Positions 1 to 64,000 of a stretch of 64,000 nt of DNA are shown one piece after another. Within the stretch, counting starts at the first letter, position 1, and each line of letters begins with the position of its first letter. The translations under genes and the position numbers were made by a program. A model generated the notes under the pieces. That model was not told the origin of the DNA. It made no database searches and was given only the letters and a program-made list of their open reading frames with translations. The stretch comes from an uncultured Ruficoccus sp. (GTDB lineage Bacteria; Verrucomicrobiota; Verrucomicrobiia; Opitutales; Cerasicoccaceae), in the NCBI GenBank assembly GCA_965140785.1, contig OZ223481.1, forward strand, positions 448,001-512,000, read 5' to 3'.

Positions 1-56
1 CCCGACATGTCGGCCAGCTCCTACTGGGTGAGGCCATGCTTCTGGCGTAATTCCCG
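1..56 (-). pseudogene. XRE-family HTH fragment with in-frame stop (RELRQKHGLTQ*ELADMSG), running off the window edge
   Basis: Manual minus-strand translation gives a typical HTH_3 helix pattern interrupted by TAG. Confidence 0.5.
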
Positions 57-411
57 GGTGCTATCATCGCCGCCTGAGCCTGCTCGCCTGCTGGGGCTAC
101 TCCTGGCCGGCAGTGCGCTGGCCACCTACGTGGCCCAGTCCTACCGCTGCGTCTGCCCCAAGAGCACCGAGGCTGCGCCTCGGTTCGGTACCTTCGGCAG
201 ATAATCGATGACTCGTTGTTGTTCTCGGTTCATCCAGTCCGCGATGGCTGTCAGAAAGAGGATGGCTTGCGTATTCAAGGACCGACTTTCTATAGATCAG
301 CATTTTCAGTTTTACTGATTCAAAAAATGAAGGGTACAGGAACCTGCTCCGACCGCCGAGCCCCGGGGCACTCCGTTTTGGAGTTGACGGAGGAGAGGGA
401 ATATTGCCATT

Positions 412-433
412 AAGTTGGTAACGTTTCGATTTT
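412..433. promoter_or_regulatory. Putative LacI-family operator AAGTTGGTAACGTTTCGATTTT upstream of the GH78 gene
   Basis: Palindrome centred on AACGTT, flanked by TTGCCAT/ATGGCAA; similar sites recur at 4401, 4547, 10332, 17448 and 18660. Confidence 0.6.
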
Positions 434-582
434 ATGGCAACGTCTGCTTGTTTTCTTCTCCTGTACTCCTTCGCCTTTTTTCCCTAAGGGAATAAGGGAC
501 GAGAAGTACGCGGTGTCGCCTTTGTGGCCTATCGGCTGTGGGGATGTGGGTAGCCTCACGCATTTCCAACTATTTTTTTATT

Positions 583-2967
583 ATGAACGAACTCCAAGAT
601 ATTATGCGGTCCCGTCGTTGGCGCCATCCTTGGATATGGGCTCCGGGTGAGGGATGCGATGAAAATGCTTATCTGCTGTTCCGAAAGACGTTCTCTCTGG
701 ACAAAGCACGCGTGGTGCGGATGCATTTGACGGCCGATACGCGCTATCAGCTTTTCGTGGATGGAGAGCGTGTCGGCTGGGGCGCGCCGCAGGGGCCTAT
801 TCACATGAAGTACTACGATACACGGGAAGTATCGCTAGAGGCCGGTGAACATTGTCTCGGCGCGATCGTGTATCATATCGGTTTCGGTCGCTTCGGACCG
901 GAAACGTCGGGTGGGTTCTTGCTGGAGATGGAGGACGGCGAAGGCGGTCTGCTGTTGGGGACCGATGCCACCTGGCGGTGCTGTCGGTCGCAGGCGTGGA
1001 GATCGGACACCTACTGTTACTGGGTAAACAAGCGGACACCGTATCAAGAGATATTTGACGCCAGGAAATTTGACGAGAGCTGGAATGAGATTGAGTACGA
1101 CGACTCGGCTTGGGGCCATGCCTTCGAGATGGATATCAAGCACGACAAGAACCAGTGGCTGTGCCTGATTGCCCGCGACATCCCTTTTCTGGATGAGTCG
1201 GTTCGGCGAGCCGAGATGATTGCCCAGGTCGAAGAGGCGCTCTGGTTGGAGCCGCGCACGAGAAACGACCTGTCTATTTCACTTTCTCAAGCGGGGCGTC
1301 CGTTGCAACTCGCCACTCTCGAGCATGCCGAAAGCTTGACCGAAGAGGATGTCCGGGCGGTTGTGTGTTGTAGTACGGAGCACATGAACGGTTTTTTCGA
1401 CGGGATGTACGACCCGTGCGTGGTGCTCGATTTTGGTCAAGTGATCAATGCCATCCCCCGGATTGAGATCGACGGGCCTGAGGGGGCATCGGTCGAAATC
1501 GGATACGCGGAGCGGTTGGTTGACGGGCGTTTCAACAACGCCATCGAGACTGGGTTTGCCGATGCGTTCTTTCTGCGCGAAGGCAGGCAGCAGTGGCAGC
1601 CCAGCGCGTGGCGATCGTTTCGATACCTGAAGGTCAGGTTTAAAAACTTTCTGCGTCCCTCGCGAATCTATCGTCTGGACGCGCTCGAGATGGCCTTTCC
1701 TTTTCGGGAGCAAGGAGGGTTCGAGAGCGGGGACGAGATGCTCAACGACACGTTCCGGATCAGCCGCGAGACGGTTCGGCTGTGCAGTATGGAAAACTAC
1801 ATGGATACCCCGTGGCGGGAGGGGGCGCAGTGGCTCGGGGATGCTGCCGCAGTCACAATCGGCGCCACCTATGCCTGTTACGGGGACACGCGTCTGGCCT
1901 CGAAGTATTTCCGCCAGACCTCGGCTACTGCACTCCCCACGGGCTTGCTGGCCAACATGAGTCTCGCGCCCTTTGCCTCCGATCAGCGCGTGCCCCGCGG
2001 GACGATTGCCGATTTTAGTCTGTGGTGGGGAATGGCCCTGTGGAAACATTTTCTCTATACCGGCGAGGCGCGCTGGCTGCATGAATTTTACGCCGATGTC
2101 CTGCGCATCTTTCGCTATCATCTGCATTTCGTCAACGAGCAGGGGCTGATCGAGGACATGCCCGGATGGGTCTTCATCGAGTGGGCTCCGCTAGACAATC
2201 GGGGTGTTTGTGCCCACTTCAACGCGATTTTCGCCGGCTTCCTCAAGGCGGTCGAGGCGATAGCTGCCTACAAGGGAGATGAATGGACGGCGCAAACCGC
2301 CCGGCAACTGTACGAGCGGATTCGGGGTGTGTACCATGAGACGTTTTTCGATCCGTCCCGTGGCGTGTATGCCGATGCCGTTCACGACGGTTGCTTCAGC
2401 GAGGTGGTCAGCGAGCACACCCTGGCCTCGGCGGTGAATTTCGGGCTCTGTCCGTCCGAGCACGCACCTGCCATGATCGATACGCTCTTCGGGCAGCGGA
2501 GTGTCGCGGCGGTGGAGGCTCAACCGTTTTTCACCAGTGTGGTCTTGCAGGCGCTTGATCGGGTGGGCCGAATGGATCTCGCGCTGGAGCTGATTCGCCG
2601 TCGATGGGGCGGGCGGATGGTGGCGAGGGGAGTCACGTCCTGCTCGGAAGAGTGGGGCGAAAATGGCTCGTGGCGCAACGGCAAGTATCAGGGGTTCATG
2701 CGCAGTAACAGCCACGCCTGGTCGGCCTGTCCGGCTGAATTCCTGATTAAGAACCTGGGCGGAATCCGTGTCTTGGAGCCGGGGTGCCGGAAGCTTCAGG
2801 TGGTGCCCAGGACGACGGACTTCCCGTATCGTGTGAGCTATCCGACGCCGCTGGGGCCTGTGCGGATTGTCTCGGACAAAGATGGCGTCGAGATTGATGT
2901 GCCGGAGGGCATGGAGCTTGTCCGTGAGCCGACGGAGGATTCGCCGTTGCCGCCCTGGCTGAGCTAG
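583..2967 (+). CDS. Alpha-L-rhamnosidase-like glycoside hydrolase (GH78)
   Basis: ADTRYQLFVDG N-domain, LDFGQ, DTPWREGAQWLGD, SNSHAWSACP motifs; start placed at ATG 583 within ORF 538..2967. Confidence 0.85.
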   Translation: MNELQDIMRSRRWRHPWIWAPGEGCDENAYLLFRKTFSLDKARVVRMHLTADTRYQLFVDGERVGWGAPQGPIHMKYYDTREVSLEAGEHCLGAIVYHIGFGRFGPETSGGFLLEMEDGEGGLLLGTDATWRCCRSQAWRSDTYCYWVNKRTPYQEIFDARKFDESWNEIEYDDSAWGHAFEMDIKHDKNQWLCLIARDIPFLDESVRRAEMIAQVEEALWLEPRTRNDLSISLSQAGRPLQLATLEHAESLTEEDVRAVVCCSTEHMNGFFDGMYDPCVVLDFGQVINAIPRIEIDGPEGASVEIGYAERLVDGRFNNAIETGFADAFFLREGRQQWQPSAWRSFRYLKVRFKNFLRPSRIYRLDALEMAFPFREQGGFESGDEMLNDTFRISRETVRLCSMENYMDTPWREGAQWLGDAAAVTIGATYACYGDTRLASKYFRQTSATALPTGLLANMSLAPFASDQRVPRGTIADFSLWWGMALWKHFLYTGEARWLHEFYADVLRIFRYHLHFVNEQGLIEDMPGWVFIEWAPLDNRGVCAHFNAIFAGFLKAVEAIAAYKGDEWTAQTARQLYERIRGVYHETFFDPSRGVYADAVHDGCFSEVVSEHTLASAVNFGLCPSEHAPAMIDTLFGQRSVAAVEAQPFFTSVVLQALDRVGRMDLALELIRRRWGGRMVARGVTSCSEEWGENGSWRNGKYQGFMRSNSHAWSACPAEFLIKNLGGIRVLEPGCRKLQVVPRTTDFPYRVSYPTPLGPVRIVSDKDGVEIDVPEGMELVREPTEDSPLPPWLS

Positions 2968-3055
2968 GGCCTGTTAGGGCAACGACTCAAATCGGCGAAA
3001 AATGCGACATGAGATAATCTGACGACAGAGCCTGGAGAACTTTCCGTGAATCCCG

Positions 3056-4396
3056 TTACTCGCGGTACATGGGGATGCGGCCTTCCTGGTAGTCGATTTC
3101 CACCCAGGGGTCCTCGGTCTCGAACCGAAGTTTCATCAGGCGTTCCCGATAGTCCTGAACGATTGGCTGCAATTCCGGGGTGTCGATCAGGTTGACCGTT
3201 TCGTTGGGATCATTGTCCAGGTCGAACAACGCTTCGGGCCAATGGTGCATGAGCCGCTCTTCGGGAACTTGTTCCGAGCCTCCCGTTTTCTTGATAGACT
3301 GATAGCTGGCCGAATCGAAAAGATCTGTGCCAAGGGGCAGCGGGAGCTGGTGCGCCAGGCAGCGAACGTATTTATATTGTTTGCCGCGGGCGACCCGGTA
3401 GGGAAAGTAATTGGTCACCTCATGGAATGAGTGCGAGTAGAAGGTAAGATCCCGCCACGGACCCTTTGGGCTATCGATCAGGGGGAGGAGGCTGGAGCCG
3501 GTGAGTGCGGTTGGCCAGAGGCTTTTATCGACCTGCATGGCGTCCAGGACCGTGGGCATGATGTCGCACCAGTTAACCAACGCGTCACATTGCTGGCCCG
3601 CGCCTGTGCCTTTGGGGTGCGCGATGATGAGCGGGCAGTTGTGGCCGGCTTCGAATGGGCTGGCTTTGGCCCCGGGAAAGGGCATGCCGTGGTCGGAGAG
3701 CAAAATGATCAGGGTGTCGTCAAGTTTACCGGCGGCCTCGATTTCATCCAGCATGGCTCCGACAAAGCCATCGAAGCGCGTGACGAAGCTATAGTAGTCG
3801 GCCAAATCCTGACGGACTTCCGGTGTGTCTGGCAGATATTCAGGCACCATGACATCGCTAGGCGAATACAGCACCTCATGGGGGGCAAATTCCTCTTCAT
3901 ATAGCTTGCGATCGAAGTTCCCTAAGGTTCGATGGGGATTCCCGCTGGCGCAGTGCAGGTAAAATGATTCATCGCCAAACGTGGCAAGGCATTCGCGTGT
4001 CGCCTGCGCCAGGAGTTGATTCGAAAAAATGCGGTTGCCTGCGAGTTCGCTCCATACCGTGAAAGGGTAGACCTCGCGCGGTGCGATATGGGCTTTACCG
4101 ACGAGTGCGGACATCATGTTTGCCTGATTGAGGATGGCGGGGAGGGAGGCCGCGTCACTTCGGGTTCGGAAGTGGTGTTCGCCATGGTTGTGTCCGAATT
4201 GTCTGTGTTGATGGCTGTACATCCCAGTCAGGATGTTGGCTCGACTGGCGGCACAGGTGGGCGTCGTGCAAAAAGCGCGGGTAAACACGGTGCCGCGGCT
4301 AGCCAAGGCGTCAATATTCGGCGTGTGGATAACCGGGTTGCCGTAGCAACGGGCAATCGGTGACCAGTCATCTGCAATTAGAAGGGCGACATTCAT
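3056..4396 (-). CDS. Sulfatase (S1 family)
   Basis: LIADD, HTPNIDALA, CAASRANILTG signature, GKAH, SDHG, LFDLDNDPNE. Confidence 0.9.
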   Translation of the reverse strand: MNVALLIADDWSPIARCYGNPVIHTPNIDALASRGTVFTRAFCTTPTCAASRANILTGMYSHQHRQFGHNHGEHHFRTRSDAASLPAILNQANMMSALVGKAHIAPREVYPFTVWSELAGNRIFSNQLLAQATRECLATFGDESFYLHCASGNPHRTLGNFDRKLYEEEFAPHEVLYSPSDVMVPEYLPDTPEVRQDLADYYSFVTRFDGFVGAMLDEIEAAGKLDDTLIILLSDHGMPFPGAKASPFEAGHNCPLIIAHPKGTGAGQQCDALVNWCDIMPTVLDAMQVDKSLWPTALTGSSLLPLIDSPKGPWRDLTFYSHSFHEVTNYFPYRVARGKQYKYVRCLAHQLPLPLGTDLFDSASYQSIKKTGGSEQVPEERLMHHWPEALFDLDNDPNETVNLIDTPELQPIVQDYRERLMKLRFETEDPWVEIDYQEGRIPMYRE

Positions 4397-4400
4397 TTTT

Positions 4401-4422
4401 AAATTGGTAACAATACGATTTT
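4401..4422. promoter_or_regulatory. Putative LacI operator AAATTGGTAACAATACGATTTT
   Basis: Near-copy of the 412..433 site, immediately upstream of the sulfatase start codon. Confidence 0.5.
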
Positions 4423-4546
4423 TATAGTTTATTGTTTGGATTAACAATCTAAAAATCGTGCTATATTTTTATTTAAGGTATTGTTAGGCATAGCATTAAT
4501 GGTTTTTTAAAAACAGGAGGCGAGAGAGCGCCTGTTCTAAATTTTG

Positions 4547-4568
4547 TAATTGATAACGATCCCATTTT
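4547..4568. promoter_or_regulatory. Putative LacI operator TAATTGATAACGATCCCATTTT
   Basis: Degenerate match to the shared palindrome, upstream of the GH42-like gene. Confidence 0.4.
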
Positions 4569-4753
4569 ATGCCAGTTTGGCGAGAAATATCGATTTGTGG
4601 AAACACGTCGGTATAAAACCCGGGTCAGGCGGGATGGTTCTGCAAAATGAACCGGTCCGTCTGACGAGTATGCCAACCCACCCCGTATTCGTTATGTTTG
4701 CCAAAGTATTTGGACTCCTTTCCCTGCATTCTTGCTCCATGTTTGCTGTCTTC

Positions 4754-7700
4754 ATGAAAGCGGTTGGTCCAAGCCGCGCTGCCAGGCAATTAGTTCTCTT
4801 GCTGACCGGGTGCGTGCTCGGCCTGTGTGCATCTGCTCAGGTGGGGCAAAGCGGAATAGCCGAAGGGCCCTTCACCAATGGTGGATTCGAAGAGGGGCTG
4901 GCAGGCTGGACCTGGATGATTTCCCAGGGCGCGGATGCTACGTGCAATATCGACCGCGGGGTATCCCATGGCGGGCAGAATTCCATCCGTATCACGAACA
5001 AGACACCCAAGAAAGCGCACACCTATGGCGTGTTGCGTCGCCGGATCACCGGGCTCAAGCCGAATACGAACTATCGTATCTACGCTTGGTTTAAGGGCGT
5101 CAATGTCGGCGATGGTAAGATTGGGGGCGGCCCTGGCTGGGAGTACGTGGAAAGCTATCCCAAGGGTTCCTATGACTGGACGCTCGTGACCATGGATGTG
5201 GCAACCCGAGATGCCGATAATTTCGAGTTCATTATCACCTGTGGAGATGTGACCGGGGAGCTTTGGGTGGATGATCTTCAGTTCATTGAGCGTTCGGAAG
5301 CCCAGGATGTGATATTGACTCCTCCGGAGGTGCGTTCACACGAGGCCTATCTGCAGGAGCGCGGTGATACTTGGATGACGCCCAAGAGCCAGCAGATGAC
5401 GAATGACGAATGGTTGACGGGGGATTTCGGCGTTCCCGGACCCGTTGAAGCGGGTGCCGAGTACCAGTTTGTAACGAAGCTGGATGACGGGGAGACTGTC
5501 ACCCTGGCGACGATGATCATGGACCGGGCGGTTTCGGTTGATGACATCGCGCGGGTTGGTTTTGCCATTAACACCAACATCTTTAAAGAACAAGGGGAGT
5601 GGACGCTGGCCGTGCAGACGGTCGAGGGCCGGACCTTGGCCAGTGCCAGTGTGGCTTATTTGGATTTGAAAAAACAGGCCGCTGAACTGATGGCGAAGCT
5701 GCAACCTCGGCGTGACGCTATTGCCCGGGCCATGCAGGCCGATTCCGCCATTACGCAAGATCCTTACGTCAAGCTCTGGTTCGATATCGGCGAGTATTAC
5801 CTGCGGCGTCTTGAAAAAAATCAAACGCGGGAGCCTTGGTGGGCGCGTTTGCAAGCCCAGCAGATTGGCCGTATCTTTGACCAGGTCGAGGCTTGGCTGG
5901 ACAATCAGGAGCCGCTCAATTGGCCGGAACGGGCTATGGCCATGGCCCCCATCCGTTCCATGCGCTTTACGGATAAGAATCTGATGGCCTTGCGGGAAGG
6001 GGATGCTGAAGAGGTTTCATTCTTCGCCACCGGCTACGGCCATTTCGACCAGGTTGACAAGGATATCGCGCTTCTGGCAGGCTGGGGGATGGATGCCTTG
6101 GCCAAAGGCCTGGGGCCGGAAAAGGGCGTCATGACGCAGGACCGGCAGCTTTCCCCTGACAGCAAGCGCCTCCGGGGGCGTCTTCAGGCGATTGATGTGG
6201 CTGCCGAAAATAACGTCTATGTTGATTTCATGATGGGTTCCCACGGTGTGCCGGCATGGTTCGAAGAGGAGCACCCGGACGCGATGATTCATAATCCAGG
6301 CTTTATCGATTTCGACATAGATCACCCTGAGACCCGTCAACTGATCCGTGATTGGATTGACCTGATCATGCCGGAAATCGCCAAACGCCCCAATATTGTC
6401 TCGGTGGGCCTGAGCAATGAACCGCAGTACATTCGCAGTGGCCGTACGCCGCATAGCCGGGACTACTGGCCGGCATTTCTTGAGGAGCGCTATATCACCA
6501 TCGATAAGCTCAACGCGACCTATGGCACCGAGTACACCTCCTTTGCCCAGGTTCCTGTTCCTCCCATGGATTCCCAGACCCATCTCAGCGTTAAGCGTTC
6601 GGCTTTCGACTGGCTCGAGTTTAACAGCCAGCATTTCGCTGCTTGGCACAAGTGGCTGGCGGACTTGATTCACCAGCACATGCCGGAGATGCCCACCTAT
6701 GTCAAAATTGTCGAATTGGGCTGGAACAGCGGTGCGTTGCGCAGTGGCATCGACCCGGAGCTGATCTGTAATGTCTCCGAGTTGGCCGGTTGCGATGCGC
6801 GGGCGTACACGACGCCTGATGGTGAATTTGCCTTGGACTGGCACGAGCAGGAAATGTGGTACGACCTGCTGCACTCATTTAGGGGGCAGCCCATCATCAA
6901 TACCGAGTTCCACGTGATTCCCAATGGCTTCCAGCAGGAAATTCCCGGTAAGCATGTGAGGACGGCCCTCTGGCAGTCGGCCCTCCACCATGTTGCCTTT
7001 AGCACGTTTTGGATCTGGGACAAGCCCATCCACCGGCACTTCGAGGCGAGCATTTATCTCCGGCCAATGGTGGTGGCGGAGACCCAGCGCACGATGCTCG
7101 ACATGCGCCGGTTAGCTCCGGAATTAAGTGCTCTGGGCGATGCTCCCAAGCGGGTAGCTTTGCTTTACAGCACGCCGTCCCTGTTCTGGGATGACATCCT
7201 GTACGGCGAGACTTGCGAGCGCATTCACGAGAGCCTGCTCATGCGCGGGCATACCCCGACATTTGTCAGCGAAACGCAATTGAATGACGGAGATGCCAAC
7301 CGCTTCGACGTCATCATCCTGCCGCACAGCACCCATGTCCGGCAAGCGACTGTCGAGGCCCTGAATGACTATCTCGACGACGGCGGGAAGATACTGGCAT
7401 TTGGCGCCCTGCCCGAATTTAACGAGTACGATTATCCCCTGGAGGTGCCGCCGTCCATCGAAGAACTTGAGGTACTTCCGTTGCCGGAAGAAGACCTTGC
7501 CTTGGGCGATCTGCTGGAGGTTGAACTCTCCGACAGTGGGATCTCGGTTCCGGCGATGACAGACCTTCAGACGCAGGCGCCGGCCTGGGGAATTCAGTAT
7601 CGTATCGTACTGTACAAGGGCGCTTACCTTGCATCGATCGTTAATTTCAACCACGACAGCAACACCGTCAGCCTGACGATGACTGGCAAGGCTACGAATC

Positions 7701-7780
7701 TCGTCAATGGCGAAACCGTTGATTTGGCTAACCTTGAGCTGACCCCGTTGGAGCCGGTGCTGTTGCGCATCGAGCCATAA
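4754..7780 (+). CDS. Secreted beta-galactosidase-like protein (GH42-like) with an N-terminal carbohydrate-binding (CBM4/9-like) domain
   Basis: Signal peptide, NGGFEEG...W CBM start, LSNEP acid/base motif, IDKLNATYGTEY, C-terminal trimerisation-like domain; start uncertain (ORF opens at 4550). Confidence 0.75.
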   Translation: MKAVGPSRAARQLVLLLTGCVLGLCASAQVGQSGIAEGPFTNGGFEEGLAGWTWMISQGADATCNIDRGVSHGGQNSIRITNKTPKKAHTYGVLRRRITGLKPNTNYRIYAWFKGVNVGDGKIGGGPGWEYVESYPKGSYDWTLVTMDVATRDADNFEFIITCGDVTGELWVDDLQFIERSEAQDVILTPPEVRSHEAYLQERGDTWMTPKSQQMTNDEWLTGDFGVPGPVEAGAEYQFVTKLDDGETVTLATMIMDRAVSVDDIARVGFAINTNIFKEQGEWTLAVQTVEGRTLASASVAYLDLKKQAAELMAKLQPRRDAIARAMQADSAITQDPYVKLWFDIGEYYLRRLEKNQTREPWWARLQAQQIGRIFDQVEAWLDNQEPLNWPERAMAMAPIRSMRFTDKNLMALREGDAEEVSFFATGYGHFDQVDKDIALLAGWGMDALAKGLGPEKGVMTQDRQLSPDSKRLRGRLQAIDVAAENNVYVDFMMGSHGVPAWFEEEHPDAMIHNPGFIDFDIDHPETRQLIRDWIDLIMPEIAKRPNIVSVGLSNEPQYIRSGRTPHSRDYWPAFLEERYITIDKLNATYGTEYTSFAQVPVPPMDSQTHLSVKRSAFDWLEFNSQHFAAWHKWLADLIHQHMPEMPTYVKIVELGWNSGALRSGIDPELICNVSELAGCDARAYTTPDGEFALDWHEQEMWYDLLHSFRGQPIINTEFHVIPNGFQQEIPGKHVRTALWQSALHHVAFSTFWIWDKPIHRHFEASIYLRPMVVAETQRTMLDMRRLAPELSALGDAPKRVALLYSTPSLFWDDILYGETCERIHESLLMRGHTPTFVSETQLNDGDANRFDVIILPHSTHVRQATVEALNDYLDDGGKILAFGALPEFNEYDYPLEVPPSIEELEVLPLPEEDLALGDLLEVELSDSGISVPAMTDLQTQAPAWGIQYRIVLYKGAYLASIVNFNHDSNTVSLTMTGKATNLVNGETVDLANLELTPLEPVLLRIEP

Positions 7781-7804
7781 TCCCTGATACACCTTGCAAG
7801 CCTT

Positions 7805-8683
7805 ATGTACGTTAATTGTTATTATTACGGTCCGCATGCCCACTCCATGTTGATTGAGCATCTGGACCACGATTTGGCCCATATCGCCTCTCTGGGCACG
7901 AACGCGGTTTCTCTTTGCATCAGTGAATTGAATCTGGAGCTTTGGACCGCAAAGCGGCTTGAGCGCGTTTGCAAACGCATCCGTGCCCATGGGATGGAGG
8001 TGCATGCGGTACCGAACCGATGGGCAGGCATTGTCGCCGGCTGGATAGACGGCTTTAATGGTTGGAGTGTCGAGCATGCGGACTGTCTCTTGCCGGGCTA
8101 TCCGCCTCACCAGGCCTTTTCTGATCCCAAACAACCGGCGACCCGTGAGCATTATGAGACAACCTTGACGCGGCTCTTTGATTTTTTTGATTTCGAGGGG
8201 CTGGTTTGGGATGAGCCGTGCCCGGGGATTGCTCCGGTGGTTGAATTCCTGGACGAGATGGCCGGCTTTGCGAAAACGCTCAGGCCAGGCTTGGTTACGA
8301 GCCTGTTCTTGGCGGCGCCCGATCTAGAACTGAGTGAGGCACTCGCGCGGACAAAGCACATCGAGTACCTGGGGGCTGACGGGCATATCCGGAACAATGA
8401 TTACCAGATGCACCGCATGAAAACGACGATCTTTGATGCCCATGCCAAGCATTATCCGGTGCTGACTCGGGCGGGCAAGAAGACCTTTTTCCTGCTTGAG
8501 GCGCAACGCCACCGGGACGAGGATCTCGGCAATTATCTGGAGAATGTGGAAGCCGCATTTTCACTCCCCATGGACCAGATGATGTACTACTACTCAGCCC
8601 ATGAGATGTTGAATCCCGAGAACGAGCGCCGCTTTAACCAAGCCACCTGGGATGCGGTTCGGCGGGTAACCGGGGCGTCCTGA
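7805..8683 (+). CDS. Hypothetical protein, probable TIM-barrel glycoside-hydrolase-like fold
   Basis: 292-aa ORF within the operon; DLAHIASLGTNAV and GLVWDEP resemble clan GH-A barrels. Confidence 0.6.
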   Translation: MYVNCYYYGPHAHSMLIEHLDHDLAHIASLGTNAVSLCISELNLELWTAKRLERVCKRIRAHGMEVHAVPNRWAGIVAGWIDGFNGWSVEHADCLLPGYPPHQAFSDPKQPATREHYETTLTRLFDFFDFEGLVWDEPCPGIAPVVEFLDEMAGFAKTLRPGLVTSLFLAAPDLELSEALARTKHIEYLGADGHIRNNDYQMHRMKTTIFDAHAKHYPVLTRAGKKTFFLLEAQRHRDEDLGNYLENVEAAFSLPMDQMMYYYSAHEMLNPENERRFNQATWDAVRRVTGAS

Positions 8684-8697
8684 TACGCGTCTGATTC

Positions 8698-10122
8698 ATG
8701 ATGAAAACACGGCCAAACTTCATACTGCTGGTGGGCGAAGATGCCGGGCGTGCCTTGGGCTGCTATGGTGATACCGATGCAAACACGCCCAATCTGGACC
8801 GATTGGCCGAGGAGGGTTGCTGCTACGACAACGCCTTTTCGACGGCGCCGGTGTGTTCGCCCAGCCGTTCGAGTTTGGTAACCGGGCTCTACCCCTGGTC
8901 ACTGGGCACTCACCACCATCGGTCCCGGTTGTTGAATCCACCGCGCCTATTTACCCAAGAGCTTCGCGAGGCGGGGTATTACGTAAATTGGGCAAATAAA
9001 ACGGATTTCAATTTTGAGCCACCAACCGAATTTGCCGACGCGCGCAGGGAGTGGGTCGAAGACCTTGAAAAAGGCACTTTGCCGGAGCAGCCGCTTTTCC
9101 TTTTCCATAACTTCACCGTCACTCACGAGAGCACCATGTGGGATGCCTCGGAGGGCAGGGGGCGTCAGCTGGATAGGCATGCGAAAGCACATCTGCTGCG
9201 AGCTGGGTACCGTGTTGATCCCTCTACTGTGCGGGTCCCGGCGTATCTTCCGGATTGTCCGCAAGTGCGTACCAATCTCGCGCGCTTTCACGAAGGCCAA
9301 GCCATCGCCGATGCTGAAATCGGCCGCATCCTGAGGGCTCTCGACCGGTCACCGTTGCGGGAGAATACGATAGTGATTTACCTGACGGACCATGGGCGCG
9401 GCCTGGTCCGTGAGAAGCGTTGGTGTTACAACGCTGGATTGCACGTGTCCCTCGTCATTCGGGCGCCCGGGCTTGTCACGCCGGCAAGCAGATGCGACTC
9501 ATTGGTCAGTTGGGTGGATATCGCACCGACACTCTTGTCTCTGGCGGGTGTCGCCATCCCGGAAACTTATCAGGGGAAAGTTTTTCTCGGTCCCGATAGG
9601 GGATCGAAGCGTGAGTATGTCTTTGCAGGGCGGGATCGTATGGATGAATGTTTCGACCACGTGCGGGTGGCTCGCAACAAACGTTATCATTACATTCGTA
9701 ATCGGTTCCCGGAGATACCGTATTGCCAGCGGAACCGATACATGGAGCGGATGGAAACCACTCGCGTGATCCGCAGGCTGGCGCAAGAAGGAAAATTGTC
9801 CGGTGGTAGTGCGCTGTGGGTAAGCGGTTCTAAGCCAGCGGAGGAGCTCTACGATGCACAGTCCGATCCGGACATGATCAATAATCTTGCCGACAATCCC
9901 GCCTTGGAGAAGGTGAAGCAAACTCTGCGCGCAGCACTTGATGAGCACCTGAACGCGGTCGGGGATCTTGGGACTGTTCCGGAACGACAGCTCATTGCCC
10001 AGGGACTCGTGGGCGACTCGTTGGGTGAAATGTACGAATGGGTGGACCTTTTGCCGAAAGGTCAGCGAATTGGTATCGAGCGAACTGTGGTGGAGCTTCC
10101 TGAAGGGCCGCTTTCTGCCTGA
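8698..10122 (+). CDS. Sulfatase (S1 family)
   Basis: RPNFILLVGED, TPNLDRLA, CSPSRSSLVTG, TDHG, ELYD..SDP. Confidence 0.92.
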   Translation: MMKTRPNFILLVGEDAGRALGCYGDTDANTPNLDRLAEEGCCYDNAFSTAPVCSPSRSSLVTGLYPWSLGTHHHRSRLLNPPRLFTQELREAGYYVNWANKTDFNFEPPTEFADARREWVEDLEKGTLPEQPLFLFHNFTVTHESTMWDASEGRGRQLDRHAKAHLLRAGYRVDPSTVRVPAYLPDCPQVRTNLARFHEGQAIADAEIGRILRALDRSPLRENTIVIYLTDHGRGLVREKRWCYNAGLHVSLVIRAPGLVTPASRCDSLVSWVDIAPTLLSLAGVAIPETYQGKVFLGPDRGSKREYVFAGRDRMDECFDHVRVARNKRYHYIRNRFPEIPYCQRNRYMERMETTRVIRRLAQEGKLSGGSALWVSGSKPAEELYDAQSDPDMINNLADNPALEKVKQTLRAALDEHLNAVGDLGTVPERQLIAQGLVGDSLGEMYEWVDLLPKGQRIGIERTVVELPEGPLSA

Positions 10123-10311
10123 AGAACATGCAAGCTCGAATGAACATGCCGTCTCTATTTCTGAAAACGTTTCAAGGTTCCTGGCCGACTATTCCTGCAC
10201 GCCAGCCCCCATTGTCGGTGGTATATGGCAGCCCGTGCGTCACGGATTGATTACGCCGTAGCGATTTCTCAACGACCGCGAGATTTCTTTATTCTCGGTT
10301 CCCAAATTCAC

Positions 10312-10353
10312 TTGACAACACCCTCAGTTCTAAATTATTAACGTTATCAATTT
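10312..10353 (+). promoter_or_regulatory. Putative sigma70 promoter (TTGACA at 10312) overlapped by operator AAATTATTAACGTTATCAATTT (10332..10353)
   Basis: Consensus -35 hexamer; the best palindrome copy covers the -10 region upstream of the PEP-CTERM gene. Confidence 0.6.
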
Positions 10354-10383
10354 GACAATACTCCCACCTCAACCGTTCTACTC

Positions 10384-11853
10384 ATGAAGCAATATACCTC
10401 GCTAAACTCATACCGTTCGTTTACTCGTTCTCTGCAAGGCGCTGCCTGGCTCTCCGCTTTTACTCTGGCGACTCTGCCCGCTCTTCGCGCGGATGACGCC
10501 GGTTGGTTGGGAGGTAATGGAGATTGGGGAAACGCCTCAAATTGGACGACGAATTCAGTCCCCACATCGAATGACTCGATTTTCCTGAATACGGATTCTG
10601 GGACTCAAGCGCAGATCAATGGTGACCGTACGGTTGCCGCGATTAATTTTAATGATCTGACCCCTACCGCGAAAAACTGGGTCATAAATTCGGGCTCGCA
10701 GGCATCGTCGTTGACGGTGACCGGGGCACTCACGCATACCTCAACAAAGTCTTTTAATTTGTATTCCCTGAGTTCCGGTTCCCTGGATTTTTCGGCCGAT
10801 TCGATCTCCATGACCGGGACCGGAGGCTCTACGATTCTTGGCGGTGGCGGTGGTGGCAACATCAACAACACGTTGGGAACAATTACTATTGGGAGCCTTG
10901 ATGCATCTGCCGGAAATAATATTCGCATCCTGGCCTCCAGCGTGTCGTTGGGGGATGTTAGCCTGACCAATGGCTCCGCCCTGAGCATTTATAACAACGC
11001 AAGTGCTGGCTCTGGCGGTGCGACCGTGAATTCTTTAAGCGGTTCGAGTGATGCGACCCTCGCGGCCAGCGCGGTTACAACAACCTCCACGGCCACGCTA
11101 ACTATCAACAGCACCAGCAACGCCACCTTTCAAGGTTTACTGACCAATAACACCGCAGGTACGGGAGGGTCTCTGGCTATTGTGAAAACGGGCTCAGCCA
11201 GGCAGTCGCTGACGCGTGCTAATTTTTACTCAGGGGGCACAGTTATCTCGGAAGGTACCCTGCTCATTTCAAACACTTCGGGCAGTGCCCTCGGGAGCGG
11301 CGCTGTCCTTGTCGAATCCGGCGCCTCTCTGGGTGGGTCGGGTATTGTCCGTTTGGTCGATACTAACAGCACGACTGTCAATAGTGGCGGTGCCATTACT
11401 CCCGGGGGAGATGGAGGGATTGCGACGATAAAGTTCAATGGACAAAATAGCTCTGCCCCCTCCCTGGTCATGGAATCGGGAGCGCGTTTTACCTTCGACC
11501 TGTCTTCGGATAACTCCAGCGACCAGGTCTCCATGTGGTATTACAGCGCAGGGGATTTGGTCCTGAATGACACCGCTATGGATTTTACCGGTGCGCAGGA
11601 AGGCGAGTACACGCTGTTCACATTTTACAGCGATGACGGCTCAAGCATTACAACCAGTGGTCTCTCTTCCGGGCTTGATCTTGATGGCAGCACCGGGCTG
11701 AGCGGATTTGATGCGAGCCTGACTTATGGCCCGAATTCGATTACTCTGACCCTGGTATCAATACCCGAGCCCAGTGTTTTCGCCATGGTGGCCGGAGTGT
11801 TGGTACTATCTTGTGTGGCCCTTCGTCGTCGTAGGGCCGCATGCGTTCGTTAA
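10384..11853 (+). CDS. PEP-CTERM surface protein with autotransporter-associated beta-strand repeat
   Basis: Signal peptide, WGNASNW, KTGSARQSLTRANFYSGGTVISEGTL repeat, C-terminal IPEPS-TM-RRRR. Confidence 0.9.
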   Translation: MKQYTSLNSYRSFTRSLQGAAWLSAFTLATLPALRADDAGWLGGNGDWGNASNWTTNSVPTSNDSIFLNTDSGTQAQINGDRTVAAINFNDLTPTAKNWVINSGSQASSLTVTGALTHTSTKSFNLYSLSSGSLDFSADSISMTGTGGSTILGGGGGGNINNTLGTITIGSLDASAGNNIRILASSVSLGDVSLTNGSALSIYNNASAGSGGATVNSLSGSSDATLAASAVTTTSTATLTINSTSNATFQGLLTNNTAGTGGSLAIVKTGSARQSLTRANFYSGGTVISEGTLLISNTSGSALGSGAVLVESGASLGGSGIVRLVDTNSTTVNSGGAITPGGDGGIATIKFNGQNSSAPSLVMESGARFTFDLSSDNSSDQVSMWYYSAGDLVLNDTAMDFTGAQEGEYTLFTFYSDDGSSITTSGLSSGLDLDGSTGLSGFDASLTYGPNSITLTLVSIPEPSVFAMVAGVLVLSCVALRRRRAACVR

Positions 11854-11925
11854 TTGAGCGCTTATCGTTCCAGTGATGGGGAGGCGGCCCAGCGTGTATC
11901 CTGCCCATAAGAATCAAATCTGATT

Positions 11926-12555
11926 ATGAGAAAATTCGGATTATTTATGGCTGCCGCATGTCTGATTGGCGGCGGCTATCTCAACGCAGACGTAACTGTC
12001 CAGAATAGTGACGTCATCGACAGTCACTACACCTACCAGTTGGGCTTCGAAGAACTCGGCTCCCCGGATGCGTTTGCGAAGGACCGCAACTACAGCCGAA
12101 ACGTGCGCGTGATTCAAGAGATACGCAATGGCAAGGAGACGGGCATCCGTGCGATTGCCCTCTGGCCCAATATGGAGAATAAAACGGCCGAGATATGTTT
12201 CCGGTTTGATTTCAGCCAGTCAGATTATCGTCCCACGAAAATGTCGGTACGTGACAATTTTTCACTGGCAACGAATGACAGTGTCGACGTGGACGTTGAG
12301 TACAGTACAGATGGACGGAGCTGGAAGCCGATTCGCTCAACCAAAACGCCTTCGACCTACCATCTCGACTTGGAGGAAAATTCGGTTTCGCTCAATGAGC
12401 CAAGCGAGGTTTTCTATAGAATAACCTTCACGGTTTCGCCCGATGACACTGATGGAGTGGTGACTCATGATGACGGTAATCAGTGGAACCGGACGAAAGC
12501 AAACTGGGGAGACCGCGATTTTAAAGTCGATTTCGAACTGGCGCCGCGCAAGTGA
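11926..12555 (+). CDS. Secreted hypothetical protein (beta-sandwich-like)
   Basis: Signal peptide MRKFGLFMAAACLIGGGYLNA; EYSTDGRSW motif. Confidence 0.7.
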   Translation: MRKFGLFMAAACLIGGGYLNADVTVQNSDVIDSHYTYQLGFEELGSPDAFAKDRNYSRNVRVIQEIRNGKETGIRAIALWPNMENKTAEICFRFDFSQSDYRPTKMSVRDNFSLATNDSVDVDVEYSTDGRSWKPIRSTKTPSTYHLDLEENSVSLNEPSEVFYRITFTVSPDDTDGVVTHDDGNQWNRTKANWGDRDFKVDFELAPRK

Positions 12556-12596
12556 TCTTGCCCGAGGGGCGGCGTTGGCACATTTCAAGAAATATC

Positions 12597-12856
12597 CTAG
12601 AGCACTTTCGCTTTAATCTGTCGCCCTCAGTGGGGAAATGTCTTGAAGGCTCGGCAGGCGGCTGGAAGCCCGTAAGTCCCCCAGCCAACGCCGCGAGCCG
12701 CAAGACAGACCCCATCCGAATGGACTGGCTGATTTTAAGCCTGGCGGCGTTTCTTTCAAGGGGCTAGGGCTTCCAGCCCAAGTCCCTTGAAAGAGCCTTG
12801 CCAGAACTTAAAATCAGCTCAGCCGAGTGCGCCAGATTAAAACGAAAATGCTCTAG
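12597..12856. mobile_element. MITE-like element (about 260 bp) with 24-bp terminal inverted repeats that begin and end in CTAG
   Basis: CTAGAGCACTTTCGCTTTAATCTG matches the reverse complement of CAGATTAAAACGAAAATGCTCTAG at 22/24; internal IR GGCTGGAAGCCC/GGGCTTCCAGCC. Confidence 0.7.
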
Positions 12857-13116
12857 CCACGAAAGAACATAATAAGACTTATTAAAAGTCCCCCTCTTTG
12901 AGCTTCTGGTGGTTTTATACACGGACATCCGCCTTTCATCCGCGGTTACAATACCCATTACAGCACTCGAATCATCCTTCTCAACGGGCTTGAGAAAGTC
13001 GATGCCGTCGATGTGCTCGCCCCACGGGACGCCTTAAGGTTTCGCTTTGAAGTTGGGGATACGCAGCCCCCAAATGCATTCTCTTCGCTTCTAATGAGAA
13101 GGGGGATGAGCCGATA

Positions 13117-13827
13117 CTACTCGTCTTTCAAAAATTGCGAAATAGTCTTCACCTTGAGCAGGGGGCGATCCGTCCTATTGTCGCGTGCCACAAAGACGAG
13201 ACGGCGCGCGTTTTGCCGGTACAGCCACCGTGTATTGATGCTGGGGACCCACTGGCCATCGACTTTAGAACTGAAGTGAATGCGGACATCGAGATTGTCA
13301 TGGACAGCAGGTGTGATGGTTGTGAACTGCTTAGGCTCGACCATAAAGGTTTCATCAGCAAGTACACAGCCAATGGTGTGCTCACTGAGGTTGAATACAC
13401 GGTATGAGCCTGGAGGAAATTCTTCCAGGCCATCACCGAGAGCCATGACTTGAAGCGGCTCCGGATCATCAGGATTGCCTTGTCCTTGGGAGGAGTGCGT
13501 GAAAAGCATCAGAACCTGCTTTTGGGACGGGGACACTTCCACCGTGGCAACAGGGACACGTTTCAGCGTTCCATCCTCATTGCGTGCTTCACGAAAAAAG
13601 ACAATCGGGCTGGGGCCGGTATACCGGTACGGTCCCGTACGAAAAGCACGGCTGATGCGTAAGGGGACGGCTTGTCCGTCCTGAATATACTTGATGCCTT
13701 GTGTGTTGGCATCTCCCCAGGCCAGGCAGTCGAACTGAATGCTTAGGGTATCGTCCTGGCCTGGCTGTGCCGGAGCTAACGTAGATCCACACAGTAAAAA
13801 GGCGATGAGAAGGATGCGTTGAGTCAT
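13117..13827 (-). CDS. Secreted hypothetical protein downstream of the PilX-like gene
   Basis: Signal peptide; starts 9 bp after the upstream gene; FPPGSYRVFNLS motif. Confidence 0.75.
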   Translation of the reverse strand: MTQRILLIAFLLCGSTLAPAQPGQDDTLSIQFDCLAWGDANTQGIKYIQDGQAVPLRISRAFRTGPYRYTGPSPIVFFREARNEDGTLKRVPVATVEVSPSQKQVLMLFTHSSQGQGNPDDPEPLQVMALGDGLEEFPPGSYRVFNLSEHTIGCVLADETFMVEPKQFTTITPAVHDNLDVRIHFSSKVDGQWVPSINTRWLYRQNARRLVFVARDNRTDRPLLKVKTISQFLKDE

Positions 13828-13836
13828 CAGCTGTTT

Positions 13837-16800
13837 TTAGATTTGATTCGAATCCAGCCAGCGGAAGGATACGACCTTGAATCTCCGCCCTAAGTTCAGA
13901 TTCGTGCCGTTGAGGGCATCCATGCTATCCGAGGGTTCATTGGCCGGATCGACAAACTCAGGCACTCGCTGCACAACAACTTCGCACCAGGCACTGGCCT
14001 TTTGCCCAGTCAGTTGATTGATGGAATCTCCGTAAGCACGGATTTTGAAGGTATCCGAACGCGCGGTAAGCACCGGCCCCAGGGTCATCAGCAAATCGCT
14101 TTGCCGGAGGTACCCGGGAGCGCCAGAGGCGACGGGCCCCATGGCATGTTCCGCATAGGGGATGCTCCGGCCGGAAAGATCGCTGGAATCGACCGTGTCC
14201 GTAAAGGCGCCATTGATGTCGGTATGGTCGATCGCGGTCTGCAAGGCCCCCTTGAGGCCGGAATTGTCATCGCTCAGGCGGCGATTGATGAAATCAGACA
14301 GAGAGACGAATGGGCCGCGTGCTTGTACTTCCGTGACGATGGCCTCGGCCAGATCTTCAATCTGTGCATCACTCAGGGAACGGAAGCCCGCCCACGCGTC
14401 TGTTTCGTTGCCAGCTGGCCGGCTCATGCGGCTGAAGGGGAAGTCCAGCGAGCTGGCGACACCACCGTTATACGCGACATCCAGATCATGGGTCGCGCTC
14501 AAGAGGGCTTTCCAGGCTTCGACCGAGGTGGAGTTGACGTTAAATGCGCCGTCGAGCATGAGATTTCCGGCGAGGGTGCTGTAGGCTTCGGCGGCGATCT
14601 TGGAATTCGTCGATGAGTCGATGACTTTATTCTTAAAACCGGCCACACTTTCGCCTTCTTTTAGGTAGAACGTGATGCGGGAATTGGGCAAGGACTCTCC
14701 CTTTATCCAATGATCGACAATTTCGCTCATGTCATATTCAGCGGGCGAAGTATCCAGGCGAGGGGAGAGTGTGGAGAAATAGTAGTCATCCCACAGGGCA
14801 TTGTTGCAGAGATAAGACCAGTCCAACTGCGTATAGCCTTTACCGCTGACCCGTATCGTGCGTGTGACACTCTCCTTGGGAATGAAGGGGCTGGCATAGG
14901 AGTTGCCGATGGCATAGGCGGGCTCCTGGGCGTAGTGAGTGATGTTGTTAACATGCTGCAAGGCGGCCAGCGATTGCAATGGCAGGGTTGGGATTTCGAA
15001 GAGAGAGACGCGCGTAGAGGGGGTAGCTTGGTTGCTGTCCCCCCAGTAGCCGGAACCATTGGAGTCGATGGCGACGCCTGAGCCGCTGCCGTAGTCGCCC
15101 CATTCCCCCATGCTTGCGACGCCGAGGAACCAGTTACCCGCGTTGGGCAGGTCTTCCCCCAGATCGGCAAGCTTGCCCGTGTTGCGCTTAAAGCTAACCG
15201 CGCGCGGATTGTAATGGGTCAGGAACTGCACCTGCTTGCCGGTGACGACCGGTTTCAAGTTGACGTCGATGACCCCGATGGGGTGCTTGAGTTCCCCTTC
15301 GTCATTGCGGATTTCCTCGACTAACCGGGGGGTATCCGGGGGCCAGCTGAAGGAGGTGTTGCCGTTGGTCGGGGCATTTAAAACCCCCAGGGAGATATGT
15401 TTGTAGTCCGTGCCGGTTGAGAGGTTACGCTTGAGGTCGACGGGGATCGTAAAGGTCGAGCCCAAGGTGGAAATCATCACGGTGATCGGGCTGCCTTCGT
15501 CGGCATAAAGCACTGCGGAGCCGTTATTGTCGAGGGTCTCGAATTTGATCCCATCGCCCACCGAGGGGCTGTCCGCGCTCGTTGCGTACGGGGTTAGAAT
15601 GCTTTTATGACTAGTGTCCTCATGATAGGAAGCAGCGGTCCTTAGGTCCTCCTGGTCATAGGTGAATACTTTAATTTCTCCCGGTCCTAGCGTGACACTA
15701 CTGCCTCCTGTTCCCATGAGACTCATCCCAAAGTTGGTCAACCCAAAATACTCTGCCTTGCCTAAGTCCGTCAGCTTGACCACATGGTCCGCGTTCGTTC
15801 CGTCCTGGGTCAGGTTAATGGCAATATTCAGGTCGAAGTATTTCCAGCCCACGACAAACTCGTCGAAGGTCAGGGAAACATTGTAGGGGTTCATGATCGT
15901 GACGACGGGATCAAACTGCAGAATGATCTTATATTTCACGGGACCTTCAGAACCGGCGCCAGGTTCACCGCCTGCGGAAGTGGAGGCGGATTCCTCTATC
16001 GCCTGGATGCTGATAAAAGTCTGCATGCGTAGCAGCATGGGGGTGATATCCATGTCTGTGGGGCGGGGCAAATCCGCTGTGCTGTTACCCGGCTTGAATC
16101 GGTCATTGGCGTTAATGTCAAAGTCGGTGTCGTAATAAGCCTGGGGCAGTGACAGGGTGTTGTCCCTGGCGAGCTGGGTTTGCGGGAATGCCGGCCGGGC
16201 TGCGATGGTGTAGCCGGAACCACTGGACTGGACACCCGCCGGGTGCCCCAGCTTATAAGACTGGTTCTGGTCCGGGTCGTTGGACTTGTACAGGCGATAG
16301 TAGTTGCGCAGCAGGTGCCAGGTCGGGCCCCGGGCCTCGGGTGAGCCTATCATGGGAGTCGGCGTATTGAAGTCACTGCGGCCGAGTTTGAACAAATAAT
16401 CAACCTTGTGGTTGGAGATACCCGGGACGGTTTCACCGTCTGCGGCAAAATCCACCGAGTCGTTAAAGTCATTCAGGTCCATTTCGAAAGCCAGGCTGAG
16501 GTCTTTCTTCAGGCCGCCCCGGGCCGTATTGGCGAGCAGGCCATTGCTGTAGGTCGTCAGGTCGTGAAAGCGGTTTGCGCGGACGGCATCGAGATCGCTG
16601 TCAACGAGACCCAGTTGATTGAGGCCGGCCAGGCGCGCGAGTTGTTCGCTGGTCGCTATGTCCAGCGGGTCGATCACATCACCGATGGTGCTGCCGTCAC
16701 TGTCTTGGGTGGCCGAAACCGTTTCGATCCCGTAGCGCTGCGCACTCATCAGCGAATAGCGCATCTGCTCGTCATCGCCGCCGGGGGCGTCGCGGTGCGG

Positions 16801-17370
16801 ATCGGTCACGTTGATTTTGGCTTTCACTCCCTCGTCACTGATCCAGTAGGCGTAGCCTCCTGTGAGGTGGGCATCTGTGGCTTCGATTTCCACACGTCCC
16901 ACCTGGACCTCGGTATCGCTACCCGGATGACGGGTATCGGCTACCAGTGTTATTTCGTCGTCGATGGTGGCACCCGGTGTTAACGGGTTACCGGCAATAT
17001 CTCTGCCTGAAACGAGCCATGTCGCATCGGTTGGAGCACCGTAGGGGGCCAGGGGATTTCGGCCAGAGGTGTTCCAGACGCCCGTCCAGTGTGTTTGGCC
17101 AGCCTGTGTCGTGACCAAGTCCGAGGTGGCGGTTACGCGCTGGTCGGGGCCGGCTGCTCGCTGGAGTTCACCCAGCGCGACATTTACGCCAAGAAGTGCA
17201 TTTGCCCGTGCCTGATTGAGCGATGCTTGGGTCGTACTTAGGCGGGTTTCGACATTTATCCATGTGCCTAACGATAACATCAGAAGCAGCACAAAGGCCA
17301 TCAAGGTCATGGATATGACCAAGGCAAAAGCTTTTCGTGGGGCAACGTACGGGGTGTGATGCGCAAACAT
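13837..17370 (-). CDS. Large PilX-like (Verru_Chthon cassette A-like) pilin-related protein
   Basis: RKAFALVISMTLM prepilin-like N-terminus, ARANALLG..ALGELQ..AGPDQRVTA, YAYWISDEGVKAKIN, C-terminal ARSDTFKIRAYG...GRRFKVVSFRWL. Confidence 0.8.
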   Translation of the reverse strand: MFAHHTPYVAPRKAFALVISMTLMAFVLLLMLSLGTWINVETRLSTTQASLNQARANALLGVNVALGELQRAAGPDQRVTATSDLVTTQAGQTHWTGVWNTSGRNPLAPYGAPTDATWLVSGRDIAGNPLTPGATIDDEITLVADTRHPGSDTEVQVGRVEIEATDAHLTGGYAYWISDEGVKAKINVTDPHRDAPGGDDEQMRYSLMSAQRYGIETVSATQDSDGSTIGDVIDPLDIATSEQLARLAGLNQLGLVDSDLDAVRANRFHDLTTYSNGLLANTARGGLKKDLSLAFEMDLNDFNDSVDFAADGETVPGISNHKVDYLFKLGRSDFNTPTPMIGSPEARGPTWHLLRNYYRLYKSNDPDQNQSYKLGHPAGVQSSGSGYTIAARPAFPQTQLARDNTLSLPQAYYDTDFDINANDRFKPGNSTADLPRPTDMDITPMLLRMQTFISIQAIEESASTSAGGEPGAGSEGPVKYKIILQFDPVVTIMNPYNVSLTFDEFVVGWKYFDLNIAINLTQDGTNADHVVKLTDLGKAEYFGLTNFGMSLMGTGGSSVTLGPGEIKVFTYDQEDLRTAASYHEDTSHKSILTPYATSADSPSVGDGIKFETLDNNGSAVLYADEGSPITVMISTLGSTFTIPVDLKRNLSTGTDYKHISLGVLNAPTNGNTSFSWPPDTPRLVEEIRNDEGELKHPIGVIDVNLKPVVTGKQVQFLTHYNPRAVSFKRNTGKLADLGEDLPNAGNWFLGVASMGEWGDYGSGSGVAIDSNGSGYWGDSNQATPSTRVSLFEIPTLPLQSLAALQHVNNITHYAQEPAYAIGNSYASPFIPKESVTRTIRVSGKGYTQLDWSYLCNNALWDDYYFSTLSPRLDTSPAEYDMSEIVDHWIKGESLPNSRITFYLKEGESVAGFKNKVIDSSTNSKIAAEAYSTLAGNLMLDGAFNVNSTSVEAWKALLSATHDLDVAYNGGVASSLDFPFSRMSRPAGNETDAWAGFRSLSDAQIEDLAEAIVTEVQARGPFVSLSDFINRRLSDDNSGLKGALQTAIDHTDINGAFTDTVDSSDLSGRSIPYAEHAMGPVASGAPGYLRQSDLLMTLGPVLTARSDTFKIRAYGDSINQLTGQKASAWCEVVVQRVPEFVDPANEPSDSMDALNGTNLNLGRRFKVVSFRWLDSNQI

Positions 17371-17447
17371 AAGGTGGTAGAGTCGTTCCTGCGCGGTGTG
17401 CTCAATTGCCTTATTATGATGTGCAGGAGGTGATTTGTGTCAACTTA

Positions 17448-17469
17448 AAATTCTAAACGTTAACAAAAT
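17448..17469. promoter_or_regulatory. Putative LacI operator AAATTCTAAACGTTAACAAAAT between the divergent pilX-like and lacI genes
   Basis: Matches the shared palindrome. Confidence 0.55.
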
Positions 17470-17605
17470 GGGCATCTGCATACTCTGTACGGTACGTGAG
17501 GCCGATCCATTTACGCCAGCGTGCCAAAGGCTGGAAGTCTTTGAGAGAGAGGGTGTCTTGAGGGGCCTGGCGGGACTAATTGCTATTGCCACCGATGTGA
17601 TTTTT

Positions 17606-18616
17606 ATGGATGTTGCCAGGGTGAGCGTTACCAAACTCAAGGACATCGCGGAGGCCGCCGGAGTATCGATTAATACTGTTTCCCGTGTGTTGTCAGGGAA
17701 AACAAAAGGGACGTACGCAAGTTCGGCGAAAAAAGTTGAGCTCATTTTTGAGTTGGCCCGGTCTATGGACTACAGCCCGAATAAGATAGCTCAGGCCATG
17801 CGTACGCGCCGGACATATCAGATCGTGATCATCGTCCATGAACTGCATAATTTGTATACCAGTCGGACACTCACCCTGGCCAACAACGAACTGGCCAAGC
17901 GTGGTTACAACCTTTTGCTTCGCTTGATCCAAAAAGAGGATAACATGGAGTCGGACTTGAGCGCGTTATCCCGAAATTTAATTGACGGGGTATTGTGCAG
18001 CCACCCGTTTATCGAACCAGAGCTCTTGCAGGATCTGATGCAGGACATCCCGGTGGTGTTCATTGACCGTTCACCGGATTTCTCACCGGCCATGCTAAAT
18101 ATGGAAAGCGGTGTGCTCCTGGGGATGCAGCACCTGTGGAACTTGGGGCATGAGCGGATTGCTATTATCAGTGGCAGTAATCCTTTGTCTTCCCGTTCGC
18201 GTCGGATCGAGGCTTACCGTACATTTTATGCCTCTCACTCGATGGAACCGCCCCAAGACTGGATCATGCAAAAGGGCTGGGGGTTTTGGGATGCCGAAGC
18301 GCTTGTCGATCAATTTCTGGAGACTGGTTGCACGGCATGCTTTCTGGGGAATGACGCTCTGGGGATGGGCTTCTGCAATGGCCTGCGCATGAAGGGTTAT
18401 GAGGTGCCAAAAGATTTTTCGGTCGTTACGATAGATGACACGGTGCTGAGCCGCATGAATTATCCGGAGCTGACTTCCATCCACTTGCCCAGTCATCGCC
18501 TGGTGGAGATAACGATACAAGGGCTCCTTGCCAAAATTGAAGGCCTGAAGCACCCGCGTTTCCAGTTATTGATGCCGGAATTGATCGTTCGCGACAGCAC
18601 GCGCCCCATAAAATAG
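17606..18616 (+). CDS. LacI-family transcriptional regulator
   Basis: KLKDIAEAAGVSINTVSRVL HTH; LGHERIA, VPKDFSVV, PELTSI, LIVRDST. Confidence 0.93.
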   Translation: MDVARVSVTKLKDIAEAAGVSINTVSRVLSGKTKGTYASSAKKVELIFELARSMDYSPNKIAQAMRTRRTYQIVIIVHELHNLYTSRTLTLANNELAKRGYNLLLRLIQKEDNMESDLSALSRNLIDGVLCSHPFIEPELLQDLMQDIPVVFIDRSPDFSPAMLNMESGVLLGMQHLWNLGHERIAIISGSNPLSSRSRRIEAYRTFYASHSMEPPQDWIMQKGWGFWDAEALVDQFLETGCTACFLGNDALGMGFCNGLRMKGYEVPKDFSVVTIDDTVLSRMNYPELTSIHLPSHRLVEITIQGLLAKIEGLKHPRFQLLMPELIVRDSTRPIK

Positions 18617-18659
18617 AGGAGAAACTCACCCTAAAGGGGTGTCCGTTTGCTCATGGTTA

Positions 18660-18681
18660 AAATTAATAACGTTTAGACTTT
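18660..18681. promoter_or_regulatory. Putative LacI operator AAATTAATAACGTTTAGACTTT upstream of the GH4 gene
   Basis: Matches the shared palindrome. Confidence 0.6.
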
Positions 18682-18803
18682 ACGGCTTGTCGAAATTTTC
18701 TCAGAATCCAGGAAAAGCTTAGTTATGGTACTCTGCAGTATTGGCGAAAACATGGCTATTCTGGCCAGCTGAGACTGGGATGCCCAACCTCACTGCTAGA
18801 CAA

Positions 18804-20255
18804 ATGGAAACGATTGAGACGCAGATGAATTCGAAACCGGAAACCGTGGACGTGGGGGCTGCTGCGCACACCCAGAGCGCTGAGATTCGTGGGTTGGACG
18901 GTACCATGCCTCGTCCAGTCAAGGTTACCATGCTCGGTGCTGGAAGTTTTTTCACTCAGAGGCTCATGAACGATGTGCTCCAGATTCCGGGTTTGCAGGG
19001 CGGCGAGATCGCACTGGTGGATATCGACGCCTCCCGGTTGAAGGCGGTGAAGCGCGTGCTGGACAAATTGCTCGCGGAACTAAACGTCAAAGGCTGGTCG
19101 GTGACCGCCTCGACGGACCGCCGTGAAGTGCTTGCCGGGAGTGATTTCATTGTCAGTTGTATTGAGGTGGCGGGCTTGGCCTGCGTCAGAACTGATAACG
19201 ATATTCCTCTGAAATACGGAGTTAAGCAGTGCATCGGGGACACGATTGGGCCCGGCGGGCTCTTCAAGGGCTTGAGAACGATCCCTGCCTGGTTGGAGGT
19301 TCTTCGGGATGCTGAAGCCTTGTGTCCCGAGGCTCAGGTTCTCAATTACACCAACCCGATGAGCATGATGTGTCTGGCGGCCGGGCGGACGTCCTTCATG
19401 CCGGTTGTCGGCCTATGCCACTCCGTGCAGGGAACCAGTCACCTGCTGGCCGAGCGTGCCGGTATCCCTTATCATGAGATGGAGTGGTCCTGCGCGGGCA
19501 TCAACCACTTGGCATGGTTCGTGAAATTGCGCCACCAGGGCCGCGACCTATACCCGGATTTGATGGCGAAGGCGCGCCAGGATCTCGCCGGGAATCCCTC
19601 CGACCCTGAGGACGCGGATGATCGGGTGCGCAAAGACATGATGCTGCACTTCGGTGCCTTTATTACCGAATCGAGTGGTCACTTGTCCGAGTATTTGCCC
19701 TATTATCGCAAGCGCTCCGAGTTGATCGAGCGTTACTGCGGTGAGGGGTACTTTGGCCAGACTAGCTACTACGCGGATAACTGGCCGACATGGCGTGAGC
19801 GCGTAGATCGTGAACACAAGGAAATGATCGCAGGTGAGCGAGACGTGATCCAGGAACGCAGTTGGGAATACGCTTCCTGGATTATGGAAGCGAAGGAGAA
19901 GAATGTGCCTTTCCGCATCCACGGAAACGTCATGAACCGAACCGCAGGCGGTGGAAAGTTGATCACCAATTTGCCTGAAGACGGCTGTGTCGAAGTGGCT
20001 TGCATGGTTGATGGTAACGGCGTCCAGCCGGTGCGCTTTGGAGCACTTCCCCCTCAGATGGCTGCGGTCAGCGCATCGAATATGCGTATGTTCGACCTGG
20101 CCGCAACGGCTGCCATCGAAACATCCAAGGAAGCAGCTATTCATGCGCTTCTGCTGGATCCTTTATGTGCGGCGGTTTGTAGCCCGGCTGAGATTAAGGC
20201 GATGGCGCTGGAAATGTTTGAGGCGGAGGCTGAATTTCTGCCAGGCTACCGCTAA
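18804..20255 (+). CDS. melA: NAD-dependent alpha-galactosidase (GH4)
   Basis: LGAGSFF, DIPLKYG, GDTIGPGG, NYTNPM, VGLCHSVQ, AGINHLAW, TESSGH; start uncertain. Confidence 0.88.
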   Translation: METIETQMNSKPETVDVGAAAHTQSAEIRGLDGTMPRPVKVTMLGAGSFFTQRLMNDVLQIPGLQGGEIALVDIDASRLKAVKRVLDKLLAELNVKGWSVTASTDRREVLAGSDFIVSCIEVAGLACVRTDNDIPLKYGVKQCIGDTIGPGGLFKGLRTIPAWLEVLRDAEALCPEAQVLNYTNPMSMMCLAAGRTSFMPVVGLCHSVQGTSHLLAERAGIPYHEMEWSCAGINHLAWFVKLRHQGRDLYPDLMAKARQDLAGNPSDPEDADDRVRKDMMLHFGAFITESSGHLSEYLPYYRKRSELIERYCGEGYFGQTSYYADNWPTWRERVDREHKEMIAGERDVIQERSWEYASWIMEAKEKNVPFRIHGNVMNRTAGGGKLITNLPEDGCVEVACMVDGNGVQPVRFGALPPQMAAVSASNMRMFDLAATAAIETSKEAAIHALLLDPLCAAVCSPAEIKAMALEMFEAEAEFLPGYR

Positions 20256-20276
20256 CCCAATTCTCCGTTTGCTTTT

Positions 20277-21656
20277 ATGACCATGAAATCCCCGAACGTA
20301 GTTATCTTTTTTACTGACCAGCAGCGCTGGGACACCCTCGGCCTCAATGGCAATCCTCTTGGATTGACCTCCAATTTCGACCTTTACGCGCGGCAAGGGA
20401 CATTTTTGAAAAACGCTGTGACGTGCCAGCCGGTGTGCGGCCCTGCGCGCAGTTGCCTGCAGACCGGGCAATATGCGACCACGACAGGTGTCTGGTGCAA
20501 CGGGAATGCGTTGGATACGAATGCCGTTACACTGGCCAAGAGCTTTAAACAGGCTGGATACCGTACCGGCTACATTGGCAAGTGGCACTTGGCAGGCCTG
20601 GAGCAGCGACTCGGCCCGGTGAGCGAGCATTTGCGCGGGGGGTACCAAGATTGGCTAGCGGCAGATATCGTGGAAACGACAAGCGGCCCTTACAGCACTA
20701 TTCTATGGAACGAAAGCAACGAGCCTGTCCGTTTGCCTGGTTACCGGGTGGATGCGATGACGGATGCCGCGATCCGCTACATCAACGATCGTGCACAGGA
20801 GCCGGAAACGCCTTTCATGCTCTGCCTGTCCCTGCTGGAGCCGCATCATCAAAATACGGACGATAGCTATCCCGCGCCTCCGGGCTATGAGGCGTCTTAT
20901 CGGGGGCGTTGGACACCACCGGATTTACAGGCGCTCGGTGGCAGCACGGCGCAGCACCTGGCGGGCTATTGCGGTATGGTTAAACGCATCGATGAAGCCC
21001 TCGGGCGTGTGATGGACTCGCTGAAATCTCTCGAGATTGACGAGAATACTATTGTCGCATTCGTCAGCGACCATGGATGTCATTTCAAGACGCGCAATGC
21101 CGAATACAAGCGCACCCCGCATGAGAGTTCAGTGCGTATCCCGTTGGCTTTTTGGGGGCCGGGGTTTAATGGGGGCGGTGAGCTGAACGAAGCGGCCGGC
21201 TTGATTAATCTGCCTCCGACCTTGCTGGATGCTGCGGGTATCAAGGTGCCGGACACCATGCAGGCACGTTCCTTGTTGCCGCTTTTGCGCCGGGAGCGCA
21301 ACGACTGGCCGGAAGAGTCGTATATTCAATTCGGAGATTTGAATCAGGCAACCGGGCGCGCGCTGCGTAGCAAGCGCTGGAAGTACGCCATCAGCATTCC
21401 TGAAGGCAACAAGCCTTGCCAGTATTCCGACCGCTATGTGGAAACGCATTTGTACGACCTTCAGGCGGATCCTTATGAGTTGAGAAACCTTCTCGAAGAG
21501 CAGGTATACACCCCCGTGCGCGAGCACTTCCGGGAGCGGATGCATCAATGGATGGCGTTGATTGGAGAACCCGCGGCGGAGATCTCAGCTGCCCGGACCA
21601 AGCCCTCGGGGCAGTTGCGTATTGATTACCCCTGTGGGGAGGAAGGCGTCGAATAG
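20277..21656 (+). CDS. Sulfatase (S1 family)
   Basis: PNVVIFFTDQQRWD, CGPARSCLQTG, GKWHL, SDHG, LYDLQADPYE. Confidence 0.93.
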   Translation: MTMKSPNVVIFFTDQQRWDTLGLNGNPLGLTSNFDLYARQGTFLKNAVTCQPVCGPARSCLQTGQYATTTGVWCNGNALDTNAVTLAKSFKQAGYRTGYIGKWHLAGLEQRLGPVSEHLRGGYQDWLAADIVETTSGPYSTILWNESNEPVRLPGYRVDAMTDAAIRYINDRAQEPETPFMLCLSLLEPHHQNTDDSYPAPPGYEASYRGRWTPPDLQALGGSTAQHLAGYCGMVKRIDEALGRVMDSLKSLEIDENTIVAFVSDHGCHFKTRNAEYKRTPHESSVRIPLAFWGPGFNGGGELNEAAGLINLPPTLLDAAGIKVPDTMQARSLLPLLRRERNDWPEESYIQFGDLNQATGRALRSKRWKYAISIPEGNKPCQYSDRYVETHLYDLQADPYELRNLLEEQVYTPVREHFRERMHQWMALIGEPAAEISAARTKPSGQLRIDYPCGEEGVE

Positions 21657-21708
21657 ATGTCCAACCCGTCCAGGGGCTGGTTTATATTAATCTCCGGACC
21701 AAGGGGAG

Positions 21709-22289
21709 TGACCGTGTCCACGCAAACTGGGCCGCATGCAACGTTAGTCTGAGTGCTTAGAAAGGACTCAGATCATGAAAGGCAAGCGATACAGTACAGA
21801 ACAGAAGATTCGCATTTTACGGGCTGCCGATGCTGGCAAACCCATCATAGATGTCTGCCGCGAGGCAGGGATAAGCGAGCAGAGTTTCCATCGCTGGAAG
21901 AGGGTACCGAGCCTGTGCCGATAGGCACGGCGACACTCAAGCGAAGCGAAGACATGTCTCAACCGCGAGTGGTTTTACACGCTCACCGAGGCACGCGTGG
22001 TCATCGAAGATTGGCGCTGGTACCGAGGAGCGTAGCGACGACACTAGCGTAGCGCCCAGTATAACAACATCCGACCTCACCGTTCCCTCGGACTGCTCAC
22101 GCCGCTCGAGTTTGCGGCAAAAGAAACAGCACCAGAACTCTTCGAAACCAACCTCCAAGGCATGGGCTACACTCGGGCTACGCCCTCACTCCGCCCAAGC
22201 CTTGACACCCTCTATAACCTAACACTCAATCACATCATTAACCCGCTCAGACTAACTCTTAATGCGGTACAGTTTGCGTAGGCAGGTCA
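21709..22289 (+). mobile_element. Internally deleted IS3-family element (TG...CA ends) retaining the orfA N-terminus and orfB C-terminus
   Basis: About 45-bp imperfect TIRs TGACCGTGTCCACGCAAACTG..GTTAGTCTGAG / CTCAGACTAAC..CAGTTTGCGTAGGCAGGTCA; MKGKRYSTEQKIRIL..CREAGISEQSFHRWK from 21775; CLNREWF..YNNIRPHRSLG. Confidence 0.85.
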
Positions 22290-22873
22290 AGATGACTGCC
22301 GCTGGCGTCATCTCGGGCAACGTGAACATTCGCGTCGCAAAAAGCGACGACTGGAAACCGCTCTGCGAGTTTATAAAAGTGCCGGAAAAAGTCGCCACCC
22401 AGCCATCGCCTATCGGAGTCGGACCCACCTCTTCGGAACCAGCCGCCGTGATCTCTTTTTCGAATCGATACGTTTCGCGTTGGCCGAATGCGTTCATCAT
22501 CGGCGGCGTCATTTTTCTGTTTGCCTTCTGGCTCTATGCCTGGAGCGCTAATCATCTGCGGCCCGGGGGATTTGACTGGCACCTTTACTTGGCCAACGCC
22601 GTGGTTGAGATGGGCATTTTGGCCATCCTGCTTCTCGGCATAAAAGCTCTGCGGGATGCCCGGAAGCGATCTCCGGTTAAATCAGTCCTGCCTAAATTCT
22701 GCGTCAGCTTTTTGCTGGTTCTTCTGTTTCTGATGGCGCTCCCATGTGCCTTTTTCGTGGTCAACCTCTACTCGGCCTACAACGCCTATACGGCGAAACA
22801 GGCTTTCGTTGAGGTTGCCCCGGAGCAATTCAGGGTGTCTGCTTGCAGTCGTGCTCATCCTGATCGGTCCTGA
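22290..22873 (+). CDS. Hypothetical membrane protein, probably truncated at its 5' end by the IS
   Basis: Three hydrophobic segments; the ORF opens inside the IS end (22262). Confidence 0.45.
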
Positions 22874-23072
22874 CCTCAATGCCGCCCGCTGTCATCCCGA
22901 GTCGTACTACCGAGACTGGGCCGCTGCCGAACTCGATGGCGAAACCGAGGTTGTCCTTCCCAATGGCACCCGTTGCGACATCCTCACGGATCAATACGCG
23001 CTCGAGGTGGACTTTGCCGACAAGTGGGCCGAAGCCCTCGGCCAGTGCCTCAACTACGCTCCTGAATGGTAA
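22830..23072 (+). pseudogene. Truncated PD-(D/E)xK-like small protein
   Basis: GTRCDILTDQYALEVDFADKWAEALGQCLNYA followed by an early stop; no clear start codon. Confidence 0.5.
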
Positions 23073-23269
23073 GGTTCTCAGGCTGGTGACAACCTGCCAG
23101 CTCGATCACAGTGGGGAGTCAGTTCACGTCAGAGATAAGTGCCTTCAAGCGCTGGCCGGCCATGATGTGTTGCAGCCATCGAATGATAGCAGGCACACGC
23201 AGCGAAGGCTCACTCAGGTTGGGCACAAATTGGTTCTCATCCACAGTCTTCGTAGCCTGGCGCCCATTG

Positions 23270-23450
23270 CCTTTATGCCAGATCCCATTGTGCCCATGCA
23301 GTATCCATGATCAGAGCTGAAAATGACGATCGTGTCGTTCAACAATCCGCTGGTATCGAGCGCATCCATGACTTTCCCTACCGTAGGCACCGATGCTCCA
23401 GGCAGCCTGATCATCGACATAAATGAAACAGATAGTCGGATGTAACCTTT
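23270..23450 (-). pseudogene. Sulfatase remnant with a large internal deletion
   Basis: N-terminal PTICFIYVDDQAAWSIGAYG joined out of frame to VGKVMDALDTSGLLNDTIVIFSSDHG. Confidence 0.7.
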
Positions 23451-23519
23451 TTTTGTTTAATGAATATCTACAGGACGACGTAAGGATGAAATGACAACGT
23501 GATGACGGGAGGCCGCCTA

Positions 23520-24437
23520 TCAAAGTAGATCCGCCAGAGCAGGCCGGGCTTCGAGGGCCTTGATGGCAGTGGTGATTTTTGCCAATTCGGAGTCATGAAA
23601 CCCCTCGAAGGGCGAGGCGAGGCGGCGATTGCACAGACCACGGACTTCCAACGCACCCTTGATGCCTTTGATGATGCTGGATCCATGCTTGCCGACAGTA
23701 AAAAGCCTGCAAGCAATCTCCACCACTTCACGCTGCAAGGTTTCCGCTTCATCGATTCGGCCCTGTTGTATGTATTCGAAAATGCTCACGTACACTTTTG
23801 GAAAGACATTGGCGCCCCCACAGATGCCTCCATTGCCTCCGGCCAGCAGAAACTCGGCGAGCAAGTCCTCCGGACCGATGAACAGGCTCAGGTCACGGTC
23901 AGCGATCAGCCTTCTCACCTTTTTGAAATAGGAAAGATCGCCGGAGCTGTCTTTCAGGCCCAGGCAATTAGGCATGTCAAAACACAACTCCAGTACATCC
24001 ATCGGGAGGGAGACCTTGGTCAGGGCGGGCATGTTGTAGAGAAAGAACGGGAGACTTAAATGGTCCGCCATTTTTCTGACAAAATTCTGCAACTCTGGTC
24101 CACCGGGGATGAAATAATAAGGGGGCGTGAATGCGACAGCATCGGCACCGGCATGCCTGGCGTAGTCAGCGAGCGCGAGCGATTCGGCGTACGCGGTATC
24201 GCTGACATTGACGATAACCGGAATGCGCCCATTTACCTTTTCCGTCACCGTGTCGATGTATTGCCGTCTCATCGCGTAGCTCAGACTTGGGCCTTCTCCT
24301 GTCGTGCCGAGGATAAAGAGTCCATGTACGCCGCCTGTAATCACGTGCTCGATCATGCGGTGGGTCGCCTCCAGGTCCAGGGACTCGTCAGCGTTGAGGG
24401 GAGTAATGAGGGGAGGAATAATGCCGCGAAAGTTCAT
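23520..24437 (-). CDS. DHDPS / N-acetylneuraminate lyase family aldolase
   Basis: GIIPPLITP, LGTTGE, PPYY, LYNMP, GLKDSSGD. Confidence 0.9.
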   Translation of the reverse strand: MNFRGIIPPLITPLNADESLDLEATHRMIEHVITGGVHGLFILGTTGEGPSLSYAMRRQYIDTVTEKVNGRIPVIVNVSDTAYAESLALADYARHAGADAVAFTPPYYFIPGGPELQNFVRKMADHLSLPFFLYNMPALTKVSLPMDVLELCFDMPNCLGLKDSSGDLSYFKKVRRLIADRDLSLFIGPEDLLAEFLLAGGNGGICGGANVFPKVYVSIFEYIQQGRIDEAETLQREVVEIACRLFTVGKHGSSIIKGIKGALEVRGLCNRRLASPFEGFHDSELAKITTAIKALEARPALADLL

Positions 24438-24465
24438 GATAGAGGTGCTTGTCAGATTTTGATGA

Positions 24466-25584
24466 CTATTGGATGGTGGATTGACGGAAGGATTCAAATC
24501 GATGGAAAGTCAGGTAATTGGCATCGTGCGCGCTATGAGCGCCGCCGTCTGCGTCATCATACGCGGTGCGCACGGTGGCCACGATGTCCTCGCCGTCGAA
24601 TAACCAATCGGCGTACTGAAAACCATGATCCTGCCTATCCGGGTGATGAACCAAGCGGCGCACCACTGTCCAACTCCTCAGATCTTTCGAGCAACTCAGC
24701 GAGAGGGTATTTCTGACCAGCGCGGCATTATCCTCGGAGTCCCAGTCAGGCGTATCGTTGACAAGCGACCAATAGCATCGGGTCGAGGGATCGTACCGGA
24801 CGCTGAATTTCGTCGCCCCGCCGGGAAAGTCCATGAACCCAGCCTCCGGCTCAAAATCAAGCCGGTCCCCCGAGGGGGCGACTTGGGCGAGAGCGGCCTT
24901 TCCGCCCGGTGAGTAATCGACACGCAACAGGTTCGCCACCCCCCCGTCGGGAGTCGGCACGGCATTGCCCTCCAACCAGGCTCTGAATCGCCCGCCCAGC
25001 CAACTTCTTGAGTGTGGAAGCGTGTTGGAAAAGCGCCAGTTCTTACGGAACAACAGGTCCTCTCCCGCCGGCGCTGAGATCATCATGGGGCTGTATCGCT
25101 CTCCCCAGTTGGGACCATTGCCGGCGTCTTCAACCGCGCGCCAGAGAAAACCATTCTGTTCGATAACGGGAACCGGCGCGGTATGGAACTGGCCCGCTGG
25201 TGTCAGCAGTCCGGTATGCTCATCCACGGGCGTCGTCCATGTCCTGCCACCATCTTCACTGCGGCGAATCACCACGAGCCCGTGGTGGAAAGTGGTCCCA
25301 AGAATATAAAGTAGCCCCGCATGGACAAACAAGCCTCCCCAAAACATATTTTCCAGCTTGGCCAGCGGCTCCCAGCTCGCCCCTCGGTCGCGGCTATGAT
25401 AGACGAATGTCCTACCGTTTATGTGCTCACTGCTTCCTGGCCCGAACTGGTCATGCGAGGCAACATAGGTGCCATCCGGAAGGATAGCCAGGCTGGGAGA
25501 GCCAACATAATTTCCATTTCGGCTGGGAAAGTGATTGATAACAACTCCTGGTGGCACAGGCAATTCACTGATTTGAGAACTCAT
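24466..25584 (-). CDS. Sialidase-like BNR-repeat beta-propeller protein
   Basis: Asp-boxes SRDRGASW and SEDGGRTW; GSPSL, WLEGN, HGFQY; start at MSSQ. Confidence 0.8.
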   Translation of the reverse strand: MSSQISELPVPPGVVINHFPSRNGNYVGSPSLAILPDGTYVASHDQFGPGSSEHINGRTFVYHSRDRGASWEPLAKLENMFWGGLFVHAGLLYILGTTFHHGLVVIRRSEDGGRTWTTPVDEHTGLLTPAGQFHTAPVPVIEQNGFLWRAVEDAGNGPNWGERYSPMMISAPAGEDLLFRKNWRFSNTLPHSRSWLGGRFRAWLEGNAVPTPDGGVANLLRVDYSPGGKAALAQVAPSGDRLDFEPEAGFMDFPGGATKFSVRYDPSTRCYWSLVNDTPDWDSEDNAALVRNTLSLSCSKDLRSWTVVRRLVHHPDRQDHGFQYADWLFDGEDIVATVRTAYDDADGGAHSAHDANYLTFHRFESFRQSTIQ

Positions 25585-26686
25585 AAACGATTTGGCTTCT
25601 GAATGTTTCTCCCGGGCGTAAAACTGCCGAGGGAAATGTCGGATGGTTGGGGGCATCTGCAAAATTTTGCGGTTCCAGGCAGATGGCCGAGAACTGGGGA
25701 TAGGTCGTGCCCCCCTTGCCCGTGATCGTGCCATCCAGCGAATTGGCCGGATAGCAATGTAGGCCCGGTTGGTCGGTGAATATCTTGAGGCGGCGGCCGC
25801 TCGAGGGGTCGAATAATTCAGCGGCAAGAACCAGGTCATTATCGGCCATAGGCGCAAGCACAAAGGTATGGTCCACGTAGCGAGGCGGGTGCTCATCATA
25901 GAGCCTGTCAGCCAGTACTGTCGGCTGCGTAAAATCCAGCTTTGTGCCCGCGACTGGCTTTAGCTTACCCGTGGGGATCCAGTCTTTATCCGTTTCCACG
26001 TAAAATTCTGCCGGCACGGTCAATCGGTGCTGATCCACCAGCCCCTGTCCGGAAAGGTTGAGATACAGGTGGCTCGTCGGATTATAAATCGTGGGTTGAT
26101 CGGTTTGTGCGGTGAACTCGATTTTCAGTGCGTGTTGCAGGAGCGTGTAGGTCACGGTAGCCGTGAGATTGCCCGGGTACCCTTCCTCACCATCGGGGCT
26201 GATCCGCTGAAAGCGGACCGACGGCGGGGATTGGGAAAGGACGGCTCCCTGCCAAAGTTTTTTGTCGAAGCCGGAAACGCCGCCGTGCAGATGGTGCTTT
26301 TCTTGGTGGGCGGTATCGTTGAGCGTGAGCTGGTAGGGCTTGCCATCGAGAGAAAACCGCCCGCCCCGTATGCGATTCGCGTAACGCCCGATCACCGAAC
26401 CAAAATAGGGGTTCTTGCCGAGATAATCCTCGAACCGATCGAAGCCCAGTACGACATCAGCCTGGTGATCACTCGCATCAGGGACCAACAGCCGAACGAC
26501 GGTGGCTCCGTAGTTCATTACATCCAACTGGATGCCGCTTGGCACCTTTAGTGTATAGAGAATAACTGCTCTTCCGTCCGGCATCGCACCGAAGGGCTTC
26601 GAAGTAACGCCGGCCCAGGCTGATGCCACCAAGAGCGGCAGGCAGGACACCGCCAGTAGGCGTCGAAAATGACGCAAAAGCTTCAT
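25565..26686 (-). CDS. galM: Aldose 1-epimerase (mutarotase) with signal peptide
   Basis: YFGSVIGRYANRI, HLHGG, GYPGNL, NPTSHLYLNL, CLEPQ. Confidence 0.92.
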   Translation of the reverse strand: MKLLRHFRRLLAVSCLPLLVASAWAGVTSKPFGAMPDGRAVILYTLKVPSGIQLDVMNYGATVVRLLVPDASDHQADVVLGFDRFEDYLGKNPYFGSVIGRYANRIRGGRFSLDGKPYQLTLNDTAHQEKHHLHGGVSGFDKKLWQGAVLSQSPPSVRFQRISPDGEEGYPGNLTATVTYTLLQHALKIEFTAQTDQPTIYNPTSHLYLNLSGQGLVDQHRLTVPAEFYVETDKDWIPTGKLKPVAGTKLDFTQPTVLADRLYDEHPPRYVDHTFVLAPMADNDLVLAAELFDPSSGRRLKIFTDQPGLHCYPANSLDGTITGKGGTTYPQFSAICLEPQNFADAPNHPTFPSAVLRPGETFRSQIVYEFSNQ

Positions 26687-29013
26687 GGGGTTGGCGCGCG
26701 ATTGGCGGTGGGAGTACTCGGACGCTGGGCGATCCACGTCCCGCACCATTGGGTGCTGGCGAGGATTTGATCGGGATCAAACGGATCAAAAGCGATTGAG
26801 CGCAGCCTCCAAACTGCAAGCGTGGGATTGAACAGCGATGTCCATGTCTTCCCTCCGTCTTCTGTCAATAGCAGGGCATACCCGATGCGACCAAGGGCAT
26901 CGGCATTGTGTTGCACCGTGTAGATGAGGGCTCGCGACACTCCAGTGTCCGAGTTTTCCACGGCGATGAGTTCGACCTGGCTCTTGCCCGTCCAGACTTC
27001 GCTCCAGGTTTCCCCGCTATCCGTGCTCTTCCAGGCTGCGCCTTCGCCCCCGACCCACCATTCCGCACCGGATGGTGTATCGACAATTTCGATACAAGTT
27101 GCCGGGCCGGGTGTCGCCATTGCCTCCCAGCTACGCGCACCATCCGTAGACCTGAAAAGCTTTCCCTCGCTGACCAAGGCCAATTGGCTCCCGTCCGGGT
27201 TGGTGGCAAAGACATTCTGCCGCGGGTCGTACCGTCCTGTCACGTCGATGGGCGGCAGACCCAGATTAACCCTGCGCGACCAAGTCTTGCCTTGATCGGT
27301 GGACACATAGACGCCCCCTCCGTCCTCGGGGCCGCCGTTGACCGGAAGAAAATAGAGGTTGGCATCGGCGGCGATCGCCGGGGCGCCCAGGCGCCAGAAG
27401 TTATCCTCAGGCAGCCCCTGCATGGCCCGCGACCAATGCACGCCCCGGTCTTCGCTCCTGACGACGGTGGCACTATTCATCACGGCCACCAGCGTGTCCG
27501 GGTCGAGGGCATCCTGCACCACAGCGCTGGCGTGATGGTTCGTATTGTTGGAGGGCTGTCGGGCCCCCGTGGTTCGCTGTGTGGTCGGGTTTGACGGGTG
27601 CTCGGAGTAGATCAGCAAATCGTGATCCCAGACACCCAGATAGTAGCGGCCGGGGATGTCGATATCGGGCAGTACTGTTACCATGCACGACTGTTCGGCT
27701 CCATAAGGGTGAATTTCCCAGCTGCGTCCCCCATCGTCACTGCGCCAAGTGCCAAAGAAGTCACAGGCGAATAATGTATTCGGAAGAACTGGATGAAAAT
27801 ATATCTGGTTGGTATGCCAGCCCATGTGACCTTCATTGAGCATCCAACCCGCCGGAGCGCGTCGGTCTTCGATCGGGAGACGTCTCCAGGTTTTTCCGCC
27901 GTCGAAGCTTTCAAAATAGGCGCGAATTACGTCTGCGGTTACAATGAGATGTCCGGGCTTGAAAGGATCGGTGTCGAGGGCGCGATAGAGGTAGGAGTAA
28001 AAGCGTCCCGTATCCCCGTTTGCCTCCAGCGGCAGCCCGGTGTTAATGGACTGCCAATCCTGCCCGGCATCTGTCGTTTTAAACACACCATCCGTTCCGC
28101 AGACGGCATAGAGGATGGAGGGGTCGCCGGCGTCGAACTGAAAATTGTAAACATCCTTTGCGTGAAGTCCCATCCTTTGCCAGGATATTCCCTGATCGAG
28201 CGAGCGGTAGATGCCGCCGGGGGCGTCGGGATGATTTACGGCGGAGGCCCACAAGATTTTCGGGTCCTGAGGATCAAACCGCATGCCACTGACCTGTGCC
28301 TGATCGAGTCCTGAGACCTTCCATGTCTTTCCGGCATCCTCGCTGATCCAGATGCCGCCTGCACCATTGTTGTGCTTGGAATCAATCGCATAAATCCGTG
28401 AGCGGTTGGCCGGGTCGATCAGAATTCCGTTCGCCCCGGATTTTTTTGCCATACGCCCCTCTCCCGCTACGGCAACCTGGCCGGAGATCCATTCCCAGGA
28501 CCGGCCCGCATCAGTCGACCTGACGATGCCGGATGGCTCCTCCCACGTTCGGGAAATGGACGCATAAAGAACCTCCGAATCAATCGGATCGATAGCCAAG
28601 GTACCGATGCCGTAGTTGCCGTTGGCCAGCCCTTGCAGGCCATTGTTGACAGAGAACCAGTGCTGTCCCCCATCCTGGGTTTTCTTAATGCCTGCGACAT
28701 CGGAAGTTTGGTAAATGACCTGCGGGTCGTCAGGATCAAACTGTAATCCGGTATTGCTGCCGCCATTGCCAATGGCCAAGGGATGCCATTGCCATTCTCC
28801 GAGGGGGGCTTGCGGTACTTGCACCTGACCGCCGTAAAAGCTCACGAAACTGGAGGGTATGTCTATGGAGTGCGGGAGGTTGGAGCCGTCGTCTTTTTGC
28901 GTATGAGGCTCCGTGGGGGTCCAATCGCATCCCGACAAGCCGGGTAAAGCAATGAACAGCAATCCCAACTGTAGCCCGGCGGTCCAAGTCGTCTTGAAGG
29001 TGTTACCAGTCAT
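26683..29013 (-). CDS. BNR-repeat double-propeller lipoprotein (GH74/VPS10-like)
   Basis: Lipobox LSGC; many SxDxGxTW Asp-boxes; GNGG...SDVAG N-terminal motif as in GH74. Confidence 0.8.
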   Translation of the reverse strand: MTGNTFKTTWTAGLQLGLLFIALPGLSGCDWTPTEPHTQKDDGSNLPHSIDIPSSFVSFYGGQVQVPQAPLGEWQWHPLAIGNGGSNTGLQFDPDDPQVIYQTSDVAGIKKTQDGGQHWFSVNNGLQGLANGNYGIGTLAIDPIDSEVLYASISRTWEEPSGIVRSTDAGRSWEWISGQVAVAGEGRMAKKSGANGILIDPANRSRIYAIDSKHNNGAGGIWISEDAGKTWKVSGLDQAQVSGMRFDPQDPKILWASAVNHPDAPGGIYRSLDQGISWQRMGLHAKDVYNFQFDAGDPSILYAVCGTDGVFKTTDAGQDWQSINTGLPLEANGDTGRFYSYLYRALDTDPFKPGHLIVTADVIRAYFESFDGGKTWRRLPIEDRRAPAGWMLNEGHMGWHTNQIYFHPVLPNTLFACDFFGTWRSDDGGRSWEIHPYGAEQSCMVTVLPDIDIPGRYYLGVWDHDLLIYSEHPSNPTTQRTTGARQPSNNTNHHASAVVQDALDPDTLVAVMNSATVVRSEDRGVHWSRAMQGLPEDNFWRLGAPAIAADANLYFLPVNGGPEDGGGVYVSTDQGKTWSRRVNLGLPPIDVTGRYDPRQNVFATNPDGSQLALVSEGKLFRSTDGARSWEAMATPGPATCIEIVDTPSGAEWWVGGEGAAWKSTDSGETWSEVWTGKSQVELIAVENSDTGVSRALIYTVQHNADALGRIGYALLLTEDGGKTWTSLFNPTLAVWRLRSIAFDPFDPDQILASTQWCGTWIAQRPSTPTANRAPTP

Positions 29014-29689
29014 GGCGGTAACGACCCTGAACGCCGGTTCGCGGGTAATAGTCTACATGTCCGTCCAGAAAACAGACATTGTACCCGTCACCAAGCTCCA
29101 TGCCATTATAGTTCGCACTGGTAAATTCCCAGGAGGCATCGGCAAAAATCGCCCGCTTGTCTGGGTCAGACTGCTCATAGAGCTCCACGGCTGGCGTTTG
29201 CCCCACGACGAAGCGGATGCCGTTCGGCGTGACTTGAAAGGAGCCGAGAGCATGCGCGTACGAAGTCGCCTTTCCACTGGCATACTGATGATAAAAGACT
29301 TCATCCCCTGGATCTCTCCAAACTTTCTCACTCTCGCTCAGATAGGGCGTCAGGTCGCGATAGAGGGACGCGTTTGCGTTCTTGTTTTCGTCCGCCATGG
29401 AGTCGATGATGAAAGGGGTGTTTTGCGTAGCCCCTGGAATGTATCCTTGGTTGTCTGTCACATAGAGGTGAAAAGCCTCTCCGATAGAGCGGAGATTCGA
29501 GGCCGACGCAATCTGCTGGCTCTTTTTCACCGTAGAGCGCACTGCCGTAAAGACGAGGGTGCCCAGGATGATGATGACGGCCAGGGCGGCAAGAAGCTCA
29601 ATGAGCGAAAAGCCCGCCGGTGAATGACTGTGTTGTTTTATCTGCACGGAATGGGGGACAAGAGGGGTGAAAGGGATTTTCTGGGCCAA
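29003..29689 (-). CDS. Prepilin-type N-terminal cleavage/methylation protein with C-terminal N..F.DGHV motif
   Basis: GFSLIELL, SNLRSIG, YNVCFLDGHV. Confidence 0.88.
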   Translation of the reverse strand: MAQKIPFTPLVPHSVQIKQHSHSPAGFSLIELLAALAVIIILGTLVFTAVRSTVKKSQQIASASNLRSIGEAFHLYVTDNQGYIPGATQNTPFIIDSMADENKNANASLYRDLTPYLSESEKVWRDPGDEVFYHQYASGKATSYAHALGSFQVTPNGIRFVVGQTPAVELYEQSDPDKRAIFADASWEFTSANYNGMELGDGYNVCFLDGHVDYYPRTGVQGRYRHDW

Positions 29690-29879
29690 TGTTAATCCTG
29701 CTTATACCGGGTGTACTACCGGATCGTTGACCGATGTAATCCACTTCACCACCCTGGTGGCCGAGGATGTCGGCTACCGGGGTGATGGCGTGAACAATAG
29801 GGGTTCCCATGATCGCTATCGGTGTAAGGCCACTTTGGGAGTATGTAGCCCTGGGGATTTGGCCATCGTCCCTAGCATA

Positions 29880-30704
29880 TTATGCCTTTTTGCGCTGCCG
29901 GGCAAGCAGGCAGACCATCAATAAGATGGCGGCCAGCCCCCATGCAGACTGGGAGGGCTCGGGAATGGCGGTGCCAGGATTAGAAAACAAATAGGATACC
30001 TCCTCCGAGGTAAGAGCGCCGGCATATGACTGTATGTCGTAGATGTAGCCACTGTATTGGGTGTCGAGATAGCCTGAACCGCCAAAGTCGAAATTACCGA
30101 ATCTCAGGCTCGCTGTTGCGGTGAAGTTGGCCAGTGTCCCTGTTCCGGTGGAGGAACCGTTGATGTAGAGCTCTGTGCCATTTGAATCCCATGTGAGGAC
30201 AACATGTGTCCAGTTATTGGGCGCAAGCGTGTTCTCGGCCAGAATGTTGCTGGAGCCGCCTAACCTAGAACGCAGGTCTGCGGGGTTATTGCCCGGGTCG
30301 GGAATATACAGCTGCATGCCATCCCCAAAATTAGGCTGATAGATAATGTAATCCGCGTTGCCATCCGCAACTGCCGTGGCGCGATTGAGCCACAGGCTCA
30401 AGGAGCCCGAGGTGTGGTCCAGTACAGAATTAGTCAGCGCGAAGCCCGACTTCTTCGTATCGGAGTTTTGGCCGAGAAATATTGAGGTGCTCAGCCCTGT
30501 AGCGCCCGTGGGGGCTGCCGTTACGTAGGAGGGGGCTTCCGTATTGATGCCGTTCCCGGTCGCGGTGCCGGCGATAGTCCCGACAGAGTCGTTCAGATTA
30601 TTGGAAAACTCATAGCGATGGATGAGGGTGGAGCCATCGCACAAGTAGGGGATGCTCGCGATGACGAACAAGATAGCGGATAGTTTTGGGTATTTGTTTT
30701 TCAT
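29880..30704 (-). CDS. PEP-CTERM protein with LamG/concanavalin-like domain
   Basis: Signal peptide, WTHVVLTW..LYING, C-terminal IPEPS-TM-RQRKK. Confidence 0.88.
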   Translation of the reverse strand: MKNKYPKLSAILFVIASIPYLCDGSTLIHRYEFSNNLNDSVGTIAGTATGNGINTEAPSYVTAAPTGATGLSTSIFLGQNSDTKKSGFALTNSVLDHTSGSLSLWLNRATAVADGNADYIIYQPNFGDGMQLYIPDPGNNPADLRSRLGGSSNILAENTLAPNNWTHVVLTWDSNGTELYINGSSTGTGTLANFTATASLRFGNFDFGGSGYLDTQYSGYIYDIQSYAGALTSEEVSYLFSNPGTAIPEPSQSAWGLAAILLMVCLLARQRKKA

Positions 30705-30735
30705 GGGAATAAGGATTCGAGGTGAAAAAAGTTAA

Positions 30736-31836
30736 CTAGGCGCTGGTGCCGGGAATCAGCTTGCCCCGCACGAGAATTTCATTGCTGGGGGGAGGCTCGT
30801 TGGCGACGAGGGCGGCCAGCATATCGAAGGTTTTGCGACCAACATCACGATGAGGAATGCGGTAGGTTGTGATGGATACATCCTGAATGGCTGAAAGGCC
30901 GTAATCGTCGCAACTGACGACTTTTAACTGCCCGGGAACATCCAATTTGGCTTCTTTGGCTGCAACGATGCAGCCGGCCGCCAGAAAATCATTCGCACAG
31001 ACCACGGCATCGACGGAAGGGTTTTTGCTAAAGTAACGACGCGCCAATGCGGAGGATTCATTCAGCGGGTTGTCAAAGTCCGGATTCATTTCCGGGTCCA
31101 TCAAAATACTGTTGTTGGGTGGCTTAAGCCCGCGCTCCTCTAGCGCCCATAAGTAGCCTCTATATTCGTCACGAACGGAAGGAATGTGCGCATAGTTGGC
31201 AAAAAAACCGATGCGCTCGGCACCCGCTTCCAGCAGATGCCGAGTCATGGTATAGCTGGCATGAAAACTATCGGCCGTCACAGTCGGCAGACCTAAGGCA
31301 GGCAAACTGACCTCAGTCAGCACGATGGGGTGCTTGGCAGTCACCAGTAATTGTGAGAAGTTGGTAACCTCCAGCGGGGTGGCGAGCAGGGGGAAGACAA
31401 CAGCCCCCTTTACGTCAAATTCGCCAAGTCGCCCGATGAATTCCGCTTCCTTTTTATAATCGCTGCCACTCGATAGCATGACCACGCGCCGGTCTGCTTT
31501 CTGGGCAGCTTCCTGGAAGCCTTTCATCGTACGCCAAACACTGTCATGCTGTGCACTCGGATAAATGAATGCAAAGGCGTCGAGTTGAACCGGATCGGCT
31601 CCTCGGGAGATAGAATTGCGAAGGACTCGTGTGCCCGCGCGTTTGCGCCTTTCGACGAGGCCTTCATGCACTAGGCGTGCCATCGCTTTTGAGACGGTAT
31701 TACGCCCACAGTTAAACTCTGACGCTAATTCGCCCTCGGTGGGCAAGCAACTCCCCGCCTTCCAGGAGCCTGAGAGTATCTTCCGCTCAAAGGCTTTGTA
31801 GGTGATTTCTACTTTCGATGAGGATTTTGATCGCAT
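30736..31836 (-). CDS. GntR-HTH / LacI-sensor hybrid regulator (AraR-like)
   Basis: LPTEGELASEFNCGRNTVSKAM..L..EGLV..GT; C-terminal periplasmic-binding-like domain. Confidence 0.9.
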   Translation of the reverse strand: MRSKSSSKVEITYKAFERKILSGSWKAGSCLPTEGELASEFNCGRNTVSKAMARLVHEGLVERRKRAGTRVLRNSISRGADPVQLDAFAFIYPSAQHDSVWRTMKGFQEAAQKADRRVVMLSSGSDYKKEAEFIGRLGEFDVKGAVVFPLLATPLEVTNFSQLLVTAKHPIVLTEVSLPALGLPTVTADSFHASYTMTRHLLEAGAERIGFFANYAHIPSVRDEYRGYLWALEERGLKPPNNSILMDPEMNPDFDNPLNESSALARRYFSKNPSVDAVVCANDFLAAGCIVAAKEAKLDVPGQLKVVSCDDYGLSAIQDVSITTYRIPHRDVGRKTFDMLAALVANEPPPSNEILVRGKLIPGTSA

Positions 31837-32063
31837 TAATGTGGTCTCTTAAATCAGATAAGGACCCAATAAGTCAAGTGATTTTAGCGCCAAGGAGTTT
31901 TTTTTGATAGAGGCCGTGCGTATAAACTGGGAAAATGAAAAAATAAGATATTACCGGGAATAAAACAGTAGTTGAGGATGGGTATGACCTGGATTCATCG
32001 ACTAAAAAACACCTCGATTTGTTAAAAAAGGACCTATTATAAATCATTTTTTTAATTGTAACG

Positions 32064-33095
32064 GGATCGGCCAAAGGGGTCAGGCCAATAATTTAAATAT
32101 TGATTAGCCCCTGTGTTTGTGCTGAGGTGTGCGTATGGCAAGGGCTGTTCGCTTTCAGTTTCCGGGTGCGATTTACCATGTGCTCAATCGTGGGAACTAC
32201 CGTAAGGATTTGTTTACGGCGGGTGAGAGCGGGGCATGGTTTGTGCGGGCGCTGCAGGAGGCCAGTGAGCAGTGTGGCTGGCGTGTCCATGCCTACGTGG
32301 TGATGAGTAACCACTATCACCTGGTGGTGGAGACGCCGGAGCCGAACCTGGTCGATGGGATGCATTGGCTGCAAACGACGTTTGCGAGCCGCTTCAATCG
32401 CTCGATGGGCGAGCGCGGGCATGTGTTTCAAGGCCGCTACAAGGCGCTGCTGGTGGCACCGGGTCCTCACTTTACGGGGGTGGTCAATTATGTGCATCTC
32501 AACCCCGTACGCGCGGGCCTATGCACGCTGGAGGATTTGAGGAGCTATGGCTTGGGCAGCTATGGCCACTTTTTTCGCAAACATCGTCCCGACTGGCTGG
32601 TGCGCGCGGAATTCCTCGGCCAACTGCACCTGCCCGACAGCCTGAAAGGGATGAACACTTACGCAAAAATGCTAGCATTGGCCGATGAGCAAGACCCCGA
32701 AAAACGGGCGTCGCTGAGTCGCGAATATTGCCGGGGCTGGCTGATCGGTGACAAGGCCTACCGCGAGCAAGTCCTGGAGCGCATGAACAAGCATGAGTTG
32801 CGGGGGAGCCACTGCGGTGACGATGTCCGCAACCTCAACGAGTTTCGTTGGGAACAGGCGCTGGCAGAACAACTCAAGCAGCACGAAAAATCGTCAGAAG
32901 ACATTACCCGCGCCCCCAAGGCCGCTGATTGGAAAATCGCAATTGCCCGGCACATGCGCACCCACACCCGCGCCACCAATCCCTGGCTCGCAAAAAAGCT
33001 CTCCATGGGCCATCCCTCACGCGTCAGCAACTTGATATACAATCGCGACATTTAAATTATTGATCTGACCCCTTCGGCTCCCTTTGGCTTGATCC
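32064..33095. mobile_element. Y1/RAYT-type transposase element bounded by inverted repeats
   Basis: AAGGGGTCAGGCCAATAATTTAAAT (32074..32098) matches the reverse complement of 33050..33074 at 23/25; outer GGATCGGCCAAAGGG / CCCTTTGGCTTGATCC. Confidence 0.75.
32135..33055 (+). CDS. HUH Y1 transposase (IS200-like / RAYT family)
   Basis: YHVLNRGN, AYVVMSNHYHL (HUH), GHVFQGRYK, YVHLNPVRAG. Confidence 0.9.
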   Translation: MARAVRFQFPGAIYHVLNRGNYRKDLFTAGESGAWFVRALQEASEQCGWRVHAYVVMSNHYHLVVETPEPNLVDGMHWLQTTFASRFNRSMGERGHVFQGRYKALLVAPGPHFTGVVNYVHLNPVRAGLCTLEDLRSYGLGSYGHFFRKHRPDWLVRAEFLGQLHLPDSLKGMNTYAKMLALADEQDPEKRASLSREYCRGWLIGDKAYREQVLERMNKHELRGSHCGDDVRNLNEFRWEQALAEQLKQHEKSSEDITRAPKAADWKIAIARHMRTHTRATNPWLAKKLSMGHPSRVSNLIYNRDI

Positions 33096-33338
33096 GGCCG
33101 TGCTACGGCAGGACCTTGAGGCTGCCGGGATCGCTTATCAGGACGAGGAGGGCCGCTATGTGGACTTCCATTCCCTGCGGCATACCTGGGGCACGTTTTT
33201 GCAGGTCAACGGCGTGACGCAGCGCGAGGCTATGGAGTTAATGCGCCATCAGGACGAGCGGCTAACGTCGAAGATTTACACCGACACGCACCACCTGCGG
33301 CTCTTTGAGAAAGTCGAGGCTTTGCCCGCCCTCGAAAA

Positions 33339-33362
33339 AGGGTCACACATAGGGTCACAGAT
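33339..33362. repeat. 12-bp tandem repeat AGGGTCACACAT/AGGGTCACAGAT, probable integrase arm-type sites
   Basis: Direct repeat about 120 bp from the att site. Confidence 0.5.
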
Positions 33363-33483
33363 TTCTGGTAACTCGGGCAAAGTCCTGACAAAACGTGGCA
33401 TAAACAGTCACGATAATTCCGTTTCGGAACCTGTTGAATCTGAGTCGGTTTGCGCCGTTCTGACCCCGCCTGACACAGGCGGG

Positions 33484-33502
33484 AAAGTGGCGTCCCCACG
33501 GG
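33484..33502. repeat. att direct repeat, a copy of the tRNA-Glu 3' end (AAAGTGGCGTCCCCACGGG)
   Basis: 19/19 identical to 45589..45607. Confidence 0.92.
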
Positions 33503-33630
33503 GAGGTGATGCTTTGAGTCTTCTGTGCTGTTGAAAATCAGCGCCTTATGTAATTGTCTCAAGCGGGCGATAGCTACGTTTTGTGACCAAATATATAACA
33601 GGGCAAATGATGGTATGAAAAGGCTAAAAA

Positions 33631-34017
33631 CTAGAAAGTCTCTGGATCGCGTTCGTGGACTTCAGGAATATTGGTGGAAAAAGTGATGGTTGAGTTGTCA
33701 TAATCAATATGAAAATCAACGACTTCATCGTAATCATACTCTGGTATCATATCCTTGCATCCCATATAGGCTTCGCCCCGAAACGAAACATTTAAGTATC
33801 CTTGCTCCGGGTTTTCAAAAGACACATCACCTGCCCAATCTACCCCGCAAAACGTTTCACGTATATTCTGACAAAAGCCTGCGAAAAGAGTTTCTTCCTC
33901 ATCGCTAGATAATTTATCAAAAAATAATTTGATCAGCGCTTCTTTGTCTGAAAGAGCATTGCCTTTAAGTACCTCTAGATCTTCTTCAAAGATGTACTCT
34001 GTTACAGATGCTTCCAT
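33631..34017 (-). CDS. Acidic hypothetical protein (128 aa)
   Basis: Clean ORF in an AT-rich region, downstream of the HNH gene. Confidence 0.65.
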   Translation of the reverse strand: MEASVTEYIFEEDLEVLKGNALSDKEALIKLFFDKLSSDEEETLFAGFCQNIRETFCGVDWAGDVSFENPEQGYLNVSFRGEAYMGCKDMIPEYDYDEVVDFHIDYDNSTITFSTNIPEVHERDPETF

Positions 34018-34091
34018 TGGTTTAGCAGAACGTTTTTTATTATTCTTTATATCGATTACTTGTATTTTGTTTTATTGTCGATTGATGGCAA

Positions 34092-34727
34092 CTAAGTTTT
34101 TTTAAACCTATCTGTGATCGCTCTAATTCTTGGCAGAAATGTGGAGTCGAACTCTTGTCGAATCATTTCATCTGCGACAAACGGAAGCCTTTTTTGTAAT
34201 TCCGAAAAGCTTATGAAGGAACGAACGTAAAATGATACCCACCTTGTTCTTTCTTCTACCAACCTACTTTTATTTAGCAAGTTGATAGTAGCGCTGTGTC
34301 GCTGAAAGTCGGTTGATGCATTTATTAGAAAAGTTCTAAAATCCAATGTAAACAACCCGTGTGGAATCTCAAAGGGGTCGTCTATGTTGACCGAATCACC
34401 TTTGTCCTGATTTACAAAAGCTCTTGCTAGACGAAAATTATCCCACTCATAAGCCTGATGTGGATTATGACTTTTTGGAATAAAGTGATCCACAGACGAA
34501 TGATCATCGCTCGCCTGAGGATTTCTTGGCATTGGAATCCACGCCGAACAGTAAGCACACACTCCAGAATACAACGTGTATAATTCATTATGAGCACGAC
34601 TCCAATATCGATGGTATTTGAACTCGTGACTCGTAGGATTAGGTGTTCTAGTTAGAAATCTCTGCCCCGGTGTCCTTACCCGCGTGTTGAAGTTAGGGGG
34701 CTCTGGTTGCCGCGTTACTGGTTTCAT
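34092..34727 (-). CDS. HNH endonuclease (PtuB-like)
   Basis: CAYC...SVDHFIPKS...YEWDNF..N..KG; ATGA overlap with the ATPase stop codon. Confidence 0.85.
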   Translation of the reverse strand: MKPVTRQPEPPNFNTRVRTPGQRFLTRTPNPTSHEFKYHRYWSRAHNELYTLYSGVCAYCSAWIPMPRNPQASDDHSSVDHFIPKSHNPHQAYEWDNFRLARAFVNQDKGDSVNIDDPFEIPHGLFTLDFRTFLINASTDFQRHSATINLLNKSRLVEERTRWVSFYVRSFISFSELQKRLPFVADEMIRQEFDSTFLPRIRAITDRFKKT

Positions 34728-36571
34728 ATCTGAACTCCATGGTCCTCTGCGAATAACAACCAAGTCATCCAGAATTCATCATCAGGAGGTAGAACTTTAA
34801 GTAATTGGTCTGTGAGTTTTTTGACCTCAATCGACGATGCTAGCTTTGGTTCTAATTGAACGGTGCGTGCACGTTTAATTAAAGTTTCAGCATATTTACT
34901 CCTAGGTTCGGCTAGTCCAAATATATCTGAGCTTAGCCAATTATCGACTTTGCCGTGCCGAATGAAATCTTTTTCTTCAAAGTTAACCGTACCGGAGGAA
35001 GTGCAATCTAGGTGAAACGTTTTATCGCTTTCAGAATCAAAAAAACTATCTACAGATGCTAGGACTAATGGAGAATGAGACGCTACTAGTATTTGAATGT
35101 CAATGTCGTCATTCAAACTATTAAAGACACGTATGATTGCAGGTAATAAAATCCTTTGCCACTTCGGGTGTAAGTGTGCTTCAATCTCATCGATTATTAA
35201 AACGATCCTCTGCTCAAATTTATTTCCAGTTTCTCGTGATAATTGTAGATGCCGACTCCAAGTCCAAACAACTAGATAGGCGAGAGTCAGTATTCTACGA
35301 ATTCCCGCTGAGGCCAGTTTTAGGGGGACCTGACCGTACCTGTGTACTATGGAAGGAGTATCTCTGTAGTCTCCAATCAGTCTAATTGGAGGGCCAGCTT
35401 CAATAATCCCCAGGTCTGGTGGGGATAGCTCTTTAAGTGCGAGCATAAGCAGTCGAAACTCGTCGCTATCAGTTGCTTGCCATGAAATCCAGTCTCTGAG
35501 TAGCCCTTCGATAGATGCTTCGTTCCCTTTGAAAACATCGTCTCTTGTAAAGTTCAGGGCTTTTTGACCTATCGCTGTCCTATGCGGGTCCCATACTGAG
35601 AAAGAACCATCCACTCGTGCATAAATGACTAGGCCGGAGAGAGTTGGTCGCTTCCTAGGGGTTTGCCATCGCCCTAATTTTGGTGCAAATTTTAATTCTA
35701 TAGCATCGCCCGGATTATCACTTGATATTTGAAATTTGATAGTTGCGTTCTGGGGGGAAACCGCGCTTGTGGGGTAGGCTTGTTCGGCTGCCCATTCCCC
35801 TGTCAAAGCCCACCATGCCATATCGAGAATGAAGGTTTTGCCCAAACCATTATCTCCTGTGATGAGGTTGAGTCTTTCCCCAAGACTCATTTGAAGATTT
35901 TTGATACAACCAGTTCCATGTGCCTCAAGATAGGATAGTATACCGCCCGATTCGGGTTCAAGATCGGGGGGCGCAGAAAAGTGATTCAGAATGGCATTCG
36001 GTTCGAGGGGCAAGCTGTCGAACTTGAGCCGGTTAGCCAATGGTTGTAGGTCGAATAACTTATTCTGCTCCTCTGCGTTTACGGCGAAATAATCGGTGAA
36101 TTTAGCGATAATATCTGAGCTGGTCGTCTGATCCGACCAAGCCTCTTTTTTGAAAATCCAACACGCCAGAGGCAGCATTGGGATTTTTTTGGAATTTAGA
36201 AGTGCCTGTTGAAGTATGTCTATATAGTTCGGAGACCATCCCCATTTACTGCTCTTTTTCTCATGTAAAAAAGCGCTCTTGAAGGTGCGGGTATTGACAC
36301 TTTGCAATCCTTTTCCGGCATAATCGGGTCGTAGCCAGTCTTGGTTCTTCTCGTTGAACCTTAGCACTCGAAAAAACCATCTTGAACGAGGGTGGATTCG
36401 ATAATGTCTGACTAAAAAGTCTTTGTTCAGGTTATCTAGACTAATATCTATCTGGGAACCGACCGGTAGTCGCACTTCTTTGCAAGAAAGATAGCTTGTG
36501 CCAAAAAAAACATTAAAGTCTTTGAGTAATCTGATGGACTCAAGCAACGAATCTGCTGATATGTATTTCAT
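34724..36571 (-). CDS. ABC/SMC-type AAA ATPase (PtuA-like) with an extra N-terminal domain of about 200 aa
   Basis: Walker A GDNGLGKT, signature-like ASAG, Walker B/D-loop LIIDEIEAHLHPKWQ, ASHSP. Confidence 0.88.
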   Translation of the reverse strand: MKYISADSLLESIRLLKDFNVFFGTSYLSCKEVRLPVGSQIDISLDNLNKDFLVRHYRIHPRSRWFFRVLRFNEKNQDWLRPDYAGKGLQSVNTRTFKSAFLHEKKSSKWGWSPNYIDILQQALLNSKKIPMLPLACWIFKKEAWSDQTTSSDIIAKFTDYFAVNAEEQNKLFDLQPLANRLKFDSLPLEPNAILNHFSAPPDLEPESGGILSYLEAHGTGCIKNLQMSLGERLNLITGDNGLGKTFILDMAWWALTGEWAAEQAYPTSAVSPQNATIKFQISSDNPGDAIELKFAPKLGRWQTPRKRPTLSGLVIYARVDGSFSVWDPHRTAIGQKALNFTRDDVFKGNEASIEGLLRDWISWQATDSDEFRLLMLALKELSPPDLGIIEAGPPIRLIGDYRDTPSIVHRYGQVPLKLASAGIRRILTLAYLVVWTWSRHLQLSRETGNKFEQRIVLIIDEIEAHLHPKWQRILLPAIIRVFNSLNDDIDIQILVASHSPLVLASVDSFFDSESDKTFHLDCTSSGTVNFEEKDFIRHGKVDNWLSSDIFGLAEPRSKYAETLIKRARTVQLEPKLASSIEVKKLTDQLLKVLPPDDEFWMTWLLFAEDHGVQI

Positions 36572-37404
36572 TGGACAGCCTCATTTAAAATATATCTACA
36601 ATAGTCTTCATTGAGTTCGATTCCAATAGCGTTTCTACCTTCGCTAAGAGATACTCGCAACGTAGTTCCGCTTCCTGCAAAGGGGTCAAGGACACTGCCG
36701 CCAACAGGGCAGCCGATTTGAATGCATCGATGGACCAATTCATCTGGAAATGCAGCCGTATCAATCTCACCTCTAACCTTTGGTCTTGGGCTGATAGTCC
36801 AAACGTCTTCATCGATGCGATTGTTCTTTAGGTGTTCCCGATTGAAATAATATCTCCTACTTTTTGCGAACATAAATACAAACTCGTATGACCTCCTTGG
36901 TCGGTCACGCACGGATTCCGGAAGGCATTTTTCTCGATGCCAAATTATTGAGCTTCGCAATACCCACTCGGATTCGCAAAGCCTCATTGCGATTCTCCAA
37001 GGTATCCCTATCAATGATTTTCTTTGTAGTCCGACTCCTAAGCCTCCGCTTCTATCGACTGCCCGTAGTCCGAACCTTCGCTTTTTACTTTTAGCATCCT
37101 TACCCTGCGACTGGCCCTTGCCAGAATAGTAGGTGTCACCTATATTGAGAAAAAATGTTCCCTCTGGCTTGAGGATTCTTTTAAGTTGTTCTCCTACCAA
37201 AAACAATGACTCGACATAATCTGCTATAGAGTTTTCAAGTCCAATCTGACCATCGACCCCATAGTCACGTAGCCAAAAATATGGGGGGGAAGTAATAATG
37301 CAATCTACTGATTCTGAAGGAATTTGCGTGAGACAGTCATGGGCATCCCCGCAATGAAGCTGCCAAGTGTTCCCTGCTATATTTAGTCCATTCCATTGAG
37401 GCAT
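36568..37404 (-). CDS. Site-specific DNA methyltransferase (N4C/N6A, beta class)
   Basis: TSPPY catalytic motif precedes VLDPFAGSGTT SAM-binding motif; GIELN. Confidence 0.92.
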   Translation of the reverse strand: MPQWNGLNIAGNTWQLHCGDAHDCLTQIPSESVDCIITSPPYFWLRDYGVDGQIGLENSIADYVESLFLVGEQLKRILKPEGTFFLNIGDTYYSGKGQSQGKDAKSKKRRFGLRAVDRSGGLGVGLQRKSLIGIPWRIAMRLCESEWVLRSSIIWHREKCLPESVRDRPRRSYEFVFMFAKSRRYYFNREHLKNNRIDEDVWTISPRPKVRGEIDTAAFPDELVHRCIQIGCPVGGSVLDPFAGSGTTLRVSLSEGRNAIGIELNEDYCRYILNEAVQ

Positions 37405-37466
37405 AAGCTTGATATACAAGTAAATAAAGACGTCGTTGTGCAATCACCAAAATAGTTGGTGTCCGT

Positions 37467-37578
37467 GTTCACAAAAACGACCGTTTCCCTGAACTCCAAC
37501 TCCACTTAGCAGACATATGAGAGAAAAAGGGATTATTGGTTCAATAAACTGGTTTTTAAAAATAGAGTTTACAAAACC
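37467..37578. promoter_or_regulatory. res site of the serine resolvase
   Basis: 28-bp site I GTTCACAAAAACG-AC-CGTTTCCCTGAAC and inverted half-sites GGTTCAATAAACT...AGTTTACAAAACC upstream of the gene. Confidence 0.65.
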
Positions 37579-37603
37579 AAAATTTCACGAGTAATGTAAA
37601 CTC

Positions 37604-38185
37604 ATGAAGTTTGGCTACGCTCGTGTTTCCACTGCGGATCAAAACCTAGACCTGCAAATTGATGCTCTCCAAAAGGAGGGCTGCGAGAAAATCTTTAAAG
37701 ACAAGATTTCAGGCGCGAAGATCGAGCGCCCGGAATTCGACAAGATGCGCCAACTCCTGCGGGAGGGGGATATTGTCGTCGTCTACAAGCTGGATCGCTT
37801 GGGCAGAAGCTTAAGGCATCTCGTGGAGATTGTCTCTGACTTTCAGGAAAATAAGGTCAGCTTCAAATCCCTGAACGATCCCATTGATACCACAACCTCT
37901 CAAGGGAAGCTGATTTTCAACATATTCGCCTCTCTGGCTGAGTTTGAGCGCGATTTGATCCGGGAGAGGACTCGGGCCGGGTTGGACTCTGCAAGGGCTA
38001 GAGGGCGCCTTGGAGGCCGTCCTAAGGGGCTTTCCGCTGAGGCAGAGCAGAAGGCGATTATCTGCGAGTCTCTATACCGTGAAGGCAAGCACACGGTAAA
38101 CAATATTGCACGTCAACTGAAGCTGTCTAAGGCGACTCTCTACAAGTATCTGAGGCATAGGGGCGTCGAGATCGCCCAATCCTAG
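37604..38185 (+). CDS. Serine recombinase (resolvase/invertase)
   Basis: GYARVST, KLDRLGRS, AEFERDLIRERT..GL..AR.RGR.GGRP, C-terminal HTH. Confidence 0.95.
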   Translation: MKFGYARVSTADQNLDLQIDALQKEGCEKIFKDKISGAKIERPEFDKMRQLLREGDIVVVYKLDRLGRSLRHLVEIVSDFQENKVSFKSLNDPIDTTTSQGKLIFNIFASLAEFERDLIRERTRAGLDSARARGRLGGRPKGLSAEAEQKAIICESLYREGKHTVNNIARQLKLSKATLYKYLRHRGVEIAQS

Positions 38186-38240
38186 CCATCATTGGCCGGT
38201 GCTGATTCCCTCCCCTGCGGAACGTGTAGTCACTCCCGCC

Positions 38241-38261
38241 CATTTTGAACCCGGTTCAAAT
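38241..38261. repeat. 21-bp palindromic repeat CATTTTGAACCCGGTTCAAAT (copy 1)
   Basis: 20/21 identical to 43398..43418; core TTTGAACC-C-GGTTCAAA. Confidence 0.8.
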
Positions 38262-38264
38262 GCT

Positions 38265-39437
38265 TCAAAACTTGAGGTTTACATCAGCCTTGAGGGCAGC
38301 CTCTACAGCTTTCCGCATCTGAAGGCGGACTATATGGGCATGTTGCTTCTTGCAGACAATAGAGTCATGCACCGTGCCAAACGGAATTTTGGCCTTAACA
38401 AGCCTTATTCCGACATTATGGATAACTAAGTTCGCTTCCGCGTTCTGAAGGTATATGGCAAACCTTGAGCGATGCCCTTGTTTCTGTGCATCTATCAAGC
38501 CTGAGAGGATTGGGAAAAGCCTTTTCATTGCCTGCCAAAGTTGGCCCGTAGAGGGGGCGCGGTTGAAGAAAATCTGCTGGTAGCAGGCCACTTTGATCTT
38601 TTTACGAATCTTCAGCCTGCCTCCTGCTTCTTTTGCAATCTGAGTGTAGAAGTCCCCTTCAATGAATTTCAAGTAACGCGCCATTTCCTCCCGATGGGCT
38701 TTACTCCGGCGATTATAGAGGGTGGCAGATAGTAGAGGCTGTGCGCTTGGTATATCGACTTCAACCACGTCCTCCCCATCGAGAGTAAGCAACTTCCGCA
38801 TATCTTTTGGCGTACTGGTCAAGGCGTGAAAACAGCGCTTCGATTGGGGAGATTTTGTAAAAAAGCTGCTCTGCCCATTGACGAAGTCGCGACACATCTC
38901 CCGGTGACTTCGCTTACGCTTCTGGTACCGTCGAATGAGGACATCTACGTCGGACTTGAACTTGAATCTCTCCAGATTTTCTCGAATAGCATCATAGGGG
39001 AAGCCGACTGCCAATTCCGGTTGAGTGGCATTGAACTGCCTTACTCGCTTGAGGCACCGAGTATCTACAATCTTCATTTTCAGCTGACGGAGATTGGCGT
39101 AGGCAGGCTTTAAGCGATAACAAATCGATTTCTCTCCGGGAATATATCGGTGATCGCATTCAATCACACCCAAATCTTCCAACATATCTCGGGCCTCTCG
39201 TGCATACCCTTGACCAAGCAGGCGCTTCAGCATCGATCCTTTGATTTGCACCCATCCGTCATCCCCCTCTCTGGAGTATGCAGCTACAAACCCAATCCAG
39301 TTTATCAGGGTAATAAACAACAAAGCTTTGTGATGCCGTTCAACGCGAAGACTGTAATACTGAGGCATTCGCTCCTTCCTGGCGATTGCCCCTAGGTCAA
39401 ACCCCTTTGGAAGTAGGTAATACTCTGGCACCTTCAT
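38265..39437 (-). CDS. Compact family-A DNA polymerase-like protein (390 aa)
   Basis: Motif A VEVDIPSAQP, motif B RKKIKVACY, LQNAEA, motif C VHDSIV; no exonuclease domain. Confidence 0.6.
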   Translation of the reverse strand: MKVPEYYLLPKGFDLGAIARKERMPQYYSLRVERHHKALLFITLINWIGFVAAYSREGDDGWVQIKGSMLKRLLGQGYAREARDMLEDLGVIECDHRYIPGEKSICYRLKPAYANLRQLKMKIVDTRCLKRVRQFNATQPELAVGFPYDAIRENLERFKFKSDVDVLIRRYQKRKRSHREMCRDFVNGQSSFFTKSPQSKRCFHALTSTPKDMRKLLTLDGEDVVEVDIPSAQPLLSATLYNRRSKAHREEMARYLKFIEGDFYTQIAKEAGGRLKIRKKIKVACYQQIFFNRAPSTGQLWQAMKRLFPILSGLIDAQKQGHRSRFAIYLQNAEANLVIHNVGIRLVKAKIPFGTVHDSIVCKKQHAHIVRLQMRKAVEAALKADVNLKF

Positions 39438-39602
39438 GAAGTTCCCTTCTTTCCGCTCATAGTTCCGTCTATGATCCCCCCTCCTATTTATGATTCCGGT
39501 TTGAACCCGAAATCATAATTTTAGGTCATTCATGGATATGGTGAACAATCGCTTGTCGCAAGCGTATAGAGCATAGGAGATGAGATGCGGATACTCCTAG
39601 AC

Positions 39603-40346
39603 CTACCAGCTCACGACCCATCGAACGGGTATCTGTTCGGTGCCGTTGTCGCAGTTGGGGCAGGGATACCAGCGGTCGGGGGATTTCCCTTTTTCGATCT
39701 CGCCCCGCAAGCTGCCTTTGCCGTGGCAGAGGGGGCACGGGATGGCTTCGACATCGTAAATGATCAGCGTCCTTTTCCTGTCCCGAAGGATTGAAGTAAA
39801 ATCCGTTTGGCTCAGGCCGTTGCCAGACGGATTAATGTCCGGGGTCCATTCCTGTACTCTGCGTACGGTGCGAGTTGCTCCAATCACGCTCATGTATTGA
39901 TATGTCCCTGCGTCGAAATAGTAGAGGTAGACTTCTTGATCGTCTAAGACCTTGCGGGAATCACCCAACACCAGCGCAACCACTTCGCTGCCATTCGATC
40001 TGGGAGTGGCCAGACTGGGAGCGCCCTTGTAGGGGCTGGCCTGAAAGACTTTAAAGTACCCCTGTTTAGGATAATGGTCAGGGAGAATGATGGGGACATC
40101 GCCGGGGGCGAGATACTGCTTTTGCCAGAGATGAAACAGGCGCAGCAGGGTTTCGCGGGGGTATTTGCTGCTTCCGGTTTCGCCAACCCGAAACTCTCTA
40201 ACGTCCATACGCGCTTCGAAGGACGGGGGTGAACCATAATTTGTCGGGTGGCCTGTCAACGTATCGCCCGCTAGGGGCGAGGTCGCGAAGCTGGCCAGCA
40301 CTACAAGATTGCGCAACAGCATTAACATTCTATTTCCGTCACTCAC
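39603..40346 (-). CDS. Secreted hypothetical protein with a C-terminal DnaJ-like Zn finger
   Basis: Signal peptide; CPLCHGKG...CPNCDNG. Confidence 0.7.
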   Translation of the reverse strand: MSDGNRMLMLLRNLVVLASFATSPLAGDTLTGHPTNYGSPPSFEARMDVREFRVGETGSSKYPRETLLRLFHLWQKQYLAPGDVPIILPDHYPKQGYFKVFQASPYKGAPSLATPRSNGSEVVALVLGDSRKVLDDQEVYLYYFDAGTYQYMSVIGATRTVRRVQEWTPDINPSGNGLSQTDFTSILRDRKRTLIIYDVEAIPCPLCHGKGSLRGEIEKGKSPDRWYPCPNCDNGTEQIPVRWVVSW

Positions 40347-41080
40347 TTTGATTTATCCTTCACGCCCTGAGGCTTCTTGGCCAAGTCCTTGAATTTATCG
40401 AAATAAGGCTGGAAAACAGCTTCCAACCAAAGGCGGTTCGCCATGCGCTGGGCAGCGGCTCCACCTGCGGAAGAGGACGCTTGGGCATAATTGCCAAGGT
40501 CGCTCTCAAGCGAAGACTGGATAAACGCGATTCTCTCCAACAGGTTCTCAGCCTCTATCTTGACCACGTAGCCGCAATAGCGCCGGTAAATGCCGGGGTC
40601 CACATCTGTTCTCTCCCCGCTCACATGGGTGTGATTAGCCCTTCTGCTGGCTTCCGTGTATTTGACGGGTTGCGGGATTGTATTGGCGGGAAAGTCGTTG
40701 ATGAGTGTCTGAATCTTTGCCTCAAGCGCTTCGTGCTGCTGGCGTTTCTGCTCGACGAACTTCCGTGTGGGAGCATCGAGCATTTCCAGCGGAATTGTTA
40801 CCTTCATTGGGTCTCCTTTCACATCCCGGTAGTCCAACCGCTCAACGATTACGGATGTATCATCGGCAGAGATATAAATGCCCTGAATCGAACGCCCATC
40901 GACAGAAGTAAACGTATCAGCGGGAGCGGCTTCCTCAGTATTCCCTTGGGCCGCATGCAAGGGGTAGAGAGAAGTTAGCAGGATCAGGACACCCACAGGA
41001 TACATTTTCAAATGCCGTAATTTCATCGGGAGGGATGGCATATTTGCGCTTCCCGTATGGGGCACGCTGTATGAGTTCAT
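40343..41080 (-). CDS. Secreted hypothetical protein with an SHD1-like motif
   Basis: Signal peptide (..YPLHA); TFTSVDGRSIQG..IPLEML; GTGA overlap with the next gene; start uncertain. Confidence 0.65.
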   Translation of the reverse strand: MNSYSVPHTGSANMPSLPMKLRHLKMYPVGVLILLTSLYPLHAAQGNTEEAAPADTFTSVDGRSIQGIYISADDTSVIVERLDYRDVKGDPMKVTIPLEMLDAPTRKFVEQKRQQHEALEAKIQTLINDFPANTIPQPVKYTEASRRANHTHVSGERTDVDPGIYRRYCGYVVKIEAENLLERIAFIQSSLESDLGNYAQASSSAGGAAAQRMANRLWLEAVFQPYFDKFKDLAKKPQGVKDKSK

Positions 41081-41180
41081 CCCGTTTTTTAGCCCGCTAG
41101 TTAGATGACAGGCAACCTAAAAATGCTACGTATATGGTGTAGATGTATTTGCATCAAAAAGATATTCTACCTGCGCAAGC

Positions 41181-41411
41181 ATGGGGACAGAGGCAAAGAA
41201 GGAGTTACGACAACTTGGCGAGGCGATTCGAGTCGCCCGCAAGCAGATGAATGTTAGCCAAGAAGACTTTGCCGAATGGTGCGACCTTCACCGAACCTAC
41301 ATCGGCCATGTCGAGCGTGGAGAGGTCAATGTCTCGTTCAGGAATGTCCTGAAGATCGCCGCCGCGTTGAAGATGAAGCCTTCTGTCTTGCTGGATGCGG
41401 CGAATCTTTGA
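41181..41411 (+). CDS. XRE-family HTH regulator (C-protein-like)
   Basis: IRVARKQMNVSQEDFA..LHRTYIGHVERGEVN. Confidence 0.9.
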   Translation: MGTEAKKELRQLGEAIRVARKQMNVSQEDFAEWCDLHRTYIGHVERGEVNVSFRNVLKIAAALKMKPSVLLDAANL

Positions 41412-41685
41412 TCGATGTTTGCTCCCTGTGCTTCTGTAAGCAGCGGACAAATTCATCTTCTGTGATTCTCACAGCCCATACCTCTCCTAGAAATTCGGCA
41501 TCTGGGGCAATATTATGGGTAACGTTCAAAACCTTGAAGTAACCTTGATCGTAAATTTCGATCTCTTCGCCTTGGCATGGTAGTCGAAGAACCTCATAAT
41601 ATTCATGGTTCTTCCAGACTGTCGAACCCGGTTCATGGGTGTGGAGGTATATTTTTACCGTAGGTATCATATGGTTGTTTTTCAT
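41338..41685 (-). CDS. Hypothetical protein
   Basis: Starts 4 bp after the terL stop; its 3' end overlaps the XRE gene. Confidence 0.55.
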   Translation of the reverse strand: MKNNHMIPTVKIYLHTHEPGSTVWKNHEYYEVLRLPCQGEEIEIYDQGYFKVLNVTHNIAPDAEFLGEVWAVRITEDEFVRCLQKHREQTSIKDSPHPARQKASSSTRRRSSGHS

Positions 41686-41689
41686 AATT

Positions 41690-43018
41690 TTATGCTAGCG
41701 CTATGGTTGACCTTGGCCGGTGATAGAGGGCTCCCAGCACGGCGTCAGCCCGATCCGGGGAAGACAGGCCGCGTGCGTGTAGTTGCGCCTTGGGTTCGAT
41801 CTGGACCTGTCCCCGGCTGTTAAGGGTGTACTGACGCGAGACAAGCTGCTCGTGGAGGAGTTTATCGGGCGGAAGGATGATTCCCCCTGTCTTAATCTTT
41901 TCCGCCCCTTCCAGCCAAATCTCTGTCCCCATATTGGCGTAGGCTTCGCTGTTCTTGGCCGGTTTCTCGTTGCGGATGCGGTTCACCTTCCACCCCTCTT
42001 CTTTCAGGCGGTCGCAGATGGGGATTCCGAGCCCGGAGCCATCGGCGCTGATATCTTGGGGCGTGAGCCCATGTTCGCGGAAGAGGCGGATGAACTCTCC
42101 GACTGCGGACATGGTGTCCCGCTCCCGCCATGCCTTGGCGATCTGGACGCGATTGCCGCGCCGGATAGCCAGGACATTTTCATCGCCCCCTGCCGCGAAG
42201 TCACAGAAGGCGTGTGTCTCGCCATCGGTGAAGGGGGTTTGCGCCTGTAGACACTGCTCAAGCGCGGATAGGGGGACAACGCAGCGGTCCCCGTCCTGTT
42301 CGGGGAACTCCGCATGGATCATGCTGCGAACGAGCGGGCTGTCTTCCCCGTATTTTTCAATCTGTTCGTCGATCCATTTCTGGGGGATATGCGGGCAGTC
42401 AAAGGAGGTTACCGTGAAAGGACGGAAGAAGCGACGCTCGGTGGTAAATGCCCGGTAGAACTTGCCCCGGCGCGGGCCGGGCGAACTCATCAGGAGGACA
42501 CGCGTGGGCTGGCAGCGGTCTATCGCCTCAAAGATTTCATCGGGGATGGACTTGGCTTCGTCGCAGATGACGAGGAGGTTGTCGTTGTGCCAGCCTTCGA
42601 AGCGCCCCGGATCATCAGTCGAAAAGCCGTAGATGCGTGACCCTGTGGGCGTCTCGACTTCGGTTTCCAGAAATTTCCAGTGCGGGAAAAGGTGCTGATA
42701 GGCGCGGATGCCGGGATAGAACTGTTCCTTGACCTGACGGAAGACGCCCGCCGTAACCAGCGTCATACTGCCGGGGAATACGGCAGCATGCCAGAGTGCG
42801 AGCGGGACACCTAGGCTGGAGGTCTTGCCCGTGCCGTTTCCCGCCTTGATGGCAACGGAGCTTCCCCGCTTATCCAGCGCCGCTAGGGCGTCCTGCTGCC
42901 ATGGGTATAGCTCCATGCCCAAAACGCCTCTGGCGAAGCCGTAGGGCAGGTGTAGGAGGCTTGCAGGGTCATTCGCTGTCGGTGCTGCTGCCTTCATAGC
43001 GCTTTCTGGCCTCCGCAA
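41690..43018 (-). CDS. terL: Phage terminase large subunit
   Basis: YPWQ, Walker A AGNGTGKT, Walker B VICDEA, SSPG, nuclease DFAAGGD, DGSGLG, SPDRADA. Confidence 0.88.
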   Translation of the reverse strand: MRRPESAMKAAAPTANDPASLLHLPYGFARGVLGMELYPWQQDALAALDKRGSSVAIKAGNGTGKTSSLGVPLALWHAAVFPGSMTLVTAGVFRQVKEQFYPGIRAYQHLFPHWKFLETEVETPTGSRIYGFSTDDPGRFEGWHNDNLLVICDEAKSIPDEIFEAIDRCQPTRVLLMSSPGPRRGKFYRAFTTERRFFRPFTVTSFDCPHIPQKWIDEQIEKYGEDSPLVRSMIHAEFPEQDGDRCVVPLSALEQCLQAQTPFTDGETHAFCDFAAGGDENVLAIRRGNRVQIAKAWRERDTMSAVGEFIRLFREHGLTPQDISADGSGLGIPICDRLKEEGWKVNRIRNEKPAKNSEAYANMGTEIWLEGAEKIKTGGIILPPDKLLHEQLVSRQYTLNSRGQVQIEPKAQLHARGLSSPDRADAVLGALYHRPRSTIALA

Positions 43019-43400
43019 TCGCGTTCAGTGTGGTCTCATCGATCCCCAGCCGATGATTGATCGTCCCCTCGTGCCGGTGGGCAACCTCTAGGCGGCTCTT
43101 GGCGAAGTGTTCCGGGCGCACATGCTCCAGCCACCATTTGGCGGCGCTCAGGTCTCCGGCGTCTATCGCTTCCCGTATCGCCTTCAGGCGGGTTGCCACG
43201 CCCCTAGCCAACGCCTTGTCTATGGCCTCAGAAAACTCAGGAAACTTCCGCCGCCATTCGCAGAAGGTCTCATAGGAAATCCCTGCCAGCGCCGCCGCAT
43301 CCTTTAGGGGGAGCCCGTCCCCGATGTGTTCAAGGATGTCCTTGGTCAAGGCGGGCGTCCGCTTCGACGGCCTGCCGCATTTTCTGGTTTTCGTACGCAT
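42969..43400 (-). CDS. terS: Terminase small subunit-like HTH protein
   Basis: GRPSK..HTH AAALAGISYETFCEW..PEFSEAI..AAKWWLE; directly upstream of and overlapping terL. Confidence 0.75.
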   Translation of the reverse strand: MRTKTRKCGRPSKRTPALTKDILEHIGDGLPLKDAAALAGISYETFCEWRRKFPEFSEAIDKALARGVATRLKAIREAIDAGDLSAAKWWLEHVRPEHFAKSRLEVAHRHEGTINHRLGIDETTLNAIAEARKRYEGSSTDSE

Positions 43401-43418
43401 TTTGAACCCGGTGCAAAT
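43398..43418. repeat. 21-bp repeat CATTTTGAACCCGGTGCAAAT (copy 2), containing the terS start codon
   Basis: 20/21 identical to 38241..38261. Confidence 0.8.
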
Positions 43419-43572
43419 TTTGGAAGTTAAAGCGGGCTGCCTATGCCACCTTAACTTACGCAACCCCTACCGGGTTAATAATGTCCGCCAGAAATAGTGT
43501 CAATACATATTGTTGATAGCAAACAGTATGTAACAGATTAGTTGTCAATGGCCGCCTTGTCTTGTCAGGCGT

Positions 43573-45480
43573 TCAGCTCTGTTGAATCTGATAAATGTTC
43601 GGCTTTCTTGTCGGGCGTAATTTATCCAGAGAGAGCCGCTTAAGGTCCAAGCCATAATCGACTTTCTCAATGGCGGTCTTGAGATATTTAATAGTGGGAG
43701 CCTTTTTGTGGATATAATTACTCCTCATCGCATGTTCAAAGAACTTCCTTTCTTGGGTGGACCAGCCGCATAGGGCATCAATGATTCCCAGCTCAAGACC
43801 TGCCTCATGACATGCCGTTGCAAACGTATGCCTAAAGGAATGGAAAACGAGTTCTCGGGTTTTTATTGAGGCGAGCTTTTTAAGGACAACTTCATTGAAC
43901 CATCGCGATACGCCTTGGGGGCGTAGGTTTGGGAAAAGTCTTTGGGAGGTAGGCTCAATGTTTCGTTTGTAATCCATCAAGCCGAGAGCCAGTAGCTTGC
44001 TATGAACGGGAACAACCCTCACGCTGCCCGGTGTTTTTGCTGACTGTCCTTCCTTCGCGTTCGTGATCGAAAAACTGTAAATCTTGTCCTGCTCGACGAT
44101 CTGATCGCAATGAAGCTGGCAAATCTCGCCAAGACGGGCTCCCGTGTAGAGCGCGATTAGGGGCACCCAGAAATATCCGTTATGGATGATGTGATTGCCC
44201 GGACAATTTCGTCGTTTAAGGTTTTTGCAACCGGTGTAGGAGGGGACGGAGAATATCTTCCTGAGCATGTCTGCCTTGAAGGGTTCTCGGACTATGGAGG
44301 CGCTAGCTGTATCTCTCCGGGCATTATTCGTGAATCTGTAGTTCGTTGCCCAACACTTATCGATCAGTCCGGTTTCTTCTGCGAACATGAATGCTCCCCG
44401 TATCCTTCCGAGGGAATTATTGACCGTGTAGTTGTTTCGCCGTGTATCGCCGTCTTTATCTGCGATCTTGATGCATTCTCCATACGATTTACCGAGATAT
44501 TTCTTTCCCGTTCTCGGGGGTAACGCCGCGATCTGCTTTTTTATCAACTGAAAATCATCATAGGTCAGGGTCTTGATGTCTTTGTCTCCAAGGAATTCCA
44601 CCATGACCTCCTTTGAGGTATTCAAATCCGTGCGGATTTTTTTAGAAATTTTTCCTTCTCCCTCAGACTTCTTATACTCTTCGTAGCGTGTGAACAACTG
44701 GGAGATCGTGACCTTTGGCCTTAGCGCTTCATCTGCGATGTGCTCTTGAGGGACTGAAGCGACCATGGCGGCTTCAAGCTTTGCCAATTCCTTGGGGTAG
44801 AAGGGGGTGCTCAAGCGCTTGTCGAGGCAATCCAGCTCCCATCTATGGCATTCGTCCAAGATGCTCCACATGAGGCGGGACAGCTTCTTAAAGCATTTCC
44901 CATCCTCTCGAAGGTGGATATTGTTATCCAAGCAAATTTGCTTGGCCGCTATGACATGCGGCAAGTCGTCATGCCTGCGCCGTCGATTCGAGTGAAGGTC
45001 GTGTAACTCTTGGTGGAGATCGGCCTTGAAGTCCTGAACCTTGCCGGAGACATACTCGGATTCCTTTTCATCTATGGCGATGTCGATAAAATTGAGGAGC
45101 ACATCCCTTTCATTGCTGAACCAATTTTCAAACCACTCATCGATCATCGCGAATAGCTGAGATAGCGGGACTGCATCTATCGGTGCGATTTCCGCGAGTT
45201 TGGCTGTCAATTTGGCATGATGGGAAAGGATATTCTGCCTAAACGGGTGGCGTGGCTGCTGAGTCAGCCTGCGGGCGTCTTCGATCTGCTGATCGAATGT
45301 GGAGAGATTCTTCCGGTGCTGCTTTTCAATCTCTGCGGCAGGTCCGCCGCCTATCTGGACTGTGAGGTATTTTTTACCGATTACGGGCTGCACATCGGCA
45401 GGGACGGGATAGCGGCTGAAGTAGGCTTTTCGTTGCTTGCGAAACGTCAAATATTTGGCCTTGGGCACGGCTTCTTCCAT
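43573..45480 (-). CDS. Tyrosine integrase/recombinase with a long N-terminal region
   Basis: YTGARLGEICQL, KT..S.R.VPVH, FHSFRHTF, GW...Y; adjacent to tRNA-Glu. Confidence 0.92.
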   Translation of the reverse strand: MEEAVPKAKYLTFRKQRKAYFSRYPVPADVQPVIGKKYLTVQIGGGPAAEIEKQHRKNLSTFDQQIEDARRLTQQPRHPFRQNILSHHAKLTAKLAEIAPIDAVPLSQLFAMIDEWFENWFSNERDVLLNFIDIAIDEKESEYVSGKVQDFKADLHQELHDLHSNRRRRHDDLPHVIAAKQICLDNNIHLREDGKCFKKLSRLMWSILDECHRWELDCLDKRLSTPFYPKELAKLEAAMVASVPQEHIADEALRPKVTISQLFTRYEEYKKSEGEGKISKKIRTDLNTSKEVMVEFLGDKDIKTLTYDDFQLIKKQIAALPPRTGKKYLGKSYGECIKIADKDGDTRRNNYTVNNSLGRIRGAFMFAEETGLIDKCWATNYRFTNNARRDTASASIVREPFKADMLRKIFSVPSYTGCKNLKRRNCPGNHIIHNGYFWVPLIALYTGARLGEICQLHCDQIVEQDKIYSFSITNAKEGQSAKTPGSVRVVPVHSKLLALGLMDYKRNIEPTSQRLFPNLRPQGVSRWFNEVVLKKLASIKTRELVFHSFRHTFATACHEAGLELGIIDALCGWSTQERKFFEHAMRSNYIHKKAPTIKYLKTAIEKVDYGLDLKRLSLDKLRPTRKPNIYQIQQS

Positions 45481-45592
45481 GGGCTAATTGTTACCAGATT
45501 TGTAACCAACGCCAAGGAGATAGCTTTCGTAAGAAGCTGGTTTCCAACAACCTGTTGATGCCCAAAAACTTTTGCCACTTAAACTTGAAAAG

Positions 45593-45670
45593 TGGCGTCC
45601 CCACGGGGATTCGAACCCCGGTCGCTGGAATGAAAATCCAGTGTCCTAGACCTGACTAGACGATGGGGAC
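45593..45670 (-). tRNA. tRNA-Glu (TTC)
   Basis: GTCCCCA acceptor stem, CTGGA-TTTTCAT-TCCAG anticodon arm, GTTCGAATC, CCA end. Confidence 0.97.
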
Positions 45671-45806
45671 TTAGCCAGTTGGAAGCGGATGAAGTTAGGG
45701 CGTATCGGGGTGGGCGCAAGGATTTTTTTGCAGGAATTTAAAAAAGTGCAGGGGCGGGCAATTCCGCGTTTGCTCCCGGGGGCGCGGGCACCTATGCAAA
45801 GGGGCC

Positions 45807-46724
45807 ATGACGTTTGACGAAGTCAAGGCGGCTCTGCCCCGGCAGGCCATGCGTGAAGTGACCGGTCTGCCCTACAGGCACATCGGCTCGGGCAAGGTGC
45901 GGGAGATTTACGATCTGGGCGAGGCGCTGCTGCTGATCGCCACCGACCGGCTCTCGGCTTTCGACGTGGTGCTGCCCGACGGCATCCCCGGCAAGGGCAT
46001 CCTGCTCACCCAGGCCAGCCTCTGGTGGTTTCGTCAGACCGAGGGACTCATCCCCAACCACCTTGTGCCCAACCACGACGCGGTTCTGCGCGAGACGCTG
46101 AAGGACTTCCCTCAGCTCGTCCCTTACAGCATGCTGGTCAAAAAGCTCGCTCCGGTCAAGCTGGAGGCCGTTGTGCGCGGTTATCTCGCCGGGAGCGGGT
46201 GGAAAGACTACAAGCAGACCGGCCAGCTTTTCGGTCTCGACCTGCCCGCCGGTTTGCAGGAAAGCTCGGCCCTGCCCGAGCCGCTCTTTACCCCGACGAC
46301 GAAGGCGGACGAGGGTCACGACCTGCCGGTAGGCGAAACCGAAGCCAAGGCCATTGTCGGGAGCGCGACCTACGAGCAGATCAAGGCCGTCAGTCTGGAG
46401 ATTTTCCGTATGGGTACTGAGAAGGCTGCCGCGTCCGGTCTCATCCTGGCCGACACGAAGTTCGAGTTCGGCACGGATACGGCGGGCTCGCTGTACCTGA
46501 TTGACGAGGTGCTGACGCCGGATTCCTCGCGCTACTGGCCGCAGGAGGATTACCAGCCGGGCCGCCCGCAGACCGCTTTTGACAAGCAATACGTGCGCGA
46601 CTACCTGGAGACGCTCAACTGGGGCAAAACCTATCCCGGTCCGAGCCTGCCGACCGAGGTTATCGCAAAGACCCAGGAGCGTTACCTGACCGCCCTGGAA
46701 AAGCTCTGGCAGAGCCTGCAATAG
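45807..46724 (+). CDS. purC: SAICAR synthase
   Basis: SGKVREIY, ATDRLSAFD, ADTKFEFG, DEVLTPDSSRYW, FDKQYVRD. Confidence 0.97.
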   Translation: MTFDEVKAALPRQAMREVTGLPYRHIGSGKVREIYDLGEALLLIATDRLSAFDVVLPDGIPGKGILLTQASLWWFRQTEGLIPNHLVPNHDAVLRETLKDFPQLVPYSMLVKKLAPVKLEAVVRGYLAGSGWKDYKQTGQLFGLDLPAGLQESSALPEPLFTPTTKADEGHDLPVGETEAKAIVGSATYEQIKAVSLEIFRMGTEKAAASGLILADTKFEFGTDTAGSLYLIDEVLTPDSSRYWPQEDYQPGRPQTAFDKQYVRDYLETLNWGKTYPGPSLPTEVIAKTQERYLTALEKLWQSLQ

Positions 46725-46732
46725 GGGGCATC

Positions 46733-47002
46733 TCATATCTCCGGCTGTCCGCGCGGGGCAGGGACCCCGGCGAGTTCGTCATGGGGGGTTGGCGCTGTCT
46801 TCCCTTTATCTCCTGTCGCATTAGGAGCCGCTTTTTGCTCCAAAGTCCATGTCCTCACCTCGATAATTCCTGATTCGCCTCGGTTCGAAGCCTGAATCTT
46901 GGCTCTAAGAATCAGCTTTTTCTGCTCGTTGCGTAATTTGAAGACAGGGCTTAGGCCTGCGAAGGTGAGCCGACGTATTGACGATAAAGGCACTTCATGC
47001 AT
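46733..47002 (-). CDS. Possible small hypothetical protein (89 aa)
   Basis: Only plausible ORF in the purC-ald gap; no motif recognised. Confidence 0.25.
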   Translation of the reverse strand: MHEVPLSSIRRLTFAGLSPVFKLRNEQKKLILRAKIQASNRGESGIIEVRTWTLEQKAAPNATGDKGKTAPTPHDELAGVPAPRGQPEI

Positions 47003-47044
47003 CCTGTTGTATGATAAACGTATAATTCCTAATTTATATCTCGG

Positions 47045-48148
47045 ATGAATCTCATTATTGGTGTCCCTACTGAAGTTAAGGAAAAAGAAAACCGGGTTGC
47101 CTGCACGCCGGGTAACGCCCATGCCCTGTGTGCACGGGGAGCGCGTGTGCTGGTGCAGGCTGGCGCGGGGGTTGGCAGCGGGTTCATGGACGAGGATTTT
47201 GTGGCAGCGGGGGCCGAGGTCGTCCCGGACGCCGAGGCGGTCTTTGGGCAGGCAGAGATGATCCTCAAGGTGAAAGAGCCCTTGAAGGAAGAGTTCGGGC
47301 GTTTTCGCGAGGGCCAGACGTTGTTCACGTATTTGCACCTGGCGGCGAATCCTGCCGTGGCTCAGATGCTCACGGAGCGGGGGGTCACGGCCATCGCGTA
47401 CGAGAGCGTGGTGGTGGGCGGACGCTTGCCGCTGCTTGAGCCCATGAGCGAAATCGCCGGTCGCATGTCGGCCCTGGTCGGCGCCTACTACCAGTCTTCG
47501 CCCTTGGGCGGAGCCGGTGTACTGGCCGGGGGGGTGCCGGGAGTCGCCCCGGCGAATGTGCTCGTGCTCGGGGGCGGCATTGCGGGCTTTAATGCCGCCC
47601 GGATGGCCGTGGGGATGGGGGCCGATGTCACGGTGATGGATATCAATGTGGAGAAAATGTGCGCCCTGGATGAGCACATGCAGGGACGGCTGAAGACGGT
47701 TTATTCCAGCGAACACAACCTGCGGGAGAGGCTTCCTGCAGTGGATATCCTGATCGGGGCGGTCCTGGTGCCGGGAGCGCGGGCTCCGCGCCTGGTCAAA
47801 CGCGACATGCTCAGGCTCATGCGGCCGGGGTCCGTATTCGTGGACATCGCTATCGACCAGGGTGGCTGTGCCGAAACCTCGCACCCGACCACCCACGGCC
47901 ATCCGGTCTTCGTGGAGGAGGGGGTCGTGCACTACTGCGTGGCGAATATGCCCGGCGCTTACGCCCGGACCGCCACGCTCGCCCTTACCAACGCCACTTT
48001 TCCCTACGTCCTTAAGCTGGTCGAACTGGGGCCGCAGGAGGCTATGCGCCAAATGCCCGCCCTGGCCGCAGGCCTGAACACCTGCGCCGGCAAAGTCGTT
48101 CACCCGGTCGTGGCCGAGGCCTTGAGCAGGGACGAAACCCCGTCCTGA
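47045..48148 (+). CDS. ald: Alanine dehydrogenase
   Basis: [39 protein letters not shown]. Confidence 0.96.
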
Positions 48149-48186
48149 CGGTCCGGGCGGTCGGTGTGTCCGGAAATGAACAGGCC

Positions 48187-48352
48187 CTAGGCACTGTACG
48201 CAAACCTCTCAGGTCACATCCTCGTGTCTGTTTGGGTTTGAATTTCGTGTCCTCGGCTCGGCAATTCTCAAAATTGCCTCCCCTCGGAGCCCAAAATTCA
48301 ACCCCCAAAATCCACTTTGGCTGTTCGTTCCGAGGTTTGCGTCACGGCCTAG
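48187..48352. mobile_element. MITE-like element (about 166 bp) bounded by CTAG
   Basis: CTAGGCACTGTACGCAAACCTC ... GAGGTTTGCGTCACGGCCTAG inverted ends; internal hairpin. Confidence 0.6.
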
Positions 48353-49317
48353 GCGACGACTGCGGCGACGGCCAGACCGAGGCCGATGGTGGCGATGAGG
48401 GCGGCCATCAGGGGCTTGTCGGCTTCGGGCGGTGGCAGGTGGCTGGCGGGCATCTCGGCGATAGGGAAGTGTTTCTCCAGCGCGGTAAAGGCTTCCTCCT
48501 TGATGAAAAAGCCGAAAATCAGAATGGCGGCCATGGAGATGAGCTCCGAGCCGAGCCCGTGGTGGAAGAACTCGAACAGTTCCGGGTAGCCGACGATCAG
48601 AGCGAGGAAGTCGATCCGCAAGATACTGACCACGATCCCGGTGCCGAGCGCGGCGAAGAGCATGCGCCAGAATATTTTGCGCAGATCGGGAAGCATCATT
48701 AGCAGGATGATGAAAAAGGCGAACAAGAGGAAAAACAGCTTCAGGCCCGAGCACTCGGCGATGATTTCGATGGCGTGACCGTGGATCAGGATGGTGTTGC
48801 CGGAGGTTTTGACCGAGAAGCCCACGTAGTGCAGCGTAAAGGCGGATATCTGCGCCACCAGAGTAGAAAAGCGCAGGCTGTGCTCGATCAGGTTCTCCAC
48901 CTGGGCGGCGGGCACGGCGGCCAGGGCGAAAAGCCCGAGGCAGCGCGCATGGAGCCGACTGAAGGTGAACCCGCACGCCATCAGTGACACGCCGAGAGCC
49001 CCGAGGATGAAACCCAGACCCGGATCGGGCAGACCGGTGAAGATATCGGCCAGGGTGAAAGCATAGCCGAGGAGAATCACCCCCATCCCGGCCACGATGG
49101 CGCGGGCGGAGGGTTTTAGGGTGAAGCGGGCCCGGTTCAGGGCGAGGCAGCCCACGGCGGCGGCGATAGCCACGGCCTTGATCGCCATGCGGGACTTTTC
49201 ATCCACGCTGGTATTGGCCAGAAACGGCCCGAGGCAGACCGCGAGCAGGGCGGCGACGATCAATCGTTGCAACAGCCGGGCGCGGGCGGAGGAGGGACTG
49301 GCAGGCGGGTTTTTCAT
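48349..49317 (-). CDS. Exosortase (cyanoexosortase A-like)
   Basis: Multi-pass membrane protein with ECSGL, ILRI and FHHGLGS (Cys/Arg/His triad). Confidence 0.8.
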   Translation of the reverse strand: MKNPPASPSSARARLLQRLIVAALLAVCLGPFLANTSVDEKSRMAIKAVAIAAAVGCLALNRARFTLKPSARAIVAGMGVILLGYAFTLADIFTGLPDPGLGFILGALGVSLMACGFTFSRLHARCLGLFALAAVPAAQVENLIEHSLRFSTLVAQISAFTLHYVGFSVKTSGNTILIHGHAIEIIAECSGLKLFFLLFAFFIILLMMLPDLRKIFWRMLFAALGTGIVVSILRIDFLALIVGYPELFEFFHHGLGSELISMAAILIFGFFIKEEAFTALEKHFPIAEMPASHLPPPEADKPLMAALIATIGLGLAVAAVVA

Positions 49318-49470
49318 TATCGGTGCCTGGGCCAGAGAGTGGCCCGGTTGGCAGAATGCTTCGATCCCAAATCGGCCAAAGCGCCGCTTTTTTTACCCCT
49401 AAAAACCGACTTTCCGCACCACACGGGCGGAGAGGCCGGGTTTGTTGAGGGGGGAGGGCAGAGGACAGGC

Positions 49471-50169
49471 TCAGTCGTCCTCTTCGATAAACGGTTCCCG
49501 GGTGATGCCCACATGCTCGCCCTTGCCGATGGCGTCCTGGTGCAGCAGATAGCGGTAAACGCCGGTTTTGAAAAACAGCAGGAGGAAGCCCGCGGCGGCC
49601 AGCAGGCTCAGGGTGGCGTTGCGGATGGAAGCTCCCCACAGGGCGATTTTCAGCATGCGCAGGTCCTCCTGCGGGTTTCCGGTACGGATAGGCGAAGAGG
49701 CCATATAGGCCCGGACCGACTCCGCCCCGAGCCCCAGCAGAGCCTGATCGGGGTTGTTGGCGGTGGCGGTTGTTTGCAGGGCGCTCTGGACCCCGGTCGT
49801 AGAGATGATCCCGTAGGGGACCAGCAGCACCCCGGCGATGCCTGCGGCGAGGGCGACCCAGCCCATGGCGCCCCGGATTTTCAGGTGCCAGAAAGTGCAG
49901 GTCTTGGAGAAGGGAATCAAAATCAGTGCCAACCCTAACAACGGCAGCCAGGCGCACGCGACCAGGTGACCGAAGAGGTCATACTCCCACAACGGGCTGG
50001 CGAAATTTACCGGGACGTAGCAGAAAAGCACCTGCACGACGCCGATAGTCAGGAGGATCAGCCCGAGGATGGGCAGCAGTTGTTGCAGGTCCGAGAAGAC
50101 CTTCGCGCGCAGGCGGACGCGCCGGTCGAGATCGGCGTCAGGTGAGTATCGGGAAGCGTGTCGTAGCAT
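49471..50169 (-). CDS. HpsJ-like membrane protein
   Basis: VPVNFASPLWEYDLFGHLV..LPLLGLAL pattern, four TM segments; start uncertain. Confidence 0.6.
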   Translation of the reverse strand: MLRHASRYSPDADLDRRVRLRAKVFSDLQQLLPILGLILLTIGVVQVLFCYVPVNFASPLWEYDLFGHLVACAWLPLLGLALILIPFSKTCTFWHLKIRGAMGWVALAAGIAGVLLVPYGIISTTGVQSALQTTATANNPDQALLGLGAESVRAYMASSPIRTGNPQEDLRMLKIALWGASIRNATLSLLAAAGFLLLFFKTGVYRYLLHQDAIGKGEHVGITREPFIEEDD

Positions 50170-50456
50170 CAGGTGTGGCGAATAGGAACGCGGCTGGCCA
50201 GCCGGGAATATCTTTCGGCGCAAACGGCTTTTACTTAAGTCACAGGTGCAGAGGAAGAAAGAGCAGTGATCCCATTTCCTACAGCTAATGCCCTATATGG
50301 AGCATCCTAATGCTTACTGCAAGTCTTACTGCGCCGGTGAATTAGGTTTGCTTTTATCCTTGTCGGTGATCATCCTCGCTTTACCGCAGCGCGCCATACC
50401 CCGGAGCCGTTAATCTTGTTTGTTCTTTATCAATCCCTAACCCCCATCCCCCGTCT

Positions 50457-50972
50457 ATGTGCATAAAAAAACTGCGTGAATACCTGGACGCCCACGGTGT
50501 GAAGTATGTCACCGTGAGCCATTCGCTGGCCTACTCCGCTCAGGAGGTGGCGGCTTGCGTTCATGTCTCGGGCCGGGAACTGGCCAAAGTCGTCATAGTG
50601 ACGATGCATAACCAGTTGGCCATGGTCGTCCTGCCCGCCAGCTACCATATCGACTTCCAGCGACTCAATCAGGCGCTCCACAGCAAGGAGATGTACCTGG
50701 CCCAGGAAGCGGACTTCGTCGATCGTTTTCCGGACTGCGAGCCGGGTGCGATGCCGCCCTTCGGCAATCTTTACGGGATGGATGTCTTCGTGGCCCAGAG
50801 CCTGACCGAGGACGACACCATCACCTTTAACGCCGGAACGCACACGGATGCCATCACCATGCCCTACACGGATTTCGCCCGCCTGGTCGAGCCCAGGGTT
50901 ATCAGCTTCACGGACAGGCTTCGCGGCTGCGAGGAGCAGCCGGCCACCGCCACCGCCACCGCCACTCTCTAA
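50457..50972 (+). CDS. YbaK/ProX-family aminoacyl-tRNA deacylase-like protein
   Basis: LAKVV, FPDCEPGAMPPFG, FNAGTH. Confidence 0.88.
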   Translation: MCIKKLREYLDAHGVKYVTVSHSLAYSAQEVAACVHVSGRELAKVVIVTMHNQLAMVVLPASYHIDFQRLNQALHSKEMYLAQEADFVDRFPDCEPGAMPPFGNLYGMDVFVAQSLTEDDTITFNAGTHTDAITMPYTDFARLVEPRVISFTDRLRGCEEQPATATATATL

Positions 50973-50998
50973 CCCACGGGACTATGGACGGGATTTTT

Positions 50999-51038
50999 AA
51001 ACAAAACGGAGAAGGCCGGAGCCTTCTCCGTTTTGTTT
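50999..51038. terminator. Intrinsic terminator-like hairpin
   Basis: AAACAAAACGGAGAAGGC-CGGA-GCCTTCTCCGTTTTGTTT perfect stem. Confidence 0.75.
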
Positions 51039-51168
51039 GGTGGACTTTGGTTCGCCTTTATTCGTCTGGATGCCTGTAGCTCCCCGGCGGGACTGCCCCC
51101 CCGCCATCCAACGGGCAGTCCCGCCGGTTCACTTTTTCTCACCGCTTGAACCTAAACTGTTACCCCCG

Positions 51169-53250
51169 ATGAAAGATTTCCACGCCGTTGATATCCGTAA
51201 TTGTGCCTTGGTCGGACACGTCTCGACCGGAAAAACCCTCCTCTGCGACGCCATGCTCGTGTGTGCCGGGCAAATAGGCAAAGTCGGGAGCATTGAGGCC
51301 GGCTCGAGCGTGTCCGATCATCACGCGGATGAACGCGAGCACCAGATGTCCGTCCATGCCACCCTCCTGCATACCGAGTGGCTGGGCAAGAAGTTCAACC
51401 TCATCGACTGCCCCGGCGCGGCGGACTTCATCAGCGAGCCGCTGAGCGCCCTGCGGGTGGCGGACTTTGCGCTGGTCGTGGTCAACGCCTGCCACGGCAT
51501 CGAGCCGGGCGCCGACATGGTGTACGAGACCGCACGCACCTACGACCTGCCGCGCATGATCGCGGTCAACCTGTTGGACAAGGAGAACACCGCCTTCGAT
51601 CGTGTGCTGGAGGAGGCTCGCTCGCACTACGGCACCAAGGTCTTCCCCATGACCATCCCACTCAACGCCGGGCCGGGCTTCAATCAGGTGCTCGACGTCA
51701 TGCGCAACGAGGTCATCACCTATGCCACCGACGGCAGCGGCCAGTACGAGGAGGCCCCCGCCACGGGCGAGCTGGCCGCGCGCGTCAAGGCCCTGCACAA
51801 GGAGTTGATCGAGTACGTGGCTGAGACTGACGACTCGCTCATGGAGCTGTTTTTCGAGAAGGAGACCCTCTCCGAGGACGAGCTGCGCGAGCACCTGCAT
51901 GCCGCCATCCAGCAGCGGGTCGTGGTGCCGCTTTTCGCCGTCTCGGGCGCAACCAATGTCGGCGTCTCGCGCATGATGGACATCATCGCCAAGTACGGCT
52001 CCTCCCCCGTGGACCGCAAGAAGATCGCCGCGAACGGGGCGGACGGCAGCGACACCAAGGTGGCGCTCGACGGGCCCGACCCGTGCCTCTTCGTCTTCAA
52101 GACGCTGAACGAGCAGCACGTCGGCGGGCTGTCGTTCTTTCGCGTGTACTCGGGCAGCGTGCACCACGGCATGGATCTGCGCAATGTCTCGCGCCAGAGC
52201 ACCGAGCGCATGGGGCAGATTTTCCTGCTCAACGGTCGCGAGCGCATGGCGGTGGGGCACCTCAACAGCGGGGACATCGGCGCGGCGGTCAAGCTGCGCG
52301 ATACCCACACCGGCGACACCCTCTGCGGCGGCCAGCTCAGCGTGACCCTGCCCACGGTGGCTTTTCCCGAGCCGAACATCCACGGCGCCCTCCAGGTCGC
52401 CTCCCGCAGCGACGAGGAGAAGATTTCCCAGGGGCTGCACGAGCTTCAGGAGGAGGACCCGACCTTCGTCTCGCGCTACGATCCCGAGCTTAAGCAGACC
52501 ATCATCTCCGGTCAGGGCGAGGTGCAGTTGAAAATCGCCGCCGAGGAGATCAAGCGCCGCTACAACGTGGACATTTCCCTGGTCGAGCCGCGCGTGCCCT
52601 ACCGTGAAACCATCCGCACCGGGGCCGAGAGCAGGTACCGCCACAAGAAGCAGAGCGGCGGGGCCGGGCAGTTCGCCGAGGTGTGGATGCGCGTCGAGCC
52701 GCTCCCGCGCGGTTCCGGGGTGGAGTTCACCCACTCGCTTGTGGGCAACAATGTTGACCGCGTCTTCGTCGCCTCGGTCGAGAAGGGCGTCCGTGCCGCC
52801 TGCGAGGAGGGTGTGGTCGGTGGCTTCCACATCCAGGACGTGAAGATCGACTTCTACGACGGCAAGCAGCACCCGGTCGATTCCAAGGACATCGCCTTCC
52901 AGATCGCGGGCAAGGCCGCCTTTCAGGAGGCCTTCCGCAACGCTCAGCCCTGCCTGCTGGAGCCGATCATGACCATCCGTGTGACTGTCCCCGAGGACTG
53001 CGTGGGAGACGTCATGGGCGACCTCTCCAGCCGCCGGGGCCGCATTAACGGTATCGACACGGCGGGCAAGTTTCAGGTCATCGACGCCTCCGTGCCCCAG
53101 GGCGAACTCTACCGCTACGCCACCCATCTGCGTTCCCTCACCGCCGGACGCGGTCGCCACAGCGAGAGCTTCAGCCACTACGAGGAAGTTCCCTACGACA
53201 GGGAGTCCCGCATCCTCGACCGCGCCCAGCAGCTTGCCACCGCCGGCTAG
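51169..53250 (+). CDS. fusA: Elongation factor G-like protein (EF-G2 paralogue)
   Basis: GHVSTGKT, DCPG, EEDPTF, VPYRETI, HKKQSGGAGQF, DGKQHPVDS. Confidence 0.92.
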   Translation: MKDFHAVDIRNCALVGHVSTGKTLLCDAMLVCAGQIGKVGSIEAGSSVSDHHADEREHQMSVHATLLHTEWLGKKFNLIDCPGAADFISEPLSALRVADFALVVVNACHGIEPGADMVYETARTYDLPRMIAVNLLDKENTAFDRVLEEARSHYGTKVFPMTIPLNAGPGFNQVLDVMRNEVITYATDGSGQYEEAPATGELAARVKALHKELIEYVAETDDSLMELFFEKETLSEDELREHLHAAIQQRVVVPLFAVSGATNVGVSRMMDIIAKYGSSPVDRKKIAANGADGSDTKVALDGPDPCLFVFKTLNEQHVGGLSFFRVYSGSVHHGMDLRNVSRQSTERMGQIFLLNGRERMAVGHLNSGDIGAAVKLRDTHTGDTLCGGQLSVTLPTVAFPEPNIHGALQVASRSDEEKISQGLHELQEEDPTFVSRYDPELKQTIISGQGEVQLKIAAEEIKRRYNVDISLVEPRVPYRETIRTGAESRYRHKKQSGGAGQFAEVWMRVEPLPRGSGVEFTHSLVGNNVDRVFVASVEKGVRAACEEGVVGGFHIQDVKIDFYDGKQHPVDSKDIAFQIAGKAAFQEAFRNAQPCLLEPIMTIRVTVPEDCVGDVMGDLSSRRGRINGIDTAGKFQVIDASVPQGELYRYATHLRSLTAGRGRHSESFSHYEEVPYDRESRILDRAQQLATAG

Positions 53251-53333
53251 GCGGTGTGCGCGCCGCACGGGATTTTACACGGTGGCGTGTGCGTGTGCGT
53301 TTCGGATGCGTATCCAAAAAATGGATACGATCA

Positions 53334-54605
53334 CTACTTCCACGAGTAGCGGGCGGCGTTGCCGAGCTCGCGTTCGATTTCGAGGAGGCGGTTGTACTTG
53401 GCGATGCGTTCGCCGCGGCTGGCCGATCCGGTCTTGAGGTGGCCGCCGTCCATGGCCACGGCGAAGTCGGCGAGGAAGGCGTCCTCGGTCTCGCCCGAGC
53501 GGTGCGAGAGGAAGTAACGCCAACCGGCCTCGCGGCACATGCGGACGGCCGCGATGCTTTCGGTCACGGTGCCGATCTGGTTGAGCTTGATCAGGCAGGA
53601 GTTGGCGACGCCCTGCTCGATACCTTTGGCGATGTACTTGGTGTTGGTGACAAAGATGTCGTCGCCGACGACTTCGATTTTATCGCCGTAGGCTTTCATG
53701 AACTTTTTAAAGCCGTCCCAGTCGTCTTCGCACAGCGGGTCTTCCCAGAGCACGATGGGGTAGCGTTCGAGCCATTGGCCCGCCTTGGCGATGAGGTCGT
53801 CGCTGCTCATCTTGCCCTCGCCGGACCAGGACAAGTCGTATTGGCCGGGCGTATCGGTGGCGAAGGAGTTGGCCGCGTTGTCCACGGCGATGGCGATGTC
53901 TTCGCCGGGGGTGCGCCCGGTCTTTTCAATCGCCTGGATGATCGACTCGATGGCGTCCTCGTTGCTTTTGAAGTCCGGGGCGAAGCCGCCCTCGTCGCCG
54001 ACGCTGGTGGCCAGACCGCGGTCCTGGAGGATTTTTTTCAGCGCGTGAAACGTCTCGGCCACATAGCGCAGCCCCTCGGCAAAGGTCGGCGCGCCGATGG
54101 GCACGGCCATGAACTCCTGAAAATCGACGCTGTTGTCGGAGTGCTCGCCGCCGTTGACGATGTTCATGCACGGGACGGGGATGCGGGTGGCGCCGGTGCC
54201 GCCGAGATGGGCGTAGAGCGGGAGCTTCATGGAGGTCGCGGCGGCGCGGGCTACGGCCATGGACACGCCCAGGATGGCGTTGGCCCCGAGCTTGCTTTTG
54301 TTTTCGGTGCCGTCGAGCTCGATCATGCGCTGATCGATCTGCGTCTGCGCGTGAGCGGGCATGCCTTTGAGGGCGGGCCCGATGATCTCGACCACGTTAT
54401 GGACGGCCTGCTGGACGCCCTTGCCCTCGTAGCGGGACTTGTCGCCGTCGCGCAGTTCCAGGGCCTCGTGCTTGCCGGTGGAAGCGCCGGAGGGGACCGA
54501 GGCGGAAACTTGCGTTCCGTCCTCGAGCGTTACGTAGGCGCGAACAGTGGGGTTGCCCCGCGAGTCCAGAATCTCCAGGGCATCAATGGCTGCTATCTTA
54601 CTCAT
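53334..54605 (-). CDS. eno: Enolase
   Basis: EILDSRGNPTV, VPSGASTG, GDEGG, SHRSGETED, AKYNRLL. Confidence 0.98.
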   Translation of the reverse strand: MSKIAAIDALEILDSRGNPTVRAYVTLEDGTQVSASVPSGASTGKHEALELRDGDKSRYEGKGVQQAVHNVVEIIGPALKGMPAHAQTQIDQRMIELDGTENKSKLGANAILGVSMAVARAAATSMKLPLYAHLGGTGATRIPVPCMNIVNGGEHSDNSVDFQEFMAVPIGAPTFAEGLRYVAETFHALKKILQDRGLATSVGDEGGFAPDFKSNEDAIESIIQAIEKTGRTPGEDIAIAVDNAANSFATDTPGQYDLSWSGEGKMSSDDLIAKAGQWLERYPIVLWEDPLCEDDWDGFKKFMKAYGDKIEVVGDDIFVTNTKYIAKGIEQGVANSCLIKLNQIGTVTESIAAVRMCREAGWRYFLSHRSGETEDAFLADFAVAMDGGHLKTGSASRGERIAKYNRLLEIERELGNAARYSWK

Positions 54606-54817
54606 GCGTGTGTCCTCAGTTGGAGTGGGTCCGCTCAAGCGTGAGCGGTGCCGGTGTTTCTACCGGGCTCCAGTTTTTAAGACAATGCAATAAGGGCATC
54701 GGTTCCCGACTGAGTGGAGGCGACCGAGATTCGTCGAGTCAAGGAAACGGAAAACGGACCCATAGCCGACCCCCTCATGCGGATCTAACGCCGAGCGTTT
54801 GCTAAAGCGAAAGTGCT

Positions 54818-55927
54818 CTAGCGGCGGATGAGGACGAGTTCGTCGCGGTGGATGACTTCGACGTGCTTGCGGGCAGGGTGGAGGGCGTGGATTTCGTCGG
54901 AGTCCTTGCCGAGGATTTGTGTCAGGTCGTCAATACCGAACCCGGCCAGGCCGCGGGCGACCGGTTCGCCTTTGGGGCCGAGGACGGAGACGACTTCGCC
55001 GCGGGCGAACTTGCCTTCGGCGGCAGTGACGCCCTTGGCCAGCAGGCTGGAGCCTTTTTCGCGTAAAGCTTTGACGGCCCCTGCGTCCACGCTGAGGCGT
55101 CCGCGCGGCTCCTCGAACCACGCCAGCCAGCGCTTGCGCGAGCCCATGGGCAGGCGGCTGGGGATAAAGATCGTGCCGGTGGCGTGCCCGGCGAAAAGGT
55201 CGGCGATGATGGACGGCTTAGCGCCTCTGCCGATGAAGACGCCGCAGCCGGATTTGGTGGCGAGGCGGGCGGCCTGGATTTTCGTGATCATGCCGCCGGT
55301 GCCGACCACCGTGCCGGTTCCTCCGGCCATGGCCTCGATGGCGGGGGTGATGGTCTCGACCACGGGGAGAATCTCGCCGCTGCCCTTCATGTCCACCAGG
55401 CCGGGGGCGGTGGAGAGGATGAGGAGCAGTTGGGACTTGGTCATGGAGGCGACCAGGGCTGAGAGCACGTCGTTGTCGCCGAACTTGATCTCGGCGGCGC
55501 TGACGGTGTCGTTCTCGTTGACGATGGGCACGATGCCCTCGCTGAGCAGTTCCTCGAAAAGGTCCTTGATCGCGACGTGGCGCTTGCGCGAGCGCACGTC
55601 TTCGCGGGTGAGCAGGAGCTGCCCGACGTGGATGCCGTGCGGGGCAAAGGCCTGCTGCCACAGCTCGGTGAGCAGGCTCTGCCCGACGGCGGCACACTTC
55701 TGGAGGGCGGCCAGCCGGGTAGGGCGCCGGGTCAGTCCGAGCCGTCCCCGGCCCAGTCCGACCGCGCCGGAGCTGACCAGCACGACCTGCAGGCCGCGCT
55801 GCTTGAGGGCGGCGATCTCGTGGGCGATCCCGGCCACGACGTCCGTGTTGAGGTCGCCCGAGCCGGAGGTGAGCACGCCGGTGCCGAGCTTGATCACGAC
55901 GCGGCGGGCGTTTTCCAGAAAGTGCAT
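54818..55927 (-). CDS. proB: Glutamate 5-kinase
   Basis: VIKLGT, VSSGAV, NENDTV, FGDND, GTGGMITK, PUA domain. Confidence 0.97.
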   Translation of the reverse strand: MHFLENARRVVIKLGTGVLTSGSGDLNTDVVAGIAHEIAALKQRGLQVVLVSSGAVGLGRGRLGLTRRPTRLAALQKCAAVGQSLLTELWQQAFAPHGIHVGQLLLTREDVRSRKRHVAIKDLFEELLSEGIVPIVNENDTVSAAEIKFGDNDVLSALVASMTKSQLLLILSTAPGLVDMKGSGEILPVVETITPAIEAMAGGTGTVVGTGGMITKIQAARLATKSGCGVFIGRGAKPSIIADLFAGHATGTIFIPSRLPMGSRKRWLAWFEEPRGRLSVDAGAVKALREKGSSLLAKGVTAAEGKFARGEVVSVLGPKGEPVARGLAGFGIDDLTQILGKDSDEIHALHPARKHVEVIHRDELVLIRR

Positions 55928-56012
55928 GGCGGTGTTGGCGCTGGGTAAAAAGAAAGCGGCCGGGCCGTCTTGAATACGGAGCCGGCCGCCGGATGAAAGA
56001 TCTGTGTGTGTT

Positions 56013-56573
56013 TTAGACCGTGGTCAGTTCCTCTTCCTTGTCCTTGAGGGCTTCTTCGATCTGTTTGACAAAGCTGTCCGTCAGGCTCTGGACTTCCTTT
56101 TCGCCGCGCTTTTCGTCGTCCTCGGAGATTTCCTTGTCCTTGAGGGCCTGCTTGAGGGCGCTCATGCCTTCCTGGCGGGCGGCGCGGATGCCGACGCGTC
56201 CGGCTTCGCCCAGCTGGCTGGCCATCTTGACCAGTTCCTTGCGGCGCTCACCGGAGAGGTCGGGCAGGGGGCAGATGACGAGCGTGCCGCGCACGACGGG
56301 GTTGAGCCCGAGGCCGGCGGTCTGGATGGCCTTTTCGACGGCCTTGAGTACGCCCTTGTCCCAGGGCTGGATGGAAATGGTGCGCGAGTCGGGGGTGGTG
56401 ATGGCGGCCACTTCCATCAGGCGCATGTTGCTGCCATAGGCGTCCACCGTGACATTTTCCACCATGGCGGGCGAAGCCTTGCCGGTGTGGATGGTGTTGA
56501 ATTCGTGCAGGGTATGGTCGAGGGCTTTCTGCATCTCAGACCGGGTATTCTTGATAATTGCTTCGGGCGTCAT
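56013..56573 (-). CDS. frr: Ribosome recycling factor
   Basis: IHTGKA, AYGS, IQPWD, ERRKELVK, ISEDD. Confidence 0.97.
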   Translation of the reverse strand: MTPEAIIKNTRSEMQKALDHTLHEFNTIHTGKASPAMVENVTVDAYGSNMRLMEVAAITTPDSRTISIQPWDKGVLKAVEKAIQTAGLGLNPVVRGTLVICPLPDLSGERRKELVKMASQLGEAGRVGIRAARQEGMSALKQALKDKEISEDDEKRGEKEVQSLTDSFVKQIEEALKDKEEELTTV

Positions 56574-56679
56574 AGTTGGGATGGGTTTTCTTGAGGGAAC
56601 AGGATTACAGGATTTGGCCGGATGAACAGGCTAAAGTTTAGCCGCTCCGGCGTGATTGCGACCAGGCGGCCCCGGTCGG

Positions 56680-57426
56680 CTACTCGTGGACGAGAGTGCC
56701 GACGTCATTGCCGAGGACGGCGTTGAGGATGCTGTCGGGCTCGTGCATGTTGAAGACGAGGATCGGCACGTCGTTGTCCATGCACAGGGAGAAGGCGGTC
56801 GCGTCCATGATCTTGAGGCGCTTGCCGAGGGCCTCGGAGAAGCTCAGCTCGTCGTATTTGACGGCGTCGTCGGACTTCATCGGGTCTTTGTTGTAAACGC
56901 CGTCCACTTTGGTCGCTTTCATGATAACGTCGGCGTGGATCTCGCTGGCGCGCAGGGCGGCGGTGGTGTCGGTGGAGAAATACGGGTTGCCGGTGCCGGC
57001 GACGAAGATGACGACGCGCCCCTTCTCCATATGGCGCACGGCGCGGCGCAGGATGAACGGCTCAGCCACCTTGTCCATGGGGATGGCGGTCTGCACGCGC
57101 ACGGGTACGCCGTTTTTTTCCAGGCAGTCCATCAGGGCGAGACCGTTAATGGTGGTGGCGAGCATGCCCATGGTATCGCCGGTGGTGCGGTCCACGTTGC
57201 GGTGCTCGGCCCCCAGCTGCCCGCGGAAGATGTTCCCTCCGCCGACGACGAGCCCGATCTGCACGCCCAGGTCGTGGACTTTTTTTACCTCGGCGCAAAC
57301 GGTCTGGAGAATGTCCCCGTCGATGGGGTCGCCGGTCTCGGTATTGCGAAGCGCTTCGCCGCTCAGTTTAAGCACGATGCGCTTGAATTTTGATTGCGCA
57401 GGTTCGTCAGCCAGTTGATCCACCAT
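56680..57426 (-). CDS. pyrH: UMP kinase
   Basis: [33 protein letters not shown]. Confidence 0.98.
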
Positions 57427-57549
57427 ATGTCAAAAATCTATGGGGCAGCGTGCCGCCGCCGTCAACCACTTGCTTTGGCGCTCGCACAATCCATCCGCAT
57501 CAAATTCTTGACGCCGGGGCCGAAATGGGTACTTTCGCGCTTTTCCAGT

Positions 57550-57623
57550 AGGTCCGTGGTGTAATGGTAGCACAGCAGTTTTTGGTACTGCTTGTCGGGG
57601 TTCGAATCCCTGCGGACCTGCCA
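57550..57623 (+). tRNA. tRNA-Gln (TTG)
   Basis: AGGTCCG/CGGACCT acceptor stem, GCAGT-TTTTGGT-ACTGC anticodon arm, GTTCGAATC, CCA end. Confidence 0.96.
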
Positions 57624-57831
57624 GCGGAGGCCTCCGCTGGCCTTGAAGAGCTTTGCCCTTGCGCCGCCAGAAAGGCGGCTATCCCTCCCCGGGTATGAGT
57701 CTTTTCCGCTGGAGGATTTTGTCTGGAGTAGCTTTCGTGTCGCGGACTTTGGGTTTCTACTGCTGCGTTTCGAGGCAAGCGTCCATCTGGCACTGATGAC
57801 GCGCAAGCCCATGAAAAGCCCGCGCGTGTAA

Positions 57832-59592
<1,761 letters not shown>

Positions 59593-59864
59593 TTAGGGAG
59601 CAGATGTATGAGCCGCTTTAGGCCGATTATATACGGCTCGTCGGTCTGATTCCCCAGTCATAGATGCGTTCTTAGCAGCTGATGCTGACAAGAATCCGCC
59701 CTACTGGCTGTCACGGGTCGTCCTGGGGGTGTCCCGCTAGTTCTTAGAGGGCTAACACTCCCTGGGTGGGCCAGACTTACCTCAATTGACGCTGCCTTTA
59801 TTGACAAGGCAGCGGGCGGGATAATCGTGGCAGGGCTACCAGTGCTTAGCAGCGTTATCTACAG

Positions 59865-60348
59865 ATGCGTATCTCGGTAAATCCCTTTCATAAAATCCGG
59901 AACCGGCTCAAAGCGGGACAGCTTAAGCCGGAGGCACTGGATTTTGCAGTCAGCGAAAGACTGCCGCCGCTGGATGTCCGGGTGATGGACAGTGTGCTCT
60001 ACCAGAATGGCAAGGAGTCGGTCGTCCTGTACTATGGGGAGCGCAAAAAAAAACCTTTATCGCGTACGTCTGTGGCTGGACGGCCGGGATCTACCTCAAT
60101 TGGCCGAAGCCCGCTACCGCTTCCCTTCCAGGGCGCGGTTGACGGATCAACCCGTTTCCCGGCGGATCGATAACCCGCGCTGCGAGATCTTCATCTGGGC
60201 CGGTGGTCTGCTGGAGTTGGCGGCGGAGTTGACGCTGAAGGACGGACGCAGCTACACCCTGCGCCATGAACTGGGCTTCGACCGGGAGCTGAAAGGAGCC
60301 CGTCCGACATTTATCGAGGTGGCGGCTACCGGCGCTCCCGTGGCCTGA
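59865..60348 (+). pseudogene. pYEATS-like protein split by a frameshift at an A9 tract (60045..60053)
   Basis: ORFs 59865..60173 and 59992..60348 join as ...GERKKNLYRVRLWLDG... if the tract is A8. Confidence 0.65.
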
Positions 60349-60434
60349 GGGCGAGATCTCTAAACTCCGGCATCGGGCCGGTAGTTAACAGGCTCCGCTC
60401 TCCTGTACGGATTGATGGATACAGGCGAGGCCGA

Positions 60435-61145
60435 TTATTTAAAATCGTCGATCGTCGGCAGGTTGCTGGAGAACTGAATGTCGCCCCAGCTTTCCTCGCC
60501 GCCACCGCCGGCATTGGCGGGTTCGCCGGCCGCGGGGGTTTTGTCGATGATGTGCTGAGCGATGGCCTTTTCGATGGCGTTTTCGGCCCAGTAGCCATTG
60601 CGCAGTTCCCAGTCCGAGGGCTCGTAGCCGTATTTTTCCAGCACGGCCAGGATAATGGAGGATTCCGGGGTAGCGCTGGTGCCAGCGAGCAGGCCTTTTT
60701 CCTCGTGCCGCCGGATAGCCTCAGCGGCGATAAAGGGTGGCAGCACCCGCTCGTAGCTGGGATGGACAGTGTAGTTGCTGGCCCAGCGGGACCAGGCTTC
60801 ACGCGAGATGGAGCGTTCGGTGCCGGTAACGGCCTCGTAGTAGTAAACCCGCCGCTTGGACATGCGTTTGACCAGGGCCACCGTGGAGAGGCCGTCCTGG
60901 GAGATTTCCAGCCAGTCGAGCGGGCGGGGTTTTTCCACAGGACTGCGGGTGCCGGAGATGTCTTCCGGCGCTTCGAGGAACTTCACCCCGAGGGCGCGGG
61001 AGAAGCGGACAGTCTGCTCAGCATCACGGCTCAGCGTCAGTTGTTCCTGGGAGATCAACTCACTTTGGTACTTGGCTGCGTCCTCGGCGGACTCGGCCCA
61101 GATGTACGTCACGATTTCCGTACTGACTTTGTATTTACGCATCAT
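60435..61145 (-). CDS. Hypothetical protein
   Basis: 236-aa ORF with natural amino-acid composition. Confidence 0.7.
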   Translation of the reverse strand: MMRKYKVSTEIVTYIWAESAEDAAKYQSELISQEQLTLSRDAEQTVRFSRALGVKFLEAPEDISGTRSPVEKPRPLDWLEISQDGLSTVALVKRMSKRRVYYYEAVTGTERSISREAWSRWASNYTVHPSYERVLPPFIAAEAIRRHEEKGLLAGTSATPESSIILAVLEKYGYEPSDWELRNGYWAENAIEKAIAQHIIDKTPAAGEPANAGGGGEESWGDIQFSSNLPTIDDFK

Positions 61146-61551
61146 GGCGGGGGGGCAATCTAGGGGTTGTGGGCATCATCAATGCCCGGATGGGAGAGTT
61201 TGATATCAACCGTTAGGTTAGAGGTGGTCAAACAAAAAGTTTTAACACTCCCACCTTCTGTATGAATGAACTAATACTAACCTGACCATTTGCTAAAAGT
61301 CTTTGATGCTCTAGTCCTTCCAGTAGTTCTTTCTCTGTTATATACATAATTTTTACTAGTCGGACTAGGGAATGGGCCGCATGTTATTTTTAGCCTCAAT
61401 CTGTTATGCTGAGTCCCCTTAGACTCCTGTTAATCAATATGATTCCGGTTCTTCTTTCGAGGTGCGCTGTGCATTTTTTTATCTGGAAGAATAGGAAAAA
61501 CTCCTTAGTCTCTGATCTTTTGACTCGTTACTGTTTGAGAACCGCGTCCCC

Positions 61552-62442
61552 ATGCCACGTAAAATCTGCTTCGTAAACTACAAGGGCGGTGTCGGGAAAA
61601 CCTCGATGATCGTCAATATCGCCGCCTGCCTGTCTCAGAGCGGCAAAAAGGTCTTGCTTGTTGACTTGGATACGCAGTCCAACGCCAGTATCTGGCTGAT
61701 GCGTTTGGATCGCTGGAACAAGTTGAATATCAACGGCGAGGGGTCTGTTTTCTCGATTTTTGATCCCGGCGAGCAAACGTTGAAGGAGATCCTGGTCAGC
61801 GACGTGGTATCCAGCAAGACGGGTGAAAACCTCCTTCCCGGCTTCGACCTGCTGCCCACCACGTTCAACCTCGTGGACCTGGAAAACGAGTACCCGGCCG
61901 ATCCTTCCGAGCCGCCCTACCTGCGCTTCTACCGCCAGTTGAGGGAAATCGAGGCCAACTACGACTACATCCTGTTCGACTGCCCGCCGAATGTCCTGCG
62001 CGCCTCCCAGTGCGGCATCTTCTCCAGCAACGAAATTTACGTCCCGGCCAACCCCGACGCCCTCAGCCTGATCGGCTTCACCCTGCTGGTGGAGAAGCTC
62101 CTGCTCTTCCATCAGCGTTCGGCCAGCTTCCGCGAGCCGGGGATGGGGCGGCCCGCTCTGTGCCGCGGCGTCATTTTCAACTCGATCAAGGCCAATGTCG
62201 ACATCGAGGTTCCGAAGATGCGTATGCAGCTACGTATCAACCAATTCCGAAACCAGCGGAGGATTGATCCCGGCACCAAAATCTTTACCTCCCAGATTCG
62301 GGACGCCATGGTGGTACGCCGGGCGGTGACGCTCGGCCTGCCCGTCAACCTGGTCGGTCAGGTCGCCAAGGAGGAAGACTCCGTCGCCACCGATTACCAA
62401 CACGTGGCGACCGAACTTGATCAGCACGAGGTAATGGCTTAA
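61552..62442 (+). CDS. ParA/Soj-family ATPase
   Basis: KGGVGKT deviant Walker A, VDLDTQSN, FDCPPN. Confidence 0.92.
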   Translation: MPRKICFVNYKGGVGKTSMIVNIAACLSQSGKKVLLVDLDTQSNASIWLMRLDRWNKLNINGEGSVFSIFDPGEQTLKEILVSDVVSSKTGENLLPGFDLLPTTFNLVDLENEYPADPSEPPYLRFYRQLREIEANYDYILFDCPPNVLRASQCGIFSSNEIYVPANPDALSLIGFTLLVEKLLLFHQRSASFREPGMGRPALCRGVIFNSIKANVDIEVPKMRMQLRINQFRNQRRIDPGTKIFTSQIRDAMVVRRAVTLGLPVNLVGQVAKEEDSVATDYQHVATELDQHEVMA

Positions 62443-62456
62443 GGTAAGGCAACGCA

Positions 62457-63440
62457 ATGAACTCCGCTATGGCCGACACCAACACAACCGGACGCAAATA
62501 TGGAAAAAAAGACTGGGACGAGGTGCGTTCCGGGATGACGCCTGCGATGTCCGAAGTGCGGCTGAAGGCGCTGGCGGAGGAATCGGGCCTGAGTGAGTGG
62601 CCCCTGCGTGGCAAGGGCGAGGTGGCCTCCAAGTATATCGATTACACCTGGGAGGAGATTCACGAGCTTCACGGCCTGGCGGAAAATCCGGAGCGCATCG
62701 ACCTGCTGATCGATATCCTGCGCGAGACCATCGCCTTCGAGGACCCTTTCGGGGACATGGTGGCCACGGTGGACGCGGCGACCAAACGCGAGGACAAGAT
62801 CGGTCGCAACCTCGTTCGCTTCCAGATTGATAAGACTTTCCCCCTCCGCTTCAGCGGCCTGTCCCAGGATACGATCGAATTTTGCGAGGCCGAGGACGTC
62901 CGCACCCTCGGCCAGTTCGCCGAGTTTTCCCACCGCATGGCCCAGAGCATCATCGTTGGCGGCGATTTCAAGGGCCTGCTCAGCGCGCTCACCAGCGCCG
63001 ACGAGCACGGCATGGCGCGGTACCTGCCTTTCCGCCCCGGCCACAAGGGGCTCCACCTGCCCGAAGCCATCGGCCTGGTCCTCTTGCAGTTGGCCGAAAA
63101 CGAAAAGTACACCCTGCTCAAGCGTTACGGCGCCAAGCTCGGCTCGGTCGAAAGCGCCAAGGCCAACCTCAGCAAGGAGCAGATCGCCCAACTCGAGGAC
63201 GTGCTCATGGCCAAGGTGGTCGAGCAGTGTGACTACTTTGACAAGCAGGTGCCGGAGTTGGAGACTAGGGTACGCGCCGGTGTCAGCCTCGAACGGATTT
63301 TCATGGTCTTAAACGACCCGGAAAGAGAAACCATCGCCGTCCGCGTCATGGACCGCTACCTCAAGCGGCGCCGGGGCCAGGTGGATGAGGCCGGGCCGAG
63401 TAAAAAGAAGGGGTTCTTCGGACGGCTCTTCGGGCGGTAA
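62457..63440 (+). CDS. Hypothetical protein downstream of the ParA gene
   Basis: 327-aa ORF with GC3-rich codons, ending KKKGFFGRLFGR. Confidence 0.8.
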   Translation: MNSAMADTNTTGRKYGKKDWDEVRSGMTPAMSEVRLKALAEESGLSEWPLRGKGEVASKYIDYTWEEIHELHGLAENPERIDLLIDILRETIAFEDPFGDMVATVDAATKREDKIGRNLVRFQIDKTFPLRFSGLSQDTIEFCEAEDVRTLGQFAEFSHRMAQSIIVGGDFKGLLSALTSADEHGMARYLPFRPGHKGLHLPEAIGLVLLQLAENEKYTLLKRYGAKLGSVESAKANLSKEQIAQLEDVLMAKVVEQCDYFDKQVPELETRVRAGVSLERIFMVLNDPERETIAVRVMDRYLKRRRGQVDEAGPSKKKGFFGRLFGR

Positions 63441-63509
63441 ACGGTTTTTGTTTCCCGCTGCCCTCCGGGTTCCTCGCTCTTTCCTTTCACGAAACAGCTA
63501 CGAACTTTC

Positions 63510-64000
63510 ATGCTGGACCCCATGGGCAAGCCCTTCATCCCCAAGAAACGCGTGCTGAGCCTGCGGCCTCAGGATCGCCGCACGGCTGAGGTGTCCATCC
63601 AGTCGCGCGAGAAGATCGATGCCTTCGTCAAAAAGACACGCAATCCCTTCGGCACGCCGGTCACTTTTCAGGAATCGGAGGTGGACGAGGTCGTGCACAC
63701 GCTCCGCAAGGCGGAGAAGGACCTGCTGGAGCGGGAGCGCAAGCTTCAGGAGATGGAGACCCGCCTGGCCGACAAGGAGCGCGAGCTGTGGGAGGGCGAG
63801 GCCCTGCTCGAAGCCCGCCGCAAGGTGCTCGACACCCAGCGCCGCCAATTCACCCAGCAGCAGGCCCATGCCCAGGCTCAGCCGGGCGTTTCCGACGAGG
63901 AACGTGCGGCCCTGCTAGAGCTTCAGCGCCAGTTGGAAGGCCGGGAAAAGACCCTCGAAGAGGGTCGGGCTTTGCTCAAGGAGCGCGAGGAATTCGTCGA
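63510..64000 (+). CDS. Coiled-coil hypothetical protein (partial, runs off the window)
   Basis: Open frame MLDPMGKPFIPKKRVL...LLERERKLQEMETRLADKERE with no stop before the window end. Confidence 0.75.
   Translation, partial: MLDPMGKPFIPKKRVLSLRPQDRRTAEVSIQSREKIDAFVKKTRNPFGTPVTFQESEVDEVVHTLRKAEKDLLERERKLQEMETRLADKERELWEGEALLEARRKVLDTQRRQFTQQQAHAQAQPGVSDEERAALLELQRQLEGREKTLEEGRALLKEREEFV

Follow-up and report, generated by a model that had tools for sequence, protein, structure and literature searches.

P4-like satellites carry replication and capsid-size genes (alpha, sid, psu and delta). The PICIs, such as the SaPIs and EcCICFT073, are portrayed in the available text of PMC6092414 and PMC10085698 as 12-15 kb elements with an integrase, a unique att site and terS, in which a replication module is followed by one or more packaging genes and cargo, structural and lysis genes are lacking, and TerL is borrowed. 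The cf-PICIs, such as EcCIEDL933, have their own TerS and TerL, and the accessible part of 10.1101/2022.09.08.507074 places that TerL in a satellite-only clade apart from phages. The island described here lies in a window of 64,000 nucleotides (the whole stretch of DNA that was analysed) from an uncultured Ruficoccus sp. It shares with PICIs an integrase with a defined att site, a size of ~12.1 kb (12,105 bp from repeat to repeat), terS and the general gene plan, but encodes its own TerL with intact motifs. Like the cf-PICIs it has both terminase subunits, but it lacks their capsid, protease, portal and head-tail connectors. It is inserted precisely at a tRNA-Glu gene and belongs to a conserved family of islands with the same trait. 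We consider it probable that the island is a PICI-like satellite that brings its own whole packaging motor and docks on helper portals via a conserved hydrophobic TerL tail. Its features are listed below (L numbers denote the loci compared; G001 is a congener).

33484..33504, unstranded: att direct repeat, tRNA-distal copy, 21 bp; its junction corresponds to the empty site in G001
33631..34017, minus strand: o128, acidic protein, net charge -23; a 46% identical homologue lies at the same end of L008
34092..34763, minus strand: Septu PtuB, HNH nuclease, anti-phage cargo (PADLOC PDLC00348, E 1e-49)
34724..36571, minus strand: Septu PtuA, ATPase, anti-phage cargo (PADLOC PDLC00270, E 6e-197)
36568..37443, minus strand: N6/N4 DNA methyltransferase (PF01555, E 4e-45)
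37604..38185, plus strand: small serine resolvase, 75-77% identical in L008 and L154
38245..38259, unstranded: imperfect palindrome, copy 2, just past the o390 stop codon
38265..39437, minus strand: o390, winged helix plus minimal family-A polymerase core, predicted replication protein
39603..40346, minus strand: o247, likely exported, C-terminal zinc finger, homologues in L009 and L015
40343..41080, minus strand: o245, likely exported, family-less
41181..41411, plus strand: XRE helix-turn-helix regulator, divergent from o245-o247
41338..41685, minus strand: o115, with a weak homologue directly after terL in L148
41690..43018, minus strand: terminase large subunit, likely start ATG 42997
42969..43400, minus strand: terminase small subunit, ORF open from 43463, likely start ATG 43400
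43402..43416, unstranded: imperfect palindrome, copy 1, directly before the terS start
43573..45480, minus strand: tyrosine integrase, 635 aa (PF00589, E 5e-12)
45589..45609, unstranded: att direct repeat, tRNA-proximal copy, 21 bp (repeat search)
45593..45670, minus strand: tRNA-Glu(TTC), integration target (tRNA prediction)

The initial annotation had held that ORFs fill the element and that none looks structural, and both points stand. The 13 ORFs cover 92% of the island and no interior gap exceeds 172 bp, too little space for an overlooked portal or capsid gene. Pfam, PHROG and NCBIfam profiles found no portal, capsid or tail genes among these ORFs, nor any match to the P4-type genes alpha, sid, psu or delta. 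As in a PICI, phage structural and lysis genes are missing, with four ORFs (o115, o245, o247 and o128) belonging to no family. Among these, o247 has a weak zinc-finger match (E 0.004), o128 matches hypothetical clusters only, with a low recognition score, and a word-based homologue search with o115 gave nothing. The likely exported proteins o245 and o247 have hydrophobic N-termini. Profile searches bore out the calls of an XRE regulator and a resolvase, and the suspected defence cargo proved to be a PtuA ATPase gene adjoining a PtuB HNH nuclease gene, the arrangement of Septu, together with the methylase. The XRE gene sits with the cargo, and a regulator of this kind also follows terL on the opposite strand in L008, L009, L012 and L018. 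No AlpA, MerR or Stl master regulator lies beside the integrase, and the island differs from PICIs in this as well as in having an A-family polymerase core instead of a primase-Rep pair, as these are set out in the same partial PICI sources.

Both terminase genes appear intact, as had been noted. TerS matches phrog_4102 (E 3e-22) and its gene overlaps the start of terL; TerL matches phrog_2 (E 1.6e-23) and has its Walker A (G64-K65-T66), Walker B (D153-E154) and nuclease (D273/D326/D422/D425) residues. Its AF2 model (pLDDT 91) agrees with this assignment, matching Sf6 gp2 with Z 24 and the P74-26 ATPase domain with Z 23 (rmsd 2.3 over 208 residues), and a sequence search of solved structures gave a single weak match, to TerL. 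These best structural matches, Sf6 and P74-26, set it apart from the TerL of cf-PICIs. Judged from its sequences, the terS-terL pair is maintained under purifying selection across the family: TerL dN/dS has a median of 0.19 and a maximum of 0.34 over the 335/561 pairs with finite dS, the other 226 being saturated. The gene is nonetheless broken in 4 of 25 genome loci (L027, L029, L031 and L046). The terminase pair could instead serve defence or interference, by cutting phage concatemers, occupying portals or poisoning the phage motor, with the island moving otherwise. Relatives carry further defence-type cargo (restriction-modification, HEPN, HNH and PIN genes) beside the Septu found here, terminase-targeting defence is known from TerI (in the accessible part of 10.1101/2025.02.27.640495), and L251, an island that lacks terminase, combines a resolvase and an o390 homologue with an integrase related to the one here. 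A decoy, however, would not require ATPase and nuclease residues that are invariant or conservatively changed in 34/34 TerLs, nor a coupled DNA-binding TerS, yet a terS-like gene precedes terL at 25/25 genome loci. The pair also occupies the packaging slot after the replication genes, like the terS of PICIs in the available text of PMC6092414. We regard a role in defence rather than transport as unlikely, although it is the strongest of the competing readings.

The ends of the island fit the satellite reading. Its bounding direct repeats are perfect (100% identical) and measure 21 bp, not the 19 bp first reported; the right-hand one extends into the 3' end of tRNA-Glu(TTC), and the repeat has no further match at up to 3 mismatches in the island's own 4.36-Mb genome. 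In G001 the site is empty, with tRNA-Glu joined directly to the sequence left of the distal repeat and a 21-bp core overlap. The GC content is 49% in the island and 60% in its flanks. The integrase is apparently intact, as annotated, with R449, K482, H547-x-x-R550, W573 and Y589 all present. The assembled contigs of sequencing runs X1 and X2 contained no attP or attB joint, and run X3 gave nothing; this is no evidence either way, since rare variants are lost from contigs and X1 could itself be the source sample. A single joint from 37507 to 40233 was taken, with several X2 loose ends, as library chimeras rather than real junctions, because its short side is only 30 letters and the loose ends begin at the same four-base word.

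Another reading accepts a true satellite lineage but holds that this copy is immobile, either as a rearranged chimera whose excisionase and regulator were lost or through gain of the terminase module by another island type; we judge this somewhat less likely again. No excisionase or AlpA-type gene, and no ORF of at least 50 aa, lies between int and terS, where the gap to the longest terS ORF is 110 bp, whereas a xis-type gene is present in several relatives and the close relative L154 has the order int-ORF-xis-o390-terS-terL. Identity between the island's integrase and those of the remaining clade members is just 24-27%. Against immobility, all island ORFs are open with catalytic residues in place, the repeats are perfect, a congener has the empty site, and L008 has the same int-terS-terL adjacency.

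No helper phage was identified. The island's own genome (91% complete) has no match to PF04860, PF05065 or phrog_1216, and viral contigs searched with the HK97-portal-type TerL of L039 gave matches of 23-29% only. The same genome does hold, on contig C32, a domesticated head module (terL, Mu-type portal, protease, capsid and a fibre-like gene), syntenic in 4/4 congeners with a portal 85-91% identical, and this host module could be what the island hijacks. We find this improbable: a close orthologue of its portal occurs in 0/23 genomes with clade elements (weaker Mu-type portals, 28-51%, in 3), its TerL has a different tail and no BLAST relation to the island's, and a sister relation of the clade to Mu-portal prophage TerLs fails an AU test (p 0.025).

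The proposal of a distinct satellite type in Verrucomicrobiota holds insofar as islands that encode both terminase subunits but no capsid form a conserved family across that phylum. The island's TerL falls within a supported portal-less clade (37 of 87 rows, SH-aLRT 99), recovered in a second tree (22 of 52 rows, UFBoot 100 / SH-aLRT 97), and three portal HMMs and one capsid HMM had no match at any clade locus, with at least 3 kb of DNA examined downstream of terL in 30 of 45. A Mu-type protease domain does follow terL in six loci, so head genes are not absent throughout the family. Among 80 IMG/VR relatives, by comparison, a portal lies beside terL in 72, a median of 395 bp after it, and in the other 8 the contig ends within 669 bp of terL. 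It counts against the satellite reading that identity stays at or below 52% in all of the best 80 viral-contig loci, so that viral contigs showed no member of the family; one viral-contig relative was found outside this comparison. No terminal repeats were found in the metagenome loci as retrieved. Sixteen relatives (14 of 24 genome loci and 2 metagenome loci) are repeat-bounded at 7.5-15.3 kb, and the islands target mostly tRNA or tmRNA genes, with 12 RNA-gene types counting the window's island. Members exchange integrases, replication genes and cargo while terS-terL is kept; integrases are far more diverged than TerL, with 118 of 231 pairs aligning at a median of 33% against a TerL median of 60%. 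The int-terS-terL-polA-like synteny expected of relatives is not the family layout, which is usually int-(xis)-variable replication module-terS-terL-cargo.

The initial annotation had set against itself the case that the closest homologues are complete prophages; instead, every genome match with at least 54% TerL identity lacks a portal, and no phage or prophage found exceeds 52%. As sister of the clade, AU tests reject neither IMG/VR phages (p 0.41) nor PF04860-portal prophages (p 0.23); the former take that position in two trees, one of them the 87-row tree, but not in the 52-row tree, and their placement next to the island's subclade is not firmly rejected (p 0.23 and p 0.05). A decayed prophage with deleted structural genes is largely refuted: TerL relatives at 39-52% do occur in complete phages and prophages, and the portal-less L042, L043 and L045, outside the clade, nest among prophages, but clade loci show no portal or capsid remnant and no intact prophage collinear with the island was found, and the clade has uniform small size, precise att ends, many different tRNA targets and purifying selection with saturated synonymous sites.

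On the satellite reading, helper infection would lead the integrase to excise the island, the excisionase being either provided in trans or not needed, and o390 would initiate or prime replication. TerS would then select the island's DNA for TerL, which would cleave it and attach to the portal of the helper by its C-terminal tail. As no capsid-size modifier was found, a head of 30-43 kb would be filled with about three 12-kb copies; the helper would also provide tails and lysis, and Septu and the methylase may repay the host. Owning TerL would narrow the helper interface to one contact, that of TerL with the portal. The available text of PMC13595956 describes TerL binding to the portal via its C-terminus in T3, lambda, SPP1 and P22. 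The island's TerL ends in a short hydrophobic C-terminal tail, and a basic-then-hydrophobic C-terminus is seen in 69/119 TerL homologues versus 1/82 podovirus-portal TerLs.

The tail also differs from that of the most similar phages, which is longer and acidic (median 51 aa, net -5, versus 24 aa, net +1, in the family), a mismatch that counts against the satellite reading.

The imperfect palindrome was considered as a pac site. Copy 1 has the same position in L008, L009, L010, L014, L031, L148 and L154, and elements hold 22 matches versus 1 in flanks (3.7 expected), without enrichment in phages (22 versus 21.6). The terminase-less L251 holds two copies, which weakens the pac assignment and makes an operator or origin the better fit. 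A promoter scan found nothing upstream of terS, and the element has no perfect match to a LexA box.

The gene first called PolA-like was named correctly at the level of fold. Its product, o390, has D228, R278-x3-K282 and H357-D358 of a family-A, T7-RNAP-type core; no Pfam or NCBIfam profile matches it, and the element has no helicase. The gene lies downstream of terL in this copy, and a homologue occupies the replication slot in L154 and L155; the modelled polymerase fold suggests that o390 could fill the primase-Rep slot of PICIs, as its homologue does in L154. Its pair of catalytic aspartates and its RxxxK, set in a minimal, stand-alone family-A core on a mobile element, are those of TV-Pol and CCPol-type polymerases, which the accessible parts of PMC2579912 and 10.1101/2022.12.02.518924 treat as predicted or shown primases. 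It differs from them in having no recognised D5 helicase or SSB partner and in having an N-terminal winged-helix domain.

We found no description of a portal-less satellite family with terS and terL, nor any paper on satellites of Verrucomicrobiota, in the openly accessible main texts searched. Such elements have probably been labelled prophage debris or overlooked by current satellite models; SatelliteFinder takes TerL as a cf-PICI marker, according to the available text of PMC6092414 and PMC10085698. If the satellite reading is right, the family would be a route for defence genes among Verrucomicrobiota, and its natural TerL tail variants could be used for testing the determinants of terminase-portal specificity. 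We see about an even chance that these "motor-bringing" islands form a new satellite class, a long-lived lineage of Verrucomicrobiota islands hijacking phages solely at the portal, using its own complete terminase in foreign proheads and changing helpers by swapping the TerL C-tail.

Other small satellites come close without the same combination. VEIMEs and PICI-like tycheposons are likewise small and integrative, can swap their replication genes and in some cases carry a DNA polymerase and terS, but the parts of PMC9618062 and 10.1101/2020.12.28.424599 available describe them with terS or a capsid gene, TerL presumably being helper-supplied; the consulted text of PMC12822802 states that VEIMEs package concatemers. 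EPIPs share a size of about 11 kb, an integrase, terS and helper dependence, but their gene inventory in that same text includes head-tail adaptor and stopper, capsid and tape-measure genes and lacks TerL. Satellites described to date either redirect the motor of the helper, by terS or cos mimicry, or build a whole head. A family with a motor but no head would exploit a third interface, that of TerL with the portal, and would lie between terS-only PICIs and capsid-forming PICIs.

The roughly 12-kb unit at tRNA-Glu, which the initial annotation had read as a satellite-like element, is a real one: it has perfect att repeats, a tRNA target and an empty counterpart site in a congener genome, G001, and no structural gene was recognised in it. 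Its bounds are:

33484-33504: distal direct repeat, 21 bp
45589-45609: right direct repeat, 21 bp, overlapping the 3' end of tRNA-Glu

The two copies lie 12,105 bp apart and have no further match within 3 mismatches in the source genome. In G001, tRNA-Glu is joined directly to what here lies to the left of the distal repeat (identity 82% and 93% on the two sides), and the two flank matches overlap by the 21-bp core; this junction is the empty site. Coding sequence of thirteen ORFs fills 92% of the element, all interior gaps being 172 bp or less: a tyrosine integrase, terS, terL, XRE, a resolvase, a methylase, Septu PtuA and PtuB, o115, o128, o245, o247 and o390. Excisionase and regulator are absent beside int in the window copy. 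Portal, capsid, tail and lysis families matched none of the element ORFs in Pfam and PHROGs and none of 8 window proteins in NCBIfam. The N-termini of o245 and o247 are hydrophobic, and members of the o247 family have a start like that of a signal peptide in common, so both are read as predicted exported cargo. A promoter-like site upstream of terS (TTGACA-17-TATTAA; 43503-43475, minus strand) was seen by eye, as was a similar one in the related locus L008; a promoter scanner did not list the window site.

Scoring of 8,000 candidates yielded 1,536 TerL homologues; leaving aside the window's own, the best 119 are 51-75% identical. Among 46 genome loci examined, a close group of 25 (L008-L031, L046) stands out; 23 carry Verrucomicrobiota titles, and the other labels, on L020 and L028, may reflect faulty binning. 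Immediately upstream of terL, each of the 25 has a terS-like gene (20 found by BLAST at 44-71%, 5 of divergent type), and an integrase is in view at 22. Repeats at tRNA or tmRNA ends bound 14 of the 24 loci L008-L031, while contig ends truncate 7 of the remaining 10 and L016, L027 and L029 lack a clear att pair. Two more relatives, L166 (tRNA-Ser) and L160 (with a tRNA-like repeat at a contig end), are also repeat-bounded, and repeat-bounded relatives span 7.5-15.3 kb. In the 25 longest nucleotide matches, terS-terL is the sole stretch common with the window (65-70%); integrases align in 118 of 231 pairs at a median of 33%, and the TerL median is 60%. The family is uncommon: its TerL profile matched 10 of 401 sampled Verrucomicrobiota genomes, with a clade-level score in the source genome only, and one of 100 chosen relatives, G008, holds close copies, two in number. 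It was not among the best hits in viral contigs.

A head is lacking in the portal-less TerL clade that includes the window's. HMMs built on portals of three types and on one capsid, all from related phages, had no match in six frames of the clade loci, of which 30 of 45, some redundant, extend at least 3 kb downstream of terL. PHROG scans returned no portal, capsid or tail from 146 ORFs of the 202 listed, a set that omits integrases, terS and short antisense ORFs and takes in L043 and L045 from outside the clade, or from a further 110 of 122; the sensitivity of these scans is incomplete, since of 4 control proteins from phages they picked up 2. There are exceptions. In six loci (L025, L030, L162, L164-L166) terL is followed by a Mu-type protease domain. 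Three others (L149, L152, L163) show weak similarity to a prophage gene that is presumably MuF-like, an identity Pfam did not confirm. Among the best 80 IMG/VR loci (44-52% identity), a portal follows terL in 72 and the remaining 8 run out within 669 bp.

The portal-less loci formed one clade in trees of 57 rows (23 in the clade; SH-aLRT 98), 87 rows (37; SH-aLRT 99) and 52 rows (22; UFBoot 100, SH-aLRT 97), with one frameshifted and four long-branch rows dropped from the last; an 80% identity cut-off was used to thin the viral rows. Results of AU tests are less clear-cut: joining IMG/VR phages was not rejected for the window's five-row subclade (p 0.23) and was borderline for its three-row subclade (p 0.05), and joining the latter to PF04860-portal prophages was rejected (p 0.02). 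Three portal-less terS-terL loci, L042, L043 and L045, nest among prophage TerLs outside the clade and are possibly separate origins or decayed prophages; L043 (10.6 kb) and L045 (12.0 kb) have direct repeats on both sides and no recognised integrase.

The terminase of the window looks functional. Its TerL keeps the Walker A, Walker B and nuclease acids, and its model (pLDDT 91) matches Sf6 gp2 across 386 residues (Z 24, rmsd 13.6, the domain hinge differing), the P74-26 ATPase domain across 208 (Z 23, rmsd 2.3) and the E217 nuclease domain across 193 (Z 22.8, rmsd 2.0). Across 34 full-length TerLs the median dN/dS is 0.19 and the highest value 0.34 (335 of 561 pairs; 226 saturated), and catalytic residues are invariant but for one T-to-S and two D-to-E changes; this set excludes L027, L029, L031 and L046, the 4 of 25 genome loci with broken terL. 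For TerS the median is 0.39 and the maximum 1.28, unaligned starts included.

With a conserved, catalytically intact translocase and no head of the island's own, the simplest reading is that the island TerL would work on a foreign head. As no capsid-size modifier was recognised in the element, concatemers would be packaged into heads of 30-43 kb, the sizes of related phage records. TerL attaches to portal by way of its C-terminus in T3, lambda, SPP1 and P22, as described in the available text of a review, PMC13595956, and here the C-terminal tail varies with portal type. TerLs with a phrog_1216 portal have an acidic tail (median 51 aa) with a glycine-motif end in 78 of 82; the clade tail has a median of 24 aa, and a basic-then-hydrophobic end occurs in 69 of 119 homologues versus 1 of 82 phrog_1216-portal phages. 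The short tail resembles that of two PF04860-portal prophages (L038, L039), a likeness to PF04860-portal TerLs that, at two sequences, is a hint. Across L035, L038, L039, L041, L252 and L256 versus L054-L133, one TerL family accompanies at least four kinds of portal (phrog_1216, Mu-type, PF04860, phrog_113). In a subgroup (L025:11389-12435, L030:11450-12478, L162, L164-L166) TerS is shorter and lacks the helix-turn-helix segment; directly after terL, several of these loci have the Mu-type head-protease domain fused to an unassigned N-terminal domain, the protease possibly acting on helper proheads. Ahead of terS, 8 of 38 aligned loci have a palindrome, which shows enrichment within elements; because it also occurs within a terminase-less island, a pac site is disfavoured and an operator or origin seems more likely.

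Several findings count against the satellite reading. Searching the source genome with PF04860, PF05065 and phrog_1216 found no helper, the family is uncommon and did not come up among the best viral-contig hits, and the window copy has neither excisionase nor regulator beside int. Contig C32 of the source genome holds a compact head module (L259:4741-14256) with terL, Mu-type portal, protease, major capsid and a fibre-like gene. It has host-like GC, no integrase or tail tube seen and synteny in 4 of 4 congeners, and looks domesticated and GTA-like; its portal has matches in 12 of 301 Verrucomicrobiota genomes, and none of 23 genomes with clade elements has a close orthologue of the module, a helper candidate for its own genus only.

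The fold of o390 combines a winged-helix-like N-terminal domain with a minimal family-A polymerase core. In structure it comes closest to mitochondrial and T7 RNA polymerase (Z 15.0 and 13.5), followed by DNA polymerase I types (Z 12-13); BFVD yielded stand-alone phage proteins (E 2e-16), and Foldseek against PDB gave no match under E 0.001, those listed above that being family-A enzymes. In L154/L155 a homologue lies between xis and terS, where other members have Rep_trans-like, primase-helicase or O-like initiators, so o390 is a putative replication protein, DNA or RNA synthesis being alike possible. At 38558-38972, a contig from sequencing run X2 carries an o390 piece at depth 68, against about 2-8 in its neighbours, and has a loose end; this would point to a copy of higher abundance elsewhere or to an artefact of the library.

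An older island adjoins the element outside the distal repeat:

32070-33078: IS200-like transposase element, its inverted repeats 29 bp long, abutting the remnant
33100-33534, plus strand: integrase C-terminal remnant

An intact 429-aa integrase stands at the G001 tRNA-Glu, and the remnant is 91% identical to it; the remainder of this integrase was not found in the source genome. In the genus, tRNA-Glu is an island hotspot: G001 has a distinct island, about 7.3 kb long (L228; rolling-circle initiator, methylase), G003 another integrase (L230), and G002 about 130 bp similar to the leader of the element's integrase (L229). The terminase-less island (L251:127-10071) carries an integrase similar in type to the window's (25% identity), along with a resolvase, a 1,401-aa gene without assigned function, an o390 homologue (41%) and two palindrome copies.

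Searches of the satellite literature found no description of portal-less terS+terL islands, which supplements could hold, and the family list available from a 2024 review (PMC11389934) has none of this type. VEIMEs and tycheposons are described, in the texts available, as having terS or a capsid gene, and EPIPs as having terS and structural genes. TerS and TerL are common to the element and cf-PICIs, but the element lacks the capsid, portal and connectors with which cf-PICIs are described in the available part of 10.1101/2022.09.08.507074. The element would work like a PICI, as these are described in the accessible text of PMC6092414 and PMC10085698, but differs in its own TerL and in having no regulator beside int. 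Such elements are well supported as a conserved family; we class them as a phage-satellite variant apart from the kinds described, and infer their mechanism.

Follow-up and report, generated by a model that had tools for sequence, protein, structure and literature searches.

In phage T4, recombination takes place between the pac sequence of gene 16 and a homologue of it in gene 19; the terL region between them is amplified as a result, and the twin-ring synapsis model for TerS rests on this recombination (PMC10893049; PMC3012670). The accounts cited implicate the pair both in binding of TerS and in the recombination by which gene 17, the segment between the two, becomes amplified (PMC10893049; PMC3012670; PMC9958956), and one source comments that the synapsis model "may be limited to T4" (PMC9611059). 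As described in the same source, the recognition sequences of the P22 and SPP1 small terminases lie in or beside terS, the pac of P22 being a single 22-bp asymmetric sequence within the terS gene and SPP1 having several contact points; for Sf6/P22-type TerS it gives the known pac sites as asymmetric or poorly defined, and TerS binding in vitro as often weak and non-specific (PMC9611059). According to one preprint 11-19 bp can be enough for TerS binding (preprint 10.1101/2024.04.22.590561), and TerS homologues are reported from marine VEIMEs (PMC9618062). We found that TerS homologues are also present in Streptococcus satellite records. Among phage satellites, SaPIs and PICIs carry terS, and capsid-forming PICIs carry terS, terL and capsid genes; in lambda, cosB adjoins Nu1.

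The window that we analysed is a 64,000-nt stretch from an uncultured Ruficoccus sp. (contig OZ223481.1, positions 448,001 to 512,000), in which an earlier note had described a 21-bp palindromic direct repeat bracketing a module of terS, terL and a polA-like gene. The repeat itself was confirmed by a pattern search for CATTTTGAACCCGGT(T/G)CAAAT, which gave two matches in the window, at 38241-38261 (CATTTTGAACCCGGTTCAAAT on the + strand) and 43398-43418 (CATTTTGAACCCGGTGCAAAT on the + strand), and a repeat search of the window also recovered the 38241/43398 pair. The two 21-mers are identical at 20/21 positions and lie 5,157 bp apart from start to start, and 0/100 dinucleotide shuffles of the window gave any match to the pattern. 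Their core is an 8-1-8 palindrome, TTTGAACC-C-GGTTCAAA, with one arm mismatch at 43401-43417. Read on the minus strand (ATTTGCACCGGGTTCAAAATG), the dyad-symmetric site at 43398..43418, which we call copy A, ends in the three bases of the terS start codon (ATG at 43400-43398), as the note had claimed; the mechanical ORF begins further upstream at TTG 43463, and the ATG is favoured by an alignment with 21 homologues and by a resulting length of 143 aa, the same as that of the protein in the related locus L001. The other dyad-symmetric site, copy B (38241..38261, minus strand; the palindrome is perfect at 38244-38260), is separated from the PolA-like stop codon (38267-38265) by the claimed 3 nt (38264-38262) and lies 56 nt past the stop of a convergent serine recombinase gene. 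Two partial copies that the note had listed do exist but carry little statistical weight: GAACCCGGTTC, at 41624-41634 within a 115-aa ORF, had at least three matches in 15/100 shuffles, and GGGTTCAAA, at 39500-39508, had at least four in 3/100. The hairpin said to surround the latter is real (39488..39518, minus strand; z -2.9, with equal or better folding in 1/200 shuffles); its stem has 12 bp, and its 7-nt loop, GUUCAAA, into which the partial copy falls, is the same as one half-site. The PolA-like gene and its ribosome-binding region follow downstream of the hairpin.

The 143-aa product of terS (42969..43400, minus strand) has an N-terminal helix-turn-helix and matches PHROG 4102, terminase small subunit (E 2.4e-22), and, at the cutoff, Pfam Sf6_terminase (27 bits). 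The terL gene (41690..43018, minus strand; an ORF of 442 aa, of which the form stored for its own cluster has 408 aa) matches PHROG 2, terminase large subunit (E 1.6e-23), and its product has 1536 homologues and is 36-41% identical to Akkermansia phage TerL. Beyond terL lie three minus-strand ORFs with no assigned function and no homologues found in the 80 loci compared below, namely the 115-aa ORF (41338..41685), one of 245 aa (40343..41080), and one of 247 aa (39603..40346) that has C-terminal CxxC pairs and a weak Q-like match (E 0.0036). On the opposite strand to terL, a gene for a 76-aa XRE-type HTH protein (41181..41411, + strand) shares 74 nt with the 3' end of the 115-aa ORF, and its product clusters with proteins of loci L001 and L002 that carry Pfam HTH_3. 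The "polA-like" label was well founded: the 390-aa product of 38265..39437 (minus strand), a compact protein with 2736 representative homologues and invariant D228, Q233, K282, H357 and D358, gave an AlphaFold2 model with a pLDDT of 94.1, for which all Foldseek PDB matches listed were family-A polymerases, the top ones being Pol I, KlenTaq, Bst, T7 DNA polymerase and Pol theta. The convergent gene past copy B (37604..38185, + strand) encodes a small serine recombinase of 193 aa with Resolvase and HTH_7 domains, labelled "DNA invertase" by PHROG and 77% identical to a homologue in L001.

Both 21-mer copies lie inside a 12.1-kb island at tRNA-Glu that encodes Int, TerS, TerL, XRE, the PolA-like protein, the serine recombinase, and Septu and methylase cargo. 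Its att repeats are an exact pair of 21-mers of different sequence from those flanking the terS module: the right repeat, AAAGTGGCGTCCCCACGGGGA, at 45589..45609 overlaps the 3' end of tRNA-Glu(ttc) (45593-45670, minus strand), and the left, at 33484..33504, matches it exactly. The tyrosine integrase (43573..45480, minus strand; 635 aa, Pfam Phage_integrase) has homologues in L001 and L009. As a small integrase-bearing island at a tRNA gene with its own terminase genes and anti-phage cargo, the element is like SaPIs/PICIs, capsid-forming PICIs and VEIMEs, and like phage satellites it lacks capsid and tail genes. It has both terS and terL yet none of the capsid genes of capsid-forming PICIs, and it differs from these satellites in having a PolA-like protein instead of a primase-helicase and in its host phylum, Verrucomicrobiota.

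To place the repeat among relatives we used the window and 80 loci collected through TerL, 1,370,727 nt together. Conservation of the motif, which the note had made a test of its proposal, was absent for the exact 21-mer (no match at ≤4 mismatches in the 80 loci) and present for a motif family: the pattern TTG[AC]A[AC][CG]-N1-2-[CG][GT]T[GT]CAA had 13 matches (20 shuffles averaged 0.6), all 13 confined to the window and its 7 closest relatives, and the matches in L007, L009 and L018 had played no part in writing the pattern. The expected adjacency of polA-like and terS genes was not seen in relatives, because no PolA-like homologue was found in any of the 80 loci. The position of copy A is occupied at homologous sites in L001, L002, L003 and L006, so that in these and the window it ends 0-20 nt 5' of the terS ATG. 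When recurrence of the terS leader elsewhere in its own locus was compared with that of 40 random 66-nt windows, it was equalled by 1/40 in the window, 0/40 in L001, 1/40 in L003 and 0/40 in L006 (the last owing to another 16-mer, 9541/16363, and not to the palindrome), as against at least 15/40 in 16 other loci. Paired sites occur in five islands with a spacing of 1.7-7.4 kb, and in the window, L003, L006 and L007 the second copy lies 3' of the co-directional terminase block, 3 nt past the PolA-like stop, 8 nt past a 459-aa ORF, 23 nt past terL and ~95 nt past terL, respectively. By all-against-all ORF clustering of the eight motif loci, TerS and TerL were the only families present in 8/8, with the next families, among them the serine recombinase, the window's Int type and XRE, in 3/8 each, and no recombinase or regulator family common to all eight was found. 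The motif occurs exclusively together with TerS and TerL; since TerL was the means by which the loci were collected, this co-occurrence is in part a product of the sampling. No motif-family copies were found in the host flanks sampled.

From these comparisons we infer binding by a protein at the site, TerS as that protein and packaging as the function, and we hold these with different firmness. It is very likely that the 21-mers are functional DNA sites, bound by a protein and linked to the terminase module. The 21-mers would be two copies of an island-specific, dyad-symmetric site on double-stranded DNA with two inverted half-sites, TTG-M-A-M-S, around a 1-2 bp centre, a motif family kept by a group of small Verrucomicrobiota terS-terL islands that integrate at tRNA or tmRNA genes, with one copy at the 5' edge of terS and the second past the terminase block (in the window, after the PolA-like gene). 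Because related islands place the motif at the start of and downstream of packaging genes, the 21-mer is more probably a packaging signal than the termini of a hidden mini-element; "packaging signal or operator", which the note had offered as alternatives, fit the comparative data well. The most likely binder would be the island's own small terminase, although TerS as binder and packaging as function remain a tentative assignment. Such pac-type sites would single out the island's DNA for packaging by its own TerS and TerL, and TerS may bring the two sites together, as proposed for the gene 16 and gene 19 sequences of T4.

The likeness to T4 lies in a short terS-linked sequence with a homologous copy past terL, the two bracketing the large-terminase gene. 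The T4 site, however, occupies the 3' end of gene 16, and the accounts cited do not call it palindromic (PMC10893049; PMC3012670; PMC9958956), whereas in the window a tight dyad marks the 5' edge of terS, within a 12-kb integrated island; T4 TerS is described as having no canonical HTH (PMC9611059), unlike the Sf6-type TerS of the window; and the T4 pair has known recombination products, while the window pair is known from sequence alone. As with the pac or cos sites of P22, SPP1 and lambda, the candidate TerS site adjoins terS, but unlike P22 and SPP1 the window has two palindromic copies, nearly identical and separated by kilobases, and L001 has three. Several observations count against TerS and packaging. 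Given that the known pac sites of Sf6/P22-type TerS are asymmetric or poorly defined (PMC9611059), a tight palindrome of 15-17 bp bears more resemblance to the operator of a dimeric HTH protein, and a centre of 1 or 2 nt is awkward for a rigid binder. Coverage is partial: the family pattern matches 8/22 terS-bearing sequences (the window and 21 loci with a terS match), or 9/22 when a looser motif scan adds L016; no site was found in L004 and L005, whose TerS proteins group with that of L018 in a neighbour-joining tree; and L002, with the TerS closest to the window's, has a single copy. Placement also deviates, with copy A of L007 lying 1.2 kb upstream of terS, the second copy of L001 within a 445-aa ORF, and the sole copy of L009 within int.

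Arm positions 6-7 read CC, AC or CG by island, are symmetric in 13/13 instances and are identical in the two copies of one island; arm position 4, A or C, is set independently per arm and is asymmetric in 7/13; the centre is 1 nt in nine instances and 2 nt in four; and centre bases, spacing and relative orientation of paired sites are not kept between islands. An RNA hairpin at the site was absent or no better than shuffles in 7/13 instances, and this, together with the asymmetry at arm position 4, speaks for recognition of duplex DNA by a protein rather than for a hairpin. An RNA element, with a 5' hairpin masking the terS start codon and a 3' operon-end hairpin as terminator or stabiliser, would suit the overlap of copy A with the translation start, the location of copy B after the last gene of the block, and the good folds of both L003 copies (-12.4 and -8.0 kcal/mol). 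We consider it very improbable: the seven hairpins either are not the predicted fold or fold no more stably than shuffles, at -1.4 kcal/mol or weaker (copy A of the window, at -0.5 kcal/mol, is among them, with 182/200 shuffles folding equally well), position 4 yields C/U or A/G mismatches in 7/13, a terminator scan called no terminator-like site at either copy, and an Rfam search gave no match. It is also quite improbable that the sites form a replication element, i.e., an origin, iteron or rolling-circle nick site recognized by a replication protein of the island, one copy serving to initiate and the other to terminate. A copy does lie 3-15 nt past the stop of a candidate replication gene (PolA-like in the window, 299/300-aa ORFs in L002 and L006, a 459-aa ORF in L003), and the strong hairpin just 5' of the PolA-like gene holds a half-site in its loop, but these neighbouring genes come from at least three unrelated families while the site family is unchanged, and the centre, where a nick would be expected, is not conserved.

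The headline proposal of the note, a 5,157-bp circle with terS, terL and the PolA-like gene formed by recombination between the direct copies (as att sites, or as sites where the neighbouring serine recombinase or some other recombinase would cross over), was poorly supported, and we regard it as very improbable. The window copies are direct, 20/21 identical and share the central base, 56 nt separate copy B from the end of the serine recombinase gene, an exact direct pair of 16 nt is present in L001 too, whose recombinase is 77% identical, and the order predicted for the circle, upstream ORF, site, terS, is present linearly in L002 and L006. Crossover sites of small serine recombinases (res, hix/gix) are ~26-28 bp long with a strictly matching 2-bp centre, and the 21-mers are like them in being imperfect palindromes close to a resolvase/invertase-family gene. 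Unlike them, the family has arms of 7-8 bp and a centre of 1-2 bp, the centres of the L003 copies (GA and AC) are unlike in both orientations, and most motif islands, among them L003, L006 and L007 with their pairs, have no serine recombinase (present in 3/8). Moreover, the true att repeats are the separate pair at 33484-33504 and 45589-45609, the copies match better as direct repeats in the window, L001 and L006 and as inverted ones in L003 and L007 (where the arms are swapped), the 1.7-7.4 kb distance and the enclosed genes vary, and the recombinase gene is within the bracket in L001 and outside it in the window. TerS-dependent recombination between two pac-like sequences, documented in T4 (PMC10893049), is a further point for the circle reading. 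An operator for a dimeric transcription factor (the island XRE, a helper-phage late regulator or a host protein) is unlikely but deserves more weight; a factor at the terS translation start would keep terS-terL off or on, and the second site, at the opposite end of the block, would be a roadblock, an insulator or a partner in looping. Cro/CI-type (XRE) operators are ~17 bp with dyad symmetry, an odd centre and half-site specificity that varies between related elements. The window site shares this length, symmetry and odd centre, the half-sites depend on the island, the arms of the 15-17 bp dyad change symmetrically in concert, and an XRE gene is present, between the two sites in the window's island and just 3' of terL in L001 and L002. 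Copy A also lies downstream of a promoter-like TTGACA-17-TATTAA (seen by eye and not listed by the promoter scan), and RinA is reported to bind upstream of terS in staphylococcal phages (PMC3152322). Unlike Cro/CI operators, however, the window site overlaps no recognisable promoter, and XRE is missing from 5/8 motif islands, with no regulator family common to all. In L002 and L006 the site is operon-internal and occupies the whole 20-30 nt from the upstream ORF stop to the terS ATG, with no space left for a promoter; copy B lies in non-promoter positions, between convergent gene ends (window, L006) or inside ORFs (L001, L009); and the copy-free host flanks sampled speak against a host regulon.

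Some of the ORFs near the sites drew attention by eye. The ORF upstream of terS in L002 and L006, of no assigned function, looked as if it might be a replication gene, an impression that neither Pfam nor PHROG bore out, and a Rep_trans-like motif that we thought to see in the 299-, 300-, 445- and 459-aa proteins was set aside as unsupported, searches of these proteins having found no Rep-type Pfam or PHROG match. At the left end of the island, a low-GC cargo block (33631..37443, minus strand; GC 0.43-0.44) includes a 128-aa ORF and, all on the minus strand, genes for a PtuB-like HNH protein (34092-34763; PADLOC PtuB, 1.1e-49), a PtuA ATPase (34724-36571; PADLOC PtuA, E 5.9e-197) and a type II N4/N6 DNA methyltransferase (36568-37443; PADLOC MTase_II, 1.8e-83).

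Examination of the 21-bp repeat that an earlier note had described on the plus strand of the window found both copies where it had placed them, at 38241-38261 and 43398-43418, 5,157 bp apart and identical at 20 of 21 positions. Not one of 100 shuffled windows contained even a single match to the 21-mer pattern. The core of the repeat is an 8-1-8 palindrome (TTTGAACC-C-GGTTCAAA), which is perfect in the copy at 38241 (copy B, at the end of a gene labeled polA-like) and has one arm mismatch in the copy at 43398 (copy A, at the start of the small terminase gene terS). Reading the coding (minus) strand confirmed that both copies end in ATG. In copy A this ATG (43400-43398) had been proposed as the terS start codon, an assignment that was backed by alignment with homologs and that gives a protein of 143 residues, the length found in the closest comparator; the mechanically called ORF opens at a TTG upstream of it. 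Two partial copies that had also been pointed out are indeed present, but their numbers were near those expected by chance, with at least three matches to the one at 41624 (GAACCCGGTTC) in 15 of 100 shuffles and at least four matches to the one at 39500 (GGGTTCAAA) in 3 of 100. A stable hairpin (39488-39518; 12-bp stem, z -2.9) holds the latter in its 7-nt loop, which is identical to one half-site of the repeat, and lies directly upstream of the purine-rich ribosome-binding stretch of the PolA-like gene.

Both copies are enclosed by a 12.1-kb integrated element (33484-45609, here the island), which has AAAGTGGCGTCCCCACGGGGA, an exact direct repeat of 21 nt, at its two ends (33484-33504 and 45589-45609); the copy on the right extends over the 3' end of a tRNA-Glu gene (45593-45670). 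This pair represents the att sites of the island and is distinct from the 38241/43398 repeat. Read from right to left, the island encodes a tyrosine integrase (int, 43573-45480), terS (42969-43400; PHROG terminase small subunit, E-value 2.4e-22), terL (41690-43018; PHROG terminase large subunit, E-value 1.6e-23, with 36-41% identity to Akkermansia phage TerL), a 115-residue ORF (41338-41685), an XRE-type HTH protein (41181-41411, on the plus strand, opposite to terS-terL), two ORFs of 245 and 247 residues with no assigned function (40343-41080 and 39603-40346), the 390-residue PolA-like ORF (38265-39437), a small serine recombinase (37604-38185, plus strand), and a low-GC cargo block (33631-37443; GC 0.43) of a type II methylase and a Septu pair (PtuA, E-value 5.9e-197; PtuB, 1.1e-49). 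Since no capsid or tail genes were found among the Pfam and PHROG matches of its ORFs, the island looks, as judged from its gene content, like a phage satellite that brings along both subunits of a terminase; with its size, the att at tRNA-Glu, int, terS, and terL, it may be PICI-like. An Rfam search across 33000-46000 returned the tRNA and one chance-level miRNA match and nothing else. The XRE gene and the 115-residue ORF (minus strand) are convergent with a 74-nt overlap, and the low-complexity tail of the 115-residue ORF may not be real coding sequence. At the left end, an IS200-like transposase gene (Y1_Tnp, 32129-33055) lies between 29-nt inverted repeats (32070-32098 and 33050-33078), and adjoining it is a C-terminal integrase fragment (33100-33534) that continues into the left att repeat; the region 32070-33534 has the appearance of what is left of an older element that occupied this tRNA site.

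Relatives of the island were recruited by a TerL profile scan with one genome per species, which gave 216 relatives, and our comparisons cover 80 of these loci (numbered from L001), 21 of which keep the terS-terL pair. Conservation of the motif among related elements, as anticipated in the earlier note, failed for the literal 21-mer and held for a degenerate family: the exact sequence was absent from the 80 loci, the closest matches having 5 mismatches (3 chance-like), so the literal sequence is not conserved, but the pattern TTG[AC]A[AC][CG]-N1-2-[CG][GT]T[GT]CAA had 13 matches in 1.37 Mb versus 0.6 in shuffles. All 13 were confined to the window and its seven closest loci (L001, L002, L003, L006, L007, L009, and L018; together the eight motif loci), and the pattern had been written without the matches in L007, L009, and L018. 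Sites are paired in the window, L001, L003, L006, and L007, with 1.7-7.4 kb between copies, and single in L002, L009, and L018. The closest comparator, L001, is an island of 11 kb located at a tmRNA gene, with 74% identity to the window TerL, 63% to its TerS, and 77% to its serine recombinase. Its genes are arranged as in the window, with int followed by terS and terL, a few further genes, the serine recombinase, defense cargo, and a homolog of the window's 128-residue ORF. L001 has its own version of the site (TTGCAACAGTTTCAA), with one copy just upstream of the terS ATG and an exact second copy 7.4 kb downstream.

As a control for recurrence, the terS leader of each locus was compared with random 66-nt windows. 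In the window, L001, L003, and L006 these equaled the leader in 0-1 of 40 trials, and in each of the 16 other loci in at least 15 of 40; in L006 the recurrence that scored best was not the palindrome but another 16-mer (9541/16363). The family pattern was matched in 8 of 22 terS-bearing sequences, or 9 counting the L016 match from a looser symmetric scan, which added this one candidate variant and two likely chance matches. Among the other terS-bearing loci no palindrome near terS with a second copy was found beyond those already known, and the looser scan found no site in L004 or L005, though their TerS groups with that of L018 in a neighbor-joining tree without support values. Akkermansia phage Chambord, which has the nearest annotated phage TerL, had no site in the 200 nt before terS (by eye) or in a 9.2-kb stretch (by scan). 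Searches of phage records with TerS gave only distant matches (≤36% identity), two of them to Streptococcus satellite records, and these yielded no further motif loci.

The sites occupy recurrent positions. In five elements (the window, L001, L002, L003, and L006), though not in L007, L009, or L018, copy A ends 0-20 nt ahead of the terS ATG, and in L002 and L006 it takes up the little space that separates terS from the ORF upstream. The second copy comes after the co-directional terminase block in four islands: 8 nt past a 459-residue ORF in L003, 23 nt past terL in L006, about 95 nt past terL in L007, and, in agreement with what had been reported for the window, 3 nt past the stop codon (38267-38265) of the 390-residue ORF. 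Exceptions are L007, with copy A as far as 1.2 kb ahead of terS, and L001, in which copy B falls within a 445-residue ORF. A third near-copy in L001 (7897-7911, inverted, 1 mismatch in 15) and the sole copy in L009 (5736-5751) are each inside the 5' part of int, where they cover non-homologous codons; the window int has no such copy. Numbering the inverted half-sites, or arms, from 1 to 7, we found positions 1-3 and 5 to be invariant in the 13 instances, while position 4 was A or C in each arm independently and asymmetric in 7 of 13. Positions 6-7 were CC in the window, AC in L001, L002, and L006, and CG in L003, L007, L009, and L018, and were symmetric in every instance, though the search pattern permitted asymmetry; with positions 1-3 and 5 this gives the dyad symmetry expected for a dimeric binder in 13 of 13. 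Arms were shared between the two copies of one island. The bases between the arms numbered one in 9 instances and two in 4, and since the two L003 centers (GA and AC) are unequal in either orientation and the L007 arms are swapped between copies, neither the center of the site nor the relative orientation of the pair is conserved. Because the repeat is family-wide, position-specific, and symmetrically co-varying, we consider it very probably functional.

Like the 115-, 245-, and 247-residue genes of the window, the 390-residue gene next to copy B had no homolog in any of the 80 loci, so the polA-terS adjacency that the earlier note would have expected among relatives does not occur there. Nor did we find homology between its product and the ORFs by copy B in L003 and L001, which are related to each other (E-value 2e-9). 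The "polA-like" label itself was supported at the level of the predicted fold. The protein had no Pfam or NCBIfam match, and an AlphaFold2 model (pLDDT 94.1, pTM 0.89) searched with Foldseek gave listed PDB matches that were all family-A polymerases (probability 1.00, E-values from 2.9e-4, TM by query 0.34-0.44), e.g., Aquifex Pol I, KlenTaq, Bst, T7 DNA polymerase, and Pol theta. Residues D228, Q233, K282, H357, and D358 were invariant in a 50-sequence alignment of the family, and in its modeled fold (palm, fingers, and thumb) and its conserved carboxylates (D228, H357-D358) the protein would qualify as a family-A DNA polymerase. Its 2,736 representative homologs (E-value ≤0.001) form a large family of compact proteins (~400 residues) without a Pfam model, and distant relatives were present in three records of uncultured phages, 595-642 kb in length.

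The earlier note had offered recombination between the copies, either as att or to release a 5,157-bp circle, together with a packaging or replication signal or an operator. Recombination came out as the least supported of these, as centers, orientation, and spacing vary and a separate att exists; the att role is filled by the 33484/45589 repeat, and the 38241/43398 repeat is inside the element with int outside the bracket. A crossover site of the res or hix type calls for the serine recombinase, which the window, L001, and L009 encode; L003, L006, and L007 have paired sites without it, and we consider such a site unlikely given the recombinase in three of eight motif loci, the unmatched L003 centers, and the variable orientation and spacing of the pair; with mostly single-base centers, a shared central dinucleotide is likewise missing. 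The palindrome might instead act as an RNA or DNA hairpin, i.e., an intrinsic terminator or regulatory RNA. This too is unlikely. In 7 of 13 instances folding either did not predict the hairpin or gave it no advantage over shuffles, and the position-4 asymmetry would leave the middle of the stem mismatched; terminator calling marked neither of the window copies, and no Rfam family was matched. A replication origin (dso or Rep-binding site) recognized by the neighboring replication gene is similarly unlikely, given that the candidate replication genes next to the sites belong to mutually unrelated families with no Rep match in Pfam or PHROG, and that the center of the site varies. A Rep_trans-like reading of the 299-, 300-, 445-, and 459-residue ORFs, made by eye, was dropped after it found no Pfam or PHROG support at loose thresholds.

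After these comparisons the packaging signal and the operator are the suggestions of the earlier note that stay live. An operator, e.g., for a regulator of a helper phage or of the host, is the main rival reading, and here the dyad symmetry in all 13 instances matches a dimeric binder; tight palindromes are commoner for dimeric repressors than for the ring-shaped TerS. Against it, L002 and L006 leave no room for a promoter and an XRE gene is present in only three of the eight motif loci, and on balance we regard an operator as rather unlikely. A promoter-like hexamer pair ~75 nt upstream of window copy A was seen by eye and was absent from the promoter scan list; likenesses to a sigma-54 promoter and to a parS/Noc site were set aside because key positions do not fit.

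The reading that is left is a target in duplex DNA for a symmetric protein, and the specificity of this protein would have drifted with both arms. When all ORFs of the eight motif loci were clustered, only TerS and TerL were found in all eight, a co-occurrence that is partly built in by the use of TerL to recruit the loci. Next came four families found in three loci each: the window Int type, XRE, the serine recombinase, and a family of ORFs of ~235-526 residues with no assigned function (L003, L006, and L009). If the binder is island-encoded, TerS would be the candidate, being the terminase subunit that recognizes DNA and having an HTH. From sequence comparison, a pac-type TerS site is a reading we hold tentatively, short of probable. 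The site is in or beside terS in five elements and accompanies TerS and TerL in all eight loci, and a second homologous copy downstream of terL, as in T4, is present in the window, L001, L003, L006, and L007. In accord with TerS as the candidate, the pac site of P22 is described as lying within terS, and for SPP1 contacts around the cut site are described (PMC9611059); 11-19 bp can be enough for TerS binding (preprint 10.1101/2024.04.22.590561). In T4, recombination between the pac sequence of gene 16 and its homologous counterpart in gene 19 amplifies the terL region that lies between them, and the model derived from this recombination has two TerS rings uniting two pac sites (PMC10893049; PMC3012670; PMC9958956). 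A site tied to terS and repeated past terL has its nearest precedent in T4 genes 16 and 19. On the other side, in vitro binding by TerS is reported to be weak and non-specific and the generality of the T4 model has been doubted (PMC9611059), and most terS-bearing sequences, L004 and L005 among them, do not match the family pattern. Co-variation of TerS helix residues with half-site type, judged by eye in an alignment, followed overall relatedness only and is given no weight here.

We think it distinctly improbable, though worth stating, that the two sites make up a built-in cis pair for TerS synapsis, or that TerS acts on them to loop out or amplify the 5.16-kb terS-terL-PolA segment. Two copies in cis would let a single-copy island form the double TerS complex; T4 is proposed to need two aligned genome copies for this, for which the island pair could substitute, and a paired-site island could then begin packaging without prior concatemers. 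Alternatively, TerS may loop out or amplify the 5.16-kb segment, which would parallel in nature the gene 17 amplifications of T4 and, if true, would also explain the reshuffling of gene modules at the sites between islands. Were TerS to synapse both copies, an occasional 5.16-kb loop-out or amplification, i.e., the circle of the earlier note, would be expected as a by-product, and this is the boldest reading that the data allow.

To our knowledge, defined, short, high-information recognition sites of small terminases are rare. If TerS does bind, the family would be a compact natural test set, with a 15-17 bp dyad, three half-site variants changed in concert on both arms, and paired copies, and could be used to study TerS specificity and twin-site synapsis outside T4; how small terminases select DNA is described as still unsettled (PMC9611059). 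The Verrucomicrobiota islands themselves (11-12 kb, at tRNA or tmRNA genes, with int, terS, and terL and no capsid genes) look undescribed, as a full-text literature search found no description of them, which is weak evidence taken mostly at abstract level. Their cargo consists of defense systems, which in the window are Septu and a methylase. Related islands elsewhere in the Verrucomicrobiota occupy other tRNA or tmRNA genes and differ in their defense cargo, with Dcm, GmrSD, and HEPN in L001 and HNH, DUF4420, Z1, HATPase, and Dcm in L002.

Several loci showed further peculiarities. In L018 (8259-9038 and 10001-11282) terS has a DDE transposase gene directly upstream, and terL is matched in two frames; this locus may be a decaying island that lost its terS-proximal site. 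A sister group of terS-terL islands (L011, L015, and L008) lacks the palindrome and has tandem half-sites, TTGGCAA-N3-4-TTGGCAA, at two places per island (L011, 4645 and 12069; L015, 3232 and 15295; L008, 12624). In L011 one tandem copy lies directly ahead of the int ORF and its partner ~750 nt past terL, and the tandem may be a different paired site belonging to this clade. Finally, L003 has a second palindrome, CCGAACCCGGTTCGC, at 2690-2704, which is 40 nt upstream of its terS-proximal site and shares the 11-nt core GAACCCGGTTC with the window repeat.
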